64,000 bases of DNA. Source: an uncultured Actinomycetota bacterium. Lineage in GTDB: Bacteria > Actinomycetota > Actinomycetes > Jiangellales > Jiangellaceae. The stretch spans positions 2,969 through 66,968 of the forward strand of contig CAVWSM010000008.1 in assembly GCA_963757805.1 (NCBI GenBank), given 5' to 3'. The translations under genes were made by a program, and so were the position numbers. The notes beneath the pieces are model-generated. The model did no database searches. It was not told the DNA's origin and saw only the letters and a program-made list of their open reading frames with translations. Numbering within the stretch: the stretch's first letter is position 1; each line of letters opens with the position of its first letter. Shown one piece after another: positions 1-64,000 of this stretch.

Positions 1-3000
1 CGAGCCGGTGCTCGTCAGCCGACTGTTCCCACGGGAGCCGTTGCGCTCATCTGCGTTGCGTTCGGCGCGCGCGATCTACCTCAAGGTGCGCGAGCTTGCC
101 GAGGAGCGCGGCGTGTGGGCGCGGATACCTCGCGGTCGGCATGGCCACCTGGGCCGATCCGTACGCCGCGCGGCGCCCGGCGGTACCCGTACTGCTTCGC
201 CGATACAGCATCGAGCCGACCGACGCGACGCAGAGCGACTTCAGCCTGCACGTTGCCGCCGACGCGCAGATCAACCCCGTCCTGCTGTTGGCAATGGCGA
301 CCCACGTCGGCGTACGGCTCGAGCGCGACGACCTGCTCGACCCGAGTGGTCGCCTGCGCTATGCACACGTTGTCGACCGGCTGCGCGAGTTTGCTCCCGC
401 CCACGTGGTCGACGGATTCGCGATCGCCCACCGCGCAGTGCTGGGCACCTTCACCGACGCCATCCTCACCACTGCTGCCGCGCTGCGATCCGACGCCGAG
501 CGACTCGTCGACAGTGACCTCGTAGCGCTGCCTCGCGGGGGTGGACGTCACCCCGACCCCGCCGACGGGCGCGGAGCCGGTGCCGATCGCGCTCGACCTC
601 GACGACGCCCAAGCGGCCCTCGCCGAGGCGATCGTCTCCGGCGGCAGCCGCGTCGTGGTGGCACCGGCCGGCACAGGGGTGACGCAGACTCTCGCCGCAG
701 CCACCGGAGCCCTCATTGCTGCCGGGAAGCGGGTGCTTGTCGTCAGCGAGCCCCGCGCGCCGCTGCACGATCTCGCCGCCCGACTCCAAGACCTAGGCCT
801 GCAGGACGCCGTCCTCGACCTGTCTCCGGAAACTTCCGAGCCCGATGCCCTTGCCGAGATCGTGGCGATGGTCGACCGCGTCGGGCGCGCCGCCGTGCCG
901 GAGCCCGGGGGCGCGGTCGCCGAACCGGCGGCGGGGACTGAGCTCGAGACCTACCTGACGTGGCTGCACACGCCGGTACAGCCGTGGGGCCTCACCCCGT
1001 ACGAGGTCTATGCGGCGACGATCGGGAGCCGCGCGCCGGCAGGAGGTTCGAGCGCGCTGCCAGTCTGACGCGGTCCTACGCCTGCACGGGGCGGCCCGCG
1101 AGCAGGCGCGCGACGACCTCGGCGCATTCGTCGACGCTGGCGGTCTCACCACCGCATCGGCCGACTCGCCGTGGAGCGGTGCGCTGATCGATGACGAGGC
1201 GACCGCACGTCGGGCCCTCGAAGCCGCAACGTCGCTGCACCGGCAATCGCTCGGCGCCGCCCGTGACGCCGTGACTCGAGCCGCCATCGAGGTTGGGCTG
1301 CCGGCTCCGGCAACAGTCGGTGCGGCCGCGGAGGTGGCCCAGCTGCTGGCGGGCGCGCACGACTCGCTTGCAACGTTCCTGCCAGAGATCTGGTCGGCGC
1401 CGCTGTACGAGCTTGTGTCCGCGACCGCCGATCGCGAAGGCCGCTCCGGAGTGGAGCCCAAGCCCGGGTGGATGACTCGCGTACGGGCCCGGCGCAGCGC
1501 CCGTGAGCTCCGCCTCGATCCACGTACGGGTCCCAGCGGCGCCTCGCTCCACCAGGCGCTCGTCGCTGCCCGGGATCGGCGCGAGCTGTGGCTTGAGACG
1601 GCACGCGACGGGCGGCTGCCCCGACTCGGTGAGCACAGCGCGCTCGCAGTCGAAGCCGTCAACCAGGCCCTGGCCGATCTACAGGTCTTGAACTCGGTGA
1701 TGCCGGACGCTGCCTTGGCTGACAAGCCCTTCCCCGAGCTGACCAGGTACCTCGCCGAGCTGCTGGCCGATCAGCCAGGCGCGCTGCAGGTGCCGCAGCT
1801 GCGGCACCTGCGCCGACGGCTTGCCGACTCGGGCCTGGAGCCGCTGCTCGCCGAGCTCGCCACTGCCGGGGCTGACCGGTCGACCGCGCTGGCGACGTTC
1901 GACCACGCGTGGCATCGCGGCGTCGCGGCCGCAATCGCCGCCGGCGGCCAGGTGCCCAGCGATTTCGGCGCCCTCATCGACCGGTTCGCGTCAGCTGACG
2001 AGCGGGCGGTGAAGGCAGCCGGGTTGTCGATGCGCCGGGCGCACGCCACCGCCGTACGCGCTGCGCTGGCCGAGCACGGCGATCAGCGAGCCGTGCTCGA
2101 GGACGACCGAACCAGGCTTGTCACCGCGCTGACCGACGCCCGCGAGCTCGTGCTCACTGCAAAACCGGTGTGGCTGGTCTCGCCACTGCAGGTGAGCACT
2201 TCACTGCCGCTTGCCTCTCTGTTCGACCTCGTCATCGTTGAGTCAGGTCATCGCCTGTCGCCTGCACTTGCGGTACCCGCGTTGGCGCGCGCATCGCGTG
2301 TGCTGGTTTGTGGTGACCCGGAGCGCGGCTGGCCGACTGAGTTCTCGGTGGCCGCCGACCCCGAGTCCGAACCTGACCCGGATCCCGCGGGCATGCCAAG
2401 ACGCGGCCATCCCACCTCGGTGCTCGACCAGCTGCGTGAGCACCTTCCGGTGGGCAGTCTGAGTCATGACTACCGCAGCGCCGATGCGCGCCTCGTTGCC
2501 TTTGCGGCCGCCAGGCACGCCGGCGAGTTCGTCGCCTGGCCCAACGCGGGCAGCAGCCGGGTCTGTTTGGAGCTCGTTTCCCAGCCGGTCGGGACCCATC
2601 GCCAGGAGGAGAGCGTTGAGGCTGAGGCGGCACGGGTCATCGACCTTGTGCTGGCGCACGCACACACGAGGTCAGATGAGTCGCTGGCGGTCGTCACCCT
2701 GACCGAGCGGCACGCCGAACGCATCCGCACCCTGCTCCGCGGCGCACTGCTCGCAGCGCGTGACGTGCACCGGTTCTTCAGCGCCGATCGGGCCGAGCCG
2801 TTCACGGTCGTGACGTTCGACCACCTGGCCGAGCGGTCGCGTGACGCGGTGATTCTCGCTGTCGGCTACGGACGTACGGCCGAGGGCAGACTGCTCTACC
2901 GGTTCGGTGCCCTCGGTCGCGAGGGCGGCGACGCGCTGCTGGCCACCGCGACTGCCGCGGGGCGGCGCGACCTGACCGTGGTGTCCAGCCTGAGCGCCGA

Positions 3001-3466
3001 GGACCTCAACCTGCGCCGGCTGCTCACCCCCGGCCCCAAGGCGTTGCGCGACCTGCTCACCTATGCCGGTCGCGGTGGTGAGCCCCTGCGCAGTGCAGCG
3101 TCGCCCGAGCCCGTCGACCCGTTGGCGGTCGACATCGCTCGCCGGCTCAAGATCGCCGGGCTGCCGGCCGTCACCTCGTACGGCCACCTCGGGCTGCGCA
3201 TTCCGGTTGCCGTCGCCCACCATGAGCGCGACCGCACCATGGTGCTCGCCATCCTGCCCGACCGGGCCGACGGGTCCCTCCGGCAGGCGTTGCGCATCGG
3301 GCCGGGGCAGCTGCGGCGCCTTGGCTGGTCGGTCGTCCCGGTGTCCGTAGCGCGCTGGACGGTCGACCCCGCCGCCGAAGTGCAGCGGATCAAGGCGGCG
3401 TACGAATCGGCGACCGGCACACCGCTCCCGAGCGACGACGAGCGCGGCGAGCCGCCGGCTGCCTGA
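1..3466 (+). pseudogene. Upf1-like SF1 helicase-family protein (DUF4011-type N-terminus, restriction-endonuclease-like C-terminus); 5' partial, frame-disrupted, ATPase motifs degenerate
   Basis: Sensible translation jumps between frames: ...LKVRELAEERGV (ORF 8..517 frame), then GYLAVGMATWADP...DSDLVALPRGG (ORF 96..941), then VDVTPTPP...VVVAPAGTGVTQT...GKRVLVVSE (ORF 541..1068), then ORF 1010..3466. Frame switches lie near 118, at the G5 run 537-541 and within 1030-1070. Walker A reads APAGTGVT (Lys replaced by Val). Motif II reads VIVESGH instead of DEAxQ. The GDERD-like motif reads AERSRD. Confidence 0.6.
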
Positions 3467-3482
3467 CGTACCCTCGTTGGTG

Positions 3483-3620
3483 ATGAGCGAGACGCCATTG
3501 GAGGATGACTTCGTGGTGCTGCCCGACGCCACCGTCGACGACACGGCGGCCGGCTGGGGCGAGCAGGACGAGTCCAACGACGCGCGTCTGGTCGACGAGC
3601 GTCCGCCGCACTGGGACTGA
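3483..3620 (+). CDS. small acidic protein, 45 aa (below ORF-track size cutoff)
   Basis: ATG at 3483, TGA at 3618-3620. Translation is MSETPLEDDFVVLPDATVDDTAAGWGEQDESNDARLVDERPPHWD. Third codon positions are almost all G/C, as in neighbouring genes. The GWGE...PPHW tail recalls a small conserved actinobacterial protein (memory only). Confidence 0.5.
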   Translation: MSETPLEDDFVVLPDATVDDTAAGWGEQDESNDARLVDERPPHWD

Positions 3621-3628
3621 TCGTCCAT

Positions 3629-4063
3629 TCAGCGCTCAGCCCGGTGGGAGGCCTCGGCCGCGCGAGTGCTGCCGTTCAGCTCACGCAGCTCGTCGCGAAT
3701 CTCTTTGAGCAGTTGGACGTCCTCGGGCACTGCTTCCGGCTCCGGCTCCTGGCCCCTCGCGCGTCGCTCGCGAAGGTGATTCATCGGGCCAACGAAGATG
3801 AAGTAGACGACGGCCGCGGTGATCAGGAACGTGATGGTCGCTCCGATGACCGCGCCGAGGTCGATCGTTGTTGCCGGATTGTCGGTGATCTGGAACGAGA
3901 GCCCCGAGGGCCCGTCGCCGCCACCGACCGCGTTGATGACCGGTTGGATCACGTTGTTGGTGATCGAGCCGATCAGTGCCGTGAATGCTGCGCCGATCAC
4001 CACCGCAACAGCGAGGTCGATGACATTGCCGCGCATGATGAAGTCCTTGAAGCCCTTGATCAC
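3629..4063 (-). CDS. mscL: large-conductance mechanosensitive channel
   Basis: 144 aa starting MIKGFKDFIMRGNVIDLAVAVVIGAAFTALI..., the canonical MscL N-terminus, with two TM helices. GTG start at 4063. Confidence 0.95.
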   Translation of the reverse strand: MIKGFKDFIMRGNVIDLAVAVVIGAAFTALIGSITNNVIQPVINAVGGGDGPSGLSFQITDNPATTIDLGAVIGATITFLITAAVVYFIFVGPMNHLRERRARGQEPEPEAVPEDVQLLKEIRDELRELNGSTRAAEASHRAER

Positions 4064-4120
4064 GCGTTATCCCCTTCCGATCTGGCCTCGTCCGGCCAAC
4101 CTATCGGGGATCCGCACGCG

Positions 4121-4798
4121 TCAGAGATCGGGCAGCAGCACCACGCTCAGCGGTGCGCTGACGGCGGCCGCGGCCAGATCCAGCGCCTCTTGGTGGGTCG
4201 TGGACAGCACAACGAGCGCGCCGTCGAGGGCGACTGATCCCTCGCTCGGCTGCGGGACGCTCAGCACCCGCACCCCGGCCGCGACCACCGACGCGGAAGG
4301 CAAGGCAGCCGTGGAGCTTTCGAAGTCTTCCTCCACGCCTGTCACTCCGAGAGTGTCGACGCCCACCGCGGCCAGGACGTCGACCACGTCGCCGGGTCGC
4401 AGGAGCACTGCGGTGGCCGCATCCATCAGCCGTACGGGCATCGCCACCTGCCCCTCCTCCAGCGCGCTGACGAGCCCCGGGTTCACGACGCGCACATCGG
4501 TCAGCGGCTCACCCGATCGGACGGCGCCCGCGACCACGCGACCGGCGACATCGCCGACGACTGTGAAGGTCCCGGACGGCACGAGATCGGGCGGCAGCCG
4601 CTCCACCCGCACATCAGAGCTGGCCAGCGTCGTCCCAGGCATCAGGTCACGGGAGGCGACCACAACCTCTGCGGAAGGAGGGGGAGGCGGTTCGAGAGCC
4701 TCAAGTGCGAACATCACGGCCACAGCCGCCACCGCCGCGGCGAGCAGCCGCCGATGCCAGGTGACGGCTCGTATCAGTCTGGTCCAGGTCGAGGGCAC
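4121..4798 (-). CDS. SAF domain-containing membrane-anchored protein (CpaB/RcpC-like)
   Basis: 225 aa with an N-terminal TM helix (LLAAAVAAVAVMFAL) followed by a SAF-like segment VVVASRDLMPGTTLASSDVRVERLP...GRVVAGAVRSGEPLTDVRV. It sits next to mscL, as in other actinobacteria. Confidence 0.7.
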   Translation of the reverse strand: MPSTWTRLIRAVTWHRRLLAAAVAAVAVMFALEALEPPPPPSAEVVVASRDLMPGTTLASSDVRVERLPPDLVPSGTFTVVGDVAGRVVAGAVRSGEPLTDVRVVNPGLVSALEEGQVAMPVRLMDAATAVLLRPGDVVDVLAAVGVDTLGVTGVEEDFESSTAALPSASVVAAGVRVLSVPQPSEGSVALDGALVVLSTTHQEALDLAAAAVSAPLSVVLLPDL

Positions 4799-4890
4799 GC
4801 CAGCGACGCTAGGCCGGAATCAGGGACTTGATCGCCTTGTCCACAAGGGTCGGCGCACCTCACCGGTCGCCCGCGATGGATGTGGACGAA

Positions 4891-5261
4891 TCAGGCTGCG
4901 GAGCCGGTTGCGTTGCTGGTCTTGGCAGCGCCAGTCGACGAGGAACCCTTCGAGGAGTCCGACGACGACCCAGTCGACGTGCTGCTGGACGACCCGGAGG
5001 CTCCGTCGGACGTCCCAGCCGAGGCGCCGTTTGACGACCCCGCCTTAGCGCCGTTGGACGATCCGTTGGACGACGGCAGGCAGCCGTCCGGCTGTCGGTG
5101 CGGTAGAAGCCCGAGCCCTTGAACACGACGCCGACCGCTGAGAACACCTTGCGCAGCGTGCCGCCGCAGCGTGGGCACTCGGTGAGCGCAGCGTCCGTGA
5201 ACTTCTGGACGACCTCGAGCGGCTCACCGCAGTCGGTGCACGTGTACTGGTACGTCGGCAC
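4891..5261 (-). pseudogene. FmdB-family zinc-ribbon protein (Rv0991c/Ruc-like), frame-disrupted as assembled
   Basis: GTG at 5261 gives VPTYQYTCTDCGEPLEVVQKFTDAALTECPRCGGTLRKVFSAVGVVFKGSGFYRTDSR (CxxC...CxxC). The Ser/Gly-rich tail typical of the family (SSNGSSNGAKAGSSNG...STGSSSDSSKGSSS) is in the frame of ORF 4891..5178. This implies a frame switch near 5085-5100. Confidence 0.75.
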
Positions 5262-5378
5262 GGTCGGCTTCCTCCTGGCGATCCGAGGGTCGTTAGCACT
5301 CCTACCCTCTGACTGCCAATGATGCCCGTTCGGCCGGAAGATTGCCAAAAGAGTGTCGGCCACGCATGGCATGGCGCC

Positions 5379-5398
5379 GGCGTTCCCGCGGGAACGCC
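5379..5398. repeat. 20-nt perfect palindrome GGCGTTCCCGCGGGAACGCC, also present at 63499-63518
   Basis: The sequence is identical at both sites. Here it lies about 140 nt downstream of the epimerase stop (minus strand), so a terminator-like position. Confidence 0.6.
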
Positions 5399-5537
5399 CC
5401 GGAGACACCCGCGCCACCGCCCCGGATGCTGTCCCCTCACCGTGCGCGCTATACGTGCGTTTGCGGGCTGTTTCGGCGCGGTTTGCGCACGTCTAACGCG
5501 CACGGTCGACGCGGGCCGCGGCCTGGTCGCCGGCGGA

Positions 5538-6398
5538 TCAGGGGACTGTCACGTGGTCACGCCAGCTGTGCTGCGGGGCGTAACCAAGGGCCGCCCCCGC
5601 CGCGTCGATCGCCAGCAGCGTCTCGAACTCGCCAACTTCGCGAGTCAACGGCACGTCTGGAAACACCTCCGCCAGCAGGTCCGCCGACGGCCGGGTCATG
5701 ATCGTGTCGGCCGCCGCGATGATGAAGCTCGACGCCCCGCCGAGCGGCGCTTCCAGTGAGAGCCGGCAGGCGGCAGCCACATCGCGTGCGTCGACATAAC
5801 CCCACAGGTTCCATTTGCGCACGTAGGGGTCGTCCCAGTAGGAGGGCACCCGGGCATAGTCGGCGACCACGTGCACGTTGGACAGCCGCAGAGCGACGAA
5901 CGGGATGCCCGACCAACCGCTGATCTGCTGGGCCAGCGTCTCCCCCACGACCTTGGACAAGGCGTAGGTGCTCGTCGGGTACGGGTAGTGGTCCTCGTCG
6001 ACCGGCGCGTACTTCGGCGGAACGTCGAAGGGAAGCCCAAGGGTCGTCTCGCTCGAGGTCCACACCACGCGGGTCAGACCGAGTGACTCGGCAGCGAGGA
6101 AGACGTTGCTGTTCATCGCGGTGTTGGCCGTGAACGTAACCGCGGGCGGGTAGAGGCCCGGCGCGGGGATGTTGGCCAGGTGCACGACGGCATCGACGCC
6201 GCGGAGCGCATCGACCGTCTGCCCGTAGTCGGTGAGATCGGCGCGCAGCAGAGACAAACCCAGCTCGGCGAGATCGCCCTGATCGCCGGGGCGTCCGGCC
6301 GTGTCGATCGCGACGACGTCGTAGTCGTGGCCCACCAGGTCGGCCACAACGACGCGACCTGTCTTGCCGAACGCACCGGTGACGGCGACTCTGCTCAT
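5538..6398 (-). CDS. NAD-dependent epimerase/dehydratase family (SDR) protein
   Basis: 286 aa. The N-terminal Rossmann motif is VAVTGAFGKTGRVVVADL. A catalytic YxxxK-type segment is STYALSKVVGE. Confidence 0.85.
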   Translation of the reverse strand: MSRVAVTGAFGKTGRVVVADLVGHDYDVVAIDTAGRPGDQGDLAELGLSLLRADLTDYGQTVDALRGVDAVVHLANIPAPGLYPPAVTFTANTAMNSNVFLAAESLGLTRVVWTSSETTLGLPFDVPPKYAPVDEDHYPYPTSTYALSKVVGETLAQQISGWSGIPFVALRLSNVHVVADYARVPSYWDDPYVRKWNLWGYVDARDVAAACRLSLEAPLGGASSFIIAAADTIMTRPSADLLAEVFPDVPLTREVGEFETLLAIDAAGAALGYAPQHSWRDHVTVP

Positions 6399-6419
6399 CT
6401 GGGCTCCTGTCCGGTTGGG

Positions 6420-7476
6420 CTACGCATGGAACGCCGCGAGACGTGCGGCTTCGTCGTCGAGCTCTGCGCGTGCGGCCTTCGCCAACCGCCCGAATGGCTT
6501 GACCACGATGCGCCCATCCTCGTACCTCCAGGTGCCCGCAACCGCGCCGTCGACGAGAACGGTGTTGAACGAGTGCGGCGTTTTGGTGTTGAAGATCCGC
6601 GAACGATGCTGCTCGGGCAGGATCTGCGTGCGTCGTGCGTGGGTGAGCAGCACGGCGTCCCAGACCGCCAGGAACCGTACGGGCGCCACGGTGTCGGCGT
6701 CCGGCAGCGGAAGGTCGGGCAGGTCGACCAAAGCCTTCCCGTCCACCGATCGGAAGTGCCGCAGCTCCATGTCTGACAGCGCCTCCGTCACCGTGCGTGA
6801 CGGGCAGCCCGGCCCAGGACGCGATGTCGGCCTTGGCCGCTGGGCCGAACGCGGTCAGGTAGCGCCGCACGAGCAGGTCGACACCCTGCCCCGGCGTGAC
6901 ATCGGCGGCGCCCACAGACCCGGGTGGCAGCCAGTCCTCTGCAAGCGCGAACAGGTTGGCTCGTGGCCGCTCCCAAGTGCCAGAGGGTGGAACACGTACG
7001 AGGTCGATGAACTGCGCAACTCCCTCGTGGCGTGACGGCTTGACCACCGCGTCGAGATCGGCGCGGCTCATCGGACCGTCGCGCAGCGCCTCACGCAGCC
7101 GTTTGGCCGCCGCCTCGGTGTCATCGGCGGAGACGCCCCGGGCGACGCGGACGTACCACTGCCGCCGCGGCTCGCGGATCGCCGCGGCCCACAACCAGTA
7201 GTCCTCGGCGGACACGAGATGGATCGTCGAGCGCAGCAACGTGGCCTGGATGATCGCGCGGTCCACCAGTGCGCGGGTCACCTCGTCGCGCGCGAGACCG
7301 GCGACACGGGACCAGAGTCCGACGTACACGGCCGGCGCGTACTGCGCCTGCACGCCGCCCATCGCCTCGAGCACCCGCGGAATCGGCCGCTCGACTCGCT
7401 CAAGCAGGAGCTGGCGTGCGAGCAGGGCACGATTGAGCTCGCGCTGCGTGAGTGTCCGAGCAGGCTTGGTTGCCAC
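6420..7476 (-). pseudogene. winged-helix DNA-binding protein of the YcaQ/crosslink-repair glycosylase-like family, frame-disrupted as assembled
   Basis: The N-terminal 228 aa are in ORF 5557..7476 (MATKPARTLTQRELNRALLARQLLLER...DIASWAGLPVT). The C-terminal part is in ORF 6420..6791 (TEALSDMELRHFRSVDGKALVDLPD...VDGAVAGTWRYEDGRIVVKPF). The switch lies at about 6788-6800. The rest of ORF 5557..7476 is Arg-rich antisense of the epimerase gene. Confidence 0.7.
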
Positions 7477-7560
7477 GCTCAGGACCGTACCGATAATCGC
7501 CGACAGAGCATGACCTAGCGTTATGACGCATCAACTCCACCGCCGAGGAGGCATCGACAA

Positions 7561-8085
7561 GTGGCCGGAACTGCGCGCCAGATCACGATGTACGGGGATC
7601 CGGTGCTCCACCGGCGCTGCGACGAGGTGACGAGCTTCGACGGCGAGCTCCGCCAGCTAGTCGACGACATGTTCGCGAGCATGGCCGAGGCGGACGGGGT
7701 GGGGCTGGCCGCCAACCAGGTCGGCGTATCACTGCGGGTGTTCGTCTTCGACTGCCCAGACGCAGACGACAACCGCGTGGTCGGGCACGTCTGCAACCCG
7801 GTCCTACAGCTACCCGACGGCAAGGATCGGGTCCTCGACATGTCGGACGAGGGCTGTCTGTCGGTCCCGGGGGAGTACGCACAGCTCGGCCGTCCCGACT
7901 TTGCTGCCGTCACCGGGGTCGATGTCGACGGGAAGCCGGTGCGGTACGAAGGCGGCGGGCTGCTTGCGCGCTGCCTGCAGCACGAGACCGACCACCTGGA
8001 CGGCATCGTGTTCGTCGACCGGCTGCCCCGCCGGGCCCGCAAGAAGGTGCTCGAGGCGGCCGGGTTCGACGGCGTCAGGTTCTAG
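7561..8085 (+). CDS. def: peptide deformylase
   Basis: 174 aa carrying the three signature motifs [18 protein letters not shown] and HETDHLDG. Confidence 0.95.
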
Positions 8086-8179
8086 CGGTCGCCGGGAGGC
8101 CGCGGAACTGAAGCGTTGTGTTCGACACACGCGGCGTGTTGCGGCCGCGGCGCTTCAGCTGTGGTGGTTCGCTGTTGCG

Positions 8180-8903
8180 TCAGCCGAGCAGCCGCGGCTC
8201 GATCTTCGATTCAATGACACTGCCGTCAGCCAGCCGTTCGACGCGATAGGCCGCGACACCCGGCTTGTCGGCGACCGCTTCGACCAGCTCGGTGCCCCGG
8301 TAGAGCAGCCCCACGCCGTCGTCGGTTGCGAATGACAGCGGCAGCACCTCGTCGCCGACGAGCTTGTGCAACAGCGGCCGTCGCTGCTCCTCGGAGTCGT
8401 AGTGCACGCCGTTGCCGTACGGCAGCAGCGCGAGCCCGTTGGTGACCGGCCGCAGGTCACGGCCGAACGAGTCGGTGGGGCCGCCGACGTGCCAGCAGAT
8501 CGACCCGGCCGAGACGCCGCTGAGCACGACGCCCGCCTCCCAGCACTCGCGCAGGATCTCGTCCAGGCCGTGCAGCCGCCAGAGCTCGAGCAACCCCGCC
8601 ACCGAGCCGCCGCCGACCCAGATCACGTCCTGGCGGAGCAGATGCCCGCGGATGTCGTCGAGGTTGGGCATCGGCATCACGTTGAGGCAGGTCACCAAGG
8701 TGTCGGTGCCGTAGAACGCCTCGTGGATGCGCGCGTTCTGGTGCGGGTTGTCCCCGAGCGGCGGTGCCGACGTATGTGAACCGCGAGCGTCCGCCCGCGA
8801 GCTCGAAGGCGAAGTCAATGAGCGGCCCCGGGGTCAGATAGGTCCGGTCACCTTGGCGGAAGCCACCCGAGGTGGCGAGGATCGTCGGTGCTTCAGCGGT
8901 CAC
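8180..8903 (-). pseudogene. peptidase E-like (S51) / type 1 glutamine amidotransferase-like protein, frame-disrupted as assembled
   Basis: GTG at 8903 gives VTAEAPTILATSGGFRQGDRTYL...RFTYVGTAA (frame of ORF 8457..8951). It continues as GDNPHQNARIHEAFYG...VLSGVSAGSICW (ORF 8180..8818). One extra base near 8756 breaks the frame. Confidence 0.7.
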
Positions 8904-9014
8904 GCGCTCCACCCTGTCAGAGCGCCGAACGCTTCGACGCAAGGGCACCATGCGTCGATAGGTTCGACACGGGGTGGCGTTACCTCGAAATCGGGTCGCT
9001 TAGGCTTGCCGCCC

Positions 9015-11531
9015 GTGCGTCGGTTGGTGAAGGTCTTGATCATCGTCTCCGTGGTGCTGACTCTGTTGGCAGCCACCGGCGGTGGTCTCGTGTTCTGGTC
9101 GGTGCAGCGGGCATTCCCCGACTACGACGGGGAGCAGGAGCTGTCCGGCCTGCAGGCCGATGTCACCGTGCAGCGCGACGAGCACGGCATCCCGCACATC
9201 TGGGCCGACACCTCGGAGGACCTGTTCCGGGCTCAGGGATACGTACACGCGCAGGACCGCTTCTGGGAGATGGACTTCCGCAGGCACGTCACGGCGGGGC
9301 GCATCGCGGAGTGGTTCGGCGAGGACCAGGTCGACACCGACGTGTTCATCCGCACTCTCGGGTGGCGGCGGGTCGCCGAGCAGGAGTACGAGCTGCTCGC
9401 CCCGGACTCCCGGCGCTACCTGGAGGCCTACGCCGACGGCGTCAACGCCTACCTGTCCGACCGGTCCGGCGGCGAGCTCGGGCTGCAATACACGCTGCTC
9501 GGCATGACTGGCGTCGACTACACGCCCGAGCCCTGGACCCCGGTCGACTCGATCGCCTGGCTCAAGGCCATGGCCTGGGACCTGCGGGCCAACATGGAGG
9601 ACGAGATCAGCCGGGCGCTCGTCGCGGGTGAGATGCCGATCGAGCGTGTCGAGCAGCTGTGGCCTGCCTATCCGTACGACAGGCACGACCCGATCGTCTC
9701 CGATGCTCAGCTGGCCGCGGCAGCGCCGTCCGGCCGCGTCGCGCCCGTGACGGACCCGGCTGCAGAGGTCGCCCTGCACCACGTACGGGAGGCAATCGAC
9801 AGCGTTCCTCTCCTGGTCGGCACCGGCAAGGGCGTGGGGTCCAACTCATGGGTGGTCGACGGATCACGTACGACGACAGGCCGCCCCATGCTCGTCAATG
9901 ACCCGCATCTCGGGCCGACCATGCCCTCCATCTGGTACCAGATGGGTCTGCACTGCCGCGAGCGCACAGCCGCATGCCCATTTCAGACGATGGGCTTCAC
10001 ATTCTCCGGCCTGCCCGGCGTGGTCATCGGGCACAACGACCGCATCGCCTGGGGTGTTACCAACCTCACCGCTGACGTGTCAGACCTCTACCTCGAGCAG
10101 GTCACAGGCGACTCGTACCTCGTGCCCGGCGGTAGCGAACCCCTGGTCACCCGCGAGGAGACCATCGAGGTCACGGGTGCGGATGACGTCGTGGTGACCG
10201 TACGTGCAACGCGGCACGGCCCGATCGTCTCCGACGCCGACGACATGCTCCGTACGGTCGGCGAAACCGCCCCCGTTGCCGACGGCTCGCCGGGCCGCGG
10301 CGACGGCTACGCTGTGGCCCTTCGGTGGACCGCGCTCGACCCTGGCCGTACCGTCGACGCGATCTTCGCGCTCAACCGCGCGCGCGGCTGGTCAGACTTC
10401 CGCGCCGCGGCCGCGCTGTTCGAGGTGCCGGCGCAGAACCTTGTCTATGCCGACGTCGACGGGCACATCGGCTATCAAACCCCGGGCAAGATCCCAGTGC
10501 GGGCCGACGGCGCGGACGGCCGATGGCCGGTCGCGGGATGGACCGGTACGGGAGAGTGGACGTCGAACGTTCCATTCGACGCCCTTCCGTCGGTGCTCGA
10601 TCCCGACTCGGGGTACTTCGTCACGGCCAACAACGCGGTCGTGAGCACTGCATACCCGTATCTGCTCGCCCATGACTGGGACTACGGCTACCGCAGCCAG
10701 CGCATCGTCGACCGGCTGCAGGGCGCCGAACCGCTCGACGCGGAAGCCATGGTCGACATCCAGATGGACTCCGAGAACGGCTTCGCCGACACGCTCCTGC
10801 CGTACCTGCTCGACATCGAGCTGACCGGCTACTACGCCGACGGCCAGGAACTCTTGCGCGACTGGGATGGTCGGCAGGACGCCGACTCGGGTGCGGCCGC
10901 CTACTACAACGCGGTGTGGCGCGAGCTGTTGAAGCACACGTTCAACGACGAGCTGCCGGAGGACGCACGGCCCGATGGCGGCAGCCGTTGGTGGGAGGTC
11001 GTTCGCGTCCTGCTCGAGCACCCGGACGACCTGTTCTGGGACAACGTCGACACGGTCGGCACCCGCGAGACCCGCGACGACATGCTGCGGCTCGCCATGC
11101 GCGACGGTCGCGACGAGCTGACGCGGCTGATGGCCAAGCGGGCCTCCGACTGGGAGTGGGGCCGCATCCACTCGCTCACCCTGACCGATCAGACCTTCGG
11201 CGACTCGGGGATTGGGCTGATGGAGCGGATGTTCAACCGGGGCCCGTACGAGACCGGCGGTGGCACCGACATCGTGCAGGCCAACGGGTGGGATCCGTCA
11301 GAAGGCTTCAAGGTCGCATGGGTTCCGTCGATGCGGATGGTTGTCGACCTCGCGGACTTCGACGCGTCGCGCTGGATCGACCTCACGGGGATCAGCGGAC
11401 ACCCCTACCACGACAACTACGCCGACCAGACTGAGATGTGGGCCCGCGGCGAAACGATCGCGATGCTGTGGTCGTCGGGGGCGGTGCGGGAAGCCGCCAC
11501 GAACACGCTCCGGCTGATGCCGGCCGACTAG
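9015..11531 (+). CDS. penicillin acylase family protein (Ntn hydrolase, S45)
   Basis: The signal-anchor LVKVLIIVSVVLTLLAATGG is followed by FRAQGYVHAQDRFWEMDFRRH and the SNSWVV nucleophile region. The start is uncertain (GTG 9015, TTG 9006, GTG 9027). ORF-track start 8727 would overlap the divergent peptidase gene. Confidence 0.85.
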   Translation: MRRLVKVLIIVSVVLTLLAATGGGLVFWSVQRAFPDYDGEQELSGLQADVTVQRDEHGIPHIWADTSEDLFRAQGYVHAQDRFWEMDFRRHVTAGRIAEWFGEDQVDTDVFIRTLGWRRVAEQEYELLAPDSRRYLEAYADGVNAYLSDRSGGELGLQYTLLGMTGVDYTPEPWTPVDSIAWLKAMAWDLRANMEDEISRALVAGEMPIERVEQLWPAYPYDRHDPIVSDAQLAAAAPSGRVAPVTDPAAEVALHHVREAIDSVPLLVGTGKGVGSNSWVVDGSRTTTGRPMLVNDPHLGPTMPSIWYQMGLHCRERTAACPFQTMGFTFSGLPGVVIGHNDRIAWGVTNLTADVSDLYLEQVTGDSYLVPGGSEPLVTREETIEVTGADDVVVTVRATRHGPIVSDADDMLRTVGETAPVADGSPGRGDGYAVALRWTALDPGRTVDAIFALNRARGWSDFRAAAALFEVPAQNLVYADVDGHIGYQTPGKIPVRADGADGRWPVAGWTGTGEWTSNVPFDALPSVLDPDSGYFVTANNAVVSTAYPYLLAHDWDYGYRSQRIVDRLQGAEPLDAEAMVDIQMDSENGFADTLLPYLLDIELTGYYADGQELLRDWDGRQDADSGAAAYYNAVWRELLKHTFNDELPEDARPDGGSRWWEVVRVLLEHPDDLFWDNVDTVGTRETRDDMLRLAMRDGRDELTRLMAKRASDWEWGRIHSLTLTDQTFGDSGIGLMERMFNRGPYETGGGTDIVQANGWDPSEGFKVAWVPSMRMVVDLADFDASRWIDLTGISGHPYHDNYADQTEMWARGETIAMLWSSGAVREAATNTLRLMPAD

Positions 11532-11540
11532 CGCGCTCGC

Positions 11541-12152
11541 CTACTTCAACCTCACCAGGCCGCGTGGGGTGGCGGCGGCATGCACGGGCACGTCGTGGCG
11601 TTCCCGCGGGATCGGCTCGTCCAGCACCTCACCCTCGTGCAGCAGCACACAGGTAAATGCCCGCCCAGCGACGCGGGCGAGCACGCGGTCGTACGATCCG
11701 CCGCCGCGCCCCAACCGCGTGCCGGTGCGGTCGACGGCGACGCCGGGCACGAGCACTACGGACGCGTCCAGCACGGCGTCGACACCCAGCCGAGGTCCGG
11801 TGGGCTCCAAAAGCCCCCGGGCAGCAGCCGCCAACGACGCGGCGCCGGCATAGCGCGCCCAGTCGACGTCATTGTCGGTTCGCAGCACCGGCAGCAGCAC
11901 CGTCACGCCGCGCTCGTGCAGGCTCTCGATGAGCGGTCCGGTCCCAGGCTCGCGACCGATGGACACATAGGCGGCGATAGTGCTCGCGGCCTTGACCTCG
12001 GGGATGGCCAGCAGCACGTCGCGCAGATCACGGGCCGCGAGCGATAGGTCGTACGGCGTCAATGCCGCCCGCCCGTCGAGCATCCGGCGCCGCAGGCGAG
12101 CCTTGGCAACCTCAGGTGTCCGCGGCGGTGGCGCGGACGGGATCGCGGGCAC
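11541..12152 (-). CDS. 5-formyltetrahydrofolate cyclo-ligase
   Basis: 203 aa with ...TIAAYVSIGREPGTGPLIE...LLPVL...VLVPGVAVDRTGTRLGRGGGSYDR, which is characteristic of the family. Confidence 0.85.
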   Translation of the reverse strand: MPAIPSAPPPRTPEVAKARLRRRMLDGRAALTPYDLSLAARDLRDVLLAIPEVKAASTIAAYVSIGREPGTGPLIESLHERGVTVLLPVLRTDNDVDWARYAGAASLAAAARGLLEPTGPRLGVDAVLDASVVLVPGVAVDRTGTRLGRGGGSYDRVLARVAGRAFTCVLLHEGEVLDEPIPRERHDVPVHAAATPRGLVRLK

Positions 12153-12185
12153 GCCGTCACTGTAGGCGAGCCCGACTGGCCCGGC

Positions 12186-13064
12186 TCAGCCGGAAAGCGC
12201 CAGCCCGAGCGCGAGCAGCGCCGCATAGACCAGCTCCAGCTGCCCAGTGCCGCGCAGCACCGCGATCAGCTCCCGGCCGCCGGCACCCCGCTGCACTGGA
12301 AGCGCGACCCGAAGGGCCAGCGGGAGCGACAACAACGCGAGCGCCGCCCAGGGTCGCCCGAGCAGCGACAGCGCGACTGCGAGGGCGTACGGGATCACGA
12401 CCAGCGCCAGGTAGAGCATGCGGGTCCGCGCCTGGCCCAGCTGCACCGCCAGCGTGTGTTTGCCGGCCTCTGCGTCGCTCGGAATGTCGCGCAGGTTGTT
12501 GACGACGAGCAGTGCGCACGCCAGCGAACCGATCGCAACGCCCCCAATCACCGCCCCCGGCAGGATCCGGCCCGCCTGCACGTACGCCGTGCCGACGACG
12601 GCGACGAGCCCGAAGAAGACGAAGACAGAGATCTCGCCGAAGCCCTCATATCCGTACGGCCTGGATCCGCCGGTGTAGAACCAGGCCGCGGCGATCGCGG
12701 CCGCTCCCACGATCAGCAGCCACCACGCCTGTGCGAGCAAGACGAGCAGGAGCCCGGCAACCATTGCGACCCCGAAGGCCATGAAGGCGGCCCGCTTGAC
12801 CTCGGCGGGGGCAGCAACGCCCGAGCCGATGAGCCGCCTGGGACCGACACGCTGTGAGTCGGTGCCGCGGATGCCGTCGGAGTAGTCGTTGGCATAGTTG
12901 ACCGCCACCTGCAGCGCCAGCGCGACAACCAGAGCGAGCAGCACGCGCCCCAGAACGAACGCGTCGACGGCGGCTGCCGCTCCAGCGCCTACCAGCACGG
13001 GGGCGACGGCAGCAGGCAACGTCCTGGGTCGGGCGCCTTCGACCCACTGTGCAGCAGTGGCCAT
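12186..13064 (-). CDS. menA: 1,4-dihydroxy-2-naphthoate polyprenyltransferase
   Basis: 292 aa polytopic UbiA-family protein with NYANDYSDGIRGTD and a second Asp-rich motif NNLRDIPSD. Its start overlaps the menE stop (ATGA). Confidence 0.9.
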   Translation of the reverse strand: MATAAQWVEGARPRTLPAAVAPVLVGAGAAAAVDAFVLGRVLLALVVALALQVAVNYANDYSDGIRGTDSQRVGPRRLIGSGVAAPAEVKRAAFMAFGVAMVAGLLLVLLAQAWWLLIVGAAAIAAAWFYTGGSRPYGYEGFGEISVFVFFGLVAVVGTAYVQAGRILPGAVIGGVAIGSLACALLVVNNLRDIPSDAEAGKHTLAVQLGQARTRMLYLALVVIPYALAVALSLLGRPWAALALLSLPLALRVALPVQRGAGGRELIAVLRGTGQLELVYAALLALGLALSG

Positions 13065-14368
13065 CAGGCGACCGGTGTCACGACCGACGCGCTGGTCGGG
13101 CCATCGGCCGTTGACCCGCCCCCCGGGGACGCCGAGACCAGCCGGGCGAGCGCGGCGCGGTCGACCTTGCCGCTTGGAAGCAGCGGCAGCGCCTCGACCG
13201 TCACGAGATCGCGTGGCGCGTAGGCAATAGGCGCCCTGCGGCTCGCATAAGCGCGTACGGACGCGAGTGTCGGTGGCTCGGCTGGATCACGCGGGACCAC
13301 GACGGCGACGAGGCGCTGCCCCCACTCGGGGTCGGGCACGCCCACACAGGCGGCCTCCTTGATCGCCGCATGTCCGGCGATCGCGGCCTCGGCGGCTGCG
13401 AGGGGCACGTTGACGCCCCCGCTCACCACGACGTCGTCGACCCGTCCGTGCACCGTGAGCATGCCGTCCGACGCGAGCTCGCCAAGGTCGGCCGTGGTGA
13501 ACACCTCACCCGAGAACACCTCGTCGCGGTCGGCGAAGCGATAGCCGTGGGCCAGCACCGGCCCGGCGATCTCGATGCGCCCGGCAGCGTCGGTGCGGAG
13601 GGTCACACCCTCCAACGCCCGCCCGTCGTAGACGCAGCCGCCCGCGGTCTCGGTCATTCCGTACGTCGTCACGATCGGCACGCCAGCAAGCGCGGCCCGC
13701 TGCAGCAGCGGCTCCGGAGCGGCCGCGCCGCCCAGCAGGATCGCGTGATAGGCCCGCGCCGCGTCGAGCACGGCGCCGCCGACGTCGAGGATGCGGGTGA
13801 GCTGGGTGGGCACCAACGCGGTATAGCGGCGACCAGTCGTGCGCCCGAACAGCCGCACCGTTGCCGCGGCGAAGTCGTCGGGGTCGAACCCCTCGGCCAG
13901 GTCGAGCGCAACCGGCTCGGTCCCGGCGACGATCGACCGCAGCAGCACCTGCAGGCCCGCAATGTGGGTGGCCGGAAGCGCCAGCAGCCAGTGGCCGGGA
14001 CCGCCCAGCCGGGTGAGCGTGGCGCTGGCGGAGGCGCGCAGGGCCGACTCGGTGAGCAGGACGCCCTTCGGCTCTCCGGACGAGCCTGACGTGGGTACGA
14101 CCAGCGCCACGTCGGCAGCGACCGGACGGCTCGGGTCGAGCGACGCGAGCACGCGTTCCTGCAGGTCAGCGGGGCCGGCGGGCAGCGGGAGCACCGCCGG
14201 GCCGCCCTCGAGGGCGGCCCGCAGCGGCGGCAGCAGGCTGTCGAGCACCTCGGGGCCCGGCGGCACCACGACGGCCGCGACAGGTCGGGTCTGATGATGG
14301 CTCAGGTCGCTCGCGCGCTCCCCGGTGGAGTCACCGGACGAAGCGCTCGCGTCGTTGCGGGTGTCCAT
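13064..14368 (-). CDS. menE: o-succinylbenzoate--CoA ligase
   Basis: ATG at 14368 (MDTRND...). AMP-binding motifs are VVPTSGSSGEPKGV, TTYGMTETAGG and LPLLPSGKVDR. The upstream part of ORF 13064..15127 is Arg-rich antisense of menB and was rejected. Confidence 0.85.
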   Translation of the reverse strand: MDTRNDASASSGDSTGERASDLSHHQTRPVAAVVVPPGPEVLDSLLPPLRAALEGGPAVLPLPAGPADLQERVLASLDPSRPVAADVALVVPTSGSSGEPKGVLLTESALRASASATLTRLGGPGHWLLALPATHIAGLQVLLRSIVAGTEPVALDLAEGFDPDDFAAATVRLFGRTTGRRYTALVPTQLTRILDVGGAVLDAARAYHAILLGGAAAPEPLLQRAALAGVPIVTTYGMTETAGGCVYDGRALEGVTLRTDAAGRIEIAGPVLAHGYRFADRDEVFSGEVFTTADLGELASDGMLTVHGRVDDVVVSGGVNVPLAAAEAAIAGHAAIKEAACVGVPDPEWGQRLVAVVVPRDPAEPPTLASVRAYASRRAPIAYAPRDLVTVEALPLLPSGKVDRAALARLVSASPGGGSTADGPTSASVVTPVA

Positions 14369-14430
14369 GGCGCGGCCCAGCCTACGTGCTGCCGACCCCC
14401 GGTTGGGAAGGGCGACGGGGGAGGTTTTCC

Positions 14431-15330
14431 TCAGAAGTACCAGGGGTATGGTGACCAGTCCGGGTCGCGCTTCTCGAGGAACGCGTTGCGGCCCTCGACG
14501 GCCTCGTCGGTCATGTACGCGAGGCGCGTTGCCTCGCCCGCAAACACCTGCTGGCCCACCATGCCGTCGTCGATCGCGTTGAACGCGAACTTGAGCATGC
14601 GCTGCGCCGTGGGGCTCTTGGCGTTGATCTCCCGCGCCCACTCGAGCGCCTCCCGCTCCAGGTCGGCGTGCGGCACGACGGCGTTGACCATGCCCATCCG
14701 GTGCCCGTCCGCGGCGGTGTACTCCCGGCCCAGGAAGAAGATCTCGCGGGCGAACTTCTGGCCGACCTGCCGGGCAAGATAGGCCGATCCGTACCCGCCG
14801 TCGAAAGACCCCACGTCGGCGTCTGTCTGCTTGAACCGGGCGTGCTCGGCCGACGCCAGCGTGAGGTCGCACACGACGTGCAGCGAGTGCCCACCGCCGG
14901 CCGCCCAACCCGGCACCACGGCGATGACGATCTTCGGCATGAACCGGATGAGCCGCTGCACCTCCAGGATGTGCAGCCGCCCCGCGCGCGCGGCGTCGAC
15001 CGTCTCCGCCGTCTCTCCGTCGGCGTACTGATAGCCCGACCGCCCCCGGATCCGCTGGTCGCCGCCGGAGCAGAACGCCCACCCACCGTCCTTGGGAGAT
15101 GGTCCGTTCCCGGTGAGCAGCACGCACCCGACGTCAGACGTCATGCGCGCGTGGTCGAGCGCGCGGTAGAGCTCGTCGACGGTGTGCGGCCGGAACGCGT
15201 TGCGCACCTCGGGCCGGTTGAAGGCGATACGTACGGCGCCGACGTCGGCCGCGCGGTGATAGGTGATGTCGGTGAAGTCGAATCCCTCGACCACACGCCA
15301 GGCGGAGGCGTCGAACAGCTCGGAGACCAC
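14431..15330 (-). CDS. menB: 1,4-dihydroxy-2-naphthoyl-CoA synthase
   Basis: 299 aa crotonase-fold protein with LTGNGPSPKDGGWAFCSGGDQRIRG and the C-terminal FLEKRDPDWSPYPWYF. Confidence 0.95.
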   Translation of the reverse strand: MVSELFDASAWRVVEGFDFTDITYHRAADVGAVRIAFNRPEVRNAFRPHTVDELYRALDHARMTSDVGCVLLTGNGPSPKDGGWAFCSGGDQRIRGRSGYQYADGETAETVDAARAGRLHILEVQRLIRFMPKIVIAVVPGWAAGGGHSLHVVCDLTLASAEHARFKQTDADVGSFDGGYGSAYLARQVGQKFAREIFFLGREYTAADGHRMGMVNAVVPHADLEREALEWAREINAKSPTAQRMLKFAFNAIDDGMVGQQVFAGEATRLAYMTDEAVEGRNAFLEKRDPDWSPYPWYF

Positions 15331-15408
15331 GGCGGGAGCCTAACCCCCGGGGGCTCCGCCCCAGGAACCCCCGAAGAGCGTGCTGCGGGGCCATCTACGC
15401 TCGGGGCC

Positions 15409-16356
15409 GTGCCTGTCCCGAGAGTCGTCTACGCGATTCCGCTGCGCGCCCGATTCCGCGGCATCACCGTCCGCGAGGGCGTACTGGTCGAGGGGCCGGC
15501 CGGTTGGGGTGAGTTCTCGCCGTTCTGGGACTACGGCGCCGTCGAGTCGCGGTCGTGGTGGCTGGCGGCGCATGAGGCCGCGTACGAGGGCTGGCCGACG
15601 CCGGTCCGCGACTCGGTGCCTGTCAACGTCACCGTGCCCGCGGTCGACCCCGCCCGCGCGCACGAGATCGTCGCTGACTCCGGCTGCCGGACCGCCAAGG
15701 TCAAGGTCGCGGAGCCGGGTCAGCTGGCGGCCGAGGACGAGGCGCGGCTCGAAGCCGTACGCGACGCGCTCGGGCCATCGGGAGCGATCCGCATCGACGC
15801 CAACGGTGCGTGGGCAGTGGACGAGGCCGTACGGCTGCTGCGCTTGTACGACCAGGCAGCCGGCGGGCTGGAGTACGTCGAGCAGCCCTGTGCCACTGCC
15901 GAGGAGCTTGCGGCGGTGCGGCGGAAGGTCGACGTGCTCGTCGCTGCTGACGAGTCGATCAGGCGCTCGGACGACCCACTGCTGGTGTCCAGGCTCGGCG
16001 CGGCCGACGTCGCCGTGCTCAAAGTGCAGCCGCTCGGTGGAGTCCGGGCCGCGCTGGACGTCGCCGAGCAGATCGGGCTGCCGGTCGTGGTGTCGAGCGC
16101 GCTGGAGACGTCGATCGGCATCGCCGCCGGCGTCGCTCTCGCCGCGGCTTTGCCGGAGCTGCCATTTGCCTGCGGCTTGGGGACCGTACGGCTGCTCGAG
16201 CGCGATGTGGCGGCCGAGCCGATGCTGCCGGTCGACGGCATGCTGCGCGTACGTAAGGTCTCGCCCGATCCCGCCGCGCTCGAAGCCGTACGGGCCAATT
16301 CCGTGATGGTGGCTCGCTGGGAGCAGCGGTTGGCCGAGGTCGGGGCCAACGACTGA
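15409..16356 (+). CDS. menC: o-succinylbenzoate synthase
   Basis: GTG at 15409 (VPVPRVVYAIPLRARFRGITVREGVLVEG...). Enolase-superfamily motifs are KVKV, IRIDANGAW, YVEQP and ADES. It is divergent from menB. Confidence 0.85.
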   Translation: MPVPRVVYAIPLRARFRGITVREGVLVEGPAGWGEFSPFWDYGAVESRSWWLAAHEAAYEGWPTPVRDSVPVNVTVPAVDPARAHEIVADSGCRTAKVKVAEPGQLAAEDEARLEAVRDALGPSGAIRIDANGAWAVDEAVRLLRLYDQAAGGLEYVEQPCATAEELAAVRRKVDVLVAADESIRRSDDPLLVSRLGAADVAVLKVQPLGGVRAALDVAEQIGLPVVVSSALETSIGIAAGVALAAALPELPFACGLGTVRLLERDVAAEPMLPVDGMLRVRKVSPDPAALEAVRANSVMVARWEQRLAEVGAND

Positions 16357-16357
16357 C

Positions 16358-17434
16358 TCAGGTGGGCGCGTGGCCGGACGTCGTGCCGACCCGGAGCCGC
16401 ACGGGAAGCAGCACGTTGGCTGGGCGTTCCCCGCTGAGCAGGGCCGCGACGGCGTCCCCAGTCAGCCGGCCCTTCTCGATCAGCGGCTGCTCCACCGTGG
16501 TCAGGATGTGGTCGCCGAGTCCCGGCACATCGACGCCGTCGAAGCCGACGATGCTCACGTCGCCAGGCACCCGGAGTCCGAGCGCCTTGGCCGCGGAGAG
16601 GACGCCGCTTGCCAGCAAGTCGCTCTGGGCGACGATGGCTGTGGGGCGTGGCGACGATGCAAGCAGGAAGCGGGCCGCCCGCTCGCCGTCGGCGGGGAGC
16701 ATGCCGGCCTCGTAGACCTGCGGGAGCTTGCCGAGCGCGTCCACGACTCCGTCAAGGCGGCGTCGCACGGTGGCGAAGCTGCTGTGGGCGACGCGGTCGG
16801 CGTCGGCGGGGCCGGCGTCGCCCTCCGAGGAGAGTGGTAGCGCGACCACCGCGATGCGATCGGACTGATGCCCTAGGTCGAGCAGGTGCCTGACCGCCTG
16901 CGCCGTTCCGACGCGGTCATCGATCTCGATGAGCGTGATGTCGGGCTCTGCGGTTGGGCCTTCGACCCCGACCATCGGCACGCCCCGCCGGCGGAGCTGC
17001 ACGACGAGCGGGTCACCGTCTTCGCCGCAGGTCTCGAAGATCGCGGCGTCGAGCGGCACCCTGGCCACCTGTTGAAGGCTCGGCCCACTCTGCGCCCGGT
17101 CACCGGGCAGCAGGAGCAGGCTGAGGCCGAGCGGGTTGAGCACCTCGGAGACGCCGTCCATGAGGGCGATCTGCACCGGATCGCGGAAGGCGTTGAGCAC
17201 CCGGTCCCCGATGATCACGCCGACGACGCCCGAGCTGCCCCGCCGCAGCGACTGCGCGAGCGGGTCCGGCCCGGCGTAGCCCAGCTCGGCCGCCGCGGCG
17301 AGCACGCGCTCGCGGGTCTCGGCGGCCACGGGCCCGGCCCCGCTGAATGCGAGCGACGCCGTCGACCGAGAGACGCCGGCCCGGGCCGCGACAGCGGCGA
17401 GCGTCGGCCGGTGGACGTCAGCCGGTCTCGGCAC
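16358..17434 (-). CDS. LacI family transcriptional regulator
   Basis: 358 aa with the N-terminal HTH TLAAVAARAGVSRSTASLAFSG followed by a periplasmic-binding-protein-like sugar-binding core. Confidence 0.9.
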   Translation of the reverse strand: MPRPADVHRPTLAAVAARAGVSRSTASLAFSGAGPVAAETRERVLAAAAELGYAGPDPLAQSLRRGSSGVVGVIIGDRVLNAFRDPVQIALMDGVSEVLNPLGLSLLLLPGDRAQSGPSLQQVARVPLDAAIFETCGEDGDPLVVQLRRRGVPMVGVEGPTAEPDITLIEIDDRVGTAQAVRHLLDLGHQSDRIAVVALPLSSEGDAGPADADRVAHSSFATVRRRLDGVVDALGKLPQVYEAGMLPADGERAARFLLASSPRPTAIVAQSDLLASGVLSAAKALGLRVPGDVSIVGFDGVDVPGLGDHILTTVEQPLIEKGRLTGDAVAALLSGERPANVLLPVRLRVGTTSGHAPT

Positions 17435-17488
17435 GTGTGCCTCCGTTCGCCCGCCCCATCGCCCCGATCAACCCAGTGGGAAACGCAC

Positions 17489-17517
17489 TTGACGCTCTCG
17501 CTCGATCCAACGATACT
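17489..17517 (+). promoter_or_regulatory. sigma70-like promoter candidate, TTGACG-17 nt-GATACT, facing the MFS gene
   Basis: TTGACG at 17489-17494, a 17-nt spacer, then GATACT at 17512-17517. It lies in the 218-nt divergent region between the LacI and MFS genes. Confidence 0.4.
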
Positions 17518-17544
17518 CGAATCGATCCGATCGAATCGATTCGA
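17517..17544. promoter_or_regulatory. LacI-type operator candidate: TCGAATCGATCCGA followed by the perfect palindrome TCGAATCGATTCGA
   Basis: The 14-bp perfect palindrome at 17531-17544 has a central CG (AATCGATT core, resembling the AANCGNTT core of LacI-family operators). A near copy at 17517-17530 abuts the -10 candidate. Confidence 0.45.
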
Positions 17545-17652
17545 CCTGCTGCTGATCTCCCACAACGTCCGAGCAACCGTGCCGTATAGCGCTCGGTCCT
17601 TCGGACGTTGCGGGACAAGGCCGCGCGTTTGACCGCCCGGAGGGAGGCCGTC

Positions 17653-18907
17653 ATGTCGACAATCGTCACGAACAACCTGCACCTGGTGCGGGCGCGCACT
17701 GCCGTGCTGGCGGTGTTCGCTCTCAACGGGTTCCTTTTCGCCAACTGGGTGGCCCGCGTCCCCGCCGTCCGGGATGGGCTCGACCTGTCCTCCGGTCAGC
17801 TGGGCATGCTGCTGCTCGCCCTGTCTGCGGGCGCGGTCCTTGCCCTGCCGCTGGTCGGAGCGGTGGTCATGCAGGTGGGCACCCGCCGGACCGTGATGGC
17901 GGCTGCGCTCCTTGCCGCGGTCTCGATCGTCGTCGGAGCCACGGGTGTCGCCATGGGCAGCGTGCCCATGGCCGCGCTCGGGCTCTTCGGTGTCGGTGCC
18001 GGGACCGGCGCCTGGGACGTGGCGATGAACATCGAAGGTGCCGCCGTCGAGCGCGAGCTGGGGCGCACGGTGATGCCCCAATTCCACGCTGCCTTCAGCC
18101 TCGGTGCCGTGATCGGCGCCGCGACAGGAGCGCTTGCCGCCGTACTGGACCTGCCGTTCCTCATCCACCTGACCGCCGTCGGTGCCGTCATCGCTGCCAG
18201 CGTGGTCGCAGCCGTTCGCCGCTTCCTGCCCGACGAGGTGGTGGCGCGCGACGTCGCACCGTCCGGATCGTGGTCGGGCTGGCCGAGCCTTCGGCGCATG
18301 GCTGGAGCCGCGCACCCTGCTGGTCGGCGTCCTGGTCTTCGCCGCAGCGCTGACCGAAGGTGCCGCCAACGACTGGCTCGCCATTGCGGTGGTCGACGGC
18401 TACGACGGAACTGCTGCGCTCGGCGCCGTGACGTTCGCGGTGTTCGTCGCCGCCATGACCGCCGTTCGGCTAGGTGGTAACGAGCTGCTCGACCGGTTCG
18501 GTCGGGTCCGCGTGCTCCGCGCCAGTGCGGGCATTTCGTTGGCCGGCTTGCTGGTGTTCTCGCTGGCGCCGACGTTCGGCGTGGGTCTCGTCGGTGTCGT
18601 CGCATGGGGTGCCGGAGCTGCTCTGGCCTTCCCGGTCGGGATGTCAGCGGCCGCCGACGACCCCGTGCGCGCAGCGGCGCGTGTCTCCGTCGTCTCCTCG
18701 ATCGGTTACTGCGCGTTCCTCGCGGGTCCGCCGCTGCTGGGTCTCGTCGCCGACCACATCGGCATCCGCCACACGTTGCTGTTGATCGGCATCGGCCTGC
18801 TGACCAGCATCGTGGTCGCCCGCGCCGCCGCACCACTGGCCGGTCGGGCCCAGTCCGACGAAAACGAAACCTCAACCGCCGATCTGGCGATGGCCACCAG
18901 CGACTAG
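17653..18907 (+). pseudogene. MFS transporter, frame-disrupted as assembled
   Basis: ATG at 17653 after GGAGGGAGG. TM1-6 are in ORF 17608..18480 (MSTIVTNNLHLVRARTAVLAVFALNGFLFANW...). TM7-12 are in ORF 18182..18907 (...AFGAWLEPRTLLVGVLVFAAALTEGAANDWL...). The switch lies within 18250-18290. Confidence 0.8.
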
Positions 18908-18985
18908 GAGCAAGCCCCCGGGCATGCCCTAGCCTGCAGTCACCGGCGGCACGGCCGGGGAGGGAAGGTCCAGCGCAGCAGGAGG

Positions 18986-20728
18986 GTGACGTCGATGAAC
19001 CCGTCGACCGCGCTGGCCCGAGTCCTGGTCGACGAGCTGGCCCGCCACCGCGTCCGCGACGTTGTCCTGGCGCCGGGCTCGCGATCGGCGCCGTTGGCCT
19101 ACGCGCTGTACGACGCCGACCGCGCCGGCCGCCTTCGCCTGCACGTACGCATCGACGAGCGCACAGCCGGCTTCCTGGCCCTCGGGCTCGCCAAGGCTGC
19201 GCAATGGCCGGTCGCCGTGGTGACGACCAGCGGTACGGCCGTCGCCAACCTGCACCCGGCGGTCCTGGAGGCGCACCACGGGGGCGTTCCGCTGCTCGTG
19301 CTCAGCGCCGACCGCCCGCCTGAGCTCCGAGGCAGTGGCGCCAACCAGACGACCGATCAGGTCAAGCTGTTCGGCGACGCGGTGCGCCTCTTCCACGAAG
19401 TTGGCGCGCCCGAGCGGCTGCCCGGGCAGGTGGCCTACTGGCGTGGCCTCGTCAGCCGCGCCGTCGTCGTGGCGTGTGGGGAGCTGTCTGGAGACCCAGG
19501 GCCGGTCCACCTCAACGTCGCGTTCCGCGACCCGCTCGTGCCGGACGCCGGCGAGGACGACTGGCTCGAGCCGTTGGACGGTCGAGCCGGTGAGGCGCCA
19601 TGGACCACCGCTCAGAGCGTGCCGCCCTGGCTCGCGGCAAGCCACGGTGTCGACAGGCTGGGGGCGGAGCCACGCACGGTTGTGGTGGTCGGCGATGCCC
19701 CGCCGCTCGTCGGGCTGGCCGCCGCCGACCTGGCCGAGCGCCGCGGATGGCCGCTGCTCGCCGAGCCCTCGTCGGGAGCCTGGGGACGCAGCTCGATCGC
19801 GGCCGGGCCGCTCGTCGTAGGCTCGGTGGACTGGCTGGAGCAGCATCTTCCGAATCGCGTTGTCGTCGTCGGCCGACCGACCCTGTCCCGATCGATGGGT
19901 CGGCTGCTGAGGCACCCCGATGTGCAGGTCGACGTGGTCGCCGCGGCCCCACGGTGGTCGGATCCCGGATTGGTGGCAGCACGAGTCGTCGACGCATCTC
20001 AGCTGTGGATTGCGGCTGACGAGGAGCCAGTCGGCGTCACCGAGTTCCAGAAGGAGTGGCTCGACGCGGGACGCACGGCGCACGCCGTCGTGGACGAGGT
20101 GCTTGCGGGCGAGCCGGACCCCACCGGCTTCGGGGTCGCACGCGAAGTCTTCGCCGCAGCCCCCGAAGGCTCACTCGTGGTGCTCGGCTCGTCCAACCCC
20201 ATACGTGACGTCGACGTGGCGGCTGCTCCCGTCAACGGCCCGGTGTCCGTCCTCACCAACCGAGGCCTGGCGGGCATCGACGGCACAGTGTCGACCGCGG
20301 TCGGCGCCGCCCTCGAGCACCACAGCACGCATGCCCGGCCGTCGTACGCGCTCGTCGGGGACCTGACCTTCCTGCACGACTCGACCGGACTCGTGATCGG
20401 GTCCGACGAGCCGCGCCCCGACCTCACGATCGTCGTGGTCAATGACGACGGCGGCGGCATATTCACATTGCTGGAGCAGGGCGCGCCCGAGCTCGCCGGG
20501 CCGTTCGAGCGCATCTTCGGCACACCGCACCACGTCGACCTGGCCGCGCTGTGCGCCGCGACCCGTACGCCGCACCAACGCGTCAGAGATCTCGCGTCGC
20601 TACGGCAGGCCCTGGCCGAGCAGGGTGGCATCCGGGTGATCGAGGTGCCGGTCGACCGTGCCGGTCACCGCGCCTTGCATGCCCGGGTGCGCTCAGCCGT
20701 CGCTGCCGCGCTCGCCAACCTCCCGTAA
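18986..20728 (+). CDS. menD: 2-succinyl-5-enolpyruvyl-6-hydroxy-3-cyclohexene-1-carboxylate synthase
   Basis: 580 aa ThDP enzyme with NPSTALARVLVDELARHRVRDVVLAPGSRSAPL and GDLTFLHDSTGL...VVVNDDGGGIF. An alternative ATG start is at 18995. Confidence 0.9.
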   Translation: MTSMNPSTALARVLVDELARHRVRDVVLAPGSRSAPLAYALYDADRAGRLRLHVRIDERTAGFLALGLAKAAQWPVAVVTTSGTAVANLHPAVLEAHHGGVPLLVLSADRPPELRGSGANQTTDQVKLFGDAVRLFHEVGAPERLPGQVAYWRGLVSRAVVVACGELSGDPGPVHLNVAFRDPLVPDAGEDDWLEPLDGRAGEAPWTTAQSVPPWLAASHGVDRLGAEPRTVVVVGDAPPLVGLAAADLAERRGWPLLAEPSSGAWGRSSIAAGPLVVGSVDWLEQHLPNRVVVVGRPTLSRSMGRLLRHPDVQVDVVAAAPRWSDPGLVAARVVDASQLWIAADEEPVGVTEFQKEWLDAGRTAHAVVDEVLAGEPDPTGFGVAREVFAAAPEGSLVVLGSSNPIRDVDVAAAPVNGPVSVLTNRGLAGIDGTVSTAVGAALEHHSTHARPSYALVGDLTFLHDSTGLVIGSDEPRPDLTIVVVNDDGGGIFTLLEQGAPELAGPFERIFGTPHHVDLAALCAATRTPHQRVRDLASLRQALAEQGGIRVIEVPVDRAGHRALHARVRSAVAAALANLP

Positions 20729-20775
20729 GCGCCTGTCCGGCTTCATAGAGATCATTTGCGCGCCGGATGAAGGGG

Positions 20776-22056
20776 TCAGGCAAGCGTCAGCGCATCACGC
20801 ATCGGCACGAGCTTGGCGGCGCTCTCCGCGAGCTCCGCCTCCGGGTCGGACCCCGCCACGATGCCGCAGCCGGCGAACAACCGCAGCCGCGCCGGATCCT
20901 CCGGATCGACCTCGGCACAACGCAGCGCGATGCCCCACTCTCCGTCGCCTTCGGCGTCGATCCACCCGACCGGTCCCGCATAGCGTCCCCGGTCGAGACC
21001 CTCGAGCTCGCGGATCATCTCGCGCGCCACGTCGGTGGGCGTGCCGCATACAGCGGCCGACGGGTGCAGAGCCGCCGCCAGTGCGAGCGATGAGGCGTCG
21101 TCGCGGACCACGGCCGTTACATCGGTGGCAAGGTGCATGACGTTGGGCAGGTGCAGGACGAACGGGCCCTCCGGCACGTTGGTGCTCGAGCAGTGTGGAG
21201 CCAGCGCGTCGGCCACGGACCGTACGGCGTACTCGTGCTCTTCGAGGTCCTTGCTCGACCTTGCCAACGACGCCGACAAGGCCAGGTCGTGCGCATCATC
21301 GCCCGTACGCCGGATCGTGCCTGCCAGGACACGCGACGTGATCAGCCCGCGTTCGAGCCGCACCAGCATCTCCGGGGTTGCCCCCAGCAGACCGTCGACG
21401 TGAAACGTCCAGCACGCTGGGTAGCGCGCGGCAAGCTGCTGCAGCGGCCAGCGCACGTCGACCGGAGCGTCGGCGTAGGCCAGCAGATCGAGGGCGAGCA
21501 CCACCTTCTCGAGCTCACCGGCGGCGATGCGTCGTACGGCGTCGCCGACCATCACCTCCCAGTCGGCACCCGACCGCGCACCATCGGCGAACACGACACC
21601 TGCCGGCCGTTGTGGGGCCGGCTGCGCGTGCACGTTGGGCAGCGCCGGCAGCGACCCGGCGGGACCGATCACAGTCAGCCACGAACGGTCGCCGCGCCGG
21701 CCGACCACGACCGACGGCACAACCAGCATCGAGCCGGCAGAGCGACCGTCGAAGGTGAACGACCCGAACGCCACCAATCCGCTGCCCGGCACGTCGACCT
21801 CGTCGCGCACGACGGCGGCGGCAGCAACTGCACTCCACCACGCGTCGGCCTCGGTGAACCGCTCATCACCGGTCGTCTCGACTCGTGCCGCCTCGCCCCA
21901 TCCCACAATGCCGTCACCGCGGCGTACCCATGCGAGAGCGTCCTGCGGCGGCAGCAGAGCCAGCAGCGGGCCGGGATCGGCAACGTCGACCGTCCGCACG
22001 ACAAGGGACTCCGCAAGTGGCGTGGTGTCGCCAACTGTCGCCGGACTGCTCGTCAC
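20776..22056 (-). CDS. menF: isochorismate synthase
   Basis: Chorismate-binding motifs are GATPEMLVRL, SSKDLEEHEYAV, LHPSAAVCGTP and RGRYAGPVGW...GEWGIALRCA. The start is uncertain: GTG 22056 was chosen, and ATG 22173 is possible but adds non-protein-like sequence. Confidence 0.8.
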   Translation of the reverse strand: MTSSPATVGDTTPLAESLVVRTVDVADPGPLLALLPPQDALAWVRRGDGIVGWGEAARVETTGDERFTEADAWWSAVAAAAVVRDEVDVPGSGLVAFGSFTFDGRSAGSMLVVPSVVVGRRGDRSWLTVIGPAGSLPALPNVHAQPAPQRPAGVVFADGARSGADWEVMVGDAVRRIAAGELEKVVLALDLLAYADAPVDVRWPLQQLAARYPACWTFHVDGLLGATPEMLVRLERGLITSRVLAGTIRRTGDDAHDLALSASLARSSKDLEEHEYAVRSVADALAPHCSSTNVPEGPFVLHLPNVMHLATDVTAVVRDDASSLALAAALHPSAAVCGTPTDVAREMIRELEGLDRGRYAGPVGWIDAEGDGEWGIALRCAEVDPEDPARLRLFAGCGIVAGSDPEAELAESAAKLVPMRDALTLA

Positions 22057-22124
22057 GGAGTTCGAGCGTACGGGGCCGCACGCGCGCGCTCGACCCAGGG
22101 CAACACCGCGCGTGACGGCATGTA

Positions 22125-22146
22125 TTGACAGAGTGACCCTGGTCAC
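22125..22146 (+). promoter_or_regulatory. TTGACA -35 candidate followed by the palindrome GTGACCCTGGTCAC upstream of the M14 peptidase gene
   Basis: TTGACA at 22125-22130. A 6+2+6 inverted repeat lies at 22133-22146, about 45 nt upstream of ATG 22188. No convincing -10 was found. Confidence 0.25.
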
Positions 22147-22187
22147 ACAAGGCTCTCGCGAGGTACCCGACATGAGGGGAGCGCGCG

Positions 22188-25100
22188 ATGGGTCTGCGCC
22201 GCACAACGGTCTCTGTCCTATCCGCAACAGCACTGGTCGGACTCGCGACCGTCGCGGTCGTTCCGGCCCAGGCGCAACCAGACGGAGCAACGGCTGGCGA
22301 CTCCGGGCTCGAGGTCTATACCGGTCTCGTCGATCCCGCCGACGTCGAGACGATGCGTGACCTTGGGCTCGAGGCGGAGAGCTTCATCGTCGACGAGCAG
22401 GCGGCCGGCGGCAAGGTCGAGGTCGAGGCCGCGATCACCGACGCGCAAGCGGCCAAGCTGCAGAAGGAAGGCGTCGAGATCGACGTCAAGACCATCGATG
22501 GCGTCGCGGCGTCCGAGGTGATGCGACTGCAGGCCCTGCAGGGCTGGGACTCGTTCCGCGAGTACAGCGCGCCCGGCGGCATCAAGGACGAGATCTGGGC
22601 AGCTGGCGGCGAGCACCGCGAGATCGCCAAGGTCGTCGACGTCGGTGACTCGCTCAACGGTGAACAGATCCTGGCACTCAAGGTCACCAAGAACGCCACC
22701 AAGGTCAAGGACGGCAGGCGCCCCGCGGTGATGTACATGGGCACGCAGCACGCCCGCGAGTGGATCACCCCCGAGATGGTCCGCCGCCTCATGCACCACG
22801 TGCTCGACAGCTACGGCAGCGACCCCGAGATCACGCAGCTTGTCGACACGACCGAGCTCTGGTTCCTCCCGGTGGCCAACCCTGACGGATATGACTTCAC
22901 CTTCACCGAGGGCAACCGGCTGTGGCGCAAGAACCTGCGCGACAACAATGGCGACGGACAGATCACCGTCGGTGATGGCGTCGACCCCAACCGCAACTTC
23001 GCGGTCAACTGGGGGCAGGACAACGAGGGCTCCTCGCAGCAGCCTGCCAGCGACACCTACCGGGGGGCCGGGCCCAACTCGGAGCCCGAGACCCAGGCGG
23101 TCGATACGCTGTTCAAGCGCGTCAAGTTCGAGTTCTTCATCAATTACCACTCCGCGGCCAACCTGCTGCTATACGGCATCGGCAACCAGGTGACCACGCC
23201 GTCCCCGGACGACGTGATCTACGAGGCGATGGTCGGCACTGACGAGAACTCTGCCGTTCCGACGTACGACCCGGATATCTCGGCGGAGCTCTACATCACC
23301 AACGGCGACACCGACACGCACATGCAGGTGCAGTACGGCACGCTCGGCTTCACGCCCGAGATGTCGACCTGCGCGGTCGCGGCCGACTCGGTGCCCGACG
23401 ACGAGTGGCTGGCCGAGGACTGCGCCAGCGACTTCATCTTCCCGGACGACGAGGACCTCATCCGGGCCGAGTTCGAGAAGAACATCCCGTTCGCACTGGC
23501 CGTGGCCACGTCGACCCTCGATCCCGACGACCCGGTCTCAGTCATCGGACTAGACGCCGCCGACCTCGTCGCCGACCCGTTCACGGTCTCGTACGGCGAG
23601 GAGCAGCAGGTCGCCGTCATGGCCAAGCGCTCGCTCAAGGGCGTCCGCGCGTACTACCAGATCAACAACGGCCGCCCGAAGTGGAAGAACGTCAGGGAGT
23701 GGAAGGGCGGCGAGCGCTACGGCATGACGCACGACGTCTACTACGGCGAGTTCCGCGCCACGATCAAGGCCCAGGCGGGTGACTCTGTCAGGGTCTGGTT
23801 CAGCGGCCGCAACGGCAGTGGAAACAACGCACAGTGGGTGGAGACCGAGCCGTTCACCTACACGGTCAGTCAGGACATCGGCGGTGATGTGCTGGTCCTT
23901 GCGGCTGAGGACGTGACCGGCCTCAGCCCGGCGCAGGGCCTGACCGAGGCGCAGTTCGATGACGAGCACGTCGCGGCCATCGAAGCGGCCGGCTACACGA
24001 CTGACGTCTACGACTTCGACCTGCTGGGCCGGACGGCACCGCACCACCTCGGTGTCCTGTCGCACTACGACGCCGTCGTCTGGGAGACCGGCAACGACCT
24101 GCTGCTTCGGTCGGTCGGGCAGGTACCCGGCACGGTGGCGAAGGCCGCACTCGACATCGAGCTGTCGGTCCGTGACTACCTGAACGAGGGTGGCAAGGTC
24201 GTTGTCGCCGGGAAGAACGCCCTCACCGGGCAACGGGATGGCTACTTCTACAATCCGTTCTACCCCGCCCAGCCGGAGTGCACGGCACAGGCGTACCCAT
24301 GCCTGACCTTGTCCAACGACTTCATGCAGTACTGGCTGGGTGCCTATGCGAACGTCTCCGACGGCGGGACTGATCCCGACGGCGAGCCGTTCGGGCTGAC
24401 CGGGACGGGTGACCCCTATGCCGGGTTCGCCGGCGACCTCAACGCCGACGGGTCGGCCGGCAACCAGGACCACACCGGCCTGCTGCTCAGCACGTCGAGC
24501 TTCCTGCCGCCCGACCAGTTCCCAGCGTTTGCCGGCTCGGCGCCGCTCGGCTGGGACATCCCAGGCGGGCCGTTCGACCCGCACACTGGCGGTTGGTACG
24601 TCTACAGCCAGCAGGCGGACCAGACCTACAAGCGACTCACCCGGACTGTTGACCTGACCGGTGCGACCACGGGTGAACTTAACTTCTGGACGTCGTACGA
24701 CACCGAGGCCGAGTGGGACTTCCTATGGTCGAGGCTCACACTGTGGGCTCCGACGACTGGACGACGCTGCCCGACGCCAACGGGCACACCAGCCAGCTCA
24801 TCGATGTGGTTCACGACGGCCAGCCAGTCCAGGCCTTCGGCCTTAGCTGTCTGGAAGGCTGGGCGCACGGTTCCGAAGCGATCCACCCGTTCCTGGCGCA
24901 CTACCAGGGCGAGGACTGCGTGTCGCCGGGCACGACAGGCCAGTGGAACGCTGCCTCGGGGGCGTCCAACGGCTGGGTCAACTGGTCCATGGACCTGTCT
25001 GAATACCTGGGCAGCCAGGTCGAGCTCTCGATCACCTACGTGAGCGACTGGGCCACCCAGGGCATCGGTGTCTTCCTGGACGACGTGGTCGTGAACGTGA

Positions 25101-25337
25101 ACGGCACGCCGCAGGGACGGCTCGTTCGAGACCGACCTGGAAGGCTGGACCGTCTCGGGTGCGCCTGAGGGCACGGTGGACAACTCCAACGACTGGCTGC
25201 GCACCCAGCTCGGGTTCGAGGAGGGAGCCGCGACGCTCACCGAGGACAGCGCGTTCTTCGGGTTCGGCATCGAAGGTCTCGCGCCCGCCGAGCGCGACGA
25301 CCTGGTGGCCCGAACTCTGCAGCACCTGCTCGGCTAG
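22188..25337 (+). pseudogene. secreted M14-family zinc carboxypeptidase with large C-terminal extension; two compensating frame disruptions as assembled
   Basis: A signal peptide is followed by the M14 core: GTQHAREWITPE (HxxE zinc site), NPDGYDF, RKNLRDNNGDG, DPNRNF and the NYHS region. The frame leaves near 24724 (...TEAEWDFL / VEAHTVGSDDWTTLPD in ORF 24713..25168). It returns near 25120 (...NVNGTPQG / GSFETDLEGWTVSGAPEG...LLG, stop 25335-25337). Confidence 0.8.
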
Positions 25338-25344
25338 CTGCATT

Positions 25345-25400
25345 GATCATGGAGTAGTGCACCACGCAACGCGTCAGCTGTGGTGCACTACTCCATGATC
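25345..25400. terminator. 21-bp perfect inverted repeat (GATCATGGAGTAGTGCACCAC, 14-nt loop, GTGGTGCACTACTCCATGATC)
   Basis: The arms are 25345-25365 and 25380-25400. It starts 8 nt after the M14 stop and lies about 50 nt before the menG start. It is noticeably lower in GC than its surroundings and has no T-tract. Confidence 0.5.
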
Positions 25401-25448
25401 GACACCGGGAGGCCGGGTGTTTCCGCCAGGTGTGCGAGGCTCGTGCCC

Positions 25449-26147
25449 GTGAGCCGAGCTGGACTGGACAAGGAGCCGCACGAGGTCGCGGCGATGTTCG
25501 ACGACGTCGCCCGCAGGTACGACCTCACCAACGACGTGCTCGCGATGGGGCAGACCCGACGCTGGCGGACGGCGGTGGTCGACGCGGTGGCACCGCACCC
25601 AGGGGAGCGTGTGCTCGACCTGGCCGCAGGGACCGGGACGTCCAGCCTCCCCTTCCTGCGTCGCGGCGCCGTCGTCGTGCCCTGCGACTTCTCGCTCGGG
25701 ATGCTGCGCGAGGGCAAGCGGCGTTACCCGCACCTGCCGCTGACCGCGGGCGATGCGCTGCGGCTGCCCTTCGCGTCCGCGACGTTCGACGCGGTCACCA
25801 TCTCCTTCGGCCTGCGCAACGTGCAGGACCCGATCGTCGCGCTCGAGGAGATGCTGCGCGTCACCAAGCCGAGCGGGCGGCTCGTTGTGTGCGAGTTCAG
25901 CCACCCAACGTGGCCGCCGTTCCGCACGGCCTACACGGAGTACCTCATGCGCGCGCTGCCGGCTGTCGCACGCCGCGTCTCCAGCGCTCCCGACGCATAC
26001 GTCTACCTGGCCGAATCCATCCGCGAGTGGCCTGACCAGCGGAAGCTGGCGGCAGTGCTGCAGAAGGCCGGCTGGCGCGGGGTCGGCTGGCGCAACCTCA
26101 CCGGCGGCATCGTCGCGCTGCACCGCGCCCACAAGCCGTTGCAGTGA
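25449..26147 (+). CDS. menG: demethylmenaquinone methyltransferase
   Basis: GTG at 25449 gives [40 protein letters not shown]. The SAM motif is [10 protein letters not shown], followed by ISFGLRNV. Confidence 0.9.
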
Positions 26148-26251
26148 CCGATTTCTGCCGGGATTTTCGCAACGTAAGGGGCGCATAAATGTGCTGGTCA
26201 GACGCGCGCGCCCCCGGTCGATCCAGCGGCTCACGTGCCCCTAGACTGATC

Positions 26252-26293
26252 GCGCAAACGGGCTCGTGAATGACTTCACGAACGCGTTTGCGC
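26252..26293. promoter_or_regulatory. 42-nt imperfect palindrome upstream of the MenJ-like gene
   Basis: GCGCAAACGGGCTCGTGAA tgac TTCACGAACGCGTTTGCGC, with 17 of 19 positions pairing. It lies 36 nt upstream of ATG 26329 in an AT-richer intergenic region. Confidence 0.4.
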
Positions 26294-26328
26294 TACTCAA
26301 GACACCCCCGGTCGAGCGAGAAGGACAG

Positions 26329-27612
26329 ATGAGTACGACGGCCCGCCGCGAGGATGCCGACGTCATCGTCGTCGGCGCCGGGCCGGCCGGATCGACGACA
26401 GCCTTCTACCTCGCGCAGGCCGGCCTCGACGTGCTGCTACTGGACAAGGCGGCCTTTCCGCGCGACAAGATCTGCGGTGACGGGCTCACGCCACGGGCCG
26501 CGCGGCAGCTGACCCGCATGGGAGTCGACACCACCGGCGACGGCTGGATCCGCAACAAGGGCTTGCGCATCGTCGGAGGCGGGATGCGTCTCGAGCTCCC
26601 GTGGCCAGAGCTCGCGAGTTTCCCCGGTTATGGCCTGGTCCGGCCGCGCCTCGACTTCGACCAGCTGCTGGCCGAGCACGCGGTCAAGGCTGGTGCGCTG
26701 CTGCACGAGCGCACCAACGTCACGGGCCCGGTGCTCGACGAGTCGACTGGCCGCATCGTGGGCGTTACGGCCAAACCGCTGGACGACGACGGTCGGACCG
26801 CAGGCGACTCTGTCACCTTCCGCGCACCACTGATCGTGGCCGCGGACGGCGTCTCGTCGCGGCTGTCCACCGCGATGGGCATCCACAAGCGCGATGACCG
26901 GCCGATGGGCGTGGCGGTGCGCACCTACTTCCGGACGCCACGGCACGACGACGAATGGATGGAGTCGTGGCTCGAGCTGTGGTCGGGCAACGACCTGCTC
27001 CCGGGTTACGGCTGGATCTTCGCCTGCGGCAACGGCACCAGCAACGTCGGCCTGGGCATCCTCGACACGTCCCGAGCGTTCGGTCGCGTCGACTACAAGG
27101 ACCTGCTCCGCCGGTGGACAGCGCAGCTTCCAGCCGAGTGGGGCTTCACACCGGACAACCAGATCGGCGGCGTACGCGGAGCGGCGCTGCCCATGGCCTT
27201 CAACCGGCAGCCGCACTACTCTCGCGGCCTGTTGCTGGTCGGCGACGCAGGTGGCATGGTCAACCCGTTCAACGGCGAGGGCATCGACTACGCCATGGAG
27301 GCGGCGAGCCTCGCATCTCAGGTCATCACCGACGCCAAGGCTCATGCCACGGCGATCGGTCGGGAGCGAGTGCTGCACGGCTATGCAAGTGCGCTCAAGG
27401 CCGAACATGGCGGCTACTTCACACTCGGCCGCTTCTTCGTCAAGGCGATCGGCCACCCGTCGATCATGAAGTTGGCGGCTCGCCACGGCATGCCACGCCC
27501 GGCGCTCATGCGCTTCGCACTCAAGCTCATGGCCAACCTCACTGACCATCGCGACGGCGACGCCATGGATCGCCTCATCAACGGCCTGACCAAGATGGTG
27601 CCGGCGGCATGA
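26329..27612 (+). CDS. menJ: geranylgeranyl reductase family FAD-dependent oxidoreductase (menaquinone reductase MenJ-like)
   Basis: ATG at 26329 after GAAGGA. The FAD motif is DVIVVGAGPAGSTTAFYLAQAGLDVLLLDK, followed by CGDGLTP and GDAGGMVNPFNGEGI. It sits beside menG, as in mycobacteria. Confidence 0.75.
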   Translation: MSTTARREDADVIVVGAGPAGSTTAFYLAQAGLDVLLLDKAAFPRDKICGDGLTPRAARQLTRMGVDTTGDGWIRNKGLRIVGGGMRLELPWPELASFPGYGLVRPRLDFDQLLAEHAVKAGALLHERTNVTGPVLDESTGRIVGVTAKPLDDDGRTAGDSVTFRAPLIVAADGVSSRLSTAMGIHKRDDRPMGVAVRTYFRTPRHDDEWMESWLELWSGNDLLPGYGWIFACGNGTSNVGLGILDTSRAFGRVDYKDLLRRWTAQLPAEWGFTPDNQIGGVRGAALPMAFNRQPHYSRGLLLVGDAGGMVNPFNGEGIDYAMEAASLASQVITDAKAHATAIGRERVLHGYASALKAEHGGYFTLGRFFVKAIGHPSIMKLAARHGMPRPALMRFALKLMANLTDHRDGDAMDRLINGLTKMVPAA

Positions 27613-27643
27613 CCACATACGGAGCAGAGGGGAGCGAGGCGTC

Positions 27644-28003
27644 GTGAACCCGTACGTCCCGATCATCGCGTTGGCAGTGCTGGCCTTCGCGTTCGCGGTC
27701 TTCTCGGTCGTCACTTCCCGGATCGCCGGTCCGCGGCGGTTCAACCTAGTGCGGTTGGAGTCGTACGAGTGCGGCATCGACCCGACCCCGCAGCCAGCGG
27801 GCGGCGGTCGATTTCCGATCAAGTACTACCTGACCGCGATGCTCTTCATCATCTTCGACATCGAGACCATCTTCCTTTTCCCGTGGGCGATCCGGTTCGA
27901 CGCGCTCGGGCTGTTCGCCTACGTCGAGATGATCCTTTTCATGGTGACCATCTTCGTGGCCTACGCGTACGTGTGGCGTCGCGGTGGCCTGGAATGGGAC
28001 TAG
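27644..28003 (+). CDS. nuoA: NADH-quinone oxidoreductase subunit A
   Basis: 119 aa with 3 TM helices and YECGIDP...KYYLTAMLFIIFDIETIFLFPW. Confidence 0.95.
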   Translation: MNPYVPIIALAVLAFAFAVFSVVTSRIAGPRRFNLVRLESYECGIDPTPQPAGGGRFPIKYYLTAMLFIIFDIETIFLFPWAIRFDALGLFAYVEMILFMVTIFVAYAYVWRRGGLEWD

Positions 28004-28055
28004 GGATCTGTGACAACACGCATGCGAATCCGCACATTGATCCGGAGGATCTGAC

Positions 28056-28610
28056 GTGGGTATCGAGGAAAAGCTCCCGAGCGGCTTCCTGCTCACCTCC
28101 GTAGAGGATCTCGCCGGCTATTTCCGCAAGGCGTCGTTGTGGCCGGCGACATTCGGGCTCGCCTGTTGTGCGATCGAGATGATGACCTCCGGTGCGCCGC
28201 GATATGACCTCGGCCGATATGGCATGGAGGTCTTCCGCGCCTCTCCGCGCCAGGCCGACCTGATGATCGTGGCCGGCCGGGTCAGCCAGAAGATGGCGCC
28301 GGTGCTGCGCCGGATCTACGACCAGATGCCCGGACCCAAGTGGGTGCTCTCGATGGGGGTCTGCGCCAGCAGCGGCGGGATGTTCAACAACTACGCGATT
28401 GTGCAGGGCGTCGACCACATCGTGCCGGTAGACATCTACCTGCCGGGGTGTCCGCCGCGGCCGGAGATGCTGATCGACGCGATCCTCAAGCTGCACAAGA
28501 AGATCCAAGACATGCCACTCGGGGTCAACGCGCAGCGGGCACAGGCCGAGGCTGAGCAGCTCGCGCTGGCCGCGCCGGCGACGCACGAGATGAAGGGGCT
28601 GCTGCGTTGA
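28056..28610 (+). CDS. nuoB: NADH-quinone oxidoreductase subunit B
   Basis: 184 aa with [11 protein letters not shown] and LPGCPPRPE, the N2 cluster ligands. Confidence 0.95.
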
Positions 28611-28665
28611 CCAGCACGAGCGGCGATCCGATTGCCGAGGAACGAGGCCAGAGGCGAGCGCGACC

Positions 28666-29397
28666 ATGAGCACGAGCGACGAGTCCAAACTCCCCGCAGA
28701 GCCCGAGCCGCGCCGCACCGAGCCGCTGCCGCCGCATCCGACCGAGCGCGGCATGTTCGGGGTGGAGGGCAGCGGCGACACCTCCGGCTACGGCCGCCTG
28801 GTCCGCCGGATCACCAACCCGGTGGTGCTCGACGAGTCGACACCGCGGCCGTGGGGTGGCTGGCTCGACGAGGTCGGCGACTCGCTCTCTGAGGCACTCG
28901 AGGCGACCGGCGTCTCCTTCGACGACGCGGTCGAGAAGGTCGTCATCGATCGCGGCGAGATGACGCTGTTCATCAAGCGCGACCAGCTGCTCGACGTCAT
29001 CCGACCGCTGCGGGACGACCCCACCCTGCGGTTCGAGATGTGCCTCGGCGTGTCCGGCGTCCACTACCCAGGAGACACCGGTCGGGAGCTGCATGCTGTC
29101 TATCCGATGCTGTCGATCACGCACAACCGGCGGCTTCGGCTCGAGGTGACCTGCCCCGACGCCGACCCGCACATGCCGTCGATCGTCGCGGTCTACCCGG
29201 CTAACAACTGGCACGAGCGGGAGACCTTCGACTTCTTCGGCATCGTCTTCGACGGGCACCCGTCGCTGACCCGCATAGAGATGCCCGACGACTGGCCGGG
29301 TCACCCGCAGCGCAAGGACTACCCGCTCGGGGGCATCCCGGTGGAATACAAGGGCGCCACGATCCCGCCCGCTGACGAGCGGAGAGCCTACAGCTGA
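28666..29397 (+). CDS. nuoC: NADH-quinone oxidoreductase subunit C
   Basis: 243 aa with [19 protein letters not shown]. Confidence 0.95.
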
Positions 29398-30761
29398 TGA
29401 GCGACTTCACCTACACGTCGGCCGCCGATGACGCGGACGCGTTCGGCGATCCCTACGCAGGGGTCCGCGACACCACCGAGGGTCCGGTCTACACCGTCAC
29501 CGGCCAGGACTGGGACTCCATCGTGTCGGCCGCCCAGGCGGGCGAAGAGCGCCTCGTCGTCAACATGGGCCCGCAGCACCCCTCGACGCACGGCGTGCTC
29601 CGGCTTGTCCTCGAGCTCGATGGCGAGAACGTCACCGAGGCCCGCGCCGGCATCGGCTTCCTGCACACCGGCATCGAGAAGAACATGGAGTACCGCACGT
29701 GGACCCAGGGGGTCACGTTCTGCACTCGCATGGACTACCTCATGCCACTGCACAACGAGGCGGCCTACGTCCTCGCGGTCGAAAAGCTGCTGGGGATCAC
29801 TGACGAGATCCCAGAGCGCGCCAAGGTCATCCGCGTGATGATGCTCGAGCTCAACCTCATCTCCTCACACCTCGTCTGCATCGCCACGGGCGGCCTTGAG
29901 ATAGGCGCCCTCACGGTCATGACCAACGGGTTCCGCGACCGCGAGAAGATCCTCGACGTCTTCGAGCTCGTCTCCGGCCTGCGCATGAACATGGGCTACT
30001 TCCGCCCCGGCGGCGTCGCTCAAGACCTACCGCCGGGGGCGGTGGAGCGCGTACGCGAGTGCGTGCAGTGGCTGCGAAAGTACATCCCTGAGTACGAGAT
30101 GTTCATGAACGAGAACGCCATCTTCAAGGGCCGCACGGTGGGGGTGGGCTACCTCGACCTCGCCGGTTGCATGGCGCTCGGCATGACGGGGCCGGTGCTG
30201 CGAGCGGCGGGGCTGCCGTGGGACCTGCGCAAGTCGCAGCCCTATTTGGAGTACGACTCCTATGACTTTGATGTGCCGACCTGGGACACCTGCGACGCCT
30301 ACGGCAGGTTCCGGGTACGCGTCGAGGAGATGAAGCAGAGCCTGCGCATTGTCGAGCAGTGCCTCGAGCGGCTCGCGCCCGGGCCGGTCATGGTGGCAGA
30401 CAAGAAGATCGCCTGGCCGGCGCAGCTTGCGCTGGGTGGCGATGGCATGGGCAATTCCCTCGACCACATCCGCCACATCATGGGCGAGTCGATGGAGGCT
30501 CTGATCCACCACTTCAAGCTGGTGACCGAGGGCTTCCGCGTGCCAGCGGGCCAGGTCTACGTACCCATCGAGTCGCCACGTGGCGAGCTGGGCTGTCACC
30601 TCGTCTCCGACGGCGGCACCCGGCCCTACCGCGCACACTTCCGCGACCCGTCCTTCAACAACCTGCAGGCCGTGTCGGTGATGTCGGAAGGTGGCATGGT
30701 GGCCGACGTGATCGTCGCAGTCGCGAGTCTCGACCCGGTCCTGGGCGGAGCTGACAGGTGA
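29397..30761 (+). CDS. nuoD: NADH-quinone oxidoreductase subunit D
   Basis: 454 aa with [15 protein letters not shown] and a C-terminal ...[11 protein letters not shown]. The start overlaps the nuoC stop. Confidence 0.95.
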
Positions 30762-31453
30762 GCAATCTCAACGAGGAGACCCGCCAGGAGATGCGCGAGA
30801 TCATCGCGCGCTATCCGGTCCCACGTTCCGCGCTGCTGCCCATGCTGCACCTCGTGCAGAGCTACGACGGCTACGTGACTCCCGAGGCCATCGAGATCTG
30901 CGCCGAGGAGCTCGGCATCACCGAGGCCGAGGTCTCCGGAGTGGCGACGTTCTACACGATGTACAAGCGCCACCCCGCGGGCGACTATCACGTCGGCGTG
31001 TGCACCAACACGCTGTGCGCGGTCATGGGCGGCGACGAGATCTGGAAGCGCGTCACCGAGCACACCGGCCTCGGCCAGGACGAGACCACCGACGACGGCA
31101 AGGTCTCGATCGAGCACGTCGAGTGCAACGCAGCCTGCGACTTCGCGCCGGTCGTGATGGTCAACTGGGAGTTCATGGACAACCAGACCCCGCAGAGCAC
31201 CGTCGACCTGATCGACAAGCTCCGCGCCGGCGAGGAGGTCCGGTCCACCCGCGGGCCACGAGTGTGCACGTTCAAGGAGGCCGAGCGGGTGCTTGCCGGC
31301 TTCAACGACGGGCTGGCTGGTGAGGGGCCGGCGGCAGGGCCAGCCTCGCTCATCGGCCTCGAGCTTGCCCGCGAACGTGGCTGGACCGCACCGCCGGTGC
31401 CGGCCGCACCCGCCAAGGCAACCTCCACGTCCGCGCAGGGGGAGACCACGTGA
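30758..31453 (+). CDS. nuoE: NADH-quinone oxidoreductase subunit E
   Basis: 231 aa with 2Fe-2S ligands in VCTNTLCAV...[10 protein letters not shown]. Confidence 0.95.
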
Positions 31454-32760
31454 CCACTCTCGCTCCCGTCCTCTCCGCCCACTGGGACGACGATGACGCG
31501 TTCACGCGCGCCGGCTACGAGCGCCGCGGTGGCTACCAGGCGCTGCGCAAGGCCCTCGGCACGCCGCCCAACGATCTGGTGCAGCTGGTCAAGGACGCGG
31601 GACTTCGCGGCCGTGGCGGTGCGGGCTTCCCGACCGGCCTGAAGTGGGGCTTCATCCCGCAGGACAACCCCAAGCCCAAGTACCTCGTCGTCAACGCGGA
31701 CGAGTCGGAGCCGGGCACCTGCAAGGACATCCCGCTCATGATGGCCACCCCGCACACGCTGGTCGAGGGCGTGATCATCTCCGCCTACGCCATCCGCGCC
31801 AACCGCGCCTTCATCTACATACGCGGCGAGGTGCTGCACGTCGTCCGCCGCCTGCAGGCCGCGGTCGCCGACGCTTACGCGGCCGGATACCTCGGCAGCA
31901 ACATCCTCGGCTCCGGCTATGACCTCGAGCTTGTCGTGCACGCCGGCGCTGGCGCCTACATCTGCGGCGAGGAGACAGCGATGCTCGACTCGTTGGAGGG
32001 CCGACGCGGCCAGCCGCGACTCCGCCCACCGTTCCCCGCCGTGGCGGGTCTCTATGCATCGCCGACCGTCATCAACAACGTCGAGTCCATCGCATCGGTC
32101 GTGCCCATCGTGCAGCACGGCGCCGACTGGTTCGCCAAGATGGGCACCGAGAAGAGCAAGGGCATGGGGCTCTTCTCGCTGTCCGGCCACGTGACCAAGC
32201 CCGGCCAGTACGAAGCCCCGTTAGGCATCACCCTGCGCGAGCTGCTCGACATGGCGGGTGGCGTCCGTGAGGGCCACGAGCTCAAGTTCTGGACCCCGGG
32301 CGGCTCGTCGACGCAGATCCTCACCGCCGAGCACCTCGACGTACCACTTGACTTCGAGAGCGTGGCGGCGGCCGGTTCGCTGCTCGGCACCCGGGCGTTG
32401 CAGATCTTCGACGAGACGGTTTCCGTCGTACGCACCACGCTGCGCTGGGCGGAGTTCTACAAGCACGAGTCGTGCGGCAAGTGCACCCCGTGCCGAGAAG
32501 GCAGCTGGTGGCTCGTGCAGGTGCTGCAGCGGCTCGAGGCCGGCAAGGGCAACGAGGCCGACCTCGACCTGCTCCTCGACATGTGCGACAACATTGCCGG
32601 TCGCTCGTTCTGCGCGCTCGCCGACGGCACGGCGGCCTGTGTCACAAGCGCTATCCAGCTGTTCCGGGACGAGTTCCTCGCCGGCACGCACACGCCGGCG
32701 TGGGAAATGTTCCCGTACGAGGCCAGCACTCTGTTCGCCAGCGCGGGAGCCAACGCCTGA
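31450..32760 (+). CDS. nuoF: NADH-quinone oxidoreductase subunit F
   Basis: 436 aa with [16 protein letters not shown] and [12 protein letters not shown]. Confidence 0.95.
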
Positions 32761-35222
32761 TGACCGTCACCACAAGCGCGCCGGCCACCGGCGGCGACGT
32801 GCAGAAGCAGCAAGACCTGGTCACGCTGACCATCGATGGCTTTCAGGTGAGCGTGCCCAAGGGCACCTTGATCATCCGGGCCGCCGAGCTGCTCGGCATC
32901 CAGATCCCGCGGTTCTGTGACCACCCGCTGCTCGAACCGGTCGGCGCCTGCCGCCAGTGCCTCGTCGAGATCACCGACATGGGCAACGGCCGCGGCATGC
33001 CCAAGCCGCAGGCTTCCTGCACGACCGAGGTCGCCCCGGGCATGGTCGTCAAGACCCAGCTCACCTCGCCAGTGGCCGACAAGGCGCAGCAGGGGGTCAT
33101 GGAGTTCCTGCTCATCAACCACCCGCTCGACTGTCCGATCTGCGACAAGGGTGGCGAGTGCCCGCTGCAGAACCAGGCGATGAGCAACGGCCGCGGCGAG
33201 GCTCGGTTCACCGGGCGTAAGCGCACCTACCCCAAGCCGATCGCCATCTCTGCGCAAGTCCTTCTCGACCGTGAGCGCTGCGTTCTGTGCGCCCGGTGCA
33301 CGCGTTTCTCGGAGGAGATCGCGGGTGACCCGTTCATCGACATGGTCGAGCGTGGTGTGCTGCAGCAGGTCGGCATCTACGAGAAGGAGCCGTTCGATAG
33401 CTACTTCTCGGGCAACACCATCCAGATCTGCCCGGTGGGCGCACTGACCAGCGCCGCTTACCGCTTCCGTTCGCGACCGTTCGACCTCGTGTCGGTGCCG
33501 TCGGTGGGCGAGCACGACGCGTGCGGTGCGGCCATTCGCGTAGACCAACGCCGGGGCAAGGTCATGCGCAGGCTCGCGGGTGACGACCCCGAGGTCAACG
33601 AGGAGTGGATCACCGACAAGGACCGCTTCGCGTTCCCCTACTCCAGCCTCGACGACCGACTCACCCATCCGCTCGTGCGCAACGAGGAGTCCGGCCTGCT
33701 CGAGCCGGCATCGTGGCCGGCGGCATTGTCCCTGGCCGCCAAGGGACTGCTGTCCGCGCGCGCCGGCCTGGGTGCCGCCGTCCTGACCGGTGGCCGGGTC
33801 ACCCTCGAGGACGCCTACGCCTACTCGAAGTTTGCGCGCGTTGCGCTGCGTACCAACGACATCGACTTCCGAGCTCGGGCGGTGTCGGCAGAGGAGACGG
33901 CGTTCCTTTCGGCCGTGGTCGCCGGACGCGGGTTGGGCGTCACCTATGCCGACCTGGAGCGGGCGCCCGCTGTGCTCCTCGTCGGGTTCGAGCCGGAGGA
34001 GGAGGCCGGCATCATCTTCTTGCGGCTGCGCAAGGCGGTCCGCAAGCACGGCCTCCTGGTGCACGCCATCGCGCCCTACGCGACCCGTAGCCTCGACAAG
34101 CTGTCTGGCTCGTTGCTGCCTGCCGCGCCGGGCACCGAGGCCGAGCTGCTCGAGGCGATCGCGCGCGGCGACCAGCGGGTGAGCGCGGTTGCCGATGCAC
34201 TCAAGCAACAGGGCGCTGTGCTGCTGGTTGGCGAGCGGCTCGCTTCCATGCCTGGTGCACTGTCGGCCGCGCTGCATCTTGCGGATGCCACCGGCGCACG
34301 GCTCGCATGGATCCCTCGGCGAGCTGGTGAGCGCGGTGCTCTCGAGGCCGGCGCACTGCCCACGCTGCTCCCCGGCGGTCGCCCCGTGAGCGAAGCAGAG
34401 GCGCGCGTCGACGTCGCCGCCGACTGGGGCGTCGACGTTCTTCCATCGCAGGCCGGTCGCGACACCATGGAGATCCTCACGGCCGGCGCTGCTGGGGAGC
34501 TTGACGCTCTGGTGATCGGCGGGGTTGAGCTGGGCGACCTGCCAGACGTCGCGGCTGCTCGCAATGCGCTCGAGACCACGCCGTTCGTCGTCAGCCTGGA
34601 AGTCCGCGCGAGCGAGGTGACCGAGCTCGCCGACGTCGTGCTGCCGGTCGCTCCCGCGGTCGAGAAGGCCGGCACGTTCGTCAACTGGGAGGGTCGCGAG
34701 CGTCCGTTCGGCAAGGCGCTGCTGGAGTCGGGTGCATTGCCCGACGTCAGGGCGCTGTCGCTGATTGCCGATGAGATGGACGCTCCGATCGCGCTGCCAA
34801 CGGTGGAGGCCGCCCGCGACGAGCTCGCCGAGCTCGGCAGCTGGGACGGCGCCAAGGCGGCCGCCCCGTCGGTGGCCGCGCAGGAGCCAGCGGCTCCGGC
34901 GCCGGGCGAAGCGGTCCTCGCCACGTGGCGACTCATGCTCGACGCCGGGCGGTTGCAGGATGGCGAGCCGTATCTTGCGGCGACCGCCCGGCCGCCGGTG
35001 GCCCGGATGTCCGCCGCGACCGCGGCCGAGACGGGCGTCTCCGACGGCGACCCGGTGACGGTGGCGAGCGACATCGGCGCGATCCAGCTCCCGGTGCTTG
35101 TCACCGAGATGCCTGATCGCGTTGTCTGGGTCCCTGCCAACTCCGTGGGCTCGCGCGTCTTCCTCGACCTCGGCGTCGGCGCTGGTGCCGTCGTCAAGCT
35201 CTCTGCTGGGGGGTCTGCCTGA
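32760..35222 (+). CDS. nuoG: NADH-quinone oxidoreductase subunit G
   Basis: ATG at 32760 overlaps the nuoF stop. Motifs are [19 protein letters not shown] and [17 protein letters not shown], followed by a molybdopterin-oxidoreductase-like domain. The part of ORF 32472..35222 upstream of 32760 was rejected. Confidence 0.95.
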
Positions 35223-36592
35223 TGTCCGCTGCGACGTCGCACCTGCTCGCAGGGGTCTCGCCCGTGTCGCCGGCCGACGAGGTGGCCGGCTTCGGGGACG
35301 ATCCATGGTGGCTCGTGCTCATCAAGGTGCTGGCCATCTTCGTCTTGCTGGTCCTCTTCACACTGTTCAACATCTGGTTCGAGCGCCGTGTCGTGGCGCG
35401 GATGCAGCAGCGGATCGGCCCCAACAAGCACGGCCCGTTCGGTCTGCTTCAGTCGCTCGCCGACGGCATCAAGCTGGCGCTCAAGGAAGACGTCACTCCC
35501 AAGGCGGCCGACAAGCTGGTCTTCGTCATCGCGCCGATCATCGCCGTGGTGCCCGCGTTCCTGACGTTTTCCGTGATCCCGCTCGGACCCGAGGTCTCGA
35601 TCTTCGGCGAGACCACGCCGCTGCAGCTCACCGACATGTCTGTGGCCGTGCTGATCGTGCTGGCGTTCGCGTCGATCGGGGTCTACGGCATCGTGCTCGC
35701 CGGCTGGTCGTCGGGCTCGACCTACCCGTTGCTCGGCGGCCTGCGGTCGAGCGCCCAGGTCATCTCGTACGAAATCGCGATGGCCCTGTCGTTCGTTGCC
35801 GTGTTCCTCGAGGCCGGCACGATGTCGACCAGCGAGATCGTGGCCGAGCAGACCGATCTCTGGTTCGGCATCATGCTGATCCCGTCGTTCGTGATCTACC
35901 TGATCTCGATGGTGGGTGAGACCAACCGCGCGCCGTTCGACCTGCCGGAGGCTGAGGGCGAGCTCGTCGGCGGCTTCCACACCGAGTATTCCTCGCTGAA
36001 GTTCGCGCTCTTCTTCCTCGCCGAGTACATCAACATGGTCAACGTCGCCGCACTCGCCACGACGTTGTTCCTCGGTGGTTGGCTGGCACCGTGGCCGCTG
36101 TCGGCCATCGACAACGGCGTGCTCAACACGGGCTGGTGGCCGGTCCTCTGGTTCCTCGCCAAGGTCCTTCTCATCGTGTTCGTCTTCATCTGGCTGCGCG
36201 GCACGCTCCCGCGGTTGCGCTACGACCAGTTCATGTCGTTCGGCTGGAAGATCCTCATCCCCGTGGCGCTGGCCTGGATCGCCGTTTTCGCCGGGCTACG
36301 CGTCCTGCAGAACGAGGGCATCGAACGGCGCGAGCTGTTGATTGGCGCGGGCGTCCTCGCGGTCGTGGCCATCGTGCTCGCGCTGTTCGGCGGCGGCGGC
36401 GGTGGGCGCGAGGCGCCGGCGGCAGAGCCGGGGGTTCCGGCGGAGCCACGGGAGGGCGCGTTCGCCGCCTATCCGGTGCCGCCGCTGCCCGGCGAGGCTC
36501 CGCCCGAGCCGGTCGGCGCCACCACAGCCCGTACAACGGGTCTCGCCGACACCAGCGACGACATCTTCACTGGGGAGGAACCCCGTGCCTAA
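35222..36592 (+). CDS. nuoH: NADH-quinone oxidoreductase subunit H (with extra C-terminal TM helix and Gly/Pro/Ala-rich tail)
   Basis: 456 aa with [29 protein letters not shown] and the [17 protein letters not shown] motif. The tail is [22 protein letters not shown]... Confidence 0.9.
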
Positions 36593-37136
36593 GTGGCTCG
36601 ACTCGGTCACCGCGCCCGTCGCGGGCTTCGGAGTCACCTTCCGGACCATGTTCAAGAAGGTGGTGACCGAGGACTATCCCGACGAGAAGCGGCCGACCGC
36701 ACCGCGCTTCCACGGCCGCCACCAGCTCAACCGTCACCCCGATGGCCTGGAGAAGTGCGTCGGGTGCGAGTTGTGCGCGTGGGCCTGCCCGGCCGACGCG
36801 ATCTACGTGGAGGGTGCGCCCAACACCGATGACGAGCGTTTCTCGCCCGGTGAGCGCTATGGCCGCGTCTACCAGATCAACTACCTGCGCTGCATCCTGT
36901 GCGGGTTGTGCATCGAGGCCTGCCCGACCCGGGCGTTGACGATGACCAACGAGTACGAGCTCGCCGACGACACCCGCGAAAAGCTCATCTACGAGAAGCA
37001 GGACCTGATGGCCCCGCTGCTGCCAGGCATGGAGGAGCCTCCGCACCCGCTGCGGCTCGGCGACTCCGAGCGCGACTACTACCTTGGCGCGGGGCTGCGC
37101 CCGCAGTCCGGTGTGTCGAGCGAGGGGGCCAGGTGA
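36585..37136 (+). CDS. nuoI: NADH-quinone oxidoreductase subunit I
   Basis: GTG at 36585 after GGGGAGGA. Two 4Fe-4S motifs are [12 protein letters not shown] and [12 protein letters not shown]. Confidence 0.9.
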
Positions 37137-37915
37137 ACGGCGAGGCGTGGTTGTTCTGGATCGTCGCCATCATCTCGGTGGCCGGCGCTCTGGGGCTGGT
37201 CTTCGCGCGCAAGGCCGTGCACGGCGCCCTCTCGGTCGCAGTCACCATGATCGGGTTGGGTGTGCTCTACATCGCGCTCAACGCGCCGTTCCTCGGCGTC
37301 GTCCAGATCGTCGTCTACACCGGCGCGATCATGATGGTGTTCCTCTTCGTGATCATGATCGTGGGCGTCGACGCCTCCGACTCGCGCATCGAGACCATTC
37401 GCGGTCAACGCGGCGCGGCGCTCTTCGGCGGGGCGGCGCTTGGCCTCCTGCTCGTGGTGGTGATCGGCCGTGCGGCGCTCCCGAACGACACGGGCCTCGA
37501 CGGTGCCCAGCCTGACGGCAACATCTCGGCGATTGCCGACGCGATTTTCACCCATTACGTCTGGGCCTTCGAGGTGGCGAGCGCGCTGCTCATCACCGCG
37601 GCGCTCGGCGCGATGCTGCTCGCCCACCGCGAGCGCATCGAGCGCCGGCCAACACAGCGTGAGCTGGCCGAGCGCCGGTTCCGCCCTGCCGACGGCGACT
37701 TCTCGATGGGGGCGGGCCCAGCCAATCCCGGCATCTACGCGCGACACAACTCCGTCGCCACCCCCGGCCTGCTGCCCGACGGCTCGCCCAGCGAGATGAC
37801 GATCTCACGCGTTGTGGCTGCCCGCGGCGCGGAGTCGTCGACCGAGGCCAGTCATGACATCGAGCACCTCCAGGCCGACGAGGAGAAGCACATGCTCGGT
37901 GGTGAGGAGCAGTGA
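37133..37915 (+). CDS. nuoJ: NADH-quinone oxidoreductase subunit J
   Basis: GTG at 37133 overlaps the nuoI stop (GTGA). Translation includes [23 protein letters not shown]...[20 protein letters not shown], with a hydrophilic C-terminal tail. Confidence 0.9.
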
Positions 37916-38211
37916 GCGCAACTGCTTACGTTCTGCTCGCGACGGTGCTGTTCACCATCGGCGCGGTTGGCGTGCTCGTCCGACGCAACTCCCTTGTCGT
38001 CTTCCTGTGCATCGAGCTGATGCTCAACTCCGCCAACCTGGCGTTCGTCGCGTTCGCACGGATGCACGGCAACATCGATGGTCAGGTTATGGCGCTGTTC
38101 GTGCTGGTCGTCGCAGCCGCGGAGGTTGTCGTCGGGTTGGCCATCATTATGGCGATCTTCCGGACTCGCAGGACTGCGTCGATCGACGACGCCAGCCTGC
38201 TGAAGTACTGA
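37912..38211 (+). CDS. nuoK: NADH-quinone oxidoreductase subunit K
   Basis: 99 aa with 3 TM helices and [17 protein letters not shown]...[12 protein letters not shown]. Confidence 0.95.
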
Positions 38212-38222
38212 GGGGTTGACGG

Positions 38223-40157
38223 GTGACCACGACCACGCTGCTCGCCGCGACCGTGCCGGCGGAGCCGGTGCAGTCGGCCGATGGGGTGTTCTCCCTCATG
38301 TGGCTGCTCATCGCGCTGCCGGCGATTGGTGCTGCGGTGCTGCTCCTCGGCGGCAGGGCCACCGATCGCTGGGGGCACCTGCTCGGCTGCTTCACGGTGC
38401 TGGCATCGTTCCTCCTCGGCGTCGTGATGTTCGGTGCCATGCTCGGCGAGGCTGCTGACGAGCGAGCTTTCGACCAGCATCTCTATACCTGGATCCAGGT
38501 CGGCGATTTCGACGTCAGCGTCGGACTGCTGCTCGACCAGCTCTCGATGGCATTCGTGCTGCTGATCACGGGCGTGGGTGGGCTCATCCACATCTACTCG
38601 ATCGGCTATATGGCGCACGACGAGCGTCGACGGCGGTTCTTCGGCTACCTCAACCTGTTCGTCGCGGCGATGCTGCTGCTGGTGCTCGCCGACAACTACC
38701 TGGTGCTGTACGTGGGCTGGGAGGGCGTGGGCCTGGCCTCCTACCTGCTCATCGGCTTCTGGCAGCACAAGGACTCGGCGGCGGTGGCAGCCAAGAAGGC
38801 GTTCATCGTCAACCGGGTCGGCGATGCCGGCATGTCGCTCGCGATCATGTCGATGTTCGTCGTCTTCGGCACGACTGCGTTCGCCGGCGTCTTCGCGGAG
38901 GCCGGCGAAGCCAGCCAGGGCTGGCTCATTTGGATCGGCTTCATGCTGTTGCTTGCGGCTTGCGGCAAGTCGGCCCAGTTCCCGCTGCAGTCCTGGTTGC
39001 TCGACGCGATGGAGGGTCCAACCCCCGTGTCGGCGCTCATCCACGCGGCGACGATGGTCACCGCCGGCGTCTACCTCATCACCCGATCCAACGTCATCTT
39101 CGACCTTTCTCCGGAGGCGGCGACCGGCGTCGTCGTGGTCGGCACGATCACCTTGCTGATGGGTGCGATCATCGGTTGCGCCAAGGACGACATCAAGAAG
39201 GCGCTGGCCGGCTCGACGATGAGCCAGATCGGCTACATGATGGTGGCCGCTGGGCTGGGTCCGGTCGGCTACGCGTTTGCGATCTTCCACCTGCTCACAC
39301 ACGGTTTCTTCAAGGCCAACCTGTTCCTTGGGGCCGGCTCGGTCATGCACGGCATGAACGACGAGGTCGACATGCGTAAGTACGGTGGGCTGGGCCGCTA
39401 CATGCCCGTCACCTATGCGACCTTCGCGTTCGGCTATCTCGCCATCATCGGCATCCCGCCTTTCGCCGGGTTCTTCTCCAAGGACAGCATCATCGAGGCC
39501 GCGTTCAGCCAGACCTTCTTCGTAGGGTTATGCGCGCTGCTCGGCGCCGGCATCACCGCTTTCTACATGACCCGAGTCATGCTCATGACCTTCCTCGGGC
39601 AGCGACGGTGGGACGACAACCAGCACCCGCACGAGTCGCCCCGCGTCATGACCTGGCCGCTCATCATCCTCGCGTTCCTGTCGCTGGTCGGTGGCGCGGC
39701 ACTGCTCTACGTCGGCGGCGGCATCGTCGACTGGCTTGAGCCGGTTGTCGGCGAGGAACACGTCGAGCTCGGCATCCCGATCTGGGCGCTGACTCTCATC
39801 ACGCTCGCGGTGGTGGCCATGGGTGTCCTGATCGCGTTCCGCATGTACGGCGCGCAGTCGATCCCGCGGGTCGCACCTCGGGGCTCGTTCGTCACGGTCG
39901 CCGCCCGCAAGGACCTGTACGGCGACGCAGCCAACGAGGCGTTGCTCATGCGCCCCGGCCAGTACCTCACACGCACACTCGTCTACGTCGACAACAAGGG
40001 GGTCGACGGCGCGGTCAACGGATTGGCCGCCGGGATCGGCGGACTGTCCGGCCGGATGCGCAAGCTGCAGACCGGGTTCGCCCGTTCCTACGCACTCTCG
40101 ATGCTCGGCGGCGCGCTGCTCGTCGTCGTAGCCATGCTGCTGGTGAGGATCTCGTGA
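38223..40157 (+). CDS. nuoL: NADH-quinone oxidoreductase subunit L
   Basis: 644 aa antiporter-like subunit with [15 protein letters not shown] and [34 protein letters not shown]. Confidence 0.95.
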
Positions 40158-41671
40158 CGTTTCCCTGGCTGACCGTCCTCGTCGCGGTGCCCGCCGTCGG
40201 CGCTTTCCTTGTTGCGCTGACGCCTACTGGACGCGACCTGCTGGCCAAGCAGCTCGCCATTGTGGTCGGTCTTGCCACTCTGGCCGTCTCGATCGGCGCA
40301 GCGCTGCAGTTCGAGACCGGCGGCCCACAGTTCCAGCTCACAGACACGTGGACATGGATCGAGCCGATCGGCGTGCACTGGGCCGTCGGCATCGATGGTG
40401 TCGCGCTCGCCCTCGTTCTGCTCACGACGATCGTGACGCCGCTCGTGCTGGGCGCCATGTGGCACGAGGCCGACGGCCGTGGCAGTGTCAAGGGCTACTT
40501 CGCCCTGCTGCTCCTCGTCGAGGCGATGGTGCTGGGCGCCTTCGTCGCGGTCGACGTGCTGCTGTTCTACATCCTCTTCGAGGCGATGCTGATCCCGCTC
40601 TACTTCCTGGTGGGGCTCTACGGAGGACAGCGTCGGCAGTACGCAGCGGTCAAGTTCCTGCTCTACAACCTGTTCGGCGGGCTCATCATGCTCGCCGCCG
40701 TCATCGGCCTGTTCGTCCAGTCGTCGCGCGCGGGCAACCCGACCTTCCTGCTCACCGACCTCACCCAGCTCGACATCCCCGAGAGCACACAGGCGTGGCT
40801 GTTCCTCGGGTTCATGATCGCCTTCGCGATCAAGGCACCGTTGTTCCCCTTCCACACCTGGCTGCCCGACACTGCGGCCGAAGCCACACCGTCCAACGCC
40901 GCCTACCTGTCCGGGGTGGTGGACAAGGTCGGCACCTTCGGCATGATCCACCTGTGCCTGCCGCTGTTCCCCGACGCCGCCCGCACCTACGCACCGGTGC
41001 TCGTCACCCTGGCCGTGATCAGCATTCTCTACGGTGCCCTGCTCGCGATCGGGCAGACCGATCTCAAGCGGCTCATCGCCTACGCGTCCATCTCGCACTT
41101 CGGCGCGATCGTGCTCGGCATCTTCGCCTTCACGACCCAAGGGCAGTCGGGCGCCACGCTCTACATGGTCAACCACGGCCTGTCGACAGTGGCGCTGTTC
41201 TTCATCGTCGGGTTCCTCATCGTCCGGCGCGGCTCGTCGCTGATCGACGACTACGGCGGTGTGCAGAAGCCCGCGCCGATCCTCACCGGCGTCTTCCTGG
41301 TCGCCTGCCTGTCTACGCTTTCGCTGCCAGGACTGTCGACATTCGTCAGCGAGTTCCTGGTGCTGGTCGGTACGTTCAGCCGCTACCGGGTCGCGGGCGG
41401 ACTCGCCGTGCATCGGCATCGTGCTTGCCGCGATCTACATCCTGTGGGCCTACCAGCGCACGATGACCGGCCCGGTCCGCCCGCAGACCGAAGGCTTCCC
41501 CGAGATCAACCGACGGGAGCTTGCCGTCGTGGCACCGCTGCTCGCGCTGATCATCGTGCTCGGCGTCTACCCCAAGCCGATCATCGACGTGATCAACCAC
41601 GGCGTGATCCCGACCATGGAGCAGACAGGGCAGACCGATCCTGAACCGCTCGTCGCAGAGAGGACCGGCGA

Positions 41672-41675
<4 letters not shown>
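40154..41675 (+). pseudogene. nuoM: NADH-quinone oxidoreductase subunit M, frame-disrupted as assembled
   Basis: ORF 40154..41644 reads as NuoM up to ...FVSEFLVLVGTFSRYRVAGGLAV. The conserved end IGIVLAAIYILWAYQRTMTGP...VYPKPIIDV is in ORF 41259..41675. One extra base lies near 41408-41412. The stop overlaps the nuoN start. Confidence 0.9.
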
Positions 41676-43245
<1,570 letters not shown>

Positions 43246-43249
<4 letters not shown>

Positions 43250-44254
43250 GCAACGCCACCAGCGACCAGTCGGGGCTTGGGATCCCTGCGGTCGACCCGA
43301 CGTTGGAGGCTGCCGTCCGTGCCGGGCTCGAGGAGGTCGAGCTGCAGCTGCGGGAGGCCGTGAAGAGCGAGGACGAGTTCGTCTCGGAGGTATCCCGGCA
43401 CCTGCTCGACGCCGGCGGCAAGCGGTTTCGGCCGATGCTGGTCCTGCTCGCCGCTCAGCTCGGCGACGCCGAGGCGCCTGGCATCGTGCCGGCGGCCCTG
43501 GTCGTCGAGCTCACCCACGTGGCGACGCTCTACCACGACGATGTCATGGACGAGGCCGCTCTTCGGCGCGGAGCACCGAGCGCCAACAGCCGCTGGGACA
43601 ACAGTGTCGCCATCCTCACCGGTGACTACCTGTTCGCCAAGGCGTCCGAGATCGTGGCCGACCTCGGACCAGAAGCCGTACGGCTGCAGTCGCGCACCTT
43701 CCAGCGGCTGGTCACCGGGCAGCTGCGCGAAACCATCGGGCCGGGCAGTGGCGACGAGCTCGAGCACTACCTGTCGGTGCTGTCGGACAAGACCGGTTCG
43801 CTCATCGCGACTTCCGCCAGGTTCGGCGCATGGCTGTCTGGCTCTGACGAGGACGTCGTCGACGCGGTGACGGCCTACGGCGAGCGCATCGGGGTGGCGT
43901 TCCAGCTCGCCGACGATCTGATCGACATCGCGCGCAACACCACTGAGTCGGGCAAGACACCCGGGCACCGACCTGCGTGAAGGCGTGCGCACCCTCCCCG
44001 TGCTGCTCGCGCTCCGGTCGGTTGATCCCGCTGACGAGCGCCTGCATCAGCTGCTCGCCGGCCCCCTCGACGCCGATGCCCGGCACGCCGAGGCATTGGC
44101 ACTGCTGCGCGCGCACCCCGCTATGGCGCAGGCGCGCGGCGAGGTGCAGCGGTGGGCCGACGAGGCTCGAGCGCTCCTGGCGCCCGTGCCCGACGGCGCG
44201 GCGCGGCGGGCGCTGGAGTCGGTCTGCGATGCCGTCGTGACCCGTACGGGCTGA
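43246..44254 (+). pseudogene. trans-polyprenyl diphosphate synthase (GrcC1/HepT-like, menaquinone side chain), frame-disrupted as assembled
   Basis: The first Asp-rich motif is LYHDDVMDE and the second is FQLADDLIDI. After GKTPG the expected TDLREGVRTLPVLLAL continues in ORF 43985..44254. A single extra C at about 43966 (cccgggCaccgacctg) breaks the frame. Confidence 0.85.
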
Positions 44255-44269
44255 CGCGAGCGTCGGGTC

Positions 44270-44287
44270 GATCACGTTCACGTGATC
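44270..44287. promoter_or_regulatory. palindrome GATCACGT-tc-ACGTGATC upstream of the GH15 gene
   Basis: An 8+2+8 perfect inverted repeat, 16 nt after the polyprenyl synthase stop and about 135 nt before ATG 44422. It could be either an operator or a short terminator. Confidence 0.25.
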
Positions 44288-44421
44288 CACCCGGTCTGAG
44301 CGCGGCCTGCATACCTCGCACAGTCCGGGTACGCCTAGGCACGTGGTCGCTCGGTTGGCAGCAACCCGGCGGCGGCGGTCTGAGAGAATCACTCGATCTT
44401 GCCCTGATTCCTGGAGTACGT

Positions 44422-45933
44422 ATGACGGCCGTTGAGCTTCGCGAGCGATCGGAGAGCGCACCAGTCGCGCCCCGTCGTCGCAAGCTTGGCCGTGCGGGAC
44501 AGGTGGTGATCGTCTTGGTGGTCGTGGCGGCGCTCGTCGCGGGCGGGGCGTTCGCGTCCAGTCAGATTGCGCGCCCGCTACTGCCGCTCTATCCCGAGGG
44601 CATCGCCGCCGACGCTGACGGCAACGTGGTGGCACTGCCGGTCGGCGCGAGTGCAGATTTCATCCCGGGCACCAAACACCTTGTGGGCGACGAGGTCGGG
44701 GAGGCCGCGATTGAGGCGTCCCGTCGCTGGCTGGCGAGCGGGACAGTGCCCGGCGGCACCGACCTGGAACGCGAGCTGGCAGAGCAGGCGTTGCTCGACA
44801 TGCGGTTGCTCACCAACCGCGACGGCGCCACCGTCGCAGCGTGGCGGACGGCCTGGCAGTACGTGTGGCCGCGGGACGCCGCGTTCGTCGTGACAGCCTT
44901 CGCGGCGACCGGGCACTTCAGCGAGGCGGCGGACGTACTCAACTTCCTCTCCAGCGTGGCCAGCAGCAACGGCCTGTGGGAGGCGCGCTACCTCCCCGAT
45001 GGCTCAGGGTTGACGCCTGACTGTCGGGTGATGCAGTTCGACGGCGCTGGCTGGGTGCCGTGGGCGGTGTGGCAGTGGTACGTCGCCAGCGAGCAATCCC
45101 TTGGCGGCGCTTCCGACGTCGACCCCTACTGGCCGATGGTGTCGGCGACCGCCGACGCGATCGTTGCTGACATGGGAGTCGACGGCCTGCCTTCGCCGTC
45201 GTCCGACTACCTCGAGCATGCCGAGACGCGACTCACGCTTGGCGTCGCGGCTCCTCTGCTGCTTGGGCTGCGATCGGCGGCCGACCTGGCGCACCGCACG
45301 GGTCGCACTGCCGAAGGCGCGCGGTGGGACGCGGCCGGACAGTTGCTGGCTGCGGCCATCCGAGAGAACTTCGGCCGGGTCAACTATTCGCGCTACTTGG
45401 CCTCGAACGGCCACGACGAGTGGCGCATCGGCGCCAACGGGTACCCGCAGCGGCCCGAGGTCCGCAGCAACGCCGACTCGGCGGTCACCTTCCTCGCGCC
45501 GCCGTTCGCACCCGAGAATGCCGACGTAATGCGTGCCGTCACGCGCACGCAGCGCACCCTGACGCTGCTGTCCGGCGGCATCAAGCCGGTCGAGCAGTGG
45601 CGCGACGACGGCGTTGCGTGGACACCGGAGACGGCGCTGTTCGCACTCTCCGCGGCGGCGCGCGGCGACGATGCTGAGGCCCGCCGGCTACTCGCCTGGT
45701 TGGCGGAGCACCGCACCGCGTCGGGTGCGATCCCCGAGCAGGTTGGCCCGGCAGGTCAGCCGCTGTCGGCGGCCCCGCTCGCATGGAGCGAGGCCACCGT
45801 CTTGCTCACTGTGTTGGCGCTCGATGGCGTCGGCATCAGCACACCACCCGTACGCGGAGAGCCGGTCGACGCGCCGAAGCCGCAGGTCGAACCCCAGGAT
45901 GCAGGCGACCCGAAGCGCGAGAACTGCGACTGA
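44422..45933 (+). CDS. glycoside hydrolase family 15 (glucoamylase/glucodextranase-like), membrane-anchored
   Basis: ATG at 44422 with a TM anchor VVIVLVVVAALVAGGAF. The (alpha/alpha)6 signature segments are WQYVWPRDAAFVVTAF, QFDGAGWVPWAVWQWY and PEQVGPAGQPLSAAPLAWSEA. Confidence 0.8.
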   Translation: MTAVELRERSESAPVAPRRRKLGRAGQVVIVLVVVAALVAGGAFASSQIARPLLPLYPEGIAADADGNVVALPVGASADFIPGTKHLVGDEVGEAAIEASRRWLASGTVPGGTDLERELAEQALLDMRLLTNRDGATVAAWRTAWQYVWPRDAAFVVTAFAATGHFSEAADVLNFLSSVASSNGLWEARYLPDGSGLTPDCRVMQFDGAGWVPWAVWQWYVASEQSLGGASDVDPYWPMVSATADAIVADMGVDGLPSPSSDYLEHAETRLTLGVAAPLLLGLRSAADLAHRTGRTAEGARWDAAGQLLAAAIRENFGRVNYSRYLASNGHDEWRIGANGYPQRPEVRSNADSAVTFLAPPFAPENADVMRAVTRTQRTLTLLSGGIKPVEQWRDDGVAWTPETALFALSAAARGDDAEARRLLAWLAEHRTASGAIPEQVGPAGQPLSAAPLAWSEATVLLTVLALDGVGISTPPVRGEPVDAPKPQVEPQDAGDPKRENCD

Positions 45934-45950
45934 GCGAGTCCTGATTGGCT

Positions 45951-45970
45951 GAGGGTGCCCCTGCGCCAAT
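45951..45970 (+). repeat. left junction direct repeat (attL core candidate)
   Basis: GAGGGTGCCCCTGCGCCAAT, embedded in the 27-nt imperfect palindrome ATTGGCTGAGGGTGCCCCTGCGCCAAT (45944-45970). Confidence 0.8.
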
Positions 45971-45980
45971 AGGCAGTTAG

Positions 45981-45992
45981 TGCATATAGGTG
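45981..45992 (+). repeat. left terminal inverted repeat TGCATATAGGTG
   Basis: It is the exact reverse complement of 52540-52551 and lies 10 nt inside the left direct repeat. Confidence 0.75.
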
Positions 45993-46037
45993 ACGTTGAG
46001 CTGGCAACGCTCTGAGCAGCGAGGATGCGCTCCCGAG

Positions 46038-46072
46038 TCGAGCTGAGCCGTTCGGTGTGTCGCTCAGCTCGA
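46038..46072. terminator. hairpin TCGAGCTGAGC-13 nt-GCTCAGCTCGA overlapping the stop of ORF 46064..46270
   Basis: The stem is 11 bp. The first 26 nt are repeated exactly at 46310-46335. Confidence 0.5.
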
Positions 46073-46270
46073 CACGTCCCGACGATGATCAAGGACGTCG
46101 ACCGCTTCGTCCACGAGCTCAGTCGCTCGTGCGAGCGCTGCCCACTCAGCTGGGCTGACGTCAAGCGGATCAACGTCGTGGTAGGCGTCTGCCAGCGCGA
46201 CGAGCATCTGCGCTCCGTGCTTCAACTTCTCGGCTGCGGCACTCGTGGTGGCGGGGGCGTCATCGGTCAC
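46064..46270 (-). CDS. island hypothetical protein, 68 aa, acidic
   Basis: MTDDAPATTSAAAEKLKHGAQMLVALADAYHDVDPLDVSPAEWAALARATELVDEAVDVLDHRRDVSS. The composition is protein-like, the start is GTG, and the ORF is bracketed by two copies of the same hairpin. Confidence 0.45.
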   Translation of the reverse strand: MTDDAPATTSAAAEKLKHGAQMLVALADAYHDVDPLDVSPAEWAALARATELVDEAVDVLDHRRDVSS

Positions 46271-46309
46271 GCGGGCACGCTAGCGCTGCGGTGTCGACCG
46301 TGCTCGTCA

Positions 46310-46351
46310 TCGAGCTGAGCCGTTCGGTGTGTCGCGCTCAGCTGCGCTCGA
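46310..46351. repeat. second, slightly degenerate copy of the 46038 hairpin, in the divergent region between ORFs 46270(-) and 46364(+)
   Basis: TCGAGCTGAGCCGTTCGGTGTGTCGC is identical to 46038-46063. The right arm carries small insertions (GCGCTCAGCTGCGCTCGA). Confidence 0.55.
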
Positions 46352-46363
46352 TAGGTTTCGATC

Positions 46364-46543
46364 ATGACGGCCAGCTCGACGACAGTGCTCGCCCCGCATG
46401 ATCGACGTCGCGTGATCATCAGGCACCACGACGGCACGTTTATTGGGACGCACAGTGAGTGGCTCGGCTCCGATCGGGTGCGGCGCCCGGCTGACGACGA
46501 ACTCGCGAGTTGGCAGCCGAGCTCGCTGCGTGTCGCGAGCTGA
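46364..46543 (+). CDS. island hypothetical protein, 59 aa (below ORF-track cutoff), upstream partner of the HEPN-like ORF
   Basis: ATG at 46364, TGA at 46541-46543. Translation is MTASSTTVLAPHDRRRVIIRHHDGTFIGTHSEWLGSDRVRRPADDELASWQPSSLRVAS. It ends 5 nt before the next ATG. Confidence 0.4.
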   Translation: MTASSTTVLAPHDRRRVIIRHHDGTFIGTHSEWLGSDRVRRPADDELASWQPSSLRVAS

Positions 46544-46548
46544 GACGC

Positions 46549-47007
46549 ATGACGCTCGATGACTATGACCTCGATGCCGCTGACAAGCTGTCCCTGCTCA
46601 TCGGTCGCGTCTGCCAAGCCGACGCCGAGCTCGAACGCGCCGTCCGAATCAAGGCGATCGTGCTTCACGTCGACGAGGTGTTGGCGGGCAGCAGGCCGCT
46701 GAAGCGTGACCTCAATCAGCTAGTGCAAATGTGCCGGGATGCGCTGGACACGACCGAGCTGCCGATCGATCACGATGTGGTCCGGGCCGCACTTGACGAG
46801 GCTGTCGCCGCTCACGAGGAGCGGAATCGAGTGGTGCACGATCAGTGGCTAATCGTCGAAAGCGGCAAGCTAGCTCGCGTGCAGACCTTGCCGCCATACA
46901 CGTTGCACTTCGACGCGTCGCAGCAGACGCTTGCTGAAGTCGAAGCAGTGCAGCGCCGACTGAACGCTGCCAGACAGGGCATTGAGCGCGCTCTGAGACC
47001 ACAGTGA
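46549..47007 (+). CDS. island protein, 152 aa, with RNxxxH motif (HEPN-like, putative RNase/toxin)
   Basis: ATG at 46549 (MTLDDYDLDAADKLSLLIGR...). The protein looks all-helical, with AVAAHEERNRVVHDQW about 50 aa from the C-terminus. This matches the R-[NDH]-x3-H HEPN signature and resembles the RNxLVHxY motif of DUF86/HepT. The antisense ORF 46267..46668 was rejected. Confidence 0.55.
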   Translation: MTLDDYDLDAADKLSLLIGRVCQADAELERAVRIKAIVLHVDEVLAGSRPLKRDLNQLVQMCRDALDTTELPIDHDVVRAALDEAVAAHEERNRVVHDQWLIVESGKLARVQTLPPYTLHFDASQQTLAEVEAVQRRLNAARQGIERALRPQ

Positions 47008-47020
47008 GCTGCGAGCTCAC
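47004..47020. terminator. short hairpin GTGAGCT-gcg-AGCTCAC between convergent island ORFs
   Basis: The 7-bp stem spans both stop codons (47005-47007 on plus, 47017-47019 on minus). Confidence 0.3.
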
Positions 47021-47201
47021 GCGACATGCTTCGCCATAGCGACCGTGCGGCCCACCTTGCCGTCGTTGAGGTACTGACGACCGCCCATGACGACGTAGAC
47101 CGGGCGCGCCTCGTCTGCGGCACGAGCGCACAGCTCGACGAGCACGCAGATGCTGCAGCCGTCAGCGCTGCTGTCGGTGCTCGTCGCAGCTCGCGCGCGC
47201 C

Positions 47202-47259
47202 GTCGAGCCAGAAGCTCGACGTCGCGCGTGCAGCGGCGACGTCGAGCGTCTGGCTCGAC
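47202..47259. repeat. 58-nt near-perfect inverted repeat (24-bp arms, 1 mismatch, 10-nt loop)
   Basis: GTCGAGCCAGAAGCTCGACGTCGC gcgtgcagcg GCGACGTCGAGCGTCTGGCTCGAC. A second imperfect inverted repeat flanks it at about 47125-47198. No convincing coding frame was found across 47150-47360. Confidence 0.7.
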
Positions 47260-47359
47260 CCGCACGGCAGCGACGACATCGACGCAGCGCTGAGCGGCTG
47301 CAGGCTACGGCTCGGGCAGCTGCACCCTCTGCCCAAGCTGGACCCCGCCCGGTCGTTGG

Positions 47360-47935
47360 TCAGCCTTCGAGTACCGGGACGACCGCAGCGCAGAAGTCGT
47401 CGGTCCGTCCTGTCGATCCCTTCACCTCGCCGAGGAACTCGAGGAACTCGTCGTCCGACGGGTCGGCCGGCGTGCCGCCATGGTCGATCAGCAACTCGAA
47501 CCGAATCTGGCCGGGGTTCCTGGCGAGGGCCTTGCCGTCCGGGCCGAACGCGGCGATGTTTCCGGTAGACAAGACGAGGATCGTGAGTGTGCCGTCGCCG
47601 TTGTCGGTCACGCGGAGGTCCTTGTCGACAAAGTTGCCGACCTCGGTGACGAAGTTGCCGTTGGCCACGTTCGTGTACACGGCGGTGAACTTGATGTTCG
47701 CATGGAAATAGACCAAGCCGTCCGGCCCGTGTCGGTTGACCAGCACGCGACCGTCGGCTACCTGGTCGAACTCGACCGTGAGGCCGTCAACGTCACAGAA
47801 GTCGTCGGTGATCTCGGTGAATTCGTCGTGGAATTTCGTGTGCTCGATCGGCTTGGCGGTGGCCCCTCCTGCCAGCGTCATCGAGCCCATCATGGCCAAT
47901 CCCGCCGCGAGCCCAAGCGTTCGCGCAAGCCTCAT
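47360..47935 (-). CDS. island secreted protein of unknown function
   Basis: ATG at 47935 after AAGGGGGG. The signal peptide is MRLARTLGLAAGLAMMGSMTLAGGATA. The mature part is beta-rich with two DDFC motifs, possibly forming a disulfide. Confidence 0.7.
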   Translation of the reverse strand: MRLARTLGLAAGLAMMGSMTLAGGATAKPIEHTKFHDEFTEITDDFCDVDGLTVEFDQVADGRVLVNRHGPDGLVYFHANIKFTAVYTNVANGNFVTEVGNFVDKDLRVTDNGDGTLTILVLSTGNIAAFGPDGKALARNPGQIRFELLIDHGGTPADPSDDEFLEFLGEVKGSTGRTDDFCAAVVPVLEG

Positions 47936-48060
47936 GATCCCCCCTTGGTCCAAGTGACCCCCCCGGTCACGTTGGGCCATGGTGACTCTCACCGGCATCG
48001 TCGTCAACAGTGCGACAACGAGGCCTGAGTCGTTGCAGGCTCAGGGGCGCCGGTGCGTAG

Positions 48061-48351
48061 TCAGATGCTGCCAGGGAGTGACGCACTGAGACTCGGCTGC
48101 CCTGCCGACCGGGCGTCAGCTATCTGGGGCACGCCCGGTCGGGCAGGGAGCTCGCGTCTGAGCAGCGGTGCCAGTCGACGTCGCGCGTCGTCGCAGGGGT
48201 GACTGTCACAGACGCTGTGCAGCTCGCGGAGCCATGCACGAGCTGCAGGGTGTCGCACGTACTGCGGCCCACACTCTCGGTCGCCAGCTCGCCAGCTGTC
48301 TCGCCCTGCCTCGATGACGATCGCGAGACACCGAGGACGGCGAGAGCTCAT
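48061..48351 (-). CDS. island hypothetical protein, 96 aa, Cys/His-containing
   Basis: The ATG at 48349-48351 overlaps the upstream stop (ATGA). Translation includes MSSRRPRCLAIVIEAGRDSWRAGDRECGPQYVRHPAARAWLRELHSVCDSHPCDD... Only the part from Met39 of ORF 48061..48465 is used. Confidence 0.4.
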   Translation of the reverse strand: MSSRRPRCLAIVIEAGRDSWRAGDRECGPQYVRHPAARAWLRELHSVCDSHPCDDARRRLAPLLRRELPARPGVPQIADARSAGQPSLSASLPGSI

Positions 48352-48937
48352 GCGCCGATCTGTGCGGCACCGGTCGGCTGCACACCGACGAGCACGTATC
48401 GGCTGTACGAGATGAGCGTGCCGAGCATCGCAGGCTGCACCCTCACGTCTTCGCGGAGCTCCCACAGCAGGATGGTGATCGCTGCAGGGTCGTACAAGAC
48501 CGGCTTCGGCACTGTGCTGTCGATGACTACGCGTACCCCGGCATCGGTGAGCTTGTCGAGGTCGAGCGTGAGCAAGCTCGACAACGAGCCGATGCGCACG
48601 GCTCTCGCTTCGAGCTCAGCCTTCTCGGCGGACTGCGGCGCGGCGATCGGCAGCTTCGACCGTCGGGCAGCACAGGCACACCCTGCGTGCTGGTCGTCGC
48701 GTTGATGATCGTCGCGTTCGTGGCGTCGAGTAGCGGCGCTGCAGCTGCGTCGAGCGCTGAGGCGATGTCGACGACCCAGGTGCCGATGAGCCCAGCTGCG
48801 CTCGTGTCGTCGGTCGTGATGTGCGGTTCACGCTTCAGCGCTGCGGCTCGTGTCGCGACGACAGTCAGACTCGGACGTCGATCGAGCGTCTGCTGATCGA
48901 GCGTCGGCGTAGGCGTCAGCAACGATGCGATGGTCAT
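48348..48937 (-). pseudogene. island hypothetical protein, about 196 aa, frame-disrupted as assembled
   Basis: ORF 48527..48937 reads well to ...TSTQGVPVLPDG. The continuation SKLPIAAPQSAEKAELEARAVRIGSLSSLLTLDLDKL...YVLVGVQPTGAAQIGA is in the frame of ORF 48348..48599. The switch lies at about 48655-48665. Confidence 0.5.
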
Positions 48938-48984
48938 GCGGTCGAGTCTCGACGCTGCTGCTCGTGTTCGGTCGTTTCGACGAC

Positions 48985-49371
48985 TCAGGGCAGCAGCACG
49001 AAGAGTCGCCCGTCGATCTTCTCGCCCACCAGCTGCCCTTTGCGGTAGCGCTTCGTGACAGCGCTGACGGTGATGCCGAGCTTGTCGGCGGCTTCACGCG
49101 CAGACACGTACAGGGCTCGAAGCGCTGCGTCTGCTTCGTCGTTGTCGTGAGTACGCTCGTCGAGCTTGATGACGTTGAGCATGTCGCTCATGCGTGGCTG
49201 CAGAGCTAGCAGCAGCTGCTTGTCGACGCGCCCACCAGATGCGCTCAGCGCTGTCAGGATCACGAGGCAGTCGTCTGGGTCGAGCTCGACGACGTTCGCG
49301 ACGCAGCGGCTCACCGACAGCTCCTGGTGAGCAAGTGACCGACCGAAGACGGGCGATCGGTCGCGATGCAC
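48985..49371 (-). CDS. island helix-turn-helix DNA-binding protein (excisionase/MerR-like HTH at C-terminus)
   Basis: The C-terminus LYVSAREAADKLGITVSAVTKRYRKGQLVGEKIDGRLFVL matches the excisionase-type HTH pattern. An alternative start is GTG 49314, preceded by AGGAG. Confidence 0.6.
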   Translation of the reverse strand: MHRDRSPVFGRSLAHQELSVSRCVANVVELDPDDCLVILTALSASGGRVDKQLLLALQPRMSDMLNVIKLDERTHDNDEADAALRALYVSAREAADKLGITVSAVTKRYRKGQLVGEKIDGRLFVLLP

Positions 49372-49516
49372 GGCGAGAGCTCGGGATGCAAGGCGAAGGC
49401 CGCACCTAGGTTTCGAACGTGTCGTTGAGAGAGAGAAACGCGAGTGTCACGAAAGGGTTGCCAGCTCGCGTCTCAGAAAACGATCATGCTCTCCTTCGAG
49501 CCGGTGAAGATGTGGA

Positions 49517-49765
49517 TCACGCAGCTGCGACCGCGTGCAGCACGTCGAGCAACGGCGGGTGCTGCACGCAGTCCGTGCCGTGATAGATGAGCGCGAGCTG
49601 CACGTCGTCACGCTGCTCTTGCCCGAGCAGCACAGTGCATGAGCACGGCTCGACTGCGTGCCGCAAGATGTCGAACGCGAGCTGGTCGCTGTGCAGTTGC
49701 AGCTCGACAACCCCATCGGCGCGATGATGCTCGACTGCGTAGCTACCGCTGCTGATCGTGTCCAT
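49517..49765 (-). CDS. island hypothetical protein, 82 aa
   Basis: MDTISSGSYAVEHHRADGVVELQLHSDQLAFDILRHAVEPCSCTVLLGQEQRDDVQLALIYHGTDCVQHPPLLDVLHAVAAA. Its composition is better than that of the overlapping ORF 49447..49824. Confidence 0.4.
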   Translation of the reverse strand: MDTISSGSYAVEHHRADGVVELQLHSDQLAFDILRHAVEPCSCTVLLGQEQRDDVQLALIYHGTDCVQHPPLLDVLHAVAAA

Positions 49766-49833
49766 GCATCGATGATCGACGCAGCTGGCTCTCGACGGTG
49801 GTGCTCACGACTGCGCCGCATCATCGGCTCAGC

Positions 49834-50019
49834 TCACTCGTCGTCGAGCTCGCGACCTTCGTCGTGCTGACCGATCGAGCGATAATCACGCACCGGCAGC
49901 TGATTGCGTCGCTCGTACTCAGCGACGGTCGAAGCGACTTGCTCGTCAGTGTCGTCGGCCGCTCGTGCGAGGTCGCCGCCGTAGGCGAGCGCGACCATGC
50001 GCGGGTAGCCGTTGCTCAC
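49834..50019 (-). CDS. island hypothetical protein, 61 aa, acidic
   Basis: The GTG start overlaps the stop of the preceding micro-ORF (GTGA). Translation is VSNGYPRMVALAYGGDLARAADDTDEQVASTVAEYERRNQLPVRDYRSIGQHDEGRELDDE. Confidence 0.4.
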   Translation of the reverse strand: MSNGYPRMVALAYGGDLARAADDTDEQVASTVAEYERRNQLPVRDYRSIGQHDEGRELDDE

Positions 50020-50114
50020 CTTGCGGATACGCCGCGCAGTCGTGAGACAAGATCGGGGAAGTCCCTACGCAGCCGCTCGACGTCGACGCTGCTCGGTGTG
50101 CTGAAGTTGCTCAC
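50016..50114 (-). CDS. island micro-ORF, 32 aa (not in ORF track)
   Basis: VSNFSTPSSVDVERLRRDFPDLVSRLRGVSAR. Both its start and its stop sit in GTGA overlaps with the neighbouring ORFs. Confidence 0.3.
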   Translation of the reverse strand: MSNFSTPSSVDVERLRRDFPDLVSRLRGVSAR

Positions 50115-50275
50115 GTCGCGCCCCAGCCGTGATCTTTGAGCCCGTACGTGAGGTGCTGCGCTCGACGAGCTGCTGCGTCGCTCAGATGCACGAGCGGGCG
50201 CTGGCAGCTCGGCAGCGCGCGTCTGGTGACGCCTGGCAGCGTCCCCTCGACGCGTCGCCGAAGTCGGGCCATCAT
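50111..50275 (-). CDS. island micro-ORF, 54 aa (not in ORF track)
   Basis: ATG at 50275 preceded by GGGAG. Translation is MMARLRRRVEGTLPGVTRRALPSCQRPLVHLSDAAARRAQHLTYGLKDHGWGAT. Confidence 0.35.
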   Translation of the reverse strand: MMARLRRRVEGTLPGVTRRALPSCQRPLVHLSDAAARRAQHLTYGLKDHGWGAT

Positions 50276-50305
50276 GAAGGTGCTCCCGTCAAGAGCCTGA
50301 GGCGG

Positions 50306-50551
50306 TCACCTGTGCTGGGTGATCGCCTCGTCGTTGTGTAGCTGCTGCTGAGCTGCTCGCTGCTCGACAGCCAGCTGCGCGTGCCTGGTGCGAATCTCGT
50401 CGAGCAAAGCGGCTACGGAGTCGAGCTGTTCGTCAGTCAACGGCGGAAGCTTCGCGACGTCTTCAGCCGCGTGCGCCATGCGCAGCTTGTCGAGCTCCCG
50501 CTGACGCTGTGCCCGCCGAGCCTCGCGACGCCCTTCCGCCCGCGCGCTCAT
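50306..50551 (-). CDS. island hypothetical protein, 81 aa, coiled-coil-like
   Basis: MSARAEGRREARRAQRQRELDKLRMAHAAEDVAKLPPLTDEQLDSVAALLDEIRTRHAQLAVEQRAAQQQL... The ATG overlaps the upstream stop (ATGA). Confidence 0.45.
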   Translation of the reverse strand: MSARAEGRREARRAQRQRELDKLRMAHAAEDVAKLPPLTDEQLDSVAALLDEIRTRHAQLAVEQRAAQQQLHNDEAITQHR

Positions 50552-50726
50552 CGCTCGACGTCGGCTGTCTCGATGAGCTCGGCCTGTTGCGCTGTTTGGA
50601 CGATGCGCTCGATCTGTTCTCGCTCGTACGGTCCCCGGTCTGGATCTTGTCGAGGATCAACTGCGTGCGCCGCACTCTCGCGCTTCTCTCCCAGGCGATC
50701 TTCTGCCGCTTCGGTTGCGCAGTCAT
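50548..50726 (-). pseudogene. island small protein, about 58 aa, first gene of the leftward operon, frame-disrupted as assembled
   Basis: ATG at 50726 gives MTAQPKRQKIAWERSARVRRTQLILDKIQT. After the GGGG run at 50633-50636 the sensible continuation GPYEREQIERIVQTAQQAELIETADVER is in another frame. That frame ends in an ATGA overlap with the next ORF. Confidence 0.4.
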
Positions 50727-50832
50727 ACTGAGCTCGTCAACGTTCGTCACGCGCCCAGTGTGTGAGCACAATCGCGAAGGCAGTAGTCGTGATTTGCAGT
50801 GCGCCAACGCGAACAGTGGACGCGTTTCGCGC

Positions 50833-50951
50833 ACTTGAAGTCGGTACATGTCGTGACTTGAAGTTGCGTGCCGAATCTTGGCGAGTCACGAAGTGACGCA
50901 CCAGGAACGCTTGTGCACACCTTGACGGATTCGACGAATCGAACGCCGTTC
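50833..50951. promoter_or_regulatory. cluster of short palindromes in the recombinase/operon intergenic region
   Basis: ACTTGAAGT occurs twice (50833-50841 and 50856-50864). Other palindromes are GTCACgaaGTGAC (50885-50897), GATTCGaCGAATC (50928-50940) and GAACGcCGTTC (50941-50951). The region is AT-richer. Confidence 0.4.
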
Positions 50952-51016
50952 GCGACACACGACCACGGAAGCGCCGCCAGCTCGACGTCTGACGGCACTT
51001 CGTGAGCGGGACGAGC

Positions 51017-52522
51017 TCAGTCGTTGAGCTCGAACCTGTCGGCGCTGCCGCGTGCGCCCCGGTACAGAATGAAGCCCCTCGGGATCGCCCGCGTGATCAT
51101 CGCTCGCCGCTCGGCAGGGGTGGTGCGCTCGTCGTCCCAGAGCGCAGAAACAGCGTCCTCACTCTCAGCTTGCGCGTGCTCGTCAGCACCCGCCTTCAAC
51201 AGCTCGTCACGCTCGGCTGTCAGCTTCGCGAGCCGCGCATCAAGCGGCGCTGCCGCAGCGTCGTAACGATCGAGCGCTATCTCTTCGCGCCCGAGCCGGT
51301 CAGCGAGCGTGACAGCCAGCTGCTCCGCTTGGGCGATCTTCGCTGACACAGCTGCGACAGCTCGCGAGCGTCGAGCGATCTGCTCGGCGTGCTTCGGATC
51401 GGACAGCCGCTTGATCACTCTGTCGCGCACCCAGCGCTCCGCGATACGCGCATCGATCTGTTGGCCGCATGACTTGCAGCGGTAGATGCGACGCGGCTGC
51501 CCGTCGTCGTACGTGTCGCGGCTCGTGCCGGGTCTGATCATCCCCGACAGGCCACGCTTGCAGTCGCCGCAGCGACCGACACCGGACAGGATGTGATCGC
51601 CGCTGTAAGGACGTCCGCGACGACGAGCTGCGAACGACGACGCGATCTGCTCGAAGCGGTCGACACTGATGATCGGCTGCACGTTCGTCGCTGTGCGCAG
51701 CGCACCCGGCTGGGCCTCGTACAGACCCGCGTGTCGCGGGTTGTTGAGCGCCTTCGCGACTGTCAGCCCGTCCCACTTGCGCCCGATCGTCGTTGTCAGC
51801 CCTGCAGCGTTCCAGCTGCGTGCGATCGCTGCCAGCGTCTCCCCCTGATCCAGGTACGCGTCGATCGCTTCGACGAGCGCAGCACGCTCCCGCTCGACGA
51901 GCTCGGCGTCTGTCCCCTTGCCGGGGTGCCCGAACGCACGCTGTCCGTTGCCCATGACGCTCGCCTCCCGTCGTGCTGCTGCCTTGCGCCGCTGACGGCG
52001 ACTGGTGTTGTCGCTCTCTTTGCACGCGGCAGCTGTCAGCACGCGCAGCGTGAAGCGATCATCAGAGCTCGCGAGGTCGTACTCACCGAAGCAGCTCGCG
52101 ACGGTCAGCCCGCTGTCAGCGAGCGCGATCAGCACTTCGAGGTCGAACGGCTGGCGCATCAGCCGGTCGGTGTGCCAGACGACGACACCCTGCGCTTGAC
52201 GGTTCTTCAGCCGATCGACGAGCTCGTCCCACCCGGGACGCTTGCGATTGCGCTGCCACGCGCTCTTGTTGTCGTCACGCAGCACCCGCCCGAGACGTGC
52301 GCCACGACGCTCGACTTCACGCAGACAGTCGAGCAGCTGCCGGTCCGTCTTCTCCGTCTCGTCATCTTCGTTGTCGGGGTTGCGCGAGATGCGCGCAGAC
52401 GCGTCGAGCACGTCTGCCGAGGCGAACACCGGGTCGTGATCACGCTCGCGCAGACGTGCCGCGACGACATGCCAGCTGTCGTTGGTCGAGCTAGGTTGAT
52501 CTTGTTTCAGAGTCGCTGTCAT
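51017..52522 (-). CDS. large serine recombinase (resolvase catalytic domain, recombinase domain, zinc ribbon, coiled coil)
   Basis: ATG at 52522 (MTATLKQDQ...). The catalytic region is ASARISRNPDNEDDETEKTDRQ...RPGWDELVDRLKNRQAQGVVVWHTDRLMRQ. The recombinase domain includes LAAIARSWNAAGLTT...WDGLTVAKALNNPRHAGL. The zinc ribbon is RCGDCKRGL...YRCKSCGQ, followed by a long helical C-terminus. Confidence 0.9.
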   Translation of the reverse strand: MTATLKQDQPSSTNDSWHVVAARLRERDHDPVFASADVLDASARISRNPDNEDDETEKTDRQLLDCLREVERRGARLGRVLRDDNKSAWQRNRKRPGWDELVDRLKNRQAQGVVVWHTDRLMRQPFDLEVLIALADSGLTVASCFGEYDLASSDDRFTLRVLTAAACKESDNTSRRQRRKAAARREASVMGNGQRAFGHPGKGTDAELVERERAALVEAIDAYLDQGETLAAIARSWNAAGLTTTIGRKWDGLTVAKALNNPRHAGLYEAQPGALRTATNVQPIISVDRFEQIASSFAARRRGRPYSGDHILSGVGRCGDCKRGLSGMIRPGTSRDTYDDGQPRRIYRCKSCGQQIDARIAERWVRDRVIKRLSDPKHAEQIARRSRAVAAVSAKIAQAEQLAVTLADRLGREEIALDRYDAAAAPLDARLAKLTAERDELLKAGADEHAQAESEDAVSALWDDERTTPAERRAMITRAIPRGFILYRGARGSADRFELND

Positions 52523-52539
52523 GCAGCAAGTCTGAAGAG

Positions 52540-52551
52540 CACCTATATGCA
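52540..52551 (+). repeat. right terminal inverted repeat CACCTATATGCA
   Basis: It is the reverse complement of 45981-45992. It lies 18 nt inside the right direct repeat and 18 nt upstream of the recombinase start codon. Confidence 0.75.
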
Positions 52552-52569
52552 TGGTCTACAGGTCTGTCA

Positions 52570-52589
52570 GAGGGTGCCCCTGCGCCAAT
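52570..52589 (+). repeat. right junction direct repeat (attR core candidate)
   Basis: GAGGGTGCCCCTGCGCCAAT, identical to 45951-45970. Confidence 0.8.
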
Positions 52590-52621
52590 CCTGGGTTGGC
52601 TGAGGGCGGCCCTGCGCCAAT
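52590..52621 (+). repeat. third, variant copy of the target palindrome unit (CCTGGGTTGGCTGAGGGCGGCCCTGCGCCAAT)
   Basis: It differs from the left unit CCTGATTGGCTGAGGGTGCCCCTGCGCCAAT (45940-45970) at about 4 positions. It directly abuts the right direct repeat. It also pairs with GGCGCAGGGAGCCGCC (52629-52644) as a hairpin just after the phoX stop. Confidence 0.7.
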
Positions 52622-52655
52622 CAGCAGCGGCGCAGGGAGCCGCCCCCCTGTGGTC

Positions 52656-54707
52656 TCAAGCGCCGATGCGCCTACCCCTGCCGTGCCAGACATTGGCCAC
52701 ACCGGGCCGCGGGAAAGCGTGGGTGTGCGGCCAGAGGCTCCTTGGCGCCTCGAACGGCGGCAAGGGCGCGGTCTCACCGGGATGCTGCACTGCGACGAAA
52801 ACCGTGCGCCCGTCCTCGGTCACGAACGGGCCGCAGGTCTCGGCAAACAGCGGCATGGTGAGGAACTGCTGCACCTTGCCTCGGTCGCGACCTGCCACGG
52901 GGACCGCGAACAGGCCGTCGTTGGAGCCGAGCACGTTGCCGTCCGTGGAGATCCACAGGTTGCCAGCTGGGTCGAACGTGACGTTGTCCGGGGCCGAGAT
53001 CGGACTGACCTGGTCCTTGGGGAAGCCGGCGAAGTAGCTCTCCTCCGCCTCGGGGTCACCACAGACGAGGAACAGGTTCCAGCTGAACGTCGTCGCCGCG
53101 GCGTCGTTGCGACGCTCGGCGAGCTCGAGCACATAGCCGTTGCGGTTGCCACTCTGCTGCACCAGCGGCGCGCCCAAGGACGGCCGGGTGTGGCTCATCG
53201 TGATTGGGTTGGCCGCGTCCGGGAGCGGGGTGTTGCTGGTCGGGTTGCCACGGTTGGAGTTGTTGGTGAGCGCCATGTAGACGTTGCCGTTGACGGGGTT
53301 GCGCTCGACGTCCTCCGGCCGGTCCATCCGCGTCGCCGCTACGGTGTCAGCGGCGAGCCGGGTGTTGATCAGCACCTCCGCGACGGAGAAGTCCGGGACG
53401 AACGACTCGGTGTCGCTCGTCAGCGGAATCCACTCACCGCTGCCGTCGAAAGGCAGGTCCTGAGGCAACGCACCCGAGAACTTCGCGACATAGAGCGTGC
53501 CGTGGTCGAGCAGCGACATGTTGTGCCGACGGTCCCAGCCGCGGTAGCGGTCGCGCGAGACGAACTTGTAGAGATAGTCGCCGCGCTCGTCGTCTCCCGA
53601 GTAGGCCACGACGCGGCCGTCCCGCGCGATCGTCACAGTCGCCGCCTCGTGCTTGAAGCGGCCGAGCATGGAGCGCTTCTTGGGGGTCGAGTCGGGGTCG
53701 TAGGGATCGATCTCGACGATCCAGCCGAACTTGTAGGCCTCGGTCGGGTTGGTGCCGAGGTCGAACCGGGGATCCGCATCACTCCATCGGCGCGACTCCA
53801 AACCGGCAGTGGTCCTGATGCCGTAGCGCGTGAAGCTAGTGGCGTGCTCGGACGCGACGGCCACCGAGGCGTCGAAGTACTGGTTGAAGTTCTCCTCGCC
53901 CGAGAGCACGGTGCCCCACGGCGTGGTACCACCGGAGCAGTTGTTCAACGTCCCGAGGACGTCACCCGCGAGCCGCCCGTCGCCGGCTGCAGGGCCGGTG
54001 ATCTCCATCGGCGTGTTGGCCGTGATGCGCCGGTTGAACCGGTCGGCACCCGGGACGGGCAGCCACTGCCCGCGATGCCGGTCGCGCTCGATCTCGACGA
54101 TCGACAACCCGTGCGCGGCCATGGCGACATGAGCCTGCGCCACGAGGTCGTACGCCCCGGTCGGAAACATGAGGGGCTCGTCGGTGTACTCGTGGTTGAC
54201 CACGAGCAGCGCCCGCTCCTTGCCGCGGACGTGCTTGAGCGGGAGCACGCTGACGTAGTCGCAGTTGTAGCCGAACTGCATGGCCTGTGCCTCGGGCGTC
54301 TGCGCAGCCGGGTCGAACGCCGGCGCGCCGGCGACTACGGGGTCGCCCCACGCGATGACGAGCGCCTGCTCGTAGCCGGCCGGGATCGTGATGTTGTCGA
54401 GGTTATTGGGGGGAACGGGGGTGAACCCGAATCCGCCGCCGCTGCTATGTTCGCTTCCCTTCGCCGCCGCCGGCACGACCTGCAGCGCGCCCAGGCCCGC
54501 GGCCGCTGCGCCGACAGCACCGGCCTTGAGCACCGATCGGCGAGCGATGACACCTTCGAGGATGGTCTGGATGTGTTCGTTACCCGACGTATTCGGCTCG
54601 GGGTGGAAACAGGCGTTGCCACATCGGAAGTGACAGGTTGCCGCACTGCGTGAGCCGTGCGGGCCGAACAGGGGGAGCAGGCGACGCCGATCGGTCGGGA
54701 CGGTCAT
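52656..54707 (-). CDS. phoX: alkaline phosphatase PhoX (DUF839 family), Tat-secreted
   Basis: ATG at 54707 after AAGGAGA. Features are the CHFRCGNACFHPEPNTSGNE segment, the Tat-type signal RRSVLKAGAVGAAAAGLGAL and a beta-propeller-like body (VVNHEYTDE, GTTPWGTVLSGEEN). The upstream part of ORF 52656..54926 was rejected. Confidence 0.85.
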   Translation of the reverse strand: MTVPTDRRRLLPLFGPHGSRSAATCHFRCGNACFHPEPNTSGNEHIQTILEGVIARRSVLKAGAVGAAAAGLGALQVVPAAAKGSEHSSGGGFGFTPVPPNNLDNITIPAGYEQALVIAWGDPVVAGAPAFDPAAQTPEAQAMQFGYNCDYVSVLPLKHVRGKERALLVVNHEYTDEPLMFPTGAYDLVAQAHVAMAAHGLSIVEIERDRHRGQWLPVPGADRFNRRITANTPMEITGPAAGDGRLAGDVLGTLNNCSGGTTPWGTVLSGEENFNQYFDASVAVASEHATSFTRYGIRTTAGLESRRWSDADPRFDLGTNPTEAYKFGWIVEIDPYDPDSTPKKRSMLGRFKHEAATVTIARDGRVVAYSGDDERGDYLYKFVSRDRYRGWDRRHNMSLLDHGTLYVAKFSGALPQDLPFDGSGEWIPLTSDTESFVPDFSVAEVLINTRLAADTVAATRMDRPEDVERNPVNGNVYMALTNNSNRGNPTSNTPLPDAANPITMSHTRPSLGAPLVQQSGNRNGYVLELAERRNDAAATTFSWNLFLVCGDPEAEESYFAGFPKDQVSPISAPDNVTFDPAGNLWISTDGNVLGSNDGLFAVPVAGRDRGKVQQFLTMPLFAETCGPFVTEDGRTVFVAVQHPGETAPLPPFEAPRSLWPHTHAFPRPGVANVWHGRGRRIGA

Positions 54708-54786
54708 CGAGTTCTCCTTGCCAGCGGGGGACGTCCGTCGCGACGCTAGGAACCCGCCCTGAAATTCGTCAATCCCGCAAGCAGCG

Positions 54787-54808
54787 AGTTGGTGAACGGC
54801 GGGTGACT
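54787..54808 (-). promoter_or_regulatory. candidate PHO box: two 11-nt direct repeat units AGTCACCCGCC GTTCACCAACT
   Basis: On the phoX coding strand, about 80-100 nt upstream of the start codon. The units resemble the GTTCACC-type 11-nt repeats bound by PhoP in Streptomyces. Confidence 0.4.
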
Positions 54809-55133
54809 GATGCAAGCCGTCAGACTCGGACGACGTCCGGCTCAGATTCGGGCACCGCAAGTCGCAGATTCCGCCGGTGGGCGCGCAGGGCGCCGTACGC
54901 GAACACCACGAGTGCGAGCCAGACAATCGTGAACGCCGCGATCCTCGCCGGTGGGCTCGCGCCGGATGGCCATACCGAAGATGAGCGTCAAACCACTTTG
55001 CTCATTACCTCCACACTGGAGAATCTTCGCCTCAAACCGTGTCGCACGCGGCGGTTGCCCGTTCGACGTCATGGTGACCGCGTCCGCCACGGCACTAGGG
55101 TCGAGGCGGCAAAGACTCGGAGGAGGACTGGTC

Positions 55134-55574
55134 GTGAAGGTCATGGTTCTGATCAAGGGCACCGCCGTGGACGAGGAGAAGATCACCCCGAGCGCGGAGA
55201 TGCTCCAGGAGATGGGCGCCTACAACGAGCGGCTGGTCAAGGCCGGCATCATGCTCGACGGGCAGGGCGTGCAGCCAAGCAGCAAGGGCGCCCAGGTCGT
55301 GTTTCAGGGCGGCGAGACGTCAGTCGTCGACGGCCCGTTCACCGAGTCGAAGGAGATCGTTGCCGGCTTCTGGATCTGGGAGGTCAGCTCGCTCGAGGAA
55401 GCCATCGAGTGGGCGAAGAAGTGCCCGTACGACCCGAAATACGGAGGGACGCAGATCCTGGAGGTGCGACCGGTCTTCAGCGCCGAGGACTTCGGCGCGG
55501 AGTACACCCCGGAGCAGCGGGACCACGACGCCCGGCTCGCGGAGGAGATCCGGGCGCAGCGCGGCGAGAGCTGA
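55134..55574 (+). CDS. YciI-like / DGPF domain protein
   Basis: GTG at 55134 after GGAGGAGG. Translation includes VKVMVLIKGTAVDEE...VVDGPFTESKEIVAGFWIWEVSSLEEAIEWAKKCP, which contains the DGPF motif. Confidence 0.85.
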   Translation: MKVMVLIKGTAVDEEKITPSAEMLQEMGAYNERLVKAGIMLDGQGVQPSSKGAQVVFQGGETSVVDGPFTESKEIVAGFWIWEVSSLEEAIEWAKKCPYDPKYGGTQILEVRPVFSAEDFGAEYTPEQRDHDARLAEEIRAQRGES

Positions 55575-55589
55575 GCACCTGGTCGGGCA

Positions 55590-56867
55590 ATGACTGACAT
55601 CGATCGGACGATCGAGGCCATCTGGCGGATCGAGTCACCCCGCCTGATTGCCACCCTTTCTCGACTCGTGCGTGACGTGGGGTTGGCCGAGGAGCTCGCT
55701 CAAGACGCGTTCGTCATCGCGCTCGAGCAGTGGCCGCAGAGCGGAATACCGCACAACCCTGGCGCGTGGCTCATGGGTACGGCCAAGCACCGAGCCATAG
55801 ACCTGGTGCGCCGCGAACGGGTGCGAGACGTCAAGTACGCACGGCTCGCCGCGGATCCGGCGGCGTCGGCGGCCGGTGTTGCGCCGGCCGCCGACGCCGT
55901 CACCGAGGACGCGGTAGGCGACGACCTGCTCTCCCTCGTCTTCGTCGCCTGCCACCCCGTGCTGCCACGCGCCTCCCGGGTTGCCCTCACGCTGCGACTG
56001 GTGGCTGGACTTACGACCGAGGAGATCGCGCGCGCGTTTCTCGTCCCACCAGCGACGCTGCGGCAGCGGATCTCGCGAGCCAAGCGCACGCTCGCCGAGG
56101 CACAGGTGCCGTTCGAGGTGCCGCAGGAGGACGAGCTGCCCGCGCGGCTGTCCACCGCGCTCGAGGTGATCTATCTCGTGTTCAACGAGGGGTACGCGGC
56201 GACGTCCGGCGAGGGCTGGGTGCGCCACGACCTCGCGGTGGAGGCGATGCGGCTGGGGCGCGTGCTCGCTGGCCTGCTCCCACGGGAGCCGGAGACGCAC
56301 GGACTCGTGGCGCTCATGGAGCTGCAAGCCTCGCGGTTTGGAGCGCGCACGCGTCCCGAAGGCGAGGTCGTCGTTCTCGCGGACCAGGACCGATCGCGGT
56401 GGGATCGTCTGCTGATCACGCATGGCCTTGCCGCGCTGGACCGGGCGATCGCCCTACGCAGCCCGCTTGGCCCGTACACACTGCAGGCCGCTATTGCGGC
56501 GTGCCACGCGCGCGCCGCCGACTTTGCGCACACCGACTGGGAGGCGATCGTCGCGCTGTACGACGCATTGGCGCAGATCGCGCCGTCGCCGGTGGTCGAG
56601 CTCAACCGTGCGGTCGCGGTGCTGTACGCCGATGGTCCGGGTGCCGCGCTGGCGGTGCTCGACGCGATCGCTGACGACCCGCGGCTGGCTGGTTACCACC
56701 TCCTAGGGGCCGTGCGCGCGGATGTGCTTACCCGCCTCGGACGCCACTTCGAGGCTGCCGAAGCGCTCGAGCACGCGGCAACCCTGGCGCCCACGCAGCG
56801 GGAGCGCCGGCTCCTCAAAGGCCGTGCTGCGGCCGCTGCGGAACGCGCCACCGTCTTCACTCCTTGA
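55590..56867 (+). CDS. ECF sigma factor with long C-terminal TPR-like extension (ECF42-type)
   Basis: 425 aa. Sigma-2 is LAEELAQDAFVIALEQWP...NPGAWLMGTAKHRAIDLVRR. Sigma-4 is LTLRLVAGLTTEEIARAFLVPPATLRQRISRAKRTL. A helical extension of about 230 aa follows. The gene lies directly downstream of a DGPF gene. Confidence 0.85.
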   Translation: MTDIDRTIEAIWRIESPRLIATLSRLVRDVGLAEELAQDAFVIALEQWPQSGIPHNPGAWLMGTAKHRAIDLVRRERVRDVKYARLAADPAASAAGVAPAADAVTEDAVGDDLLSLVFVACHPVLPRASRVALTLRLVAGLTTEEIARAFLVPPATLRQRISRAKRTLAEAQVPFEVPQEDELPARLSTALEVIYLVFNEGYAATSGEGWVRHDLAVEAMRLGRVLAGLLPREPETHGLVALMELQASRFGARTRPEGEVVVLADQDRSRWDRLLITHGLAALDRAIALRSPLGPYTLQAAIAACHARAADFAHTDWEAIVALYDALAQIAPSPVVELNRAVAVLYADGPGAALAVLDAIADDPRLAGYHLLGAVRADVLTRLGRHFEAAEALEHAATLAPTQRERRLLKGRAAAAAERATVFTP

Positions 56868-57660
56868 TAGAGCCTTCGAGCATCCCCTGCACGAAGTGCC
56901 GTTGCAGCCACAGATAGACGACGACGATCGGGAACGCCACGATCACCGCACCCGCTGCGAGCAGCCCGAAGTCCGATGTGTGTTGACCCTGGAAGAAGGA
57001 CAACCCGAGCGGCGCGGTGCGCAGCGACTCCGACGTGACCATCACGAGGGGCAGCAGGAACTCGTTCCACGTCCACATGAAGACGAGCACGGTCATCGTG
57101 AGGATCGCTGGGCGCCCCATCGGTGCGAGCACCCGCCAGAGCACCTGCCAGTGCGACGCACCGTCGAGCCGCGCTGCCTCGACTACATCCCGGCTGCTCG
57201 AACGGAAGTAGCTGGTCATCCAGAACGTGCCGAATGCCACTGACTGGGCGGCCTGGGGCAGCACCAAAGCCCAGTAGGTGTTGGTGAGCCCTAGGTCACG
57301 CAGATCGAAGTAGAGCGGGATGACTATCGCCTCGCTGGGGACGGTGATGCCGAGCACGAACAGGTAGTACAGCCAGGTGCGCCCGCGGAAACGCATCGTG
57401 CCGAACGCGTACCCGCTCATCACTGACAGCGCGACGGCAGCGACGACAACCACGACGGCGACGATCGCGCTGGTGCGCAGGTAGGTGCCGAACCGGCCCA
57501 GCTCCCACGCATCGGCGATGTTGCCAAGTCCGATGCCCGTCTCCCCTTGGGTCTCAGGGGTGAGCGCGGCGCCGAGGATGCCAAGCACCGGGTAGAGCGA
57601 GAATGCCGCGAACAGGCCCAGGATGAGGTAGCCCGCCGCGCGTTCCGACCGAGAGATCAT
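56857..57660 (-). CDS. carbohydrate ABC transporter permease
   Basis: ATG at 57660 (MISRSERAAGYLILGLF...). The EAA loop is DVVEAARLDGASHWQVLWRVLAPMGRP. The upstream part of ORF 56857..58017 was rejected. Confidence 0.9.
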   Translation of the reverse strand: MISRSERAAGYLILGLFAAFSLYPVLGILGAALTPETQGETGIGLGNIADAWELGRFGTYLRTSAIVAVVVVVAAVALSVMSGYAFGTMRFRGRTWLYYLFVLGITVPSEAIVIPLYFDLRDLGLTNTYWALVLPQAAQSVAFGTFWMTSYFRSSSRDVVEAARLDGASHWQVLWRVLAPMGRPAILTMTVLVFMWTWNEFLLPLVMVTSESLRTAPLGLSFFQGQHTSDFGLLAAGAVIVAFPIVVVYLWLQRHFVQGMLEGSIKE

Positions 57661-58566
57661 GCCGGCTCCCGGCCGATGCGCGTGATGAGCCATGACAACC
57701 CGAAGATGACGGCGGTCAGTGTGACCGCGACCGCGCATGCCGAGCCGACCCGGCCAAGCTCGAATGCGCGGTGGTAGACCTCGTACGACGGCACAGACGT
57801 GCTGTTGCCTGGTCCCCCGCGCGTCGTGTTGTAGATCAGGTCGAACGTGCGCAGCGCGGCGACCACGGTGAGGGTGAGTGCGACCGCGAGCTCGCCGCGC
57901 AGCGATGGCAGCGTGACGGCACGGAATTCGCGTACGGCGCCGGCGCCGTCGAGCCGCGCCGCCTCGTACAGGTCGCGGGGGATGCGGCTCATTCCGGCGA
58001 GGAACAGCACGATGCACAAGCCCGTACCGACCCAGGTGCCCACGAAACCAACCGCCGGTAGCGCTGTCGCATAGTCACCAAGCCACGCGCGAGTAAGCCC
58101 GTCGAGCCCCACGAGCTCGAGCACGTCGTTGAGCGTTCCCTCGGGTGCGTAGATGCGACGCCACGCGATGGCGACCACAACCATCGCGATCACTTGCGGG
58201 AGGAACAGTACGGTGCGGAAGAAGCTGAGCCCGCGCATGCGCGCACGGGTCATGACGGCGGCGACCAGGAGCCCGAGAAACGGCGGGCAGCACGGCGTAG
58301 AACACGATGAGCACGAGGGCATGGACGAACGATTCACGCAGGGCTTCGTCGGTGACGACGTCTAGGTAGTTGTCGAGGCCGACCCAGGTGCCGACGCCGA
58401 GCCCGTCCCAGTCGTAGAGCGAGAACCACGCGCCCCGGATGAGCGGCCAGAGCACGAAGGCCGCGTAAAGCACGAACGCGGGCAGCAGGTAGGCGTACGC
58501 GACCCTCCGCGGCTCGCCCGGTGATCCTGACCCCCGCCGTGCAGCGCGCGCGTCAGCCACCGCCAC
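57657..58566 (-). pseudogene. carbohydrate ABC transporter permease, frame-disrupted as assembled
   Basis: The N-terminus is in ORF 58075..58566 (...AYLLPAFVLYAAFVLWPLIRGAWFSLYDWDG...FVHALVLIVFYAVLP). The remainder is in ORF 57657..58337 (FLGLLVAAVMTRARMRGLSFFRTVLFLPQV...EAARLDGAGAVREF). The switch lies at about 58280-58290. Confidence 0.85.
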
Positions 58567-59902
58567 TCACGAACGCGCTGTAGTCGTCCTGCAATCGCTG
58601 CAGGAACTGCTGCGGCGTCACCTGCTTGGCGGTGAGGTCCTGGATTGCAGCGGTGAGGGTGTCGGAGAACGTCGGGGTCGCATAGTCGAGGTAGGGCACG
58701 AGCCCATCACCGGTGGCCACGGTGTCCCAGGCCACGAAAACCTGCCGCTGGACGCCGTCGGGCACTGTTTGGGTGGCCGTGTCGACGATAGGCAACCCGC
58801 CCTCGCGCGTGATGATGCGCATGGCATCGGGGCTCGTGATGAAGTCGATGTAGGCGGCCCCTGCGTCGGGAGCCTCGCTCGCTGTCGAGACCGCGAACGG
58901 GAGGCTGGTGCCTCCCGTAGCCACGTAGTCGGAGCCGTCGCCAGGCGGAAGGATGAACCCGACACGGGTGCCCAGTGCCTCCTGCAGGTCGGCGGTGAGC
59001 CAGGTGCCGCCGATGAGGAAGACGCCTTCGCCGCGTCCGAACGCCGCCGCCGCGTCGTCGTAGGCCACCCCGTTGAAGCCCTCGGTGAAGTAGCCCTTGT
59101 CGACGAACTCCACGAGCTTTTCGGCGGCTTGCATGTTGTCGTCGGACGTCCAGTCACCGCCTTCCACGCCGAAACCGAGGTCGCGGACGGTGTCGGGGTC
59201 GACGTACCTGCTCTGGATTGCGCCGAACACGTGGATGCCGGGCCACTGCTCGAGGTTGCCGAACTGCAGCGGGATCTCGCCCGCCTGCTTGGCCGTGGCG
59301 AGTGCAGCCTCGAAGTCGGCCCAGGTGGTCGGAAGCTCGATGCCCAGGGTGGCCAGCTTCTCCAGGTTGACGAACACGCCCACGACCTCGCCCATCTGCG
59401 CGAGACCGTAGAGCTCACCAGAGCCGAATGTCACGCCGTCGGCGGAGTAGCTCGCCAGTGCACGGACCGCCTCGGGATAGCGCTGGGTCCAGCCGTAAGC
59501 CTCGGCCCAAGGATCGAGTGCCCGGATGAGGTCGGCCTCGACGAACTGACCCATGTCGGCGCGGCCATTGTTGACTTGAGAGACGTCGGGCGCGTCGTCG
59601 CCGGACAATGCCAGCCGCAGTGTGGTCTGCAGGTCCTCGAAGGAGCGCGCGACCCGCTCGATCGTGATGTTGGGGTACTTCTCCATGAACGCTGCATTGA
59701 GCCGCTCGATCTGCGCGTTCTGACCGCCGCGCACCTCCTGGTCCCACACGACGAGGGTCACGTCACCCAGTTGCGAGGCGTCAGTCTGCACGCCGGTGGG
59801 TGCGGCATCGCCTGAATCGTCGTTGTCGCCCCCAGGCGCGCAGGCGGCCACGACTGCTGCGGAGAGCAGAGCGATCACGATTGCGCGTACGGATCCGGAC
59901 AC
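58553..59902 (-). CDS. sugar ABC transporter substrate-binding lipoprotein
   Basis: 449 aa. The lipobox is LLSAAVVAACAPGG. The body resembles family-1 extracellular solute-binding proteins. Confidence 0.9.
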   Translation of the reverse strand: MSGSVRAIVIALLSAAVVAACAPGGDNDDSGDAAPTGVQTDASQLGDVTLVVWDQEVRGGQNAQIERLNAAFMEKYPNITIERVARSFEDLQTTLRLALSGDDAPDVSQVNNGRADMGQFVEADLIRALDPWAEAYGWTQRYPEAVRALASYSADGVTFGSGELYGLAQMGEVVGVFVNLEKLATLGIELPTTWADFEAALATAKQAGEIPLQFGNLEQWPGIHVFGAIQSRYVDPDTVRDLGFGVEGGDWTSDDNMQAAEKLVEFVDKGYFTEGFNGVAYDDAAAAFGRGEGVFLIGGTWLTADLQEALGTRVGFILPPGDGSDYVATGGTSLPFAVSTASEAPDAGAAYIDFITSPDAMRIITREGGLPIVDTATQTVPDGVQRQVFVAWDTVATGDGLVPYLDYATPTFSDTLTAAIQDLTAKQVTPQQFLQRLQDDYSAFVSGGG

Positions 59903-59920
59903 CGGTCAGGGCTCCTTCCG

Positions 59921-61042
59921 TCAGCGGGCAGGCCGCAGGCCGATCGTCGCAGTTGCTCGAAGCAGGATCTCTCGGTCTGCCACGTCACGCAGCAGGGGAT
60001 CAAGAAAGCCGTAGTCTTTGGCGAGCTCGGGGTCGATCTTCCGTGTCTCCTGCCACCACAAGGCGAGGTCGCCCCATCCAGGTGAGGACAGCGACCCGCC
60101 GAACTGACGCACCGAGAGTCCGGCAGCAAGGTTGGCGAACTGCAGCCGGTCGACGAGTGGCCAGCCGGCCAGCGTCCCGAGCATGAAGGATGCCGCGAAC
60201 ACGTCGCCGGCCCCGGTCGGATCTAGCGCGTCAACCACGAGCGCTGGAGCGGTCGCCTGCTCGCCTGTGATTTGGTCGATGGCGATGGCGCCTTCGGAAC
60301 TGCACGTGATGACAACGAGTGGTACGTCCTCCGCGAGGCGTGCGAGCGCCTCGGGCGGTGACGAGGTGCGCGTGTAGGCCATCGCCTCCACCTGGTTGGG
60401 CAGGAAGCAGTCGACGACGTCAAGCCGGCGGAACATCGCCGGATCCCACTGCTCGGCCGGATCCCACCCCAGGTCGGCGAAGATCATCGAGCCCTGGTCC
60501 CGCGCTCTGCGAACCCAGCGGGTCGGCTCCTCCTGCAGGTCGATGAACGCCGCGCGTGACCGTGGCGGCGTGCCGATCATGTCGTCGAATCTCACCGGCC
60601 CCGGGTGCGCATGCGTCACCATTGCGCGGTCTCGGTCGAGGGCGAGTGACACCGTGACGGGGGAGTGCCAGCCCCGGTAGTGCGACGACGTCGACAGGTC
60701 GACGCCCTCATGGTCGTGCAGTGCGTGCCAGCAGAAGTCGCCGTAGACGTCCTCCGCGAAGGCAGCCGCGAGACTGGTCCGCAAGCCGAGCCGGCTCGCT
60801 GCCACGGCGAGGTTGGCGATGCCGCCGGGGCTGGAGCCCATGCCCTCGGCGATGACTTCGGTGCCCGGCGTCGGTGCCGATGCGAGCCCGGTCAGCACCA
60901 GGTCGAGGAAGACTGTGCCCGCCAGGAATAGGTCGAACGGCGGGTCCCCCGGCCCCCTACGATGGTCGAGCGCGTCGAACCGCTGCGGAGGCTCCGGGTG
61001 GCAGCCTTCGATTGATCTGACGACGATGCGCTCGCCTTCCAT
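59921..61042 (-). CDS. PfkB family carbohydrate kinase
   Basis: 373 aa with GGIANLAVAASRLG and the ATP/anion-hole motif DPTGAGDVFAASF. Confidence 0.85.
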   Translation of the reverse strand: MEGERIVVRSIEGCHPEPPQRFDALDHRRGPGDPPFDLFLAGTVFLDLVLTGLASAPTPGTEVIAEGMGSSPGGIANLAVAASRLGLRTSLAAAFAEDVYGDFCWHALHDHEGVDLSTSSHYRGWHSPVTVSLALDRDRAMVTHAHPGPVRFDDMIGTPPRSRAAFIDLQEEPTRWVRRARDQGSMIFADLGWDPAEQWDPAMFRRLDVVDCFLPNQVEAMAYTRTSSPPEALARLAEDVPLVVITCSSEGAIAIDQITGEQATAPALVVDALDPTGAGDVFAASFMLGTLAGWPLVDRLQFANLAAGLSVRQFGGSLSSPGWGDLALWWQETRKIDPELAKDYGFLDPLLRDVADREILLRATATIGLRPAR

Positions 61043-61132
61043 CGCGCTGGTACGTCTCCTTTATGACCGCTGGCTTGTTCGCCAGGCTAGTCGGGGGCAC
61101 TGACCGGCCGGCGCTGGTACGGTCCGGGGGAC

Positions 61133-62443
61133 GTGAGGCTCGTGATTCTGGGCGGCGGGGGATTCCGCGTACCACTCGTGCATGGCGCGCTGCTCGCCGA
61201 TGCTGCGAGCGGGTCCGGGTTGGTCACCGAGCTCGTACTGCATGACGTGTCGCCTGACCGCCTTGCCGCCATCGAGGCGGTCTGCCGGCAGCAGGCGGCT
61301 GGAGCTGGTGGCCGCCTGGTGCTCCGTACAACCGTGGATCTGACCGAGGCGCTATCCGGCGCCGACTTCGTGTTCTCGGCCATTCGTGTCGGTGGACTTG
61401 CGGCGCGCGCGGCCGACGAGGCGGCGGCAGCGCGGCTCGGGCTGCTCGGGCAGGAGACCACTGGCGCCGCGGGCGTGCTGTACGGACTGCGGTCCGTTCC
61501 TGAGGCCGTACGCATAGCGTCGGTTGTCGCCGCGATTGCTCCGGATGCGTGGGTCATCAACTTCACCAACCCCGCGGGCATGGTGACCGAGGCGATGTCG
61601 GCCGTGTTGGGCGACCGTGTCATCGGCATCTGTGACTCTCCGGTCGGGCTGTGCCGGCGTGTGGCCAAGGCGCTGCAGGTGCCGTTGGAGAGTGCGTGGT
61701 TCGACTACGCGGGGCTCAACCATCTGGGCTGGCTGCGTGCTGTGTACGTCGACGGGCGGGATCGGCTGCCCGCCTTGCTTGCATCAGACCGCGCGGTCGA
61801 GTCCTTCGAGGAGGGTCGGCTGTTCGGTCCTGGGTTCCTGCGCGCGCTCGGCGCCGTTCCCAACGAATACCTCTACTACTGGTACCGCACCGATGAGGCC
61901 ATTGCCGGTCTTGGCGACTCGCCGCGCGGCGCGTTCCTGGTGGATCAGCAGGAGCGGTTCTTTGACGCGGTGTTGCGGGAGCCCGATGCGGCGTATGCCA
62001 CGTGGCAGCGGTTCCGCCAGGAGCGTGAGCAGACCTACCTCGCGGAGAGTCGTACGGAGGGGGAGGCTCGCGAAGAGGACGACTTGTCCGGGGGCTATGA
62101 AGGTGTCGCCTTGCGGCTCATGCACGCCATCGCGCGTGGGGAGCGGGCAATGCTGATCCTCAACGTGCGCAACCGCTCCGCGGTCGCGGGACTCGATGCC
62201 GACGCGATTGTCGAGGTGCCGTGCGTCGTCGACGCCAACGGCGCACACCCGGTGGCCGTCGGCGCGCTGGCGCCAGATCAGGCGGCGTTGGTCTCGACCG
62301 TCAAGGCTGTTGAGCGGCTGACGATCGAGGCGTCGCTCAGCGGCTCGCGTGACCTCGCGGTCAAAGCGCTTGCGCTGCATCCGCTCGTACGGTCAGTCAC
62401 GGCGGCCGAGCAGCTGGTCGCTCGCTGGTCCCCGCCGGAATGA
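61133..62443 (+). CDS. glycoside hydrolase family 4 (6-phospho-beta-glucosidase-like)
   Basis: 436 aa with the N-terminal NAD motif LVILGGGGFRVP, then WVINFTNPAGMVTEA, IGICDSP and NHLGWL. Confidence 0.85.
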   Translation: MRLVILGGGGFRVPLVHGALLADAASGSGLVTELVLHDVSPDRLAAIEAVCRQQAAGAGGRLVLRTTVDLTEALSGADFVFSAIRVGGLAARAADEAAAARLGLLGQETTGAAGVLYGLRSVPEAVRIASVVAAIAPDAWVINFTNPAGMVTEAMSAVLGDRVIGICDSPVGLCRRVAKALQVPLESAWFDYAGLNHLGWLRAVYVDGRDRLPALLASDRAVESFEEGRLFGPGFLRALGAVPNEYLYYWYRTDEAIAGLGDSPRGAFLVDQQERFFDAVLREPDAAYATWQRFRQEREQTYLAESRTEGEAREEDDLSGGYEGVALRLMHAIARGERAMLILNVRNRSAVAGLDADAIVEVPCVVDANGAHPVAVGALAPDQAALVSTVKAVERLTIEASLSGSRDLAVKALALHPLVRSVTAAEQLVARWSPPE

Positions 62444-62610
62444 CCACGTTCAGCAGGAGGTCCCCCGCACCACCAGGGCTGCATGCCTAGCGGTGCAGGG
62501 GCAATCCTGGCGGTGGCCAGCCGGGATCGCGGACAAGTCGACTCGTGTGCCCCTCAACGCAAGTGGGGCCGCACTCGGCGACCCCACGAGCTGCGTCGAT
62601 CAGCCCAGAC

Positions 62611-63372
62611 TCACTGCACGGGCTTGAGCTCGACACCACTGAGCTCGATTGCCTTGTCTGTCGGATCGATCGTAACGACAAAGGGTCCGGTCGGGTTGTC
62701 ATTGGTGATGATCGACTGGAGCGCGCCGTTGGTGGCGTTCAGCCGCGCCCAGTAGCCGGTCCCCACGTCCGACGTAACCGTCCCTCTGTACTCGCCGGCG
62801 CGGATGTCGGTGCCCACGAGGTAGACGCCGTCGGAGATCGTCCCACCGATTGACAACGGTGCGGCCGCTGCGAGCGGCGTCAGTTCGACCCCGGTGAGCT
62901 CGATTGCCTTGTCGGTCGGGTCGATGGTGACGACGAACGGGCCGGTCGGGTTGGCGTTCGCGATGATCGCTTCAAGGGAGCCGTCAGTTGCGCTCAGACG
63001 TGCCCAGCACCCGGCGTCCAGGACCGAGGTCACGGCCCCGCGATAGTCGCCTGCAGGGATGTCGATGCCCACGAGGTAGGTGCCATCGTCCCAGGTCGGG
63101 GCTGCCGCTGCTGCGGCCGGCTGCTCGGGCTCTGCCGACACCGGCTCGACTGGCTGGGTCGCGGAGTTGTCCGAGGTCGTCGTGTCCTGCGCTACCACGC
63201 TGTCGGTATTGGGTGCGGCAGTGCCGCCGCCGCCGACCGCTGTGCTCGCAATGGCGATTCCGGCTACTGCGATGGTCCCGGCGAGGACCTTGTGCCGGCG
63301 CAACCAGCTCCTCTTCGGTTCCTCGGGCTTGCCGTGCGGCGCTACGCCGCTATCAATCTGAGTAGTCGCCAC
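62611..63372 (-). CDS. membrane-anchored protein with two tandem domain repeats of about 72 aa, function unknown
   Basis: The TM anchor is VLAGTIAVAGIAIASTAV, followed by a low-complexity linker. Two repeats follow: DGTYLVGIDIPAGDYRG...PTGPFVVTIDPTDKAIELTGVEL and DGVYLVGTDIRAGEYRG...PTGPFVVTIDPTDKAIELSGVEL. The start is uncertain (GTG 63372 or 63420). Confidence 0.7.
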   Translation of the reverse strand: MATTQIDSGVAPHGKPEEPKRSWLRRHKVLAGTIAVAGIAIASTAVGGGGTAAPNTDSVVAQDTTTSDNSATQPVEPVSAEPEQPAAAAAAPTWDDGTYLVGIDIPAGDYRGAVTSVLDAGCWARLSATDGSLEAIIANANPTGPFVVTIDPTDKAIELTGVELTPLAAAAPLSIGGTISDGVYLVGTDIRAGEYRGTVTSDVGTGYWARLNATNGALQSIITNDNPTGPFVVTIDPTDKAIELSGVELKPVQ

Positions 63373-63494
63373 GTCGCAACGCTCCCTGAGAAGGGAAGGG
63401 CCAGCCCCTTCGATTCGCAAGGATTAGATGGAGCCTGGCTAGGATTCCGTTCCCTCTGGGCGCTGTGACCTAGGCGACACCCGGTGGCAACCAT

Positions 63495-63522
63495 CGAGGG
63501 CGTTCCCGCGGGAACGCCCTCG
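63495..63522. terminator. perfect 12-bp-stem hairpin CGAGGGCGTTCC-cgcg-GGAACGCCCTCG downstream of korB
   Basis: The stem is GC-rich and perfect, 31 nt after the korB stop on the minus strand. It contains the same 20-nt palindrome as 5379-5398. Confidence 0.6.
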
Positions 63523-63552
63523 ACCACTGGAAAGGAGCTCGCGGTTGGCAGC

Positions 63553-64000
63553 TCAGACGACCTGCCAGGTGTCCCTGCCGTGCAGCAGCGAACCCAGATC
63601 GCCGCGGCCCTGAGTCTCGGCGGCCTGAGCGAGCTGGCCCGCCATGAGGTCGTCATAGGTCGGCCTGTCGACTGACCGGAAAACCCCGATCGGCGTCCGC
63701 GCGACCGTGCCTGGCTCGGCGAGCCGCGACAGCGCAAACGCCAGCGACGGGTCCGAGGTATGCGCGTCGTGAACGATCGGGACCGCCTCGGGATCGCTGG
63801 AGATGGTGAGCGCACCGGTGGCCGGGTCGCGGACGACGGCCTGCGAGGAGTCGGCGCCGAACCGGATGGGCTGGCCGTGCTCGAGGCGTATGAGCATGTC
63901 GTCGCGGGTCTCGGCGTCCTTCAAGGCATCGAACGCGCCGTCGTTGAAGATGTTGCAGTTCTGGTAGATCTCCACCAGCGCGGTGCCCCGGTGCGCGGCG
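63553..64000 (-). CDS. korB: 2-oxoglutarate/2-oxoacid ferredoxin oxidoreductase beta subunit, C-terminal part (5' end beyond window)
   Basis: The frame is open to the window edge. Translation is ...GTALVEIYQNCNIFNDGAFDALKD...PIRFG...VHDAH, typical of KorB C-termini. Confidence 0.8.
   Translation of the reverse strand, partial: AAHRGTALVEIYQNCNIFNDGAFDALKDAETRDDMLIRLEHGQPIRFGADSSQAVVRDPATGALTISSDPEAVPIVHDAHTSDPSLAFALSRLAEPGTVARTPIGVFRSVDRPTYDDLMAGQLAQAAETQGRGDLGSLLHGRDTWQVV

Follow-up and report, generated by a model that had tools for sequence, protein, structure and literature searches.

Among the described systems with which the locus studied here can be compared, phiRv1 of Mycobacterium tuberculosis is likewise actinobacterial and small (about 9 kb), with a large serine recombinase and a repeated chromosomal target. 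It is a prophage-like element classed as a PICI-like satellite by SatelliteFinder (PMC10085698), and its junctions share a 12-bp identical core (PMC3986857), as against 20 bp in the present island. About 14% of AICEs use serine integrases, and 'remnant AICEs' without rep or tra have been described (PMC3218068). In SCC/ECC, as in the island, a serine recombinase (Ccr in that case) moves a cargo cassette without transfer genes, and the ends are direct repeats containing inverted repeats (PMC6222049). The attP and attB sites of the SPbeta integrase SprA share a 16-bp identical segment (PMC5499854), and a long junction repeat is therefore compatible with the 2-bp crossover chemistry.

The locus is a 6.6-kb stretch within 64,000 nucleotides of DNA (the window) from an uncultured Actinomycetota bacterium. 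It is a genuine integrative element, with att-like repeats at its bounds and a large serine recombinase as its driver, and it belongs, as a reduced and probably immobilised further case, to a rare family of small actinomycete integrating elements; it is not a new minimal or defence system. The comparison is provided by an undescribed 9.5-kb element (L081/L082) of an uncultured actinomycete (ENA ERZ25039541): the island is collinear with L081 positions 9961-19483 (blastn), and the two integrases are 79% identical.

Boundaries and insertion site

As the preliminary description had claimed, the island lies between the convergent genes for GH15 (stop at 45933) and phoX (stop at 52656), bracketed by a perfect 20-bp direct repeat, GAGGGTGCCCCTGCGCCAAT; 100 dinucleotide shuffles of the window, with 3 mismatches permitted, gave 0 chance matches to this repeat. 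The features of the two ends are as follows.

45951-45970, plus strand: left 20-bp direct repeat, forming the att junction towards GH15
45981-45992, plus strand: terminal inverted repeat TGCATATAGGTG, kept in L081/L082, partner at 52540-52551
52540-52551, plus strand: terminal inverted repeat CACCTATATGCA, partner of 45981-45992
52570-52589, plus strand: right 20-bp direct repeat, forming the att junction towards phoX
52596-52627, plus strand: host repeat unit TTGGCTGAGGGCGGCCCTGCGCCAATCAGCAG, third imperfect copy

The left repeat, together with 6-11 nt to its left, forms the near-palindromic host unit CCTGATTGGCTGAGGGTGCCCCTGCGCCAAT, and a third copy of the repeat, with 2 mismatches, is found at 52602-52621, just outside the right one. 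Since the TTGGCTGAGGGCGGCCCTGCGCCAATCAGCAG unit falls within the terminator-like palindrome that follows phoX, it belongs to the surroundings of the target site and not to the element. The 12-bp terminal inverted repeats, which occur only twice in the window, lie just inside the ends; read on the coding (minus) strand, CACCTATATGCA precedes the integrase start codon (52522) by 17 nt, and TGCATATAGGTG is a candidate for the outer motif to which the integrase binds in the attP arm. Homology with L081 stops at window positions 52563 and 45959, that is, at the repeats, and the end motifs are kept between the two elements while the flanks differ, L081 having a Suc_Fer-like gene on one side, an xthA-like/pirin region on the other and a 16-bp palindrome split by its insertion. 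A dyad symmetry of attP may be carried by the inverted repeats common to both elements; the central region is 13 nt longer in the island than in L081, where the crossover cannot be placed.

The island has a GC content of 64.95%, versus 68.7% for the rest of the window, and is its lowest-GC 6.6-kb stretch (mean 68.2%, sd 1.7); the reported drop in base composition is therefore real, whereas the reported change in codon style comes down to a GC3 only slightly below that of the host genes. For the proposed empty-site comparison, the only syntenic relative found was a genome (L001) that shares the polyprenyl-GH15 / phoX-YCII synteny with the window: the island is absent there, and GH15 and phoX are 126 bp apart (stop codon to stop codon), with only similar tandem units between them. 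Both an empty site from a near-identical strain and the circular junction were sought and neither was found. At least three datasets contain the island, all copies seen being from a single species and sharing one chromosomal site, and its end motifs had no match in IMG/VR or JGI metagenomes.

Integrase and cargo

About 9-10 ORFs of the island have a coding-like GC1/GC2/GC3 pattern, two of them being pieces of one broken gene, so that the earlier figure of about 15 small ORFs was too high. The genes and associated features are listed in order.

46038-46335, no strand: 272-bp segment, absent from L081/L082, with a perfect 26-bp direct repeat at its ends (46038-46063, 46310-46335)
46364-46543, plus strand: small ORF of 59 aa, 39% identical to a 115-aa ORF of L082 (9047-9394)
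46549-47007, plus strand: P0082, 152-aa orphan, the earlier 'HEPN-like' ORF, all-helical, with an ERNRVVH (Rx4H) motif
47202-47259, no strand: hairpin with 24-nt arms (96% complementary) and a 10-nt loop, lying where the P0082 and secreted-protein genes converge
47360-47935, minus strand: secreted protein of 191 aa, 84% identical to a 177-aa protein of L081, the best-conserved cargo
48354-48937, minus strand: broken homologue of the 271-aa L081 protein P0081, in pieces in two frames
48985-49371, minus strand: 128-aa protein with a C-terminal Xis/MerR-type HTH, 35% identical to a 117-aa excisionase-like protein of L081
49427-50200, minus strand: segment in place of the 3.5-kb replication module of L081, with only orphan ORFs (49517-49765, 49834-50019)
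50306-50551, minus strand: 81-aa charged protein, 74% identical to the 80-aa L081 ORF adjoining the integrase
51017-52522, minus strand: large serine recombinase of 501 aa (exact match P0001)

The recombinase noted earlier was borne out by Pfam (Resolvase, 2e-16; Recombinase, 4e-9) and by PHROG_95 integrase (1e-61). By Pfam and alignment, it has the features of a serine integrase, namely an N-terminal resolvase domain with R-x-S and D-R-x-x-R and a C-terminal Recombinase domain with a Cys4 ribbon; the Zn_ribbon_recom match is weak (0.006, below its cut-off), and C318, C321 and C349 are conserved. The catalytic Ser46 (52385-52387), Arg44, the D119-R120-R123 cluster and the ribbon are all there, and the alignment shows no variation at R44, S46, D119, R120 and R123. 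The conserved Tyr four residues ahead of the catalytic Ser (Tn3 Y6) is, however, replaced: position 42 is Ser (TCT, 52397-52399), while Tyr is found in 79/79 homologues, so that the window integrase reads SARIS against Y-x-R-x-S in all of them. In Tn3 resolvase, the Y6A and Y6F changes abolish in vivo activity and lower the cleavage rate about 5000-fold, while Bxb1 integrase tolerates Val at that position (PMC2794168). Because its ORF is intact and Bxb1 tolerates Val there, the island integrase may still be active. The integrases related to it at 47-50% identity come from complete temperate actinophages.

Among the cargo, only the 128-aa protein has a profile match, to a weak Xis-type HTH, beyond which nothing was found in Pfam, PHROGs, NCBIfam or PADLOC; it is a candidate recombination directionality factor or regulator. 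The directionality factor of phiRv1 reportedly has, going back to Bibb & Hatfull 2002, an Xis-type HTH as well. The secreted protein belongs to a large uncharacterised family of 787 clusters and its model, all-beta and of good confidence, has no structural neighbour; the family is worth keeping in view. The 272-bp segment encloses a 68-aa ORF (46064-46270, minus strand), and the hairpin is likely a bidirectional terminator. An unrelated 171-aa ORF on the opposite strand stands in the place of P0082 in L081, by which this position is assigned, from the two sequences, as a variable cargo slot. As stated in the preliminary description, no replication, transfer or virion gene is recognised in the island by Pfam, PHROG or tblastn, including any PHROG structural or lysis match (terminase, portal, capsid, tail, lysis).

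The fuller relative and a probable history

L081 and the island have in common the gene order, the terminal motifs and the 80-aa, Xis-like, 271-aa and secreted-protein genes. L081 differs in its insertion site, which is perfectly palindromic and has no direct repeat, in the gene of the left-end cargo slot, in an intact 271-aa gene, and in a 3.5-kb replication module that codes for a 296-aa Toprim-like protein (phrog_6247, 3e-27), a 367-aa DUF3631 protein (9e-47), which is the RepAM of pMEA300 (PMC3218068), and a 283-aa Toprim primase-like protein (phrog_6088, 6e-19). With tblastn, no match to any of the three proteins was seen in the whole 64-kb window. The 640 bp found at the position of the module are unrelated sequence with no clean deletion scar, and the direction of the 3.5-kb difference (loss in the window versus gain in L081) is read from only two lineages. 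The intact 271-aa P0081 matches PHROG 2263 'major head protein' (5.6e-8) and has no Pfam match, significant PDB sequence match, phage tblastn match or other homologue. In the window, 48937-48662 codes for its residues 1-91 and 48542-48354, in another frame, for residues 208-270.

A sister copy (L094), 99.1-99.4% identical and at the same locus, is without window positions 49152-52339, including almost the whole integrase, and carries a set of deletions unlike that of the window copy; its junction is scrambled, and an assembly artefact is possible. The window's P0081 homologue is 201 bp shorter than that of L094, the deletion lying at 48580/48582; the window frameshifts could partly be sequencing errors, which the 201-bp indel cannot be.

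It is fairly probable that the island is a reduced copy, by now stranded, of one of the small elements that integrate in soil actinomycetes. An ancestor like the L081 element would have used its phage-type serine integrase to recombine attP, that is, the joined element ends, imperfectly palindromic and having CACCTATATGCA and TGCATATAGGTG as outer arms, with a GC-rich near-palindromic host repeat unit in the terminator region between GH15 and phoX, leaving junctions that now have 20 bp in common. Comparison with L081 suggests that the replication module (RepAM/DUF3631 and two Toprim/primase-like genes) was later lost; comparison with L081 and L094 shows that the capsid-like gene has been broken and shortened, and comparison with the homologues that the integrase has acquired Ser at the conserved Tyr of its active-site region. 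What is left is the integrase, the Xis-type HTH protein as a possible directionality factor, a few orphan ORFs and the well-conserved secreted protein. With a working integrase, the island could give an excised circle (expected junction …CAGGTCTGTCAGAGGGTGCCCCTGCGCCAATAGGCAGTTAGTGC…; expected repaired site …GATTGGCTGAGGGTGCCCCTGCGCCAATCCTGGGTTGG…), the replication or movement of which would then need a helper. Because it would neither replicate nor move by itself, its most likely behaviour is that of a fixed, slowly eroding genomic island. The intact look of both att junctions counts against a stranded remnant.

Those junctions, along with the intact integrase ORF and terminal inverted repeats, would also be expected of a functional minimal hitch-hiker, i.e. 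a helper-dependent satellite or integrative mobilisable island that keeps nothing beyond its integrase, Xis-like factor, att sites and a small payload, and for which a co-resident phage or conjugative element supplies replication, packaging or transfer. The retained Xis-type protein, the secreted-protein gene held at 84% identity, an integrase within the phage clade, the occurrence in several datasets and the existence of small serine-integrase satellites in Actinomycetota, such as the PICI-like phiRv1 (PMC10085698) and EPIPs (PMC12822802), all speak for it. Nevertheless, nothing in the island was recognised as a packaging signal, small terminase, relaxase or oriT, the capsid-like gene persists in broken form instead of being cleanly absent, the sister copy has lost its integrase, the Tyr-to-Ser change is unique, every copy seen is at one site in one species and the end motifs go unmatched in the metagenomes searched, so that we regard such a hitch-hiker as unlikely. 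That the 6.6-kb form is itself a working satellite or hitcher, excised by integrase and Xis-like protein, replicated, packaged or transferred by a helper and carrying the secreted beta-protein and the HEPN-motif orphan as payload, appears rather improbable. Of the 'minimal integrative element' proposed earlier, the integrative part thus stands, while minimality by design finds no support in view of the missing L081 module, the broken capsid-like gene and the differing deletions of L094; 'satellite-like' was a fair lead for the parent family, its basis being only the one PHROG match and analogy.

Deletion of a conventional prophage or AICE down to its integration module is decidedly improbable: temperate phages do dominate the integrase clade and the L081 RepAM is an AICE-type initiator (PMC3218068), but the fuller relative is only 9.5 kb long and has no FtsK/SpoIIIE Tra, Spd, tail, terminase or lysis genes, and the immediate ancestor was therefore already small, not a 40-kb phage or a 13-kb AICE; furthermore, the 296-aa protein of L081 is not an AICE Prim-Pol. 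The preliminary description had also seen in the cargo a compact accessory or defence unit. The idea of an integrase-delivered anti-phage or toxin module, made up of a HEPN-like protein and its partners, draws on the Rx4H motif and predicted helices of P0082, on the different gene in its slot in L081, as is often the case with defence 'morons', and on a methyltransferase/Mrr-type nuclease gene carried by L083, a more distantly related island within that integrase clade. Yet P0082 has no homologue among 5.8 billion proteins, its single-sequence AF2 model is of low confidence (pLDDT 55) and finds no HEPN or other fold in the PDB by Foldseek, and for the cargo as a whole PADLOC-DB v2 gives no defence signature, only a 21-bit HTH match of the Xis-like protein to mad1, with no defence protein in Pfam, NCBIfam or PHROGs either, which makes a defence module very improbable indeed. 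Under the preferred reading of a reduced, eroding copy, the absence of replication and virion genes reflects erosion and not a new minimal design, a lesson for annotation; a decaying integrative island is in itself a modest finding.

Comparison with known integrating elements

The SCC/ECC likeness does not extend to the target, which is an intergenic palindrome instead of rlmH, to the host, a high-GC actinomycete, or to the integrase, which is not a Ccr orthologue (NCBIfam scores of 18-28 bits versus cut-offs of 700-900). SPbeta is a full-size phage integrated inside a gene, and its kinship in sequence goes no further than the recombinase superfamily. No relaxase family of the kind expected in a Tn4451-type element was detected in the island.

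AICEs of the pMEA300/pSE211 type have in common with the parent family, as represented by L081, the RepAM (DUF3631) initiator, that of L081 being 37-39% identical to initiators of 13-14-kb Streptomyces AICE-like plasmids. Judged by the definition of Bordeleau et al. 2011, the island has the Tyr/Ser integrase and lacks both Rep (RepSA, RepAM/DUF3631 or Prim-Pol) and FtsK/SpoIIIE Tra; in fact, neither the window nor L081 has FtsK/SpoIIIE Tra, Spd, Nudix/Pif or Kor, and the window is also without Rep. Compared with PICI/phiRv1-like elements, phiRv1 keeps capsid, protease and primase genes and the island has none: an integrase is not accompanied by a primase or initiator of its own, the replication genes being found in L081, and of a capsid or packaging gene there are only the broken fragments of the P0081 homologue.

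What is of wider interest is the parent family, with only three to four copies among billions of proteins, in which actinomycete elements of about 9.5 kb bring together a serine integrase of the phage clade with an AICE-type RepAM initiator, with Toprim primases and possibly with a capsid-like gene. Its integrases, distant from characterised ones and targeting GC-rich intergenic palindromes, are of some interest as tool material, and the family itself sits between AICEs and phiRv1-like satellites.

Boundaries and target site of the island

The island lies between two convergent host genes, with the following boundaries and principal features.

45933: stop codon of the GH15-like gene, left neighbour of the island
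45951-45970 and 52570-52589: direct repeat, 20-mer GAGGGTGCCCCTGCGCCAAT, zero mismatches
45981-45992 and 52540-52551: perfect 12-bp inverted repeat inside the direct repeats, TGCATATAGGTG and CACCTATATGCA, respectively
47360-47935, minus strand: secreted 191-aa protein of an uncharacterised family
51017-52522, minus strand: large serine recombinase (integrase), 501 aa, from Pfam and PHROG
52656: stop codon of phoX, right neighbour of the island
Element end motif: CACCTATATGCAYTAACTGCC
Predicted repaired attB: GAGTCCTGATTGGCTGAGGGTGCCCCTGCGCCAATCCTGGGTTGGCTGAGG
Predicted circular attP: CTACAGGTCTGTCAGAGGGTGCCCCTGCGCCAATAGGCAGTTAGTGCATATAGG

The preliminary description had claimed perfect 20-bp direct repeats, a large serine recombinase gene, a position between the GH15 and phoX stop codons and a drop in base composition, all of which were borne out. 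The two repeat copies are exact, and when the window was shuffled 100 times with its dinucleotides preserved, no match arose even with three mismatches tolerated; a third one, differing at two positions, is found at 52602-52621, immediately to the right of the right-hand repeat. The 12-bp inverted-repeat motif has no further copies in the window. With a GC content of 64.95%, compared with 68.7% elsewhere in the window, the island is the lowest 6.6-kb stretch across the 64 kb. The number of small ORFs had been set too high at about 15, a coding-like codon-position GC pattern being found in about nine or ten. The GC content of the island is lowest (about 62-63%) in the 465 bp between an 81-aa ORF and the integrase stop codon (50552-51016), which have no convincing ORF, no Rfam match and no similarity to the corresponding segment of L081, a contig carrying a related element, where a 65-aa ORF is found.

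Syntenic relatives were sought through a scan of PhoX loci, with one genome per species. The sole one is L001, a metagenome-assembled genome of an uncultured Actinomycetota bacterium (identity to the window: PhoX 78%, GH15 73%, polyprenyl synthase 92%, YCII protein 90%), in which 126 bp separate the GH15 and phoX stop codons; no related recombinase lies downstream of phoX at the other 79 PhoX loci. The L001 spacer (12053-12178) consists of tandem near-palindromic units of approximately 30 bp, and the host spacer of the window (45934-45970 and 52590-52655) is built in the same way, with a sequence diverged from that of L001. The left repeat with its left flank (CCTGATTGGCTGAGGGTGCCCCTGCGCCAAT) is similar to the unit that follows the right repeat (CCTGGGTTGGCTGAGGGCGGCCCTGCGCCAAT), the two being host repeat units, and the reconstructed empty site of the window folds into a long hairpin. 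The 6.6 kb of the window are an insertion, and the GH15-phoX spacer appears to be a bidirectional terminator of conserved architecture, used also as an integration target.

The comparison with empty sites, proposed in the preliminary description, showed the spacer without the island in L001 and yielded no closer empty site. JGI metagenomes and IMG/VR, queried with the 20-mer and with the conserved motif of the element ends for an empty site or a circular junction, gave no matches, and when PhoX and its YCII neighbour were looked up by exact protein sequence, only a sister contig with the island came back. A tRNA or ncRNA target was ruled out, the window containing neither tRNA genes nor an Rfam family, as was a dispersed host repeat, the repeat unit being confined to this locus within the 64 kb.

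Relatives of the island

The exact window integrase (P0001) is on record once. Its next relative (P0002, 79% identity) is encoded on contigs L081 and L082, both from one other sample. By blastn, L081 9961-19483 and the island have the same order of homologous segments, with nucleotide identities of 81% in the integrase, 77.5% in the region of the adjacent 80-aa ORF, 82% in the secreted-protein region (84% at the amino acid level) and 90-91% at the left end. The homology stops at window positions 52563 and 45959, that is, at the repeats. L081 retains the terminal motifs TGCATATAGGTG (at 9973) and CACCTATATGCA (at 19450), while its flanks, with a Suc_Fer-like gene on one side and an xthA-like/pirin region on the other, are unrelated to those of the window. 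The window island is one member of a small mobile-element family.

L081 is flanked by the halves of a perfect 16-bp palindrome, rather than by a direct repeat (CGACACAACGGCACCC at 9937 and GGGTGCCGTTGTGTCG at 19481), which, when rejoined, form a hairpin (z = -5.8). A 51%-identical integrase (P0003) is found in an island of about 9.8 kb (contig L083, 1560-10975) flanked by an inverted 14-bp sequence (ACCGCAGGGGTGCT and AGCACCCCTGCGGT; contig L084, 152-165 and 9977-9990). From the split palindrome and the inverted flanks, it follows that this clade targets GC-rich palindromes between genes, as would be expected of serine integrases. The junctions of all three islands share a GCAGGGG(Y)(R)C-like motif. 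One gene of the P0003 island encodes a 557-aa fusion of an N6/N4 methyltransferase with Mrr-type and NA-iREase1 nuclease domains. In L087, a 40-kb phage contig with a 46%-identical integrase, a 48-bp palindromic candidate attP (about 9950-10003; TTGCACCTAAATAGC, 18 nt, GCTATATAGGTGCAA) overlaps the integrase start codon, its arms being similar to the window end motif CACCTATATGCA. The joined ends of the window element have 13 extra central nucleotides compared with L081, and superposing the L081 geometry did not define the crossover dinucleotide, the two sides giving different ones.

The genes of L081 are as follows.

65-aa and 80-aa ORFs, after the integrase
296-aa protein: phrog_6247 (3e-27)
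367-aa protein: DUF3631 (9e-47)
283-aa protein: Toprim primase-like, phrog_6088 (6e-19)
117-aa protein: excisionase-type HTH
271-aa protein P0081: phrog_2263 'major head protein' (5.6e-8)
177-aa secreted protein
171-aa orphan

DUF3631 denotes RepAM, which initiates replication in the AICE pMEA300 (PMC3218068), and the L081 protein is 37-39% identical to those on 13-14-kb AICE-like plasmids of Streptomyces, which also have Prim-Pol, FtsK-type Tra and Spd genes; the L081 element, however, is devoid of the FtsK-type Tra and Spd transfer genes. The 296-aa protein shows about 28% identity to Pseudomonas and Xylella phage proteins, and its identification as an AICE Prim-Pol was rejected on comparison. 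A capsid assignment of P0081 gained no further support, with no match in 50,697 phage records, no homologue in a set of 5.8 billion proteins and no significant sequence match in the PDB; nor is it similar to AICE SpdB.

Relative to L081, genes are missing and broken in the window. No trace of those for the 296-, 367- and 283-aa proteins was found anywhere in the 64 kb, their slot being filled by some 640 bp of unrelated DNA in which two orphan ORFs lie, and the P0081 homologue is split into residues 1-91 (48937-48662) and, in another frame, 208-270 (48542-48354). The 3.5-kb difference would have arisen by loss from the window copy.

Integrase, sister copy and cargo

The window integrase matches Pfam Resolvase (2e-16), Recombinase (4e-9), weakly a zinc ribbon, and PHROG_95 'integrase' (1e-61). 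Aligned with ten homologues, it retains Arg44, the nucleophile Ser46, Asp119, Arg120, Arg123 and the zinc-ribbon cysteines. At position 42 it has Ser (TCT, 52397-52399) where all 79 homologues with an N-terminus have Tyr, so that Y-x-R-x-S reads SARIS. In Tn3 resolvase, Y6A and Y6F abolish activity in vivo and lower the cleavage rate about 5000-fold, while Bxb1 integrase has a natural Val at this position (PMC2794168); the change is, therefore, suggestive of impairment rather than proof of it.

A sister contig from another sample (L094), reached through the orphan protein P0082, is 99.1-99.4% identical to the window from 45928, through the island and phoX, for 7.5 kb. It has an extra 201 bp at window 48580/48582, within the P0081-like gene, so that the window copy carries a deletion there. 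In turn, it lacks window 49152-52339, that is, small ORFs and nearly the entire integrase, replaced by a scrambled, inverted 185-nt fragment of the integrase N-terminus (L094 3407-3591; ENA ERZ25039565 contig_99992). The fragment, 92-94% identical to the window gene as against 99% for the rest of the island, reads YARIA, with Tyr kept and Ala at the catalytic Ser. This junction either reflects a genuine rearrangement or was introduced by the assembly; taken as it stands, one and the same insertion has eroded differently on two nearly identical chromosomes. The contig ends exactly at window 45928, adjoining the left att junction.

Pfam, NCBIfam, PHROG and PADLOC assign none of the island ORFs other than the integrase, save for weak Xis/MerR-type HTH matches of a 128-aa protein (48985-49371), homologous to the excisionase-like protein of L081 and the most obvious candidate directionality factor. 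P0082 (46549-47007, 152 aa) had been described as a HEPN-like module. The ERNRVVH motif is present, but the protein retrieved itself alone from 5.8 billion proteins, and the HEPN reading gained no support from the low-confidence helical single-sequence AF2 model (pLDDT 55), which matched only generic helical bundles in the PDB (Foldseek). An unrelated gene on the opposite strand occupies this slot in L081, and P0082 is, therefore, variable cargo. The secreted protein belongs to a family of 787 representative clusters (E<=0.001; length about 190 aa) with a conserved pair, Cys47/Cys182, and no Pfam domain in the 33 members checked; in one 4054-aa member, part of the domain is repeated 22 times. 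Its confident AlphaFold model (pLDDT 89) predicts an all-beta fold with eight long strands and no structural neighbour in PDB or BFVD (best TM 0.1-0.3).

Between the convergent P0082 and secreted-protein genes, a strong hairpin is found at 47202-47259 (24-nt arms, 96% complementary; 10-nt loop). At 46038-46335, a 272-bp segment with a 68-aa acidic ORF on the minus strand (46064-46270) is bounded by two perfect direct copies of a 26-mer (TCGAGCTGAGCCGTTCGGTGTGTCGC, at 46038 and 46310). The 26-mer occurs once in L081 and L082, and the segment, which looks like a small secondary insertion or duplication within the island, is absent there.

Origin of the island and known elements

On balance, we favour the view that the island descends from an L081-like element and is now reduced and probably stranded. 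Serine recombination would have placed such an ancestor in the terminator palindromes between GH15 and phoX, the replication module and the P0081 gene would have been lost after integration, and the integrase may be impaired; the island has presumably lost its mobility. The main rival, that the reduced form still works as a helper-dependent hitcher, finds precedent in actinobacterial satellites of 9-11 kb with serine integrases, both phiRv1/PICI-like (PMC10085698) and EPIPs (PMC12822802), but we hold it unlikely, no packaging or mobilisation function being recognisable in the island.

The 45-50%-identical relatives of the integrase come from temperate actinophages that are complete and have tail, lysis and Prim-Pol genes, while the best identity among isolated phages is about 30%. 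That the island is the remnant of a full prophage or AICE appears rather improbable. The cargo had also been proposed to form a compact accessory or defence unit. Nothing indicates that these genes are a functional unit, no plausible ORF of the island received a defence assignment from PADLOC, Pfam, NCBIfam or PHROG, and we give a defence cassette very little credence.

The parent family is uncommon; it joins a phage-clade integrase with AICE-type RepAM, Toprim primases and possibly a capsid-related gene, and merits separate study, the window copy being of little mechanistic novelty. The latter is a serine-integrase genomic island or remnant integrative element, of a kind already known. Its long direct repeat is a peculiarity of the target, with its tandem near-palindromic units, together with 20 bp of attP/attB identity, and long identical att segments are known for other serine recombinases, such as phiRv1 (12 bp shared; PMC3986857), SPbeta SprA (16 bp; PMC5499854) and the Ccr cassettes (repeats of about 50 bp; PMC6222049).

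Follow-up and report, generated by a model that had tools for sequence, protein, structure and literature searches.

The open reading frame at 46549-47007 of the window (the whole 64,000-nt stretch of DNA analysed here) is one lone gene and not half of a toxin-antitoxin pair. Judged by sequence, its 152-aa product belongs to an unannotated family of Actinomycetota proteins with an invariant, HEPN-like motif of the RNase type. The best reading, which we hold tentatively and with somewhat less than even confidence, is that of a partnerless HEPN-like RNase that would travel as cargo of mobile elements, keep itself inhibited and be activated by a trigger. The window consists of high-GC DNA (0.63-0.73), and the homologue set places it among the Actinomycetota. 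Three open frames are of concern at the locus:

46549-47007, plus strand: gene of the HEPN-like protein, 152 aa, supported by its coding signature, the NCBI/ENA call P0001, homologues and an AF2 model
46364-46543, plus strand: 59-codon ORF with an ATG start, ending 5 nt before the ATG at 46549; judged a chance ORF
46267-46668, minus strand: antisense ORF of 133 aa; an open frame, rejected as a gene

The 152-aa frame is a real gene. Its base composition by codon position (GC1/2/3 = 0.75/0.38/0.73) is the signature of coding sequence in high-GC DNA, its codon log-likelihood is +0.21 per codon, and the NCBI and ENA annotations call exactly the 152-aa product. The third-position bias to which the earlier, sequence-only reading of this DNA had drawn attention agrees with the GC3 value and the positive log-likelihood, and the two plus-strand frames, the 5 nt between them and the string EERNRVVHDQW were all recovered as that reading had described them. 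Translation probably starts at the ATG at 46549, because alignments with homologues begin at residues 7-13 and the relative P0002 pairs its own first methionine with this one; starting instead from the TTG at 46510, in the same frame, would lengthen the product to 165 aa. Scans of 45800-47500 for promoter and terminator consensus sequences returned no match.

The possibility that the antisense frame is the real gene, with the plus-strand frames as its shadows, had been named by the sequence-only reading as an alternative to its own proposal. We consider it scarcely credible. The frame is open and its GC3 of 0.74 is near that of the plus-strand gene, but it matches no family, was never called and, over the stretch measured, has a log-likelihood of about -0.1 per codon. 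Moreover, it shares with the plus-strand gene the initial 120 nt of the latter, the very region in which G19, [DE]29 and R33 are conserved in about 80 homologues.

The 59-codon frame has a GC1/2/3 of 0.63/0.58/0.77 and a codon log-likelihood of -0.07 per codon, close to the -0.10 and -0.09 of antisense frames in the same DNA. Open frames of its size are abundant, with 79 ORFs of at least 30 aa in this 6-kb stretch. Its exact product is missing from a collection of 15 billion proteins in which both flanking genes from the same contigs are present, no homologue was found among 5.8 billion clusters, no family of Pfam, NCBIfam, PADLOC or PHROGs was matched, and the annotations of this DNA by NCBI, ENA and Logan all leave the frame uncalled. 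In our judgement 46364-46543 is open by chance, lies in the leader or promoter region ahead of the gene and is not an antitoxin gene.

The sequence-only reading had instead seen in the two plus-strand frames a two-gene module of toxin-antitoxin or abortive-infection architecture, a view that the evidence does not support. According to it, the 59-aa product would be the antitoxin of a HEPN-like toxin. The ORF does exist, is co-directional with the gene and ends 5 nt before its ATG, and as the window protein is without the C-terminal tail of its relatives (see below), a separate inhibitor is conceivable for this particular allele. Against this stand its antisense-like codon usage and the complete lack of homologues, calls and family matches. 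A survey of the co-occurrence of both ORFs, which the same reading had proposed, found the 59-aa ORF upstream of none of about 25 independent homologous loci, where neither the peptide nor the 615 nt of upstream DNA has any counterpart; other tail-less members, such as that at locus L022, have no called gene upstream. We therefore regard an antitoxin role of the 59-aa product as very improbable.

The search for a partner was extended to every neighbour of the family. It covered 14 genome loci, all from Actinomycetota and retrieved with a 13-sequence subset of the alignment, together with look-ups and 18 metagenomic loci; genes were called in each locus, and neighbours were clustered all-against-all in 14 and then in about 37 loci. 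No neighbour family is common to divergent members in either set. The sole exception is the trivial synteny inside one near-identical orthologue group, and even within the group of 85-100% identical orthologues the left (upstream) flank varies. Genes upstream of the homologues are often divergent. Likewise, no sign of an RNA antitoxin of type III was seen, as consistent flanking tandem repeats are absent from the 17 loci inspected, with locus L005 as the single exception. An HTH-MNT fusion gene occurs in only two unrelated loci, 2-6 kb from the family gene, and no ORF of the window island matches NTP_transf_2 or Polbeta. The sequence-only reading had already noted that no MNT motif accompanies the gene and had set it apart from a canonical HepT-MntA system; this holds, as an adjoining MNT gene is present neither in the window nor at the homologous loci. 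Because neither a neighbour family nor a tandem-repeat array nor an adjoining MNT gene is conserved, we treat the family as one of lone genes.

The family itself is remote from anything named. An exhaustive phmmer search of 1.84 billion representatives yielded 28 relatives of 32-47% identity, mostly of about 200 aa, and a profile search gave 65 clusters, all of them "hypothetical" and none with a Pfam domain, while a word-indexed homologue search with the 165-aa form returned only the protein itself. In total about 80 distant homologues are at hand, all from Actinomycetota or metagenomes and all unnamed. None of the models of Pfam, NCBIfam and PADLOC matched any of 29 aligned members; the family is undescribed in these libraries and in PHROGs, and no paper on it was found. 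Purifying selection is evident within the P0030 orthologue group (85-100% identity) from its dN/dS of 0.19-0.50.

Conservation was counted in an alignment of 83 family sequences, in which the N-terminal positions were scored in 78 sequences and R140 and R144 in 81. Two motifs stand out:

46822-46848, plus strand: codons of R92-N93-R94-V-V-H97-D98-Q-W100, the conserved core with a putative catalytic Rx4H
46633-46647, plus strand: codons of E29-x3-R33 in the first long helix, the other conserved motif ([DE]x3R type)

The string EERNRVVHDQW corresponds to residues 90-100, with R92 encoded at 46822-46824 and H97 at 46837-46839. In a family that is otherwise only about 24% identical per column, this core is virtually invariant: H97 and D98 are kept in all 83 sequences, R92, N93 and W100 in 82 and R94 in 81. 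G19 is present in 78 of 78 sequences, position 29 is aspartate or glutamate in 77 of 78, and R33 is found in 63 of 78. The sequence-only reading would have given up its motif had these residues varied among homologues, and they do not. The bare motif, by contrast, is at chance level: the likely genes of the window, about 19.7 k residues in all, contain two instances of RNxxxH and five of R[NDH]xxxH. It is meaningful here because it is invariant across 83 family sequences, and not by its mere occurrence.

In a predicted structure, RNxxxH is placed as in HEPN proteins. An AF2 model built on the alignment reached a pLDDT of 90.4 and a pTM of 0.83 (a single-sequence model with a pLDDT of 55 was discarded). 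It comprises four main helices, the first of which is long and kinked (residues 10-39 plus 41-46) and is followed by those at 55-68, 75-97 and 128-148, with a beta-hairpin at 99-111 between helices 3 and 4. As far as secondary structure and confidence values of the model indicate, residues 92-97 (RNxxxH) would form the last turn of the third main helix. In HEPN proteins the Rx4-6H motif is located at the end of helix 3, the residue after the arginine is typically N, D or H, and many families have an Ex3[KR] motif upstream, placed in helix 2 (Anantharaman et al. 2013, PMC3710099). The R92-N93-R-V-V-H97 of the family conforms to Rx4-6H with a polar residue after the arginine, and its predicted position at the end of helix 3 agrees with this description. 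Two features deviate from it: the acidic [DE]29-x3-R33 motif lies in the first predicted helix and not in helix 2, and the insert falls between helices 3 and 4 rather than between helices 2 and 3.

No established HEPN family could be connected to these proteins by profile or by fold. Neither Pfam, NCBIfam and PADLOC, run with the 29 members, nor PHROGs provided a profile link, and a profile search of PDB sequences retrieved no HEPN protein, only a designed helical bundle. With the confident model, Foldseek gave no match of E < 0.2 in PDB or BFVD; the best HEPN structure was 4nqf (E = 1.7, TM 0.23), and the top matches, none significant, were up-down helical bundles of a generic kind, among them chemoreceptor sensor domains and FAT/GIT domains. 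The HEPN-type motif that the sequence-only reading had pointed out proves invariant and is predicted at the end of helix 3. That reading had named a predicted fold other than the HEPN four-helix bundle as grounds for refutation, and on this point Foldseek gave no significant match to a solved HEPN structure. We call the protein HEPN-like and not a proven HEPN member.

This lack of detectable homology or fold match to HEPN, the generic helical bundles among the non-significant Foldseek matches and the chance frequency of RNxxxH taken alone speak for a non-enzymatic protein. The family might then be one of helical proteins that mobile elements carry for regulation, for the inhibition of host or phage factors or for immunity, with RNRxxHD-W as a binding surface and a convergent resemblance to HEPN. 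We consider this unlikely, though well worth keeping in view. An invariant R-N-x3-H together with an upstream acidic-x3-R motif and a site at the end of helix 3 is the catalytic combination of HEPN proteins, and strict invariance of R, N, H and D at about 24% identity is more typical of catalytic residues than of a binding surface.

Among known systems, HepT-MntA (HEPN-MNT) is a type VII toxin-antitoxin system of the DUF86 group, in which the tyrosine of the RX4HXY motif of the toxin is adenylylated by MntA. The window protein shares with HepT its small size, its HEPN-type character and an RNxxxH near the end of a helix. The modifiable tyrosine of RNxxxHxY, however, is replaced in the RNRVVHDxW of the present family, in which the second position after the histidine is tryptophan (82/83), and neither the window protein nor the 29 members matched DUF86 of Pfam.

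A closer parallel is found in HepS, a lone HEPN protein without partner gene encoded by the prophage Gifsy-1 of Salmonella Typhimurium, which carries R100-H105 and follows a logic of self-inhibition and subsequent activation by a trigger (PMC13043305). Both are single-domain proteins with an Rx4H near residue 100 (R100-H105 in HepS, R92-H97 in the window protein), HepS is prophage-borne as are members of the present family, and neither has a conserved partner or inhibitor, as gene-neighbourhood analysis showed for HepS too. The hosts belong to different phyla, and the likeness drawn here is one of description and not of sequence. Tetramerisation, tRNA cleavage and the phage trigger are features of HepS, to which the present family is likened through its motif, its setting and its lack of a partner. 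A 200-aa ORF of LT2 Gifsy-1 (35980-36582) was considered as HepS and rejected, as the motif is absent from it.

The lone HEPN families of the Abi type, AbiD/AbiF (Pfam Abi_2), AbiU2 and AbiJ (Anantharaman et al. 2013, PMC3710099), are similar in their R-N-x3-H, an all-helical core and a stand-alone position on mobile elements without a dedicated antitoxin. No family member matches their Pfam or PADLOC models, however, and the present proteins are much smaller and differ by the beta-hairpin between helices 3 and 4 and the extension of the motif to an invariant HD-x-W. A further comparison is offered by gp57r of the mycobacteriophage Butters, a stand-alone putative HEPN protein of prophage-mediated defence with 194 aa and RDRCAH at residues 94-99, which is non-toxic on expression (bioRxiv 10.1101/2023.01.03.522681). 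It resembles our family as a stand-alone gene of an actinobacterial prophage and in its predicted succession of helix, motif and strand; a comparison of gp57r with the family profile revealed no similarity (hhalign probability 0.2%).

At several loci the family is tied to mobile elements. L003 and L026 represent a prophage of Nocardioides that encodes integrase, HTH_17, TerL, portal and capsid proteins, and L021 is a phage-like contig with portal, Prim-Pol and UvrD helicase genes. In L016 a small element has its tyrosine integrase immediately before the family gene, the island at L024 encodes integrase, HTH_17 and a TrwC relaxase, and in L022 fragments of IS110 stand beside the gene. In several loci (e.g., L005, L007, L009 and L011) the GC3 of the family gene is below that of most neighbours. 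About half of the genome loci have housekeeping neighbours only, with no recognisable mobile-element gene within 6 kb. When 50,697 sequenced phages and 72,556 plasmids were searched by tblastn with family members, no homologue came up, and a local iterative integrase search in short metagenomic loci detected no further integrases. The attributes of a lone HEPN gene, namely a single gene, no conserved partner and carriage by prophages or other mobile elements, are seen in the family, the last of them at part of its loci.

In the window, the gene is likewise located in an island, whose main features are:

45934-52552: island of low GC3, about 6.6 kb long, flanked by a GH15-like gene (ending at 45933) and phoX (ending at 52656)
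51017-52552, minus strand: large serine recombinase at the right island edge (Pfam Resolvase 2e-16, Recombinase 4e-9, Zn_ribbon_recom)
48985-49371, minus strand: 128-aa protein with a C-terminal HTH and weak excisionase- or regulator-like matches
47202-47259: perfect-stem long hairpin between the convergent genes 46549-47007 (plus) and 47360-47935 (minus)
46038-46063, plus strand: copy A of a 26-nt perfect direct repeat, within a hairpin with a 12-bp stem
46310-46335, plus strand: the other copy (B) of this 26-nt repeat, roughly 210 nt before the start codon at 46549

The island is marked by a drop in both GC and GC3, and the HEPN-like gene lies 615 nt inside it at its left edge. The 128-aa protein matches HTH families of Pfam with E = 0.0015 at best, in each case short of the curated cut-off, as well as PHROG 66 ("excisionase and transcriptional regulator", 0.007) and PADLOC mad1 (8e-5). 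A metagenomic contig of 99% identity (L001) breaks at 45928, is without 49152-52339 and has 52340-52516 in inverted orientation; this break, the missing segment and the inversion indicate that the island is variable between strains. The mobile island postulated by the sequence-only reading gains support from the serine recombinase and from these strain differences.

Most of the differences between L001 and the window cluster at 47156-47242. The ORFs at 47017-47265 (minus) and 47026-47568 (plus) were rejected as genes, as the indels by which L001 differs there add up to a length not divisible by three. The hairpin at 47202-47259 has 24-nt arms that are 96% complementary (-58/-62 kcal/mol; z = -5.5/-5.9) and is probably a bidirectional terminator. 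An Rfam scan of 45000-53000 reported nothing near the gene, only spurious eukaryotic miRNA and snoRNA matches on this hairpin. For the 26-nt direct repeat, zero occurrences are expected by chance, and it is absent from IMG/VR.

By its sequence, the window copy diverges from the rest of the family and is short at its C-terminus. The usual family length is about 200 aa, and the window protein, with 152 aa, is without the C-terminal tail of about 50 aa, whose motif [ED]DRFDLxxDGGxR is matched in a loose pattern by about 60 of 83 members. It ends 54 residues past the RNxxxH motif, just beyond the last helix. Two arginines of this helix, R140 (64/81) and R144 (72/81), are A and G in the window protein, and its score against the family profile (145 bits) is among the lower ones of full-length members, most of which reach 160-227 bits. 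Downstream of 47007, a tblastn search with 29 homologues found no tail remnant in any frame, which argues against a recent frameshift. The window protein is not alone in this condition: a few other members, P0008, P0014 and P0068, are likewise without the tail and stop shortly past the last core helix.

These peculiarities raise the question whether the family is functional and the window copy a decaying, inactive remnant on a degraded island, an explanation that overlaps with our preferred one. The shortened length, the missing tail, the replacement of R140 and R144, the low profile score and the loss of the recombinase gene from the island of the sister strain L001 all point in this direction. 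Decay would nevertheless have spared all seven invariant residues, which the window protein keeps, and left an intact frame with a good coding signature; the AF2 model shows a complete and confident fold for the 152 residues, no recent frameshift is indicated, and the other tail-less members share the short form. On balance we regard a mere remnant as rather unlikely, and note that the window copy may be a deregulated, attenuated or inactive allele.

The self-inhibited, trigger-activated RNase that we prefer would act as follows, by analogy with HEPN RNases. Prophages, integrative elements and small acquired islets would carry the gene on its own, as cargo. Two protomers may pair their R92-x4-H97 motifs, aided by N93 and the acidic residue 29, and the paired motifs would constitute a metal-independent RNA-cleaving site. 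Because no partner gene is conserved, activity would have to be checked within the protein or its oligomer, or by the tail. Release could come from a trigger such as an infecting phage, a logic that has been shown for HepS and proposed for AbiD/AbiF-type proteins. The cell would then cease to grow or undergo abortive infection, to the protection of element and host. RNase activity, dimerisation, auto-inhibition and a role in defence are what we infer from this analogy.

Distinctive of the family are the RNRxxHD-x-W patch, the beta-hairpin between helices 3 and 4 and the [ED]DRFDLxxDGGxR tail. This tail could serve as an inhibitor or sensor within the protein itself, or else be a permuted core helix. 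That these proteins represent an unrecognised family of HEPN-like nucleases, so far seen only in Actinomycetota and related metagenomes, acting alone as cargo of mobile elements, is a possibility that we put forward as somewhat doubtful.

For the annotation of the window, the result is one gene and not a toxin-antitoxin pair. Defence systems of this kind are comparatively little studied in Actinomycetota, and the family is invisible there to current defence-system finders, as it is absent from their libraries. If the protein is a lone HEPN RNase, it would add an effector of defence or conflict that is missing from Pfam, NCBIfam, PADLOC and PHROGs. Confirmation would make it a new family of a familiar kind, the lone HEPN effectors on mobile elements, useful though unsurprising to the specialist. 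If the nuclease-family reading is true, the naturally tail-less allele of the window could show by what means these proteins are regulated, and the tailed and tail-less variants would provide a compact model of 150-200 aa for the silencing of a toxic nuclease that has no partner.

The window contains, within 47156-47259, a very stable hairpin with 24-nt arms, -58/-62 kcal/mol and a z of about -5.7, which is located between the HEPN-like gene and a gene convergent with it:

47360-47935, minus strand: gene for a 191-aa protein (P0084; NCBI/ENA annotation)

Comparison of 45928-48573 with the 99% identical metagenomic contig of a sister strain (L001) reveals that most differences are concentrated at 47156-47242, where base changes and indels with a net length that is not a multiple of three are observed, while only two single-base changes occur outside this stretch. 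This cluster falls in the hairpin's 5' arm and in the sequence immediately preceding it. The convergent gene has a high GC3 (0.85), and its product, which displays a signal-peptide-like segment at the N-terminus (MRLARTLGLAAGLAMMGSMTLAGGATA), has no match in any library.

The two strains likewise differ in the recombinase region (window 49152-52516 compared with L001 3409-3583). The serine-recombinase segment (49152-52339) is missing from the sister strain, and the neighbouring 177 bp (52340-52516), corresponding to the recombinase gene's 5' end, are inverted. The left junction of this rearrangement is situated inside the 128-aa HTH ORF, of which only 57 aa are present in L001. We attribute this pattern either to inversion and deletion mediated by a recombinase or to an artefact of the metagenome assembly.

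The left side of the island is bordered by the following gene:

44152-45933, plus strand: GH15-like (glucoamylase/oligosaccharide amylase) gene

The Arg-rich N-terminal extension of its longest ORF is implausible, and the real start probably lies considerably further downstream than 44152. Just inside the island edge, a perfect 26-nt direct repeat, TCGAGCTGAGCCGTTCGGTGTGTCGC, is present in two copies 272 nt apart (A, 46038-46063; B, 46310-46335), with a partial third copy at 46536-46547. The two full copies flank the ambiguous ORFs 46064-46270 (-) and 46085-46318 (+). Zero matches are expected by chance for the repeat, which does not occur in IMG/VR, and copy A forms a hairpin with a 12-bp stem (-23.8 kcal/mol). 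The repeat may represent an operator, a pair of terminators or what remains of a recombination site.

Among other loci carrying homologues of the HEPN-like gene, a 34-nt unit repeated 3.6 times directly follows the stop codon of the homologue in L005 only (~6590-6711, at the contig end). Further neighbours are:

L024 13455-13928 and L041 3608-4078: HTH-plus-MNT (NTP_transf_2/Polbeta) fusion proteins
L034 5814-6191, L037 1383-1898 and L028 2465-3082: ORF following the HEPN-like gene (P0030 orthologue group)

The fusions, 2-6 kb from the HEPN-like gene, share 35% identity in otherwise unrelated loci, and no DUF86 is found next to either; their proximity may reflect coincidence or a loose MNT association. 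The downstream ORF has no Pfam match and bears an R-D-x3-H motif of its own (ERLRDIYEHSD) in two of its three loci. It may represent a second HEPN-like gene in tandem.
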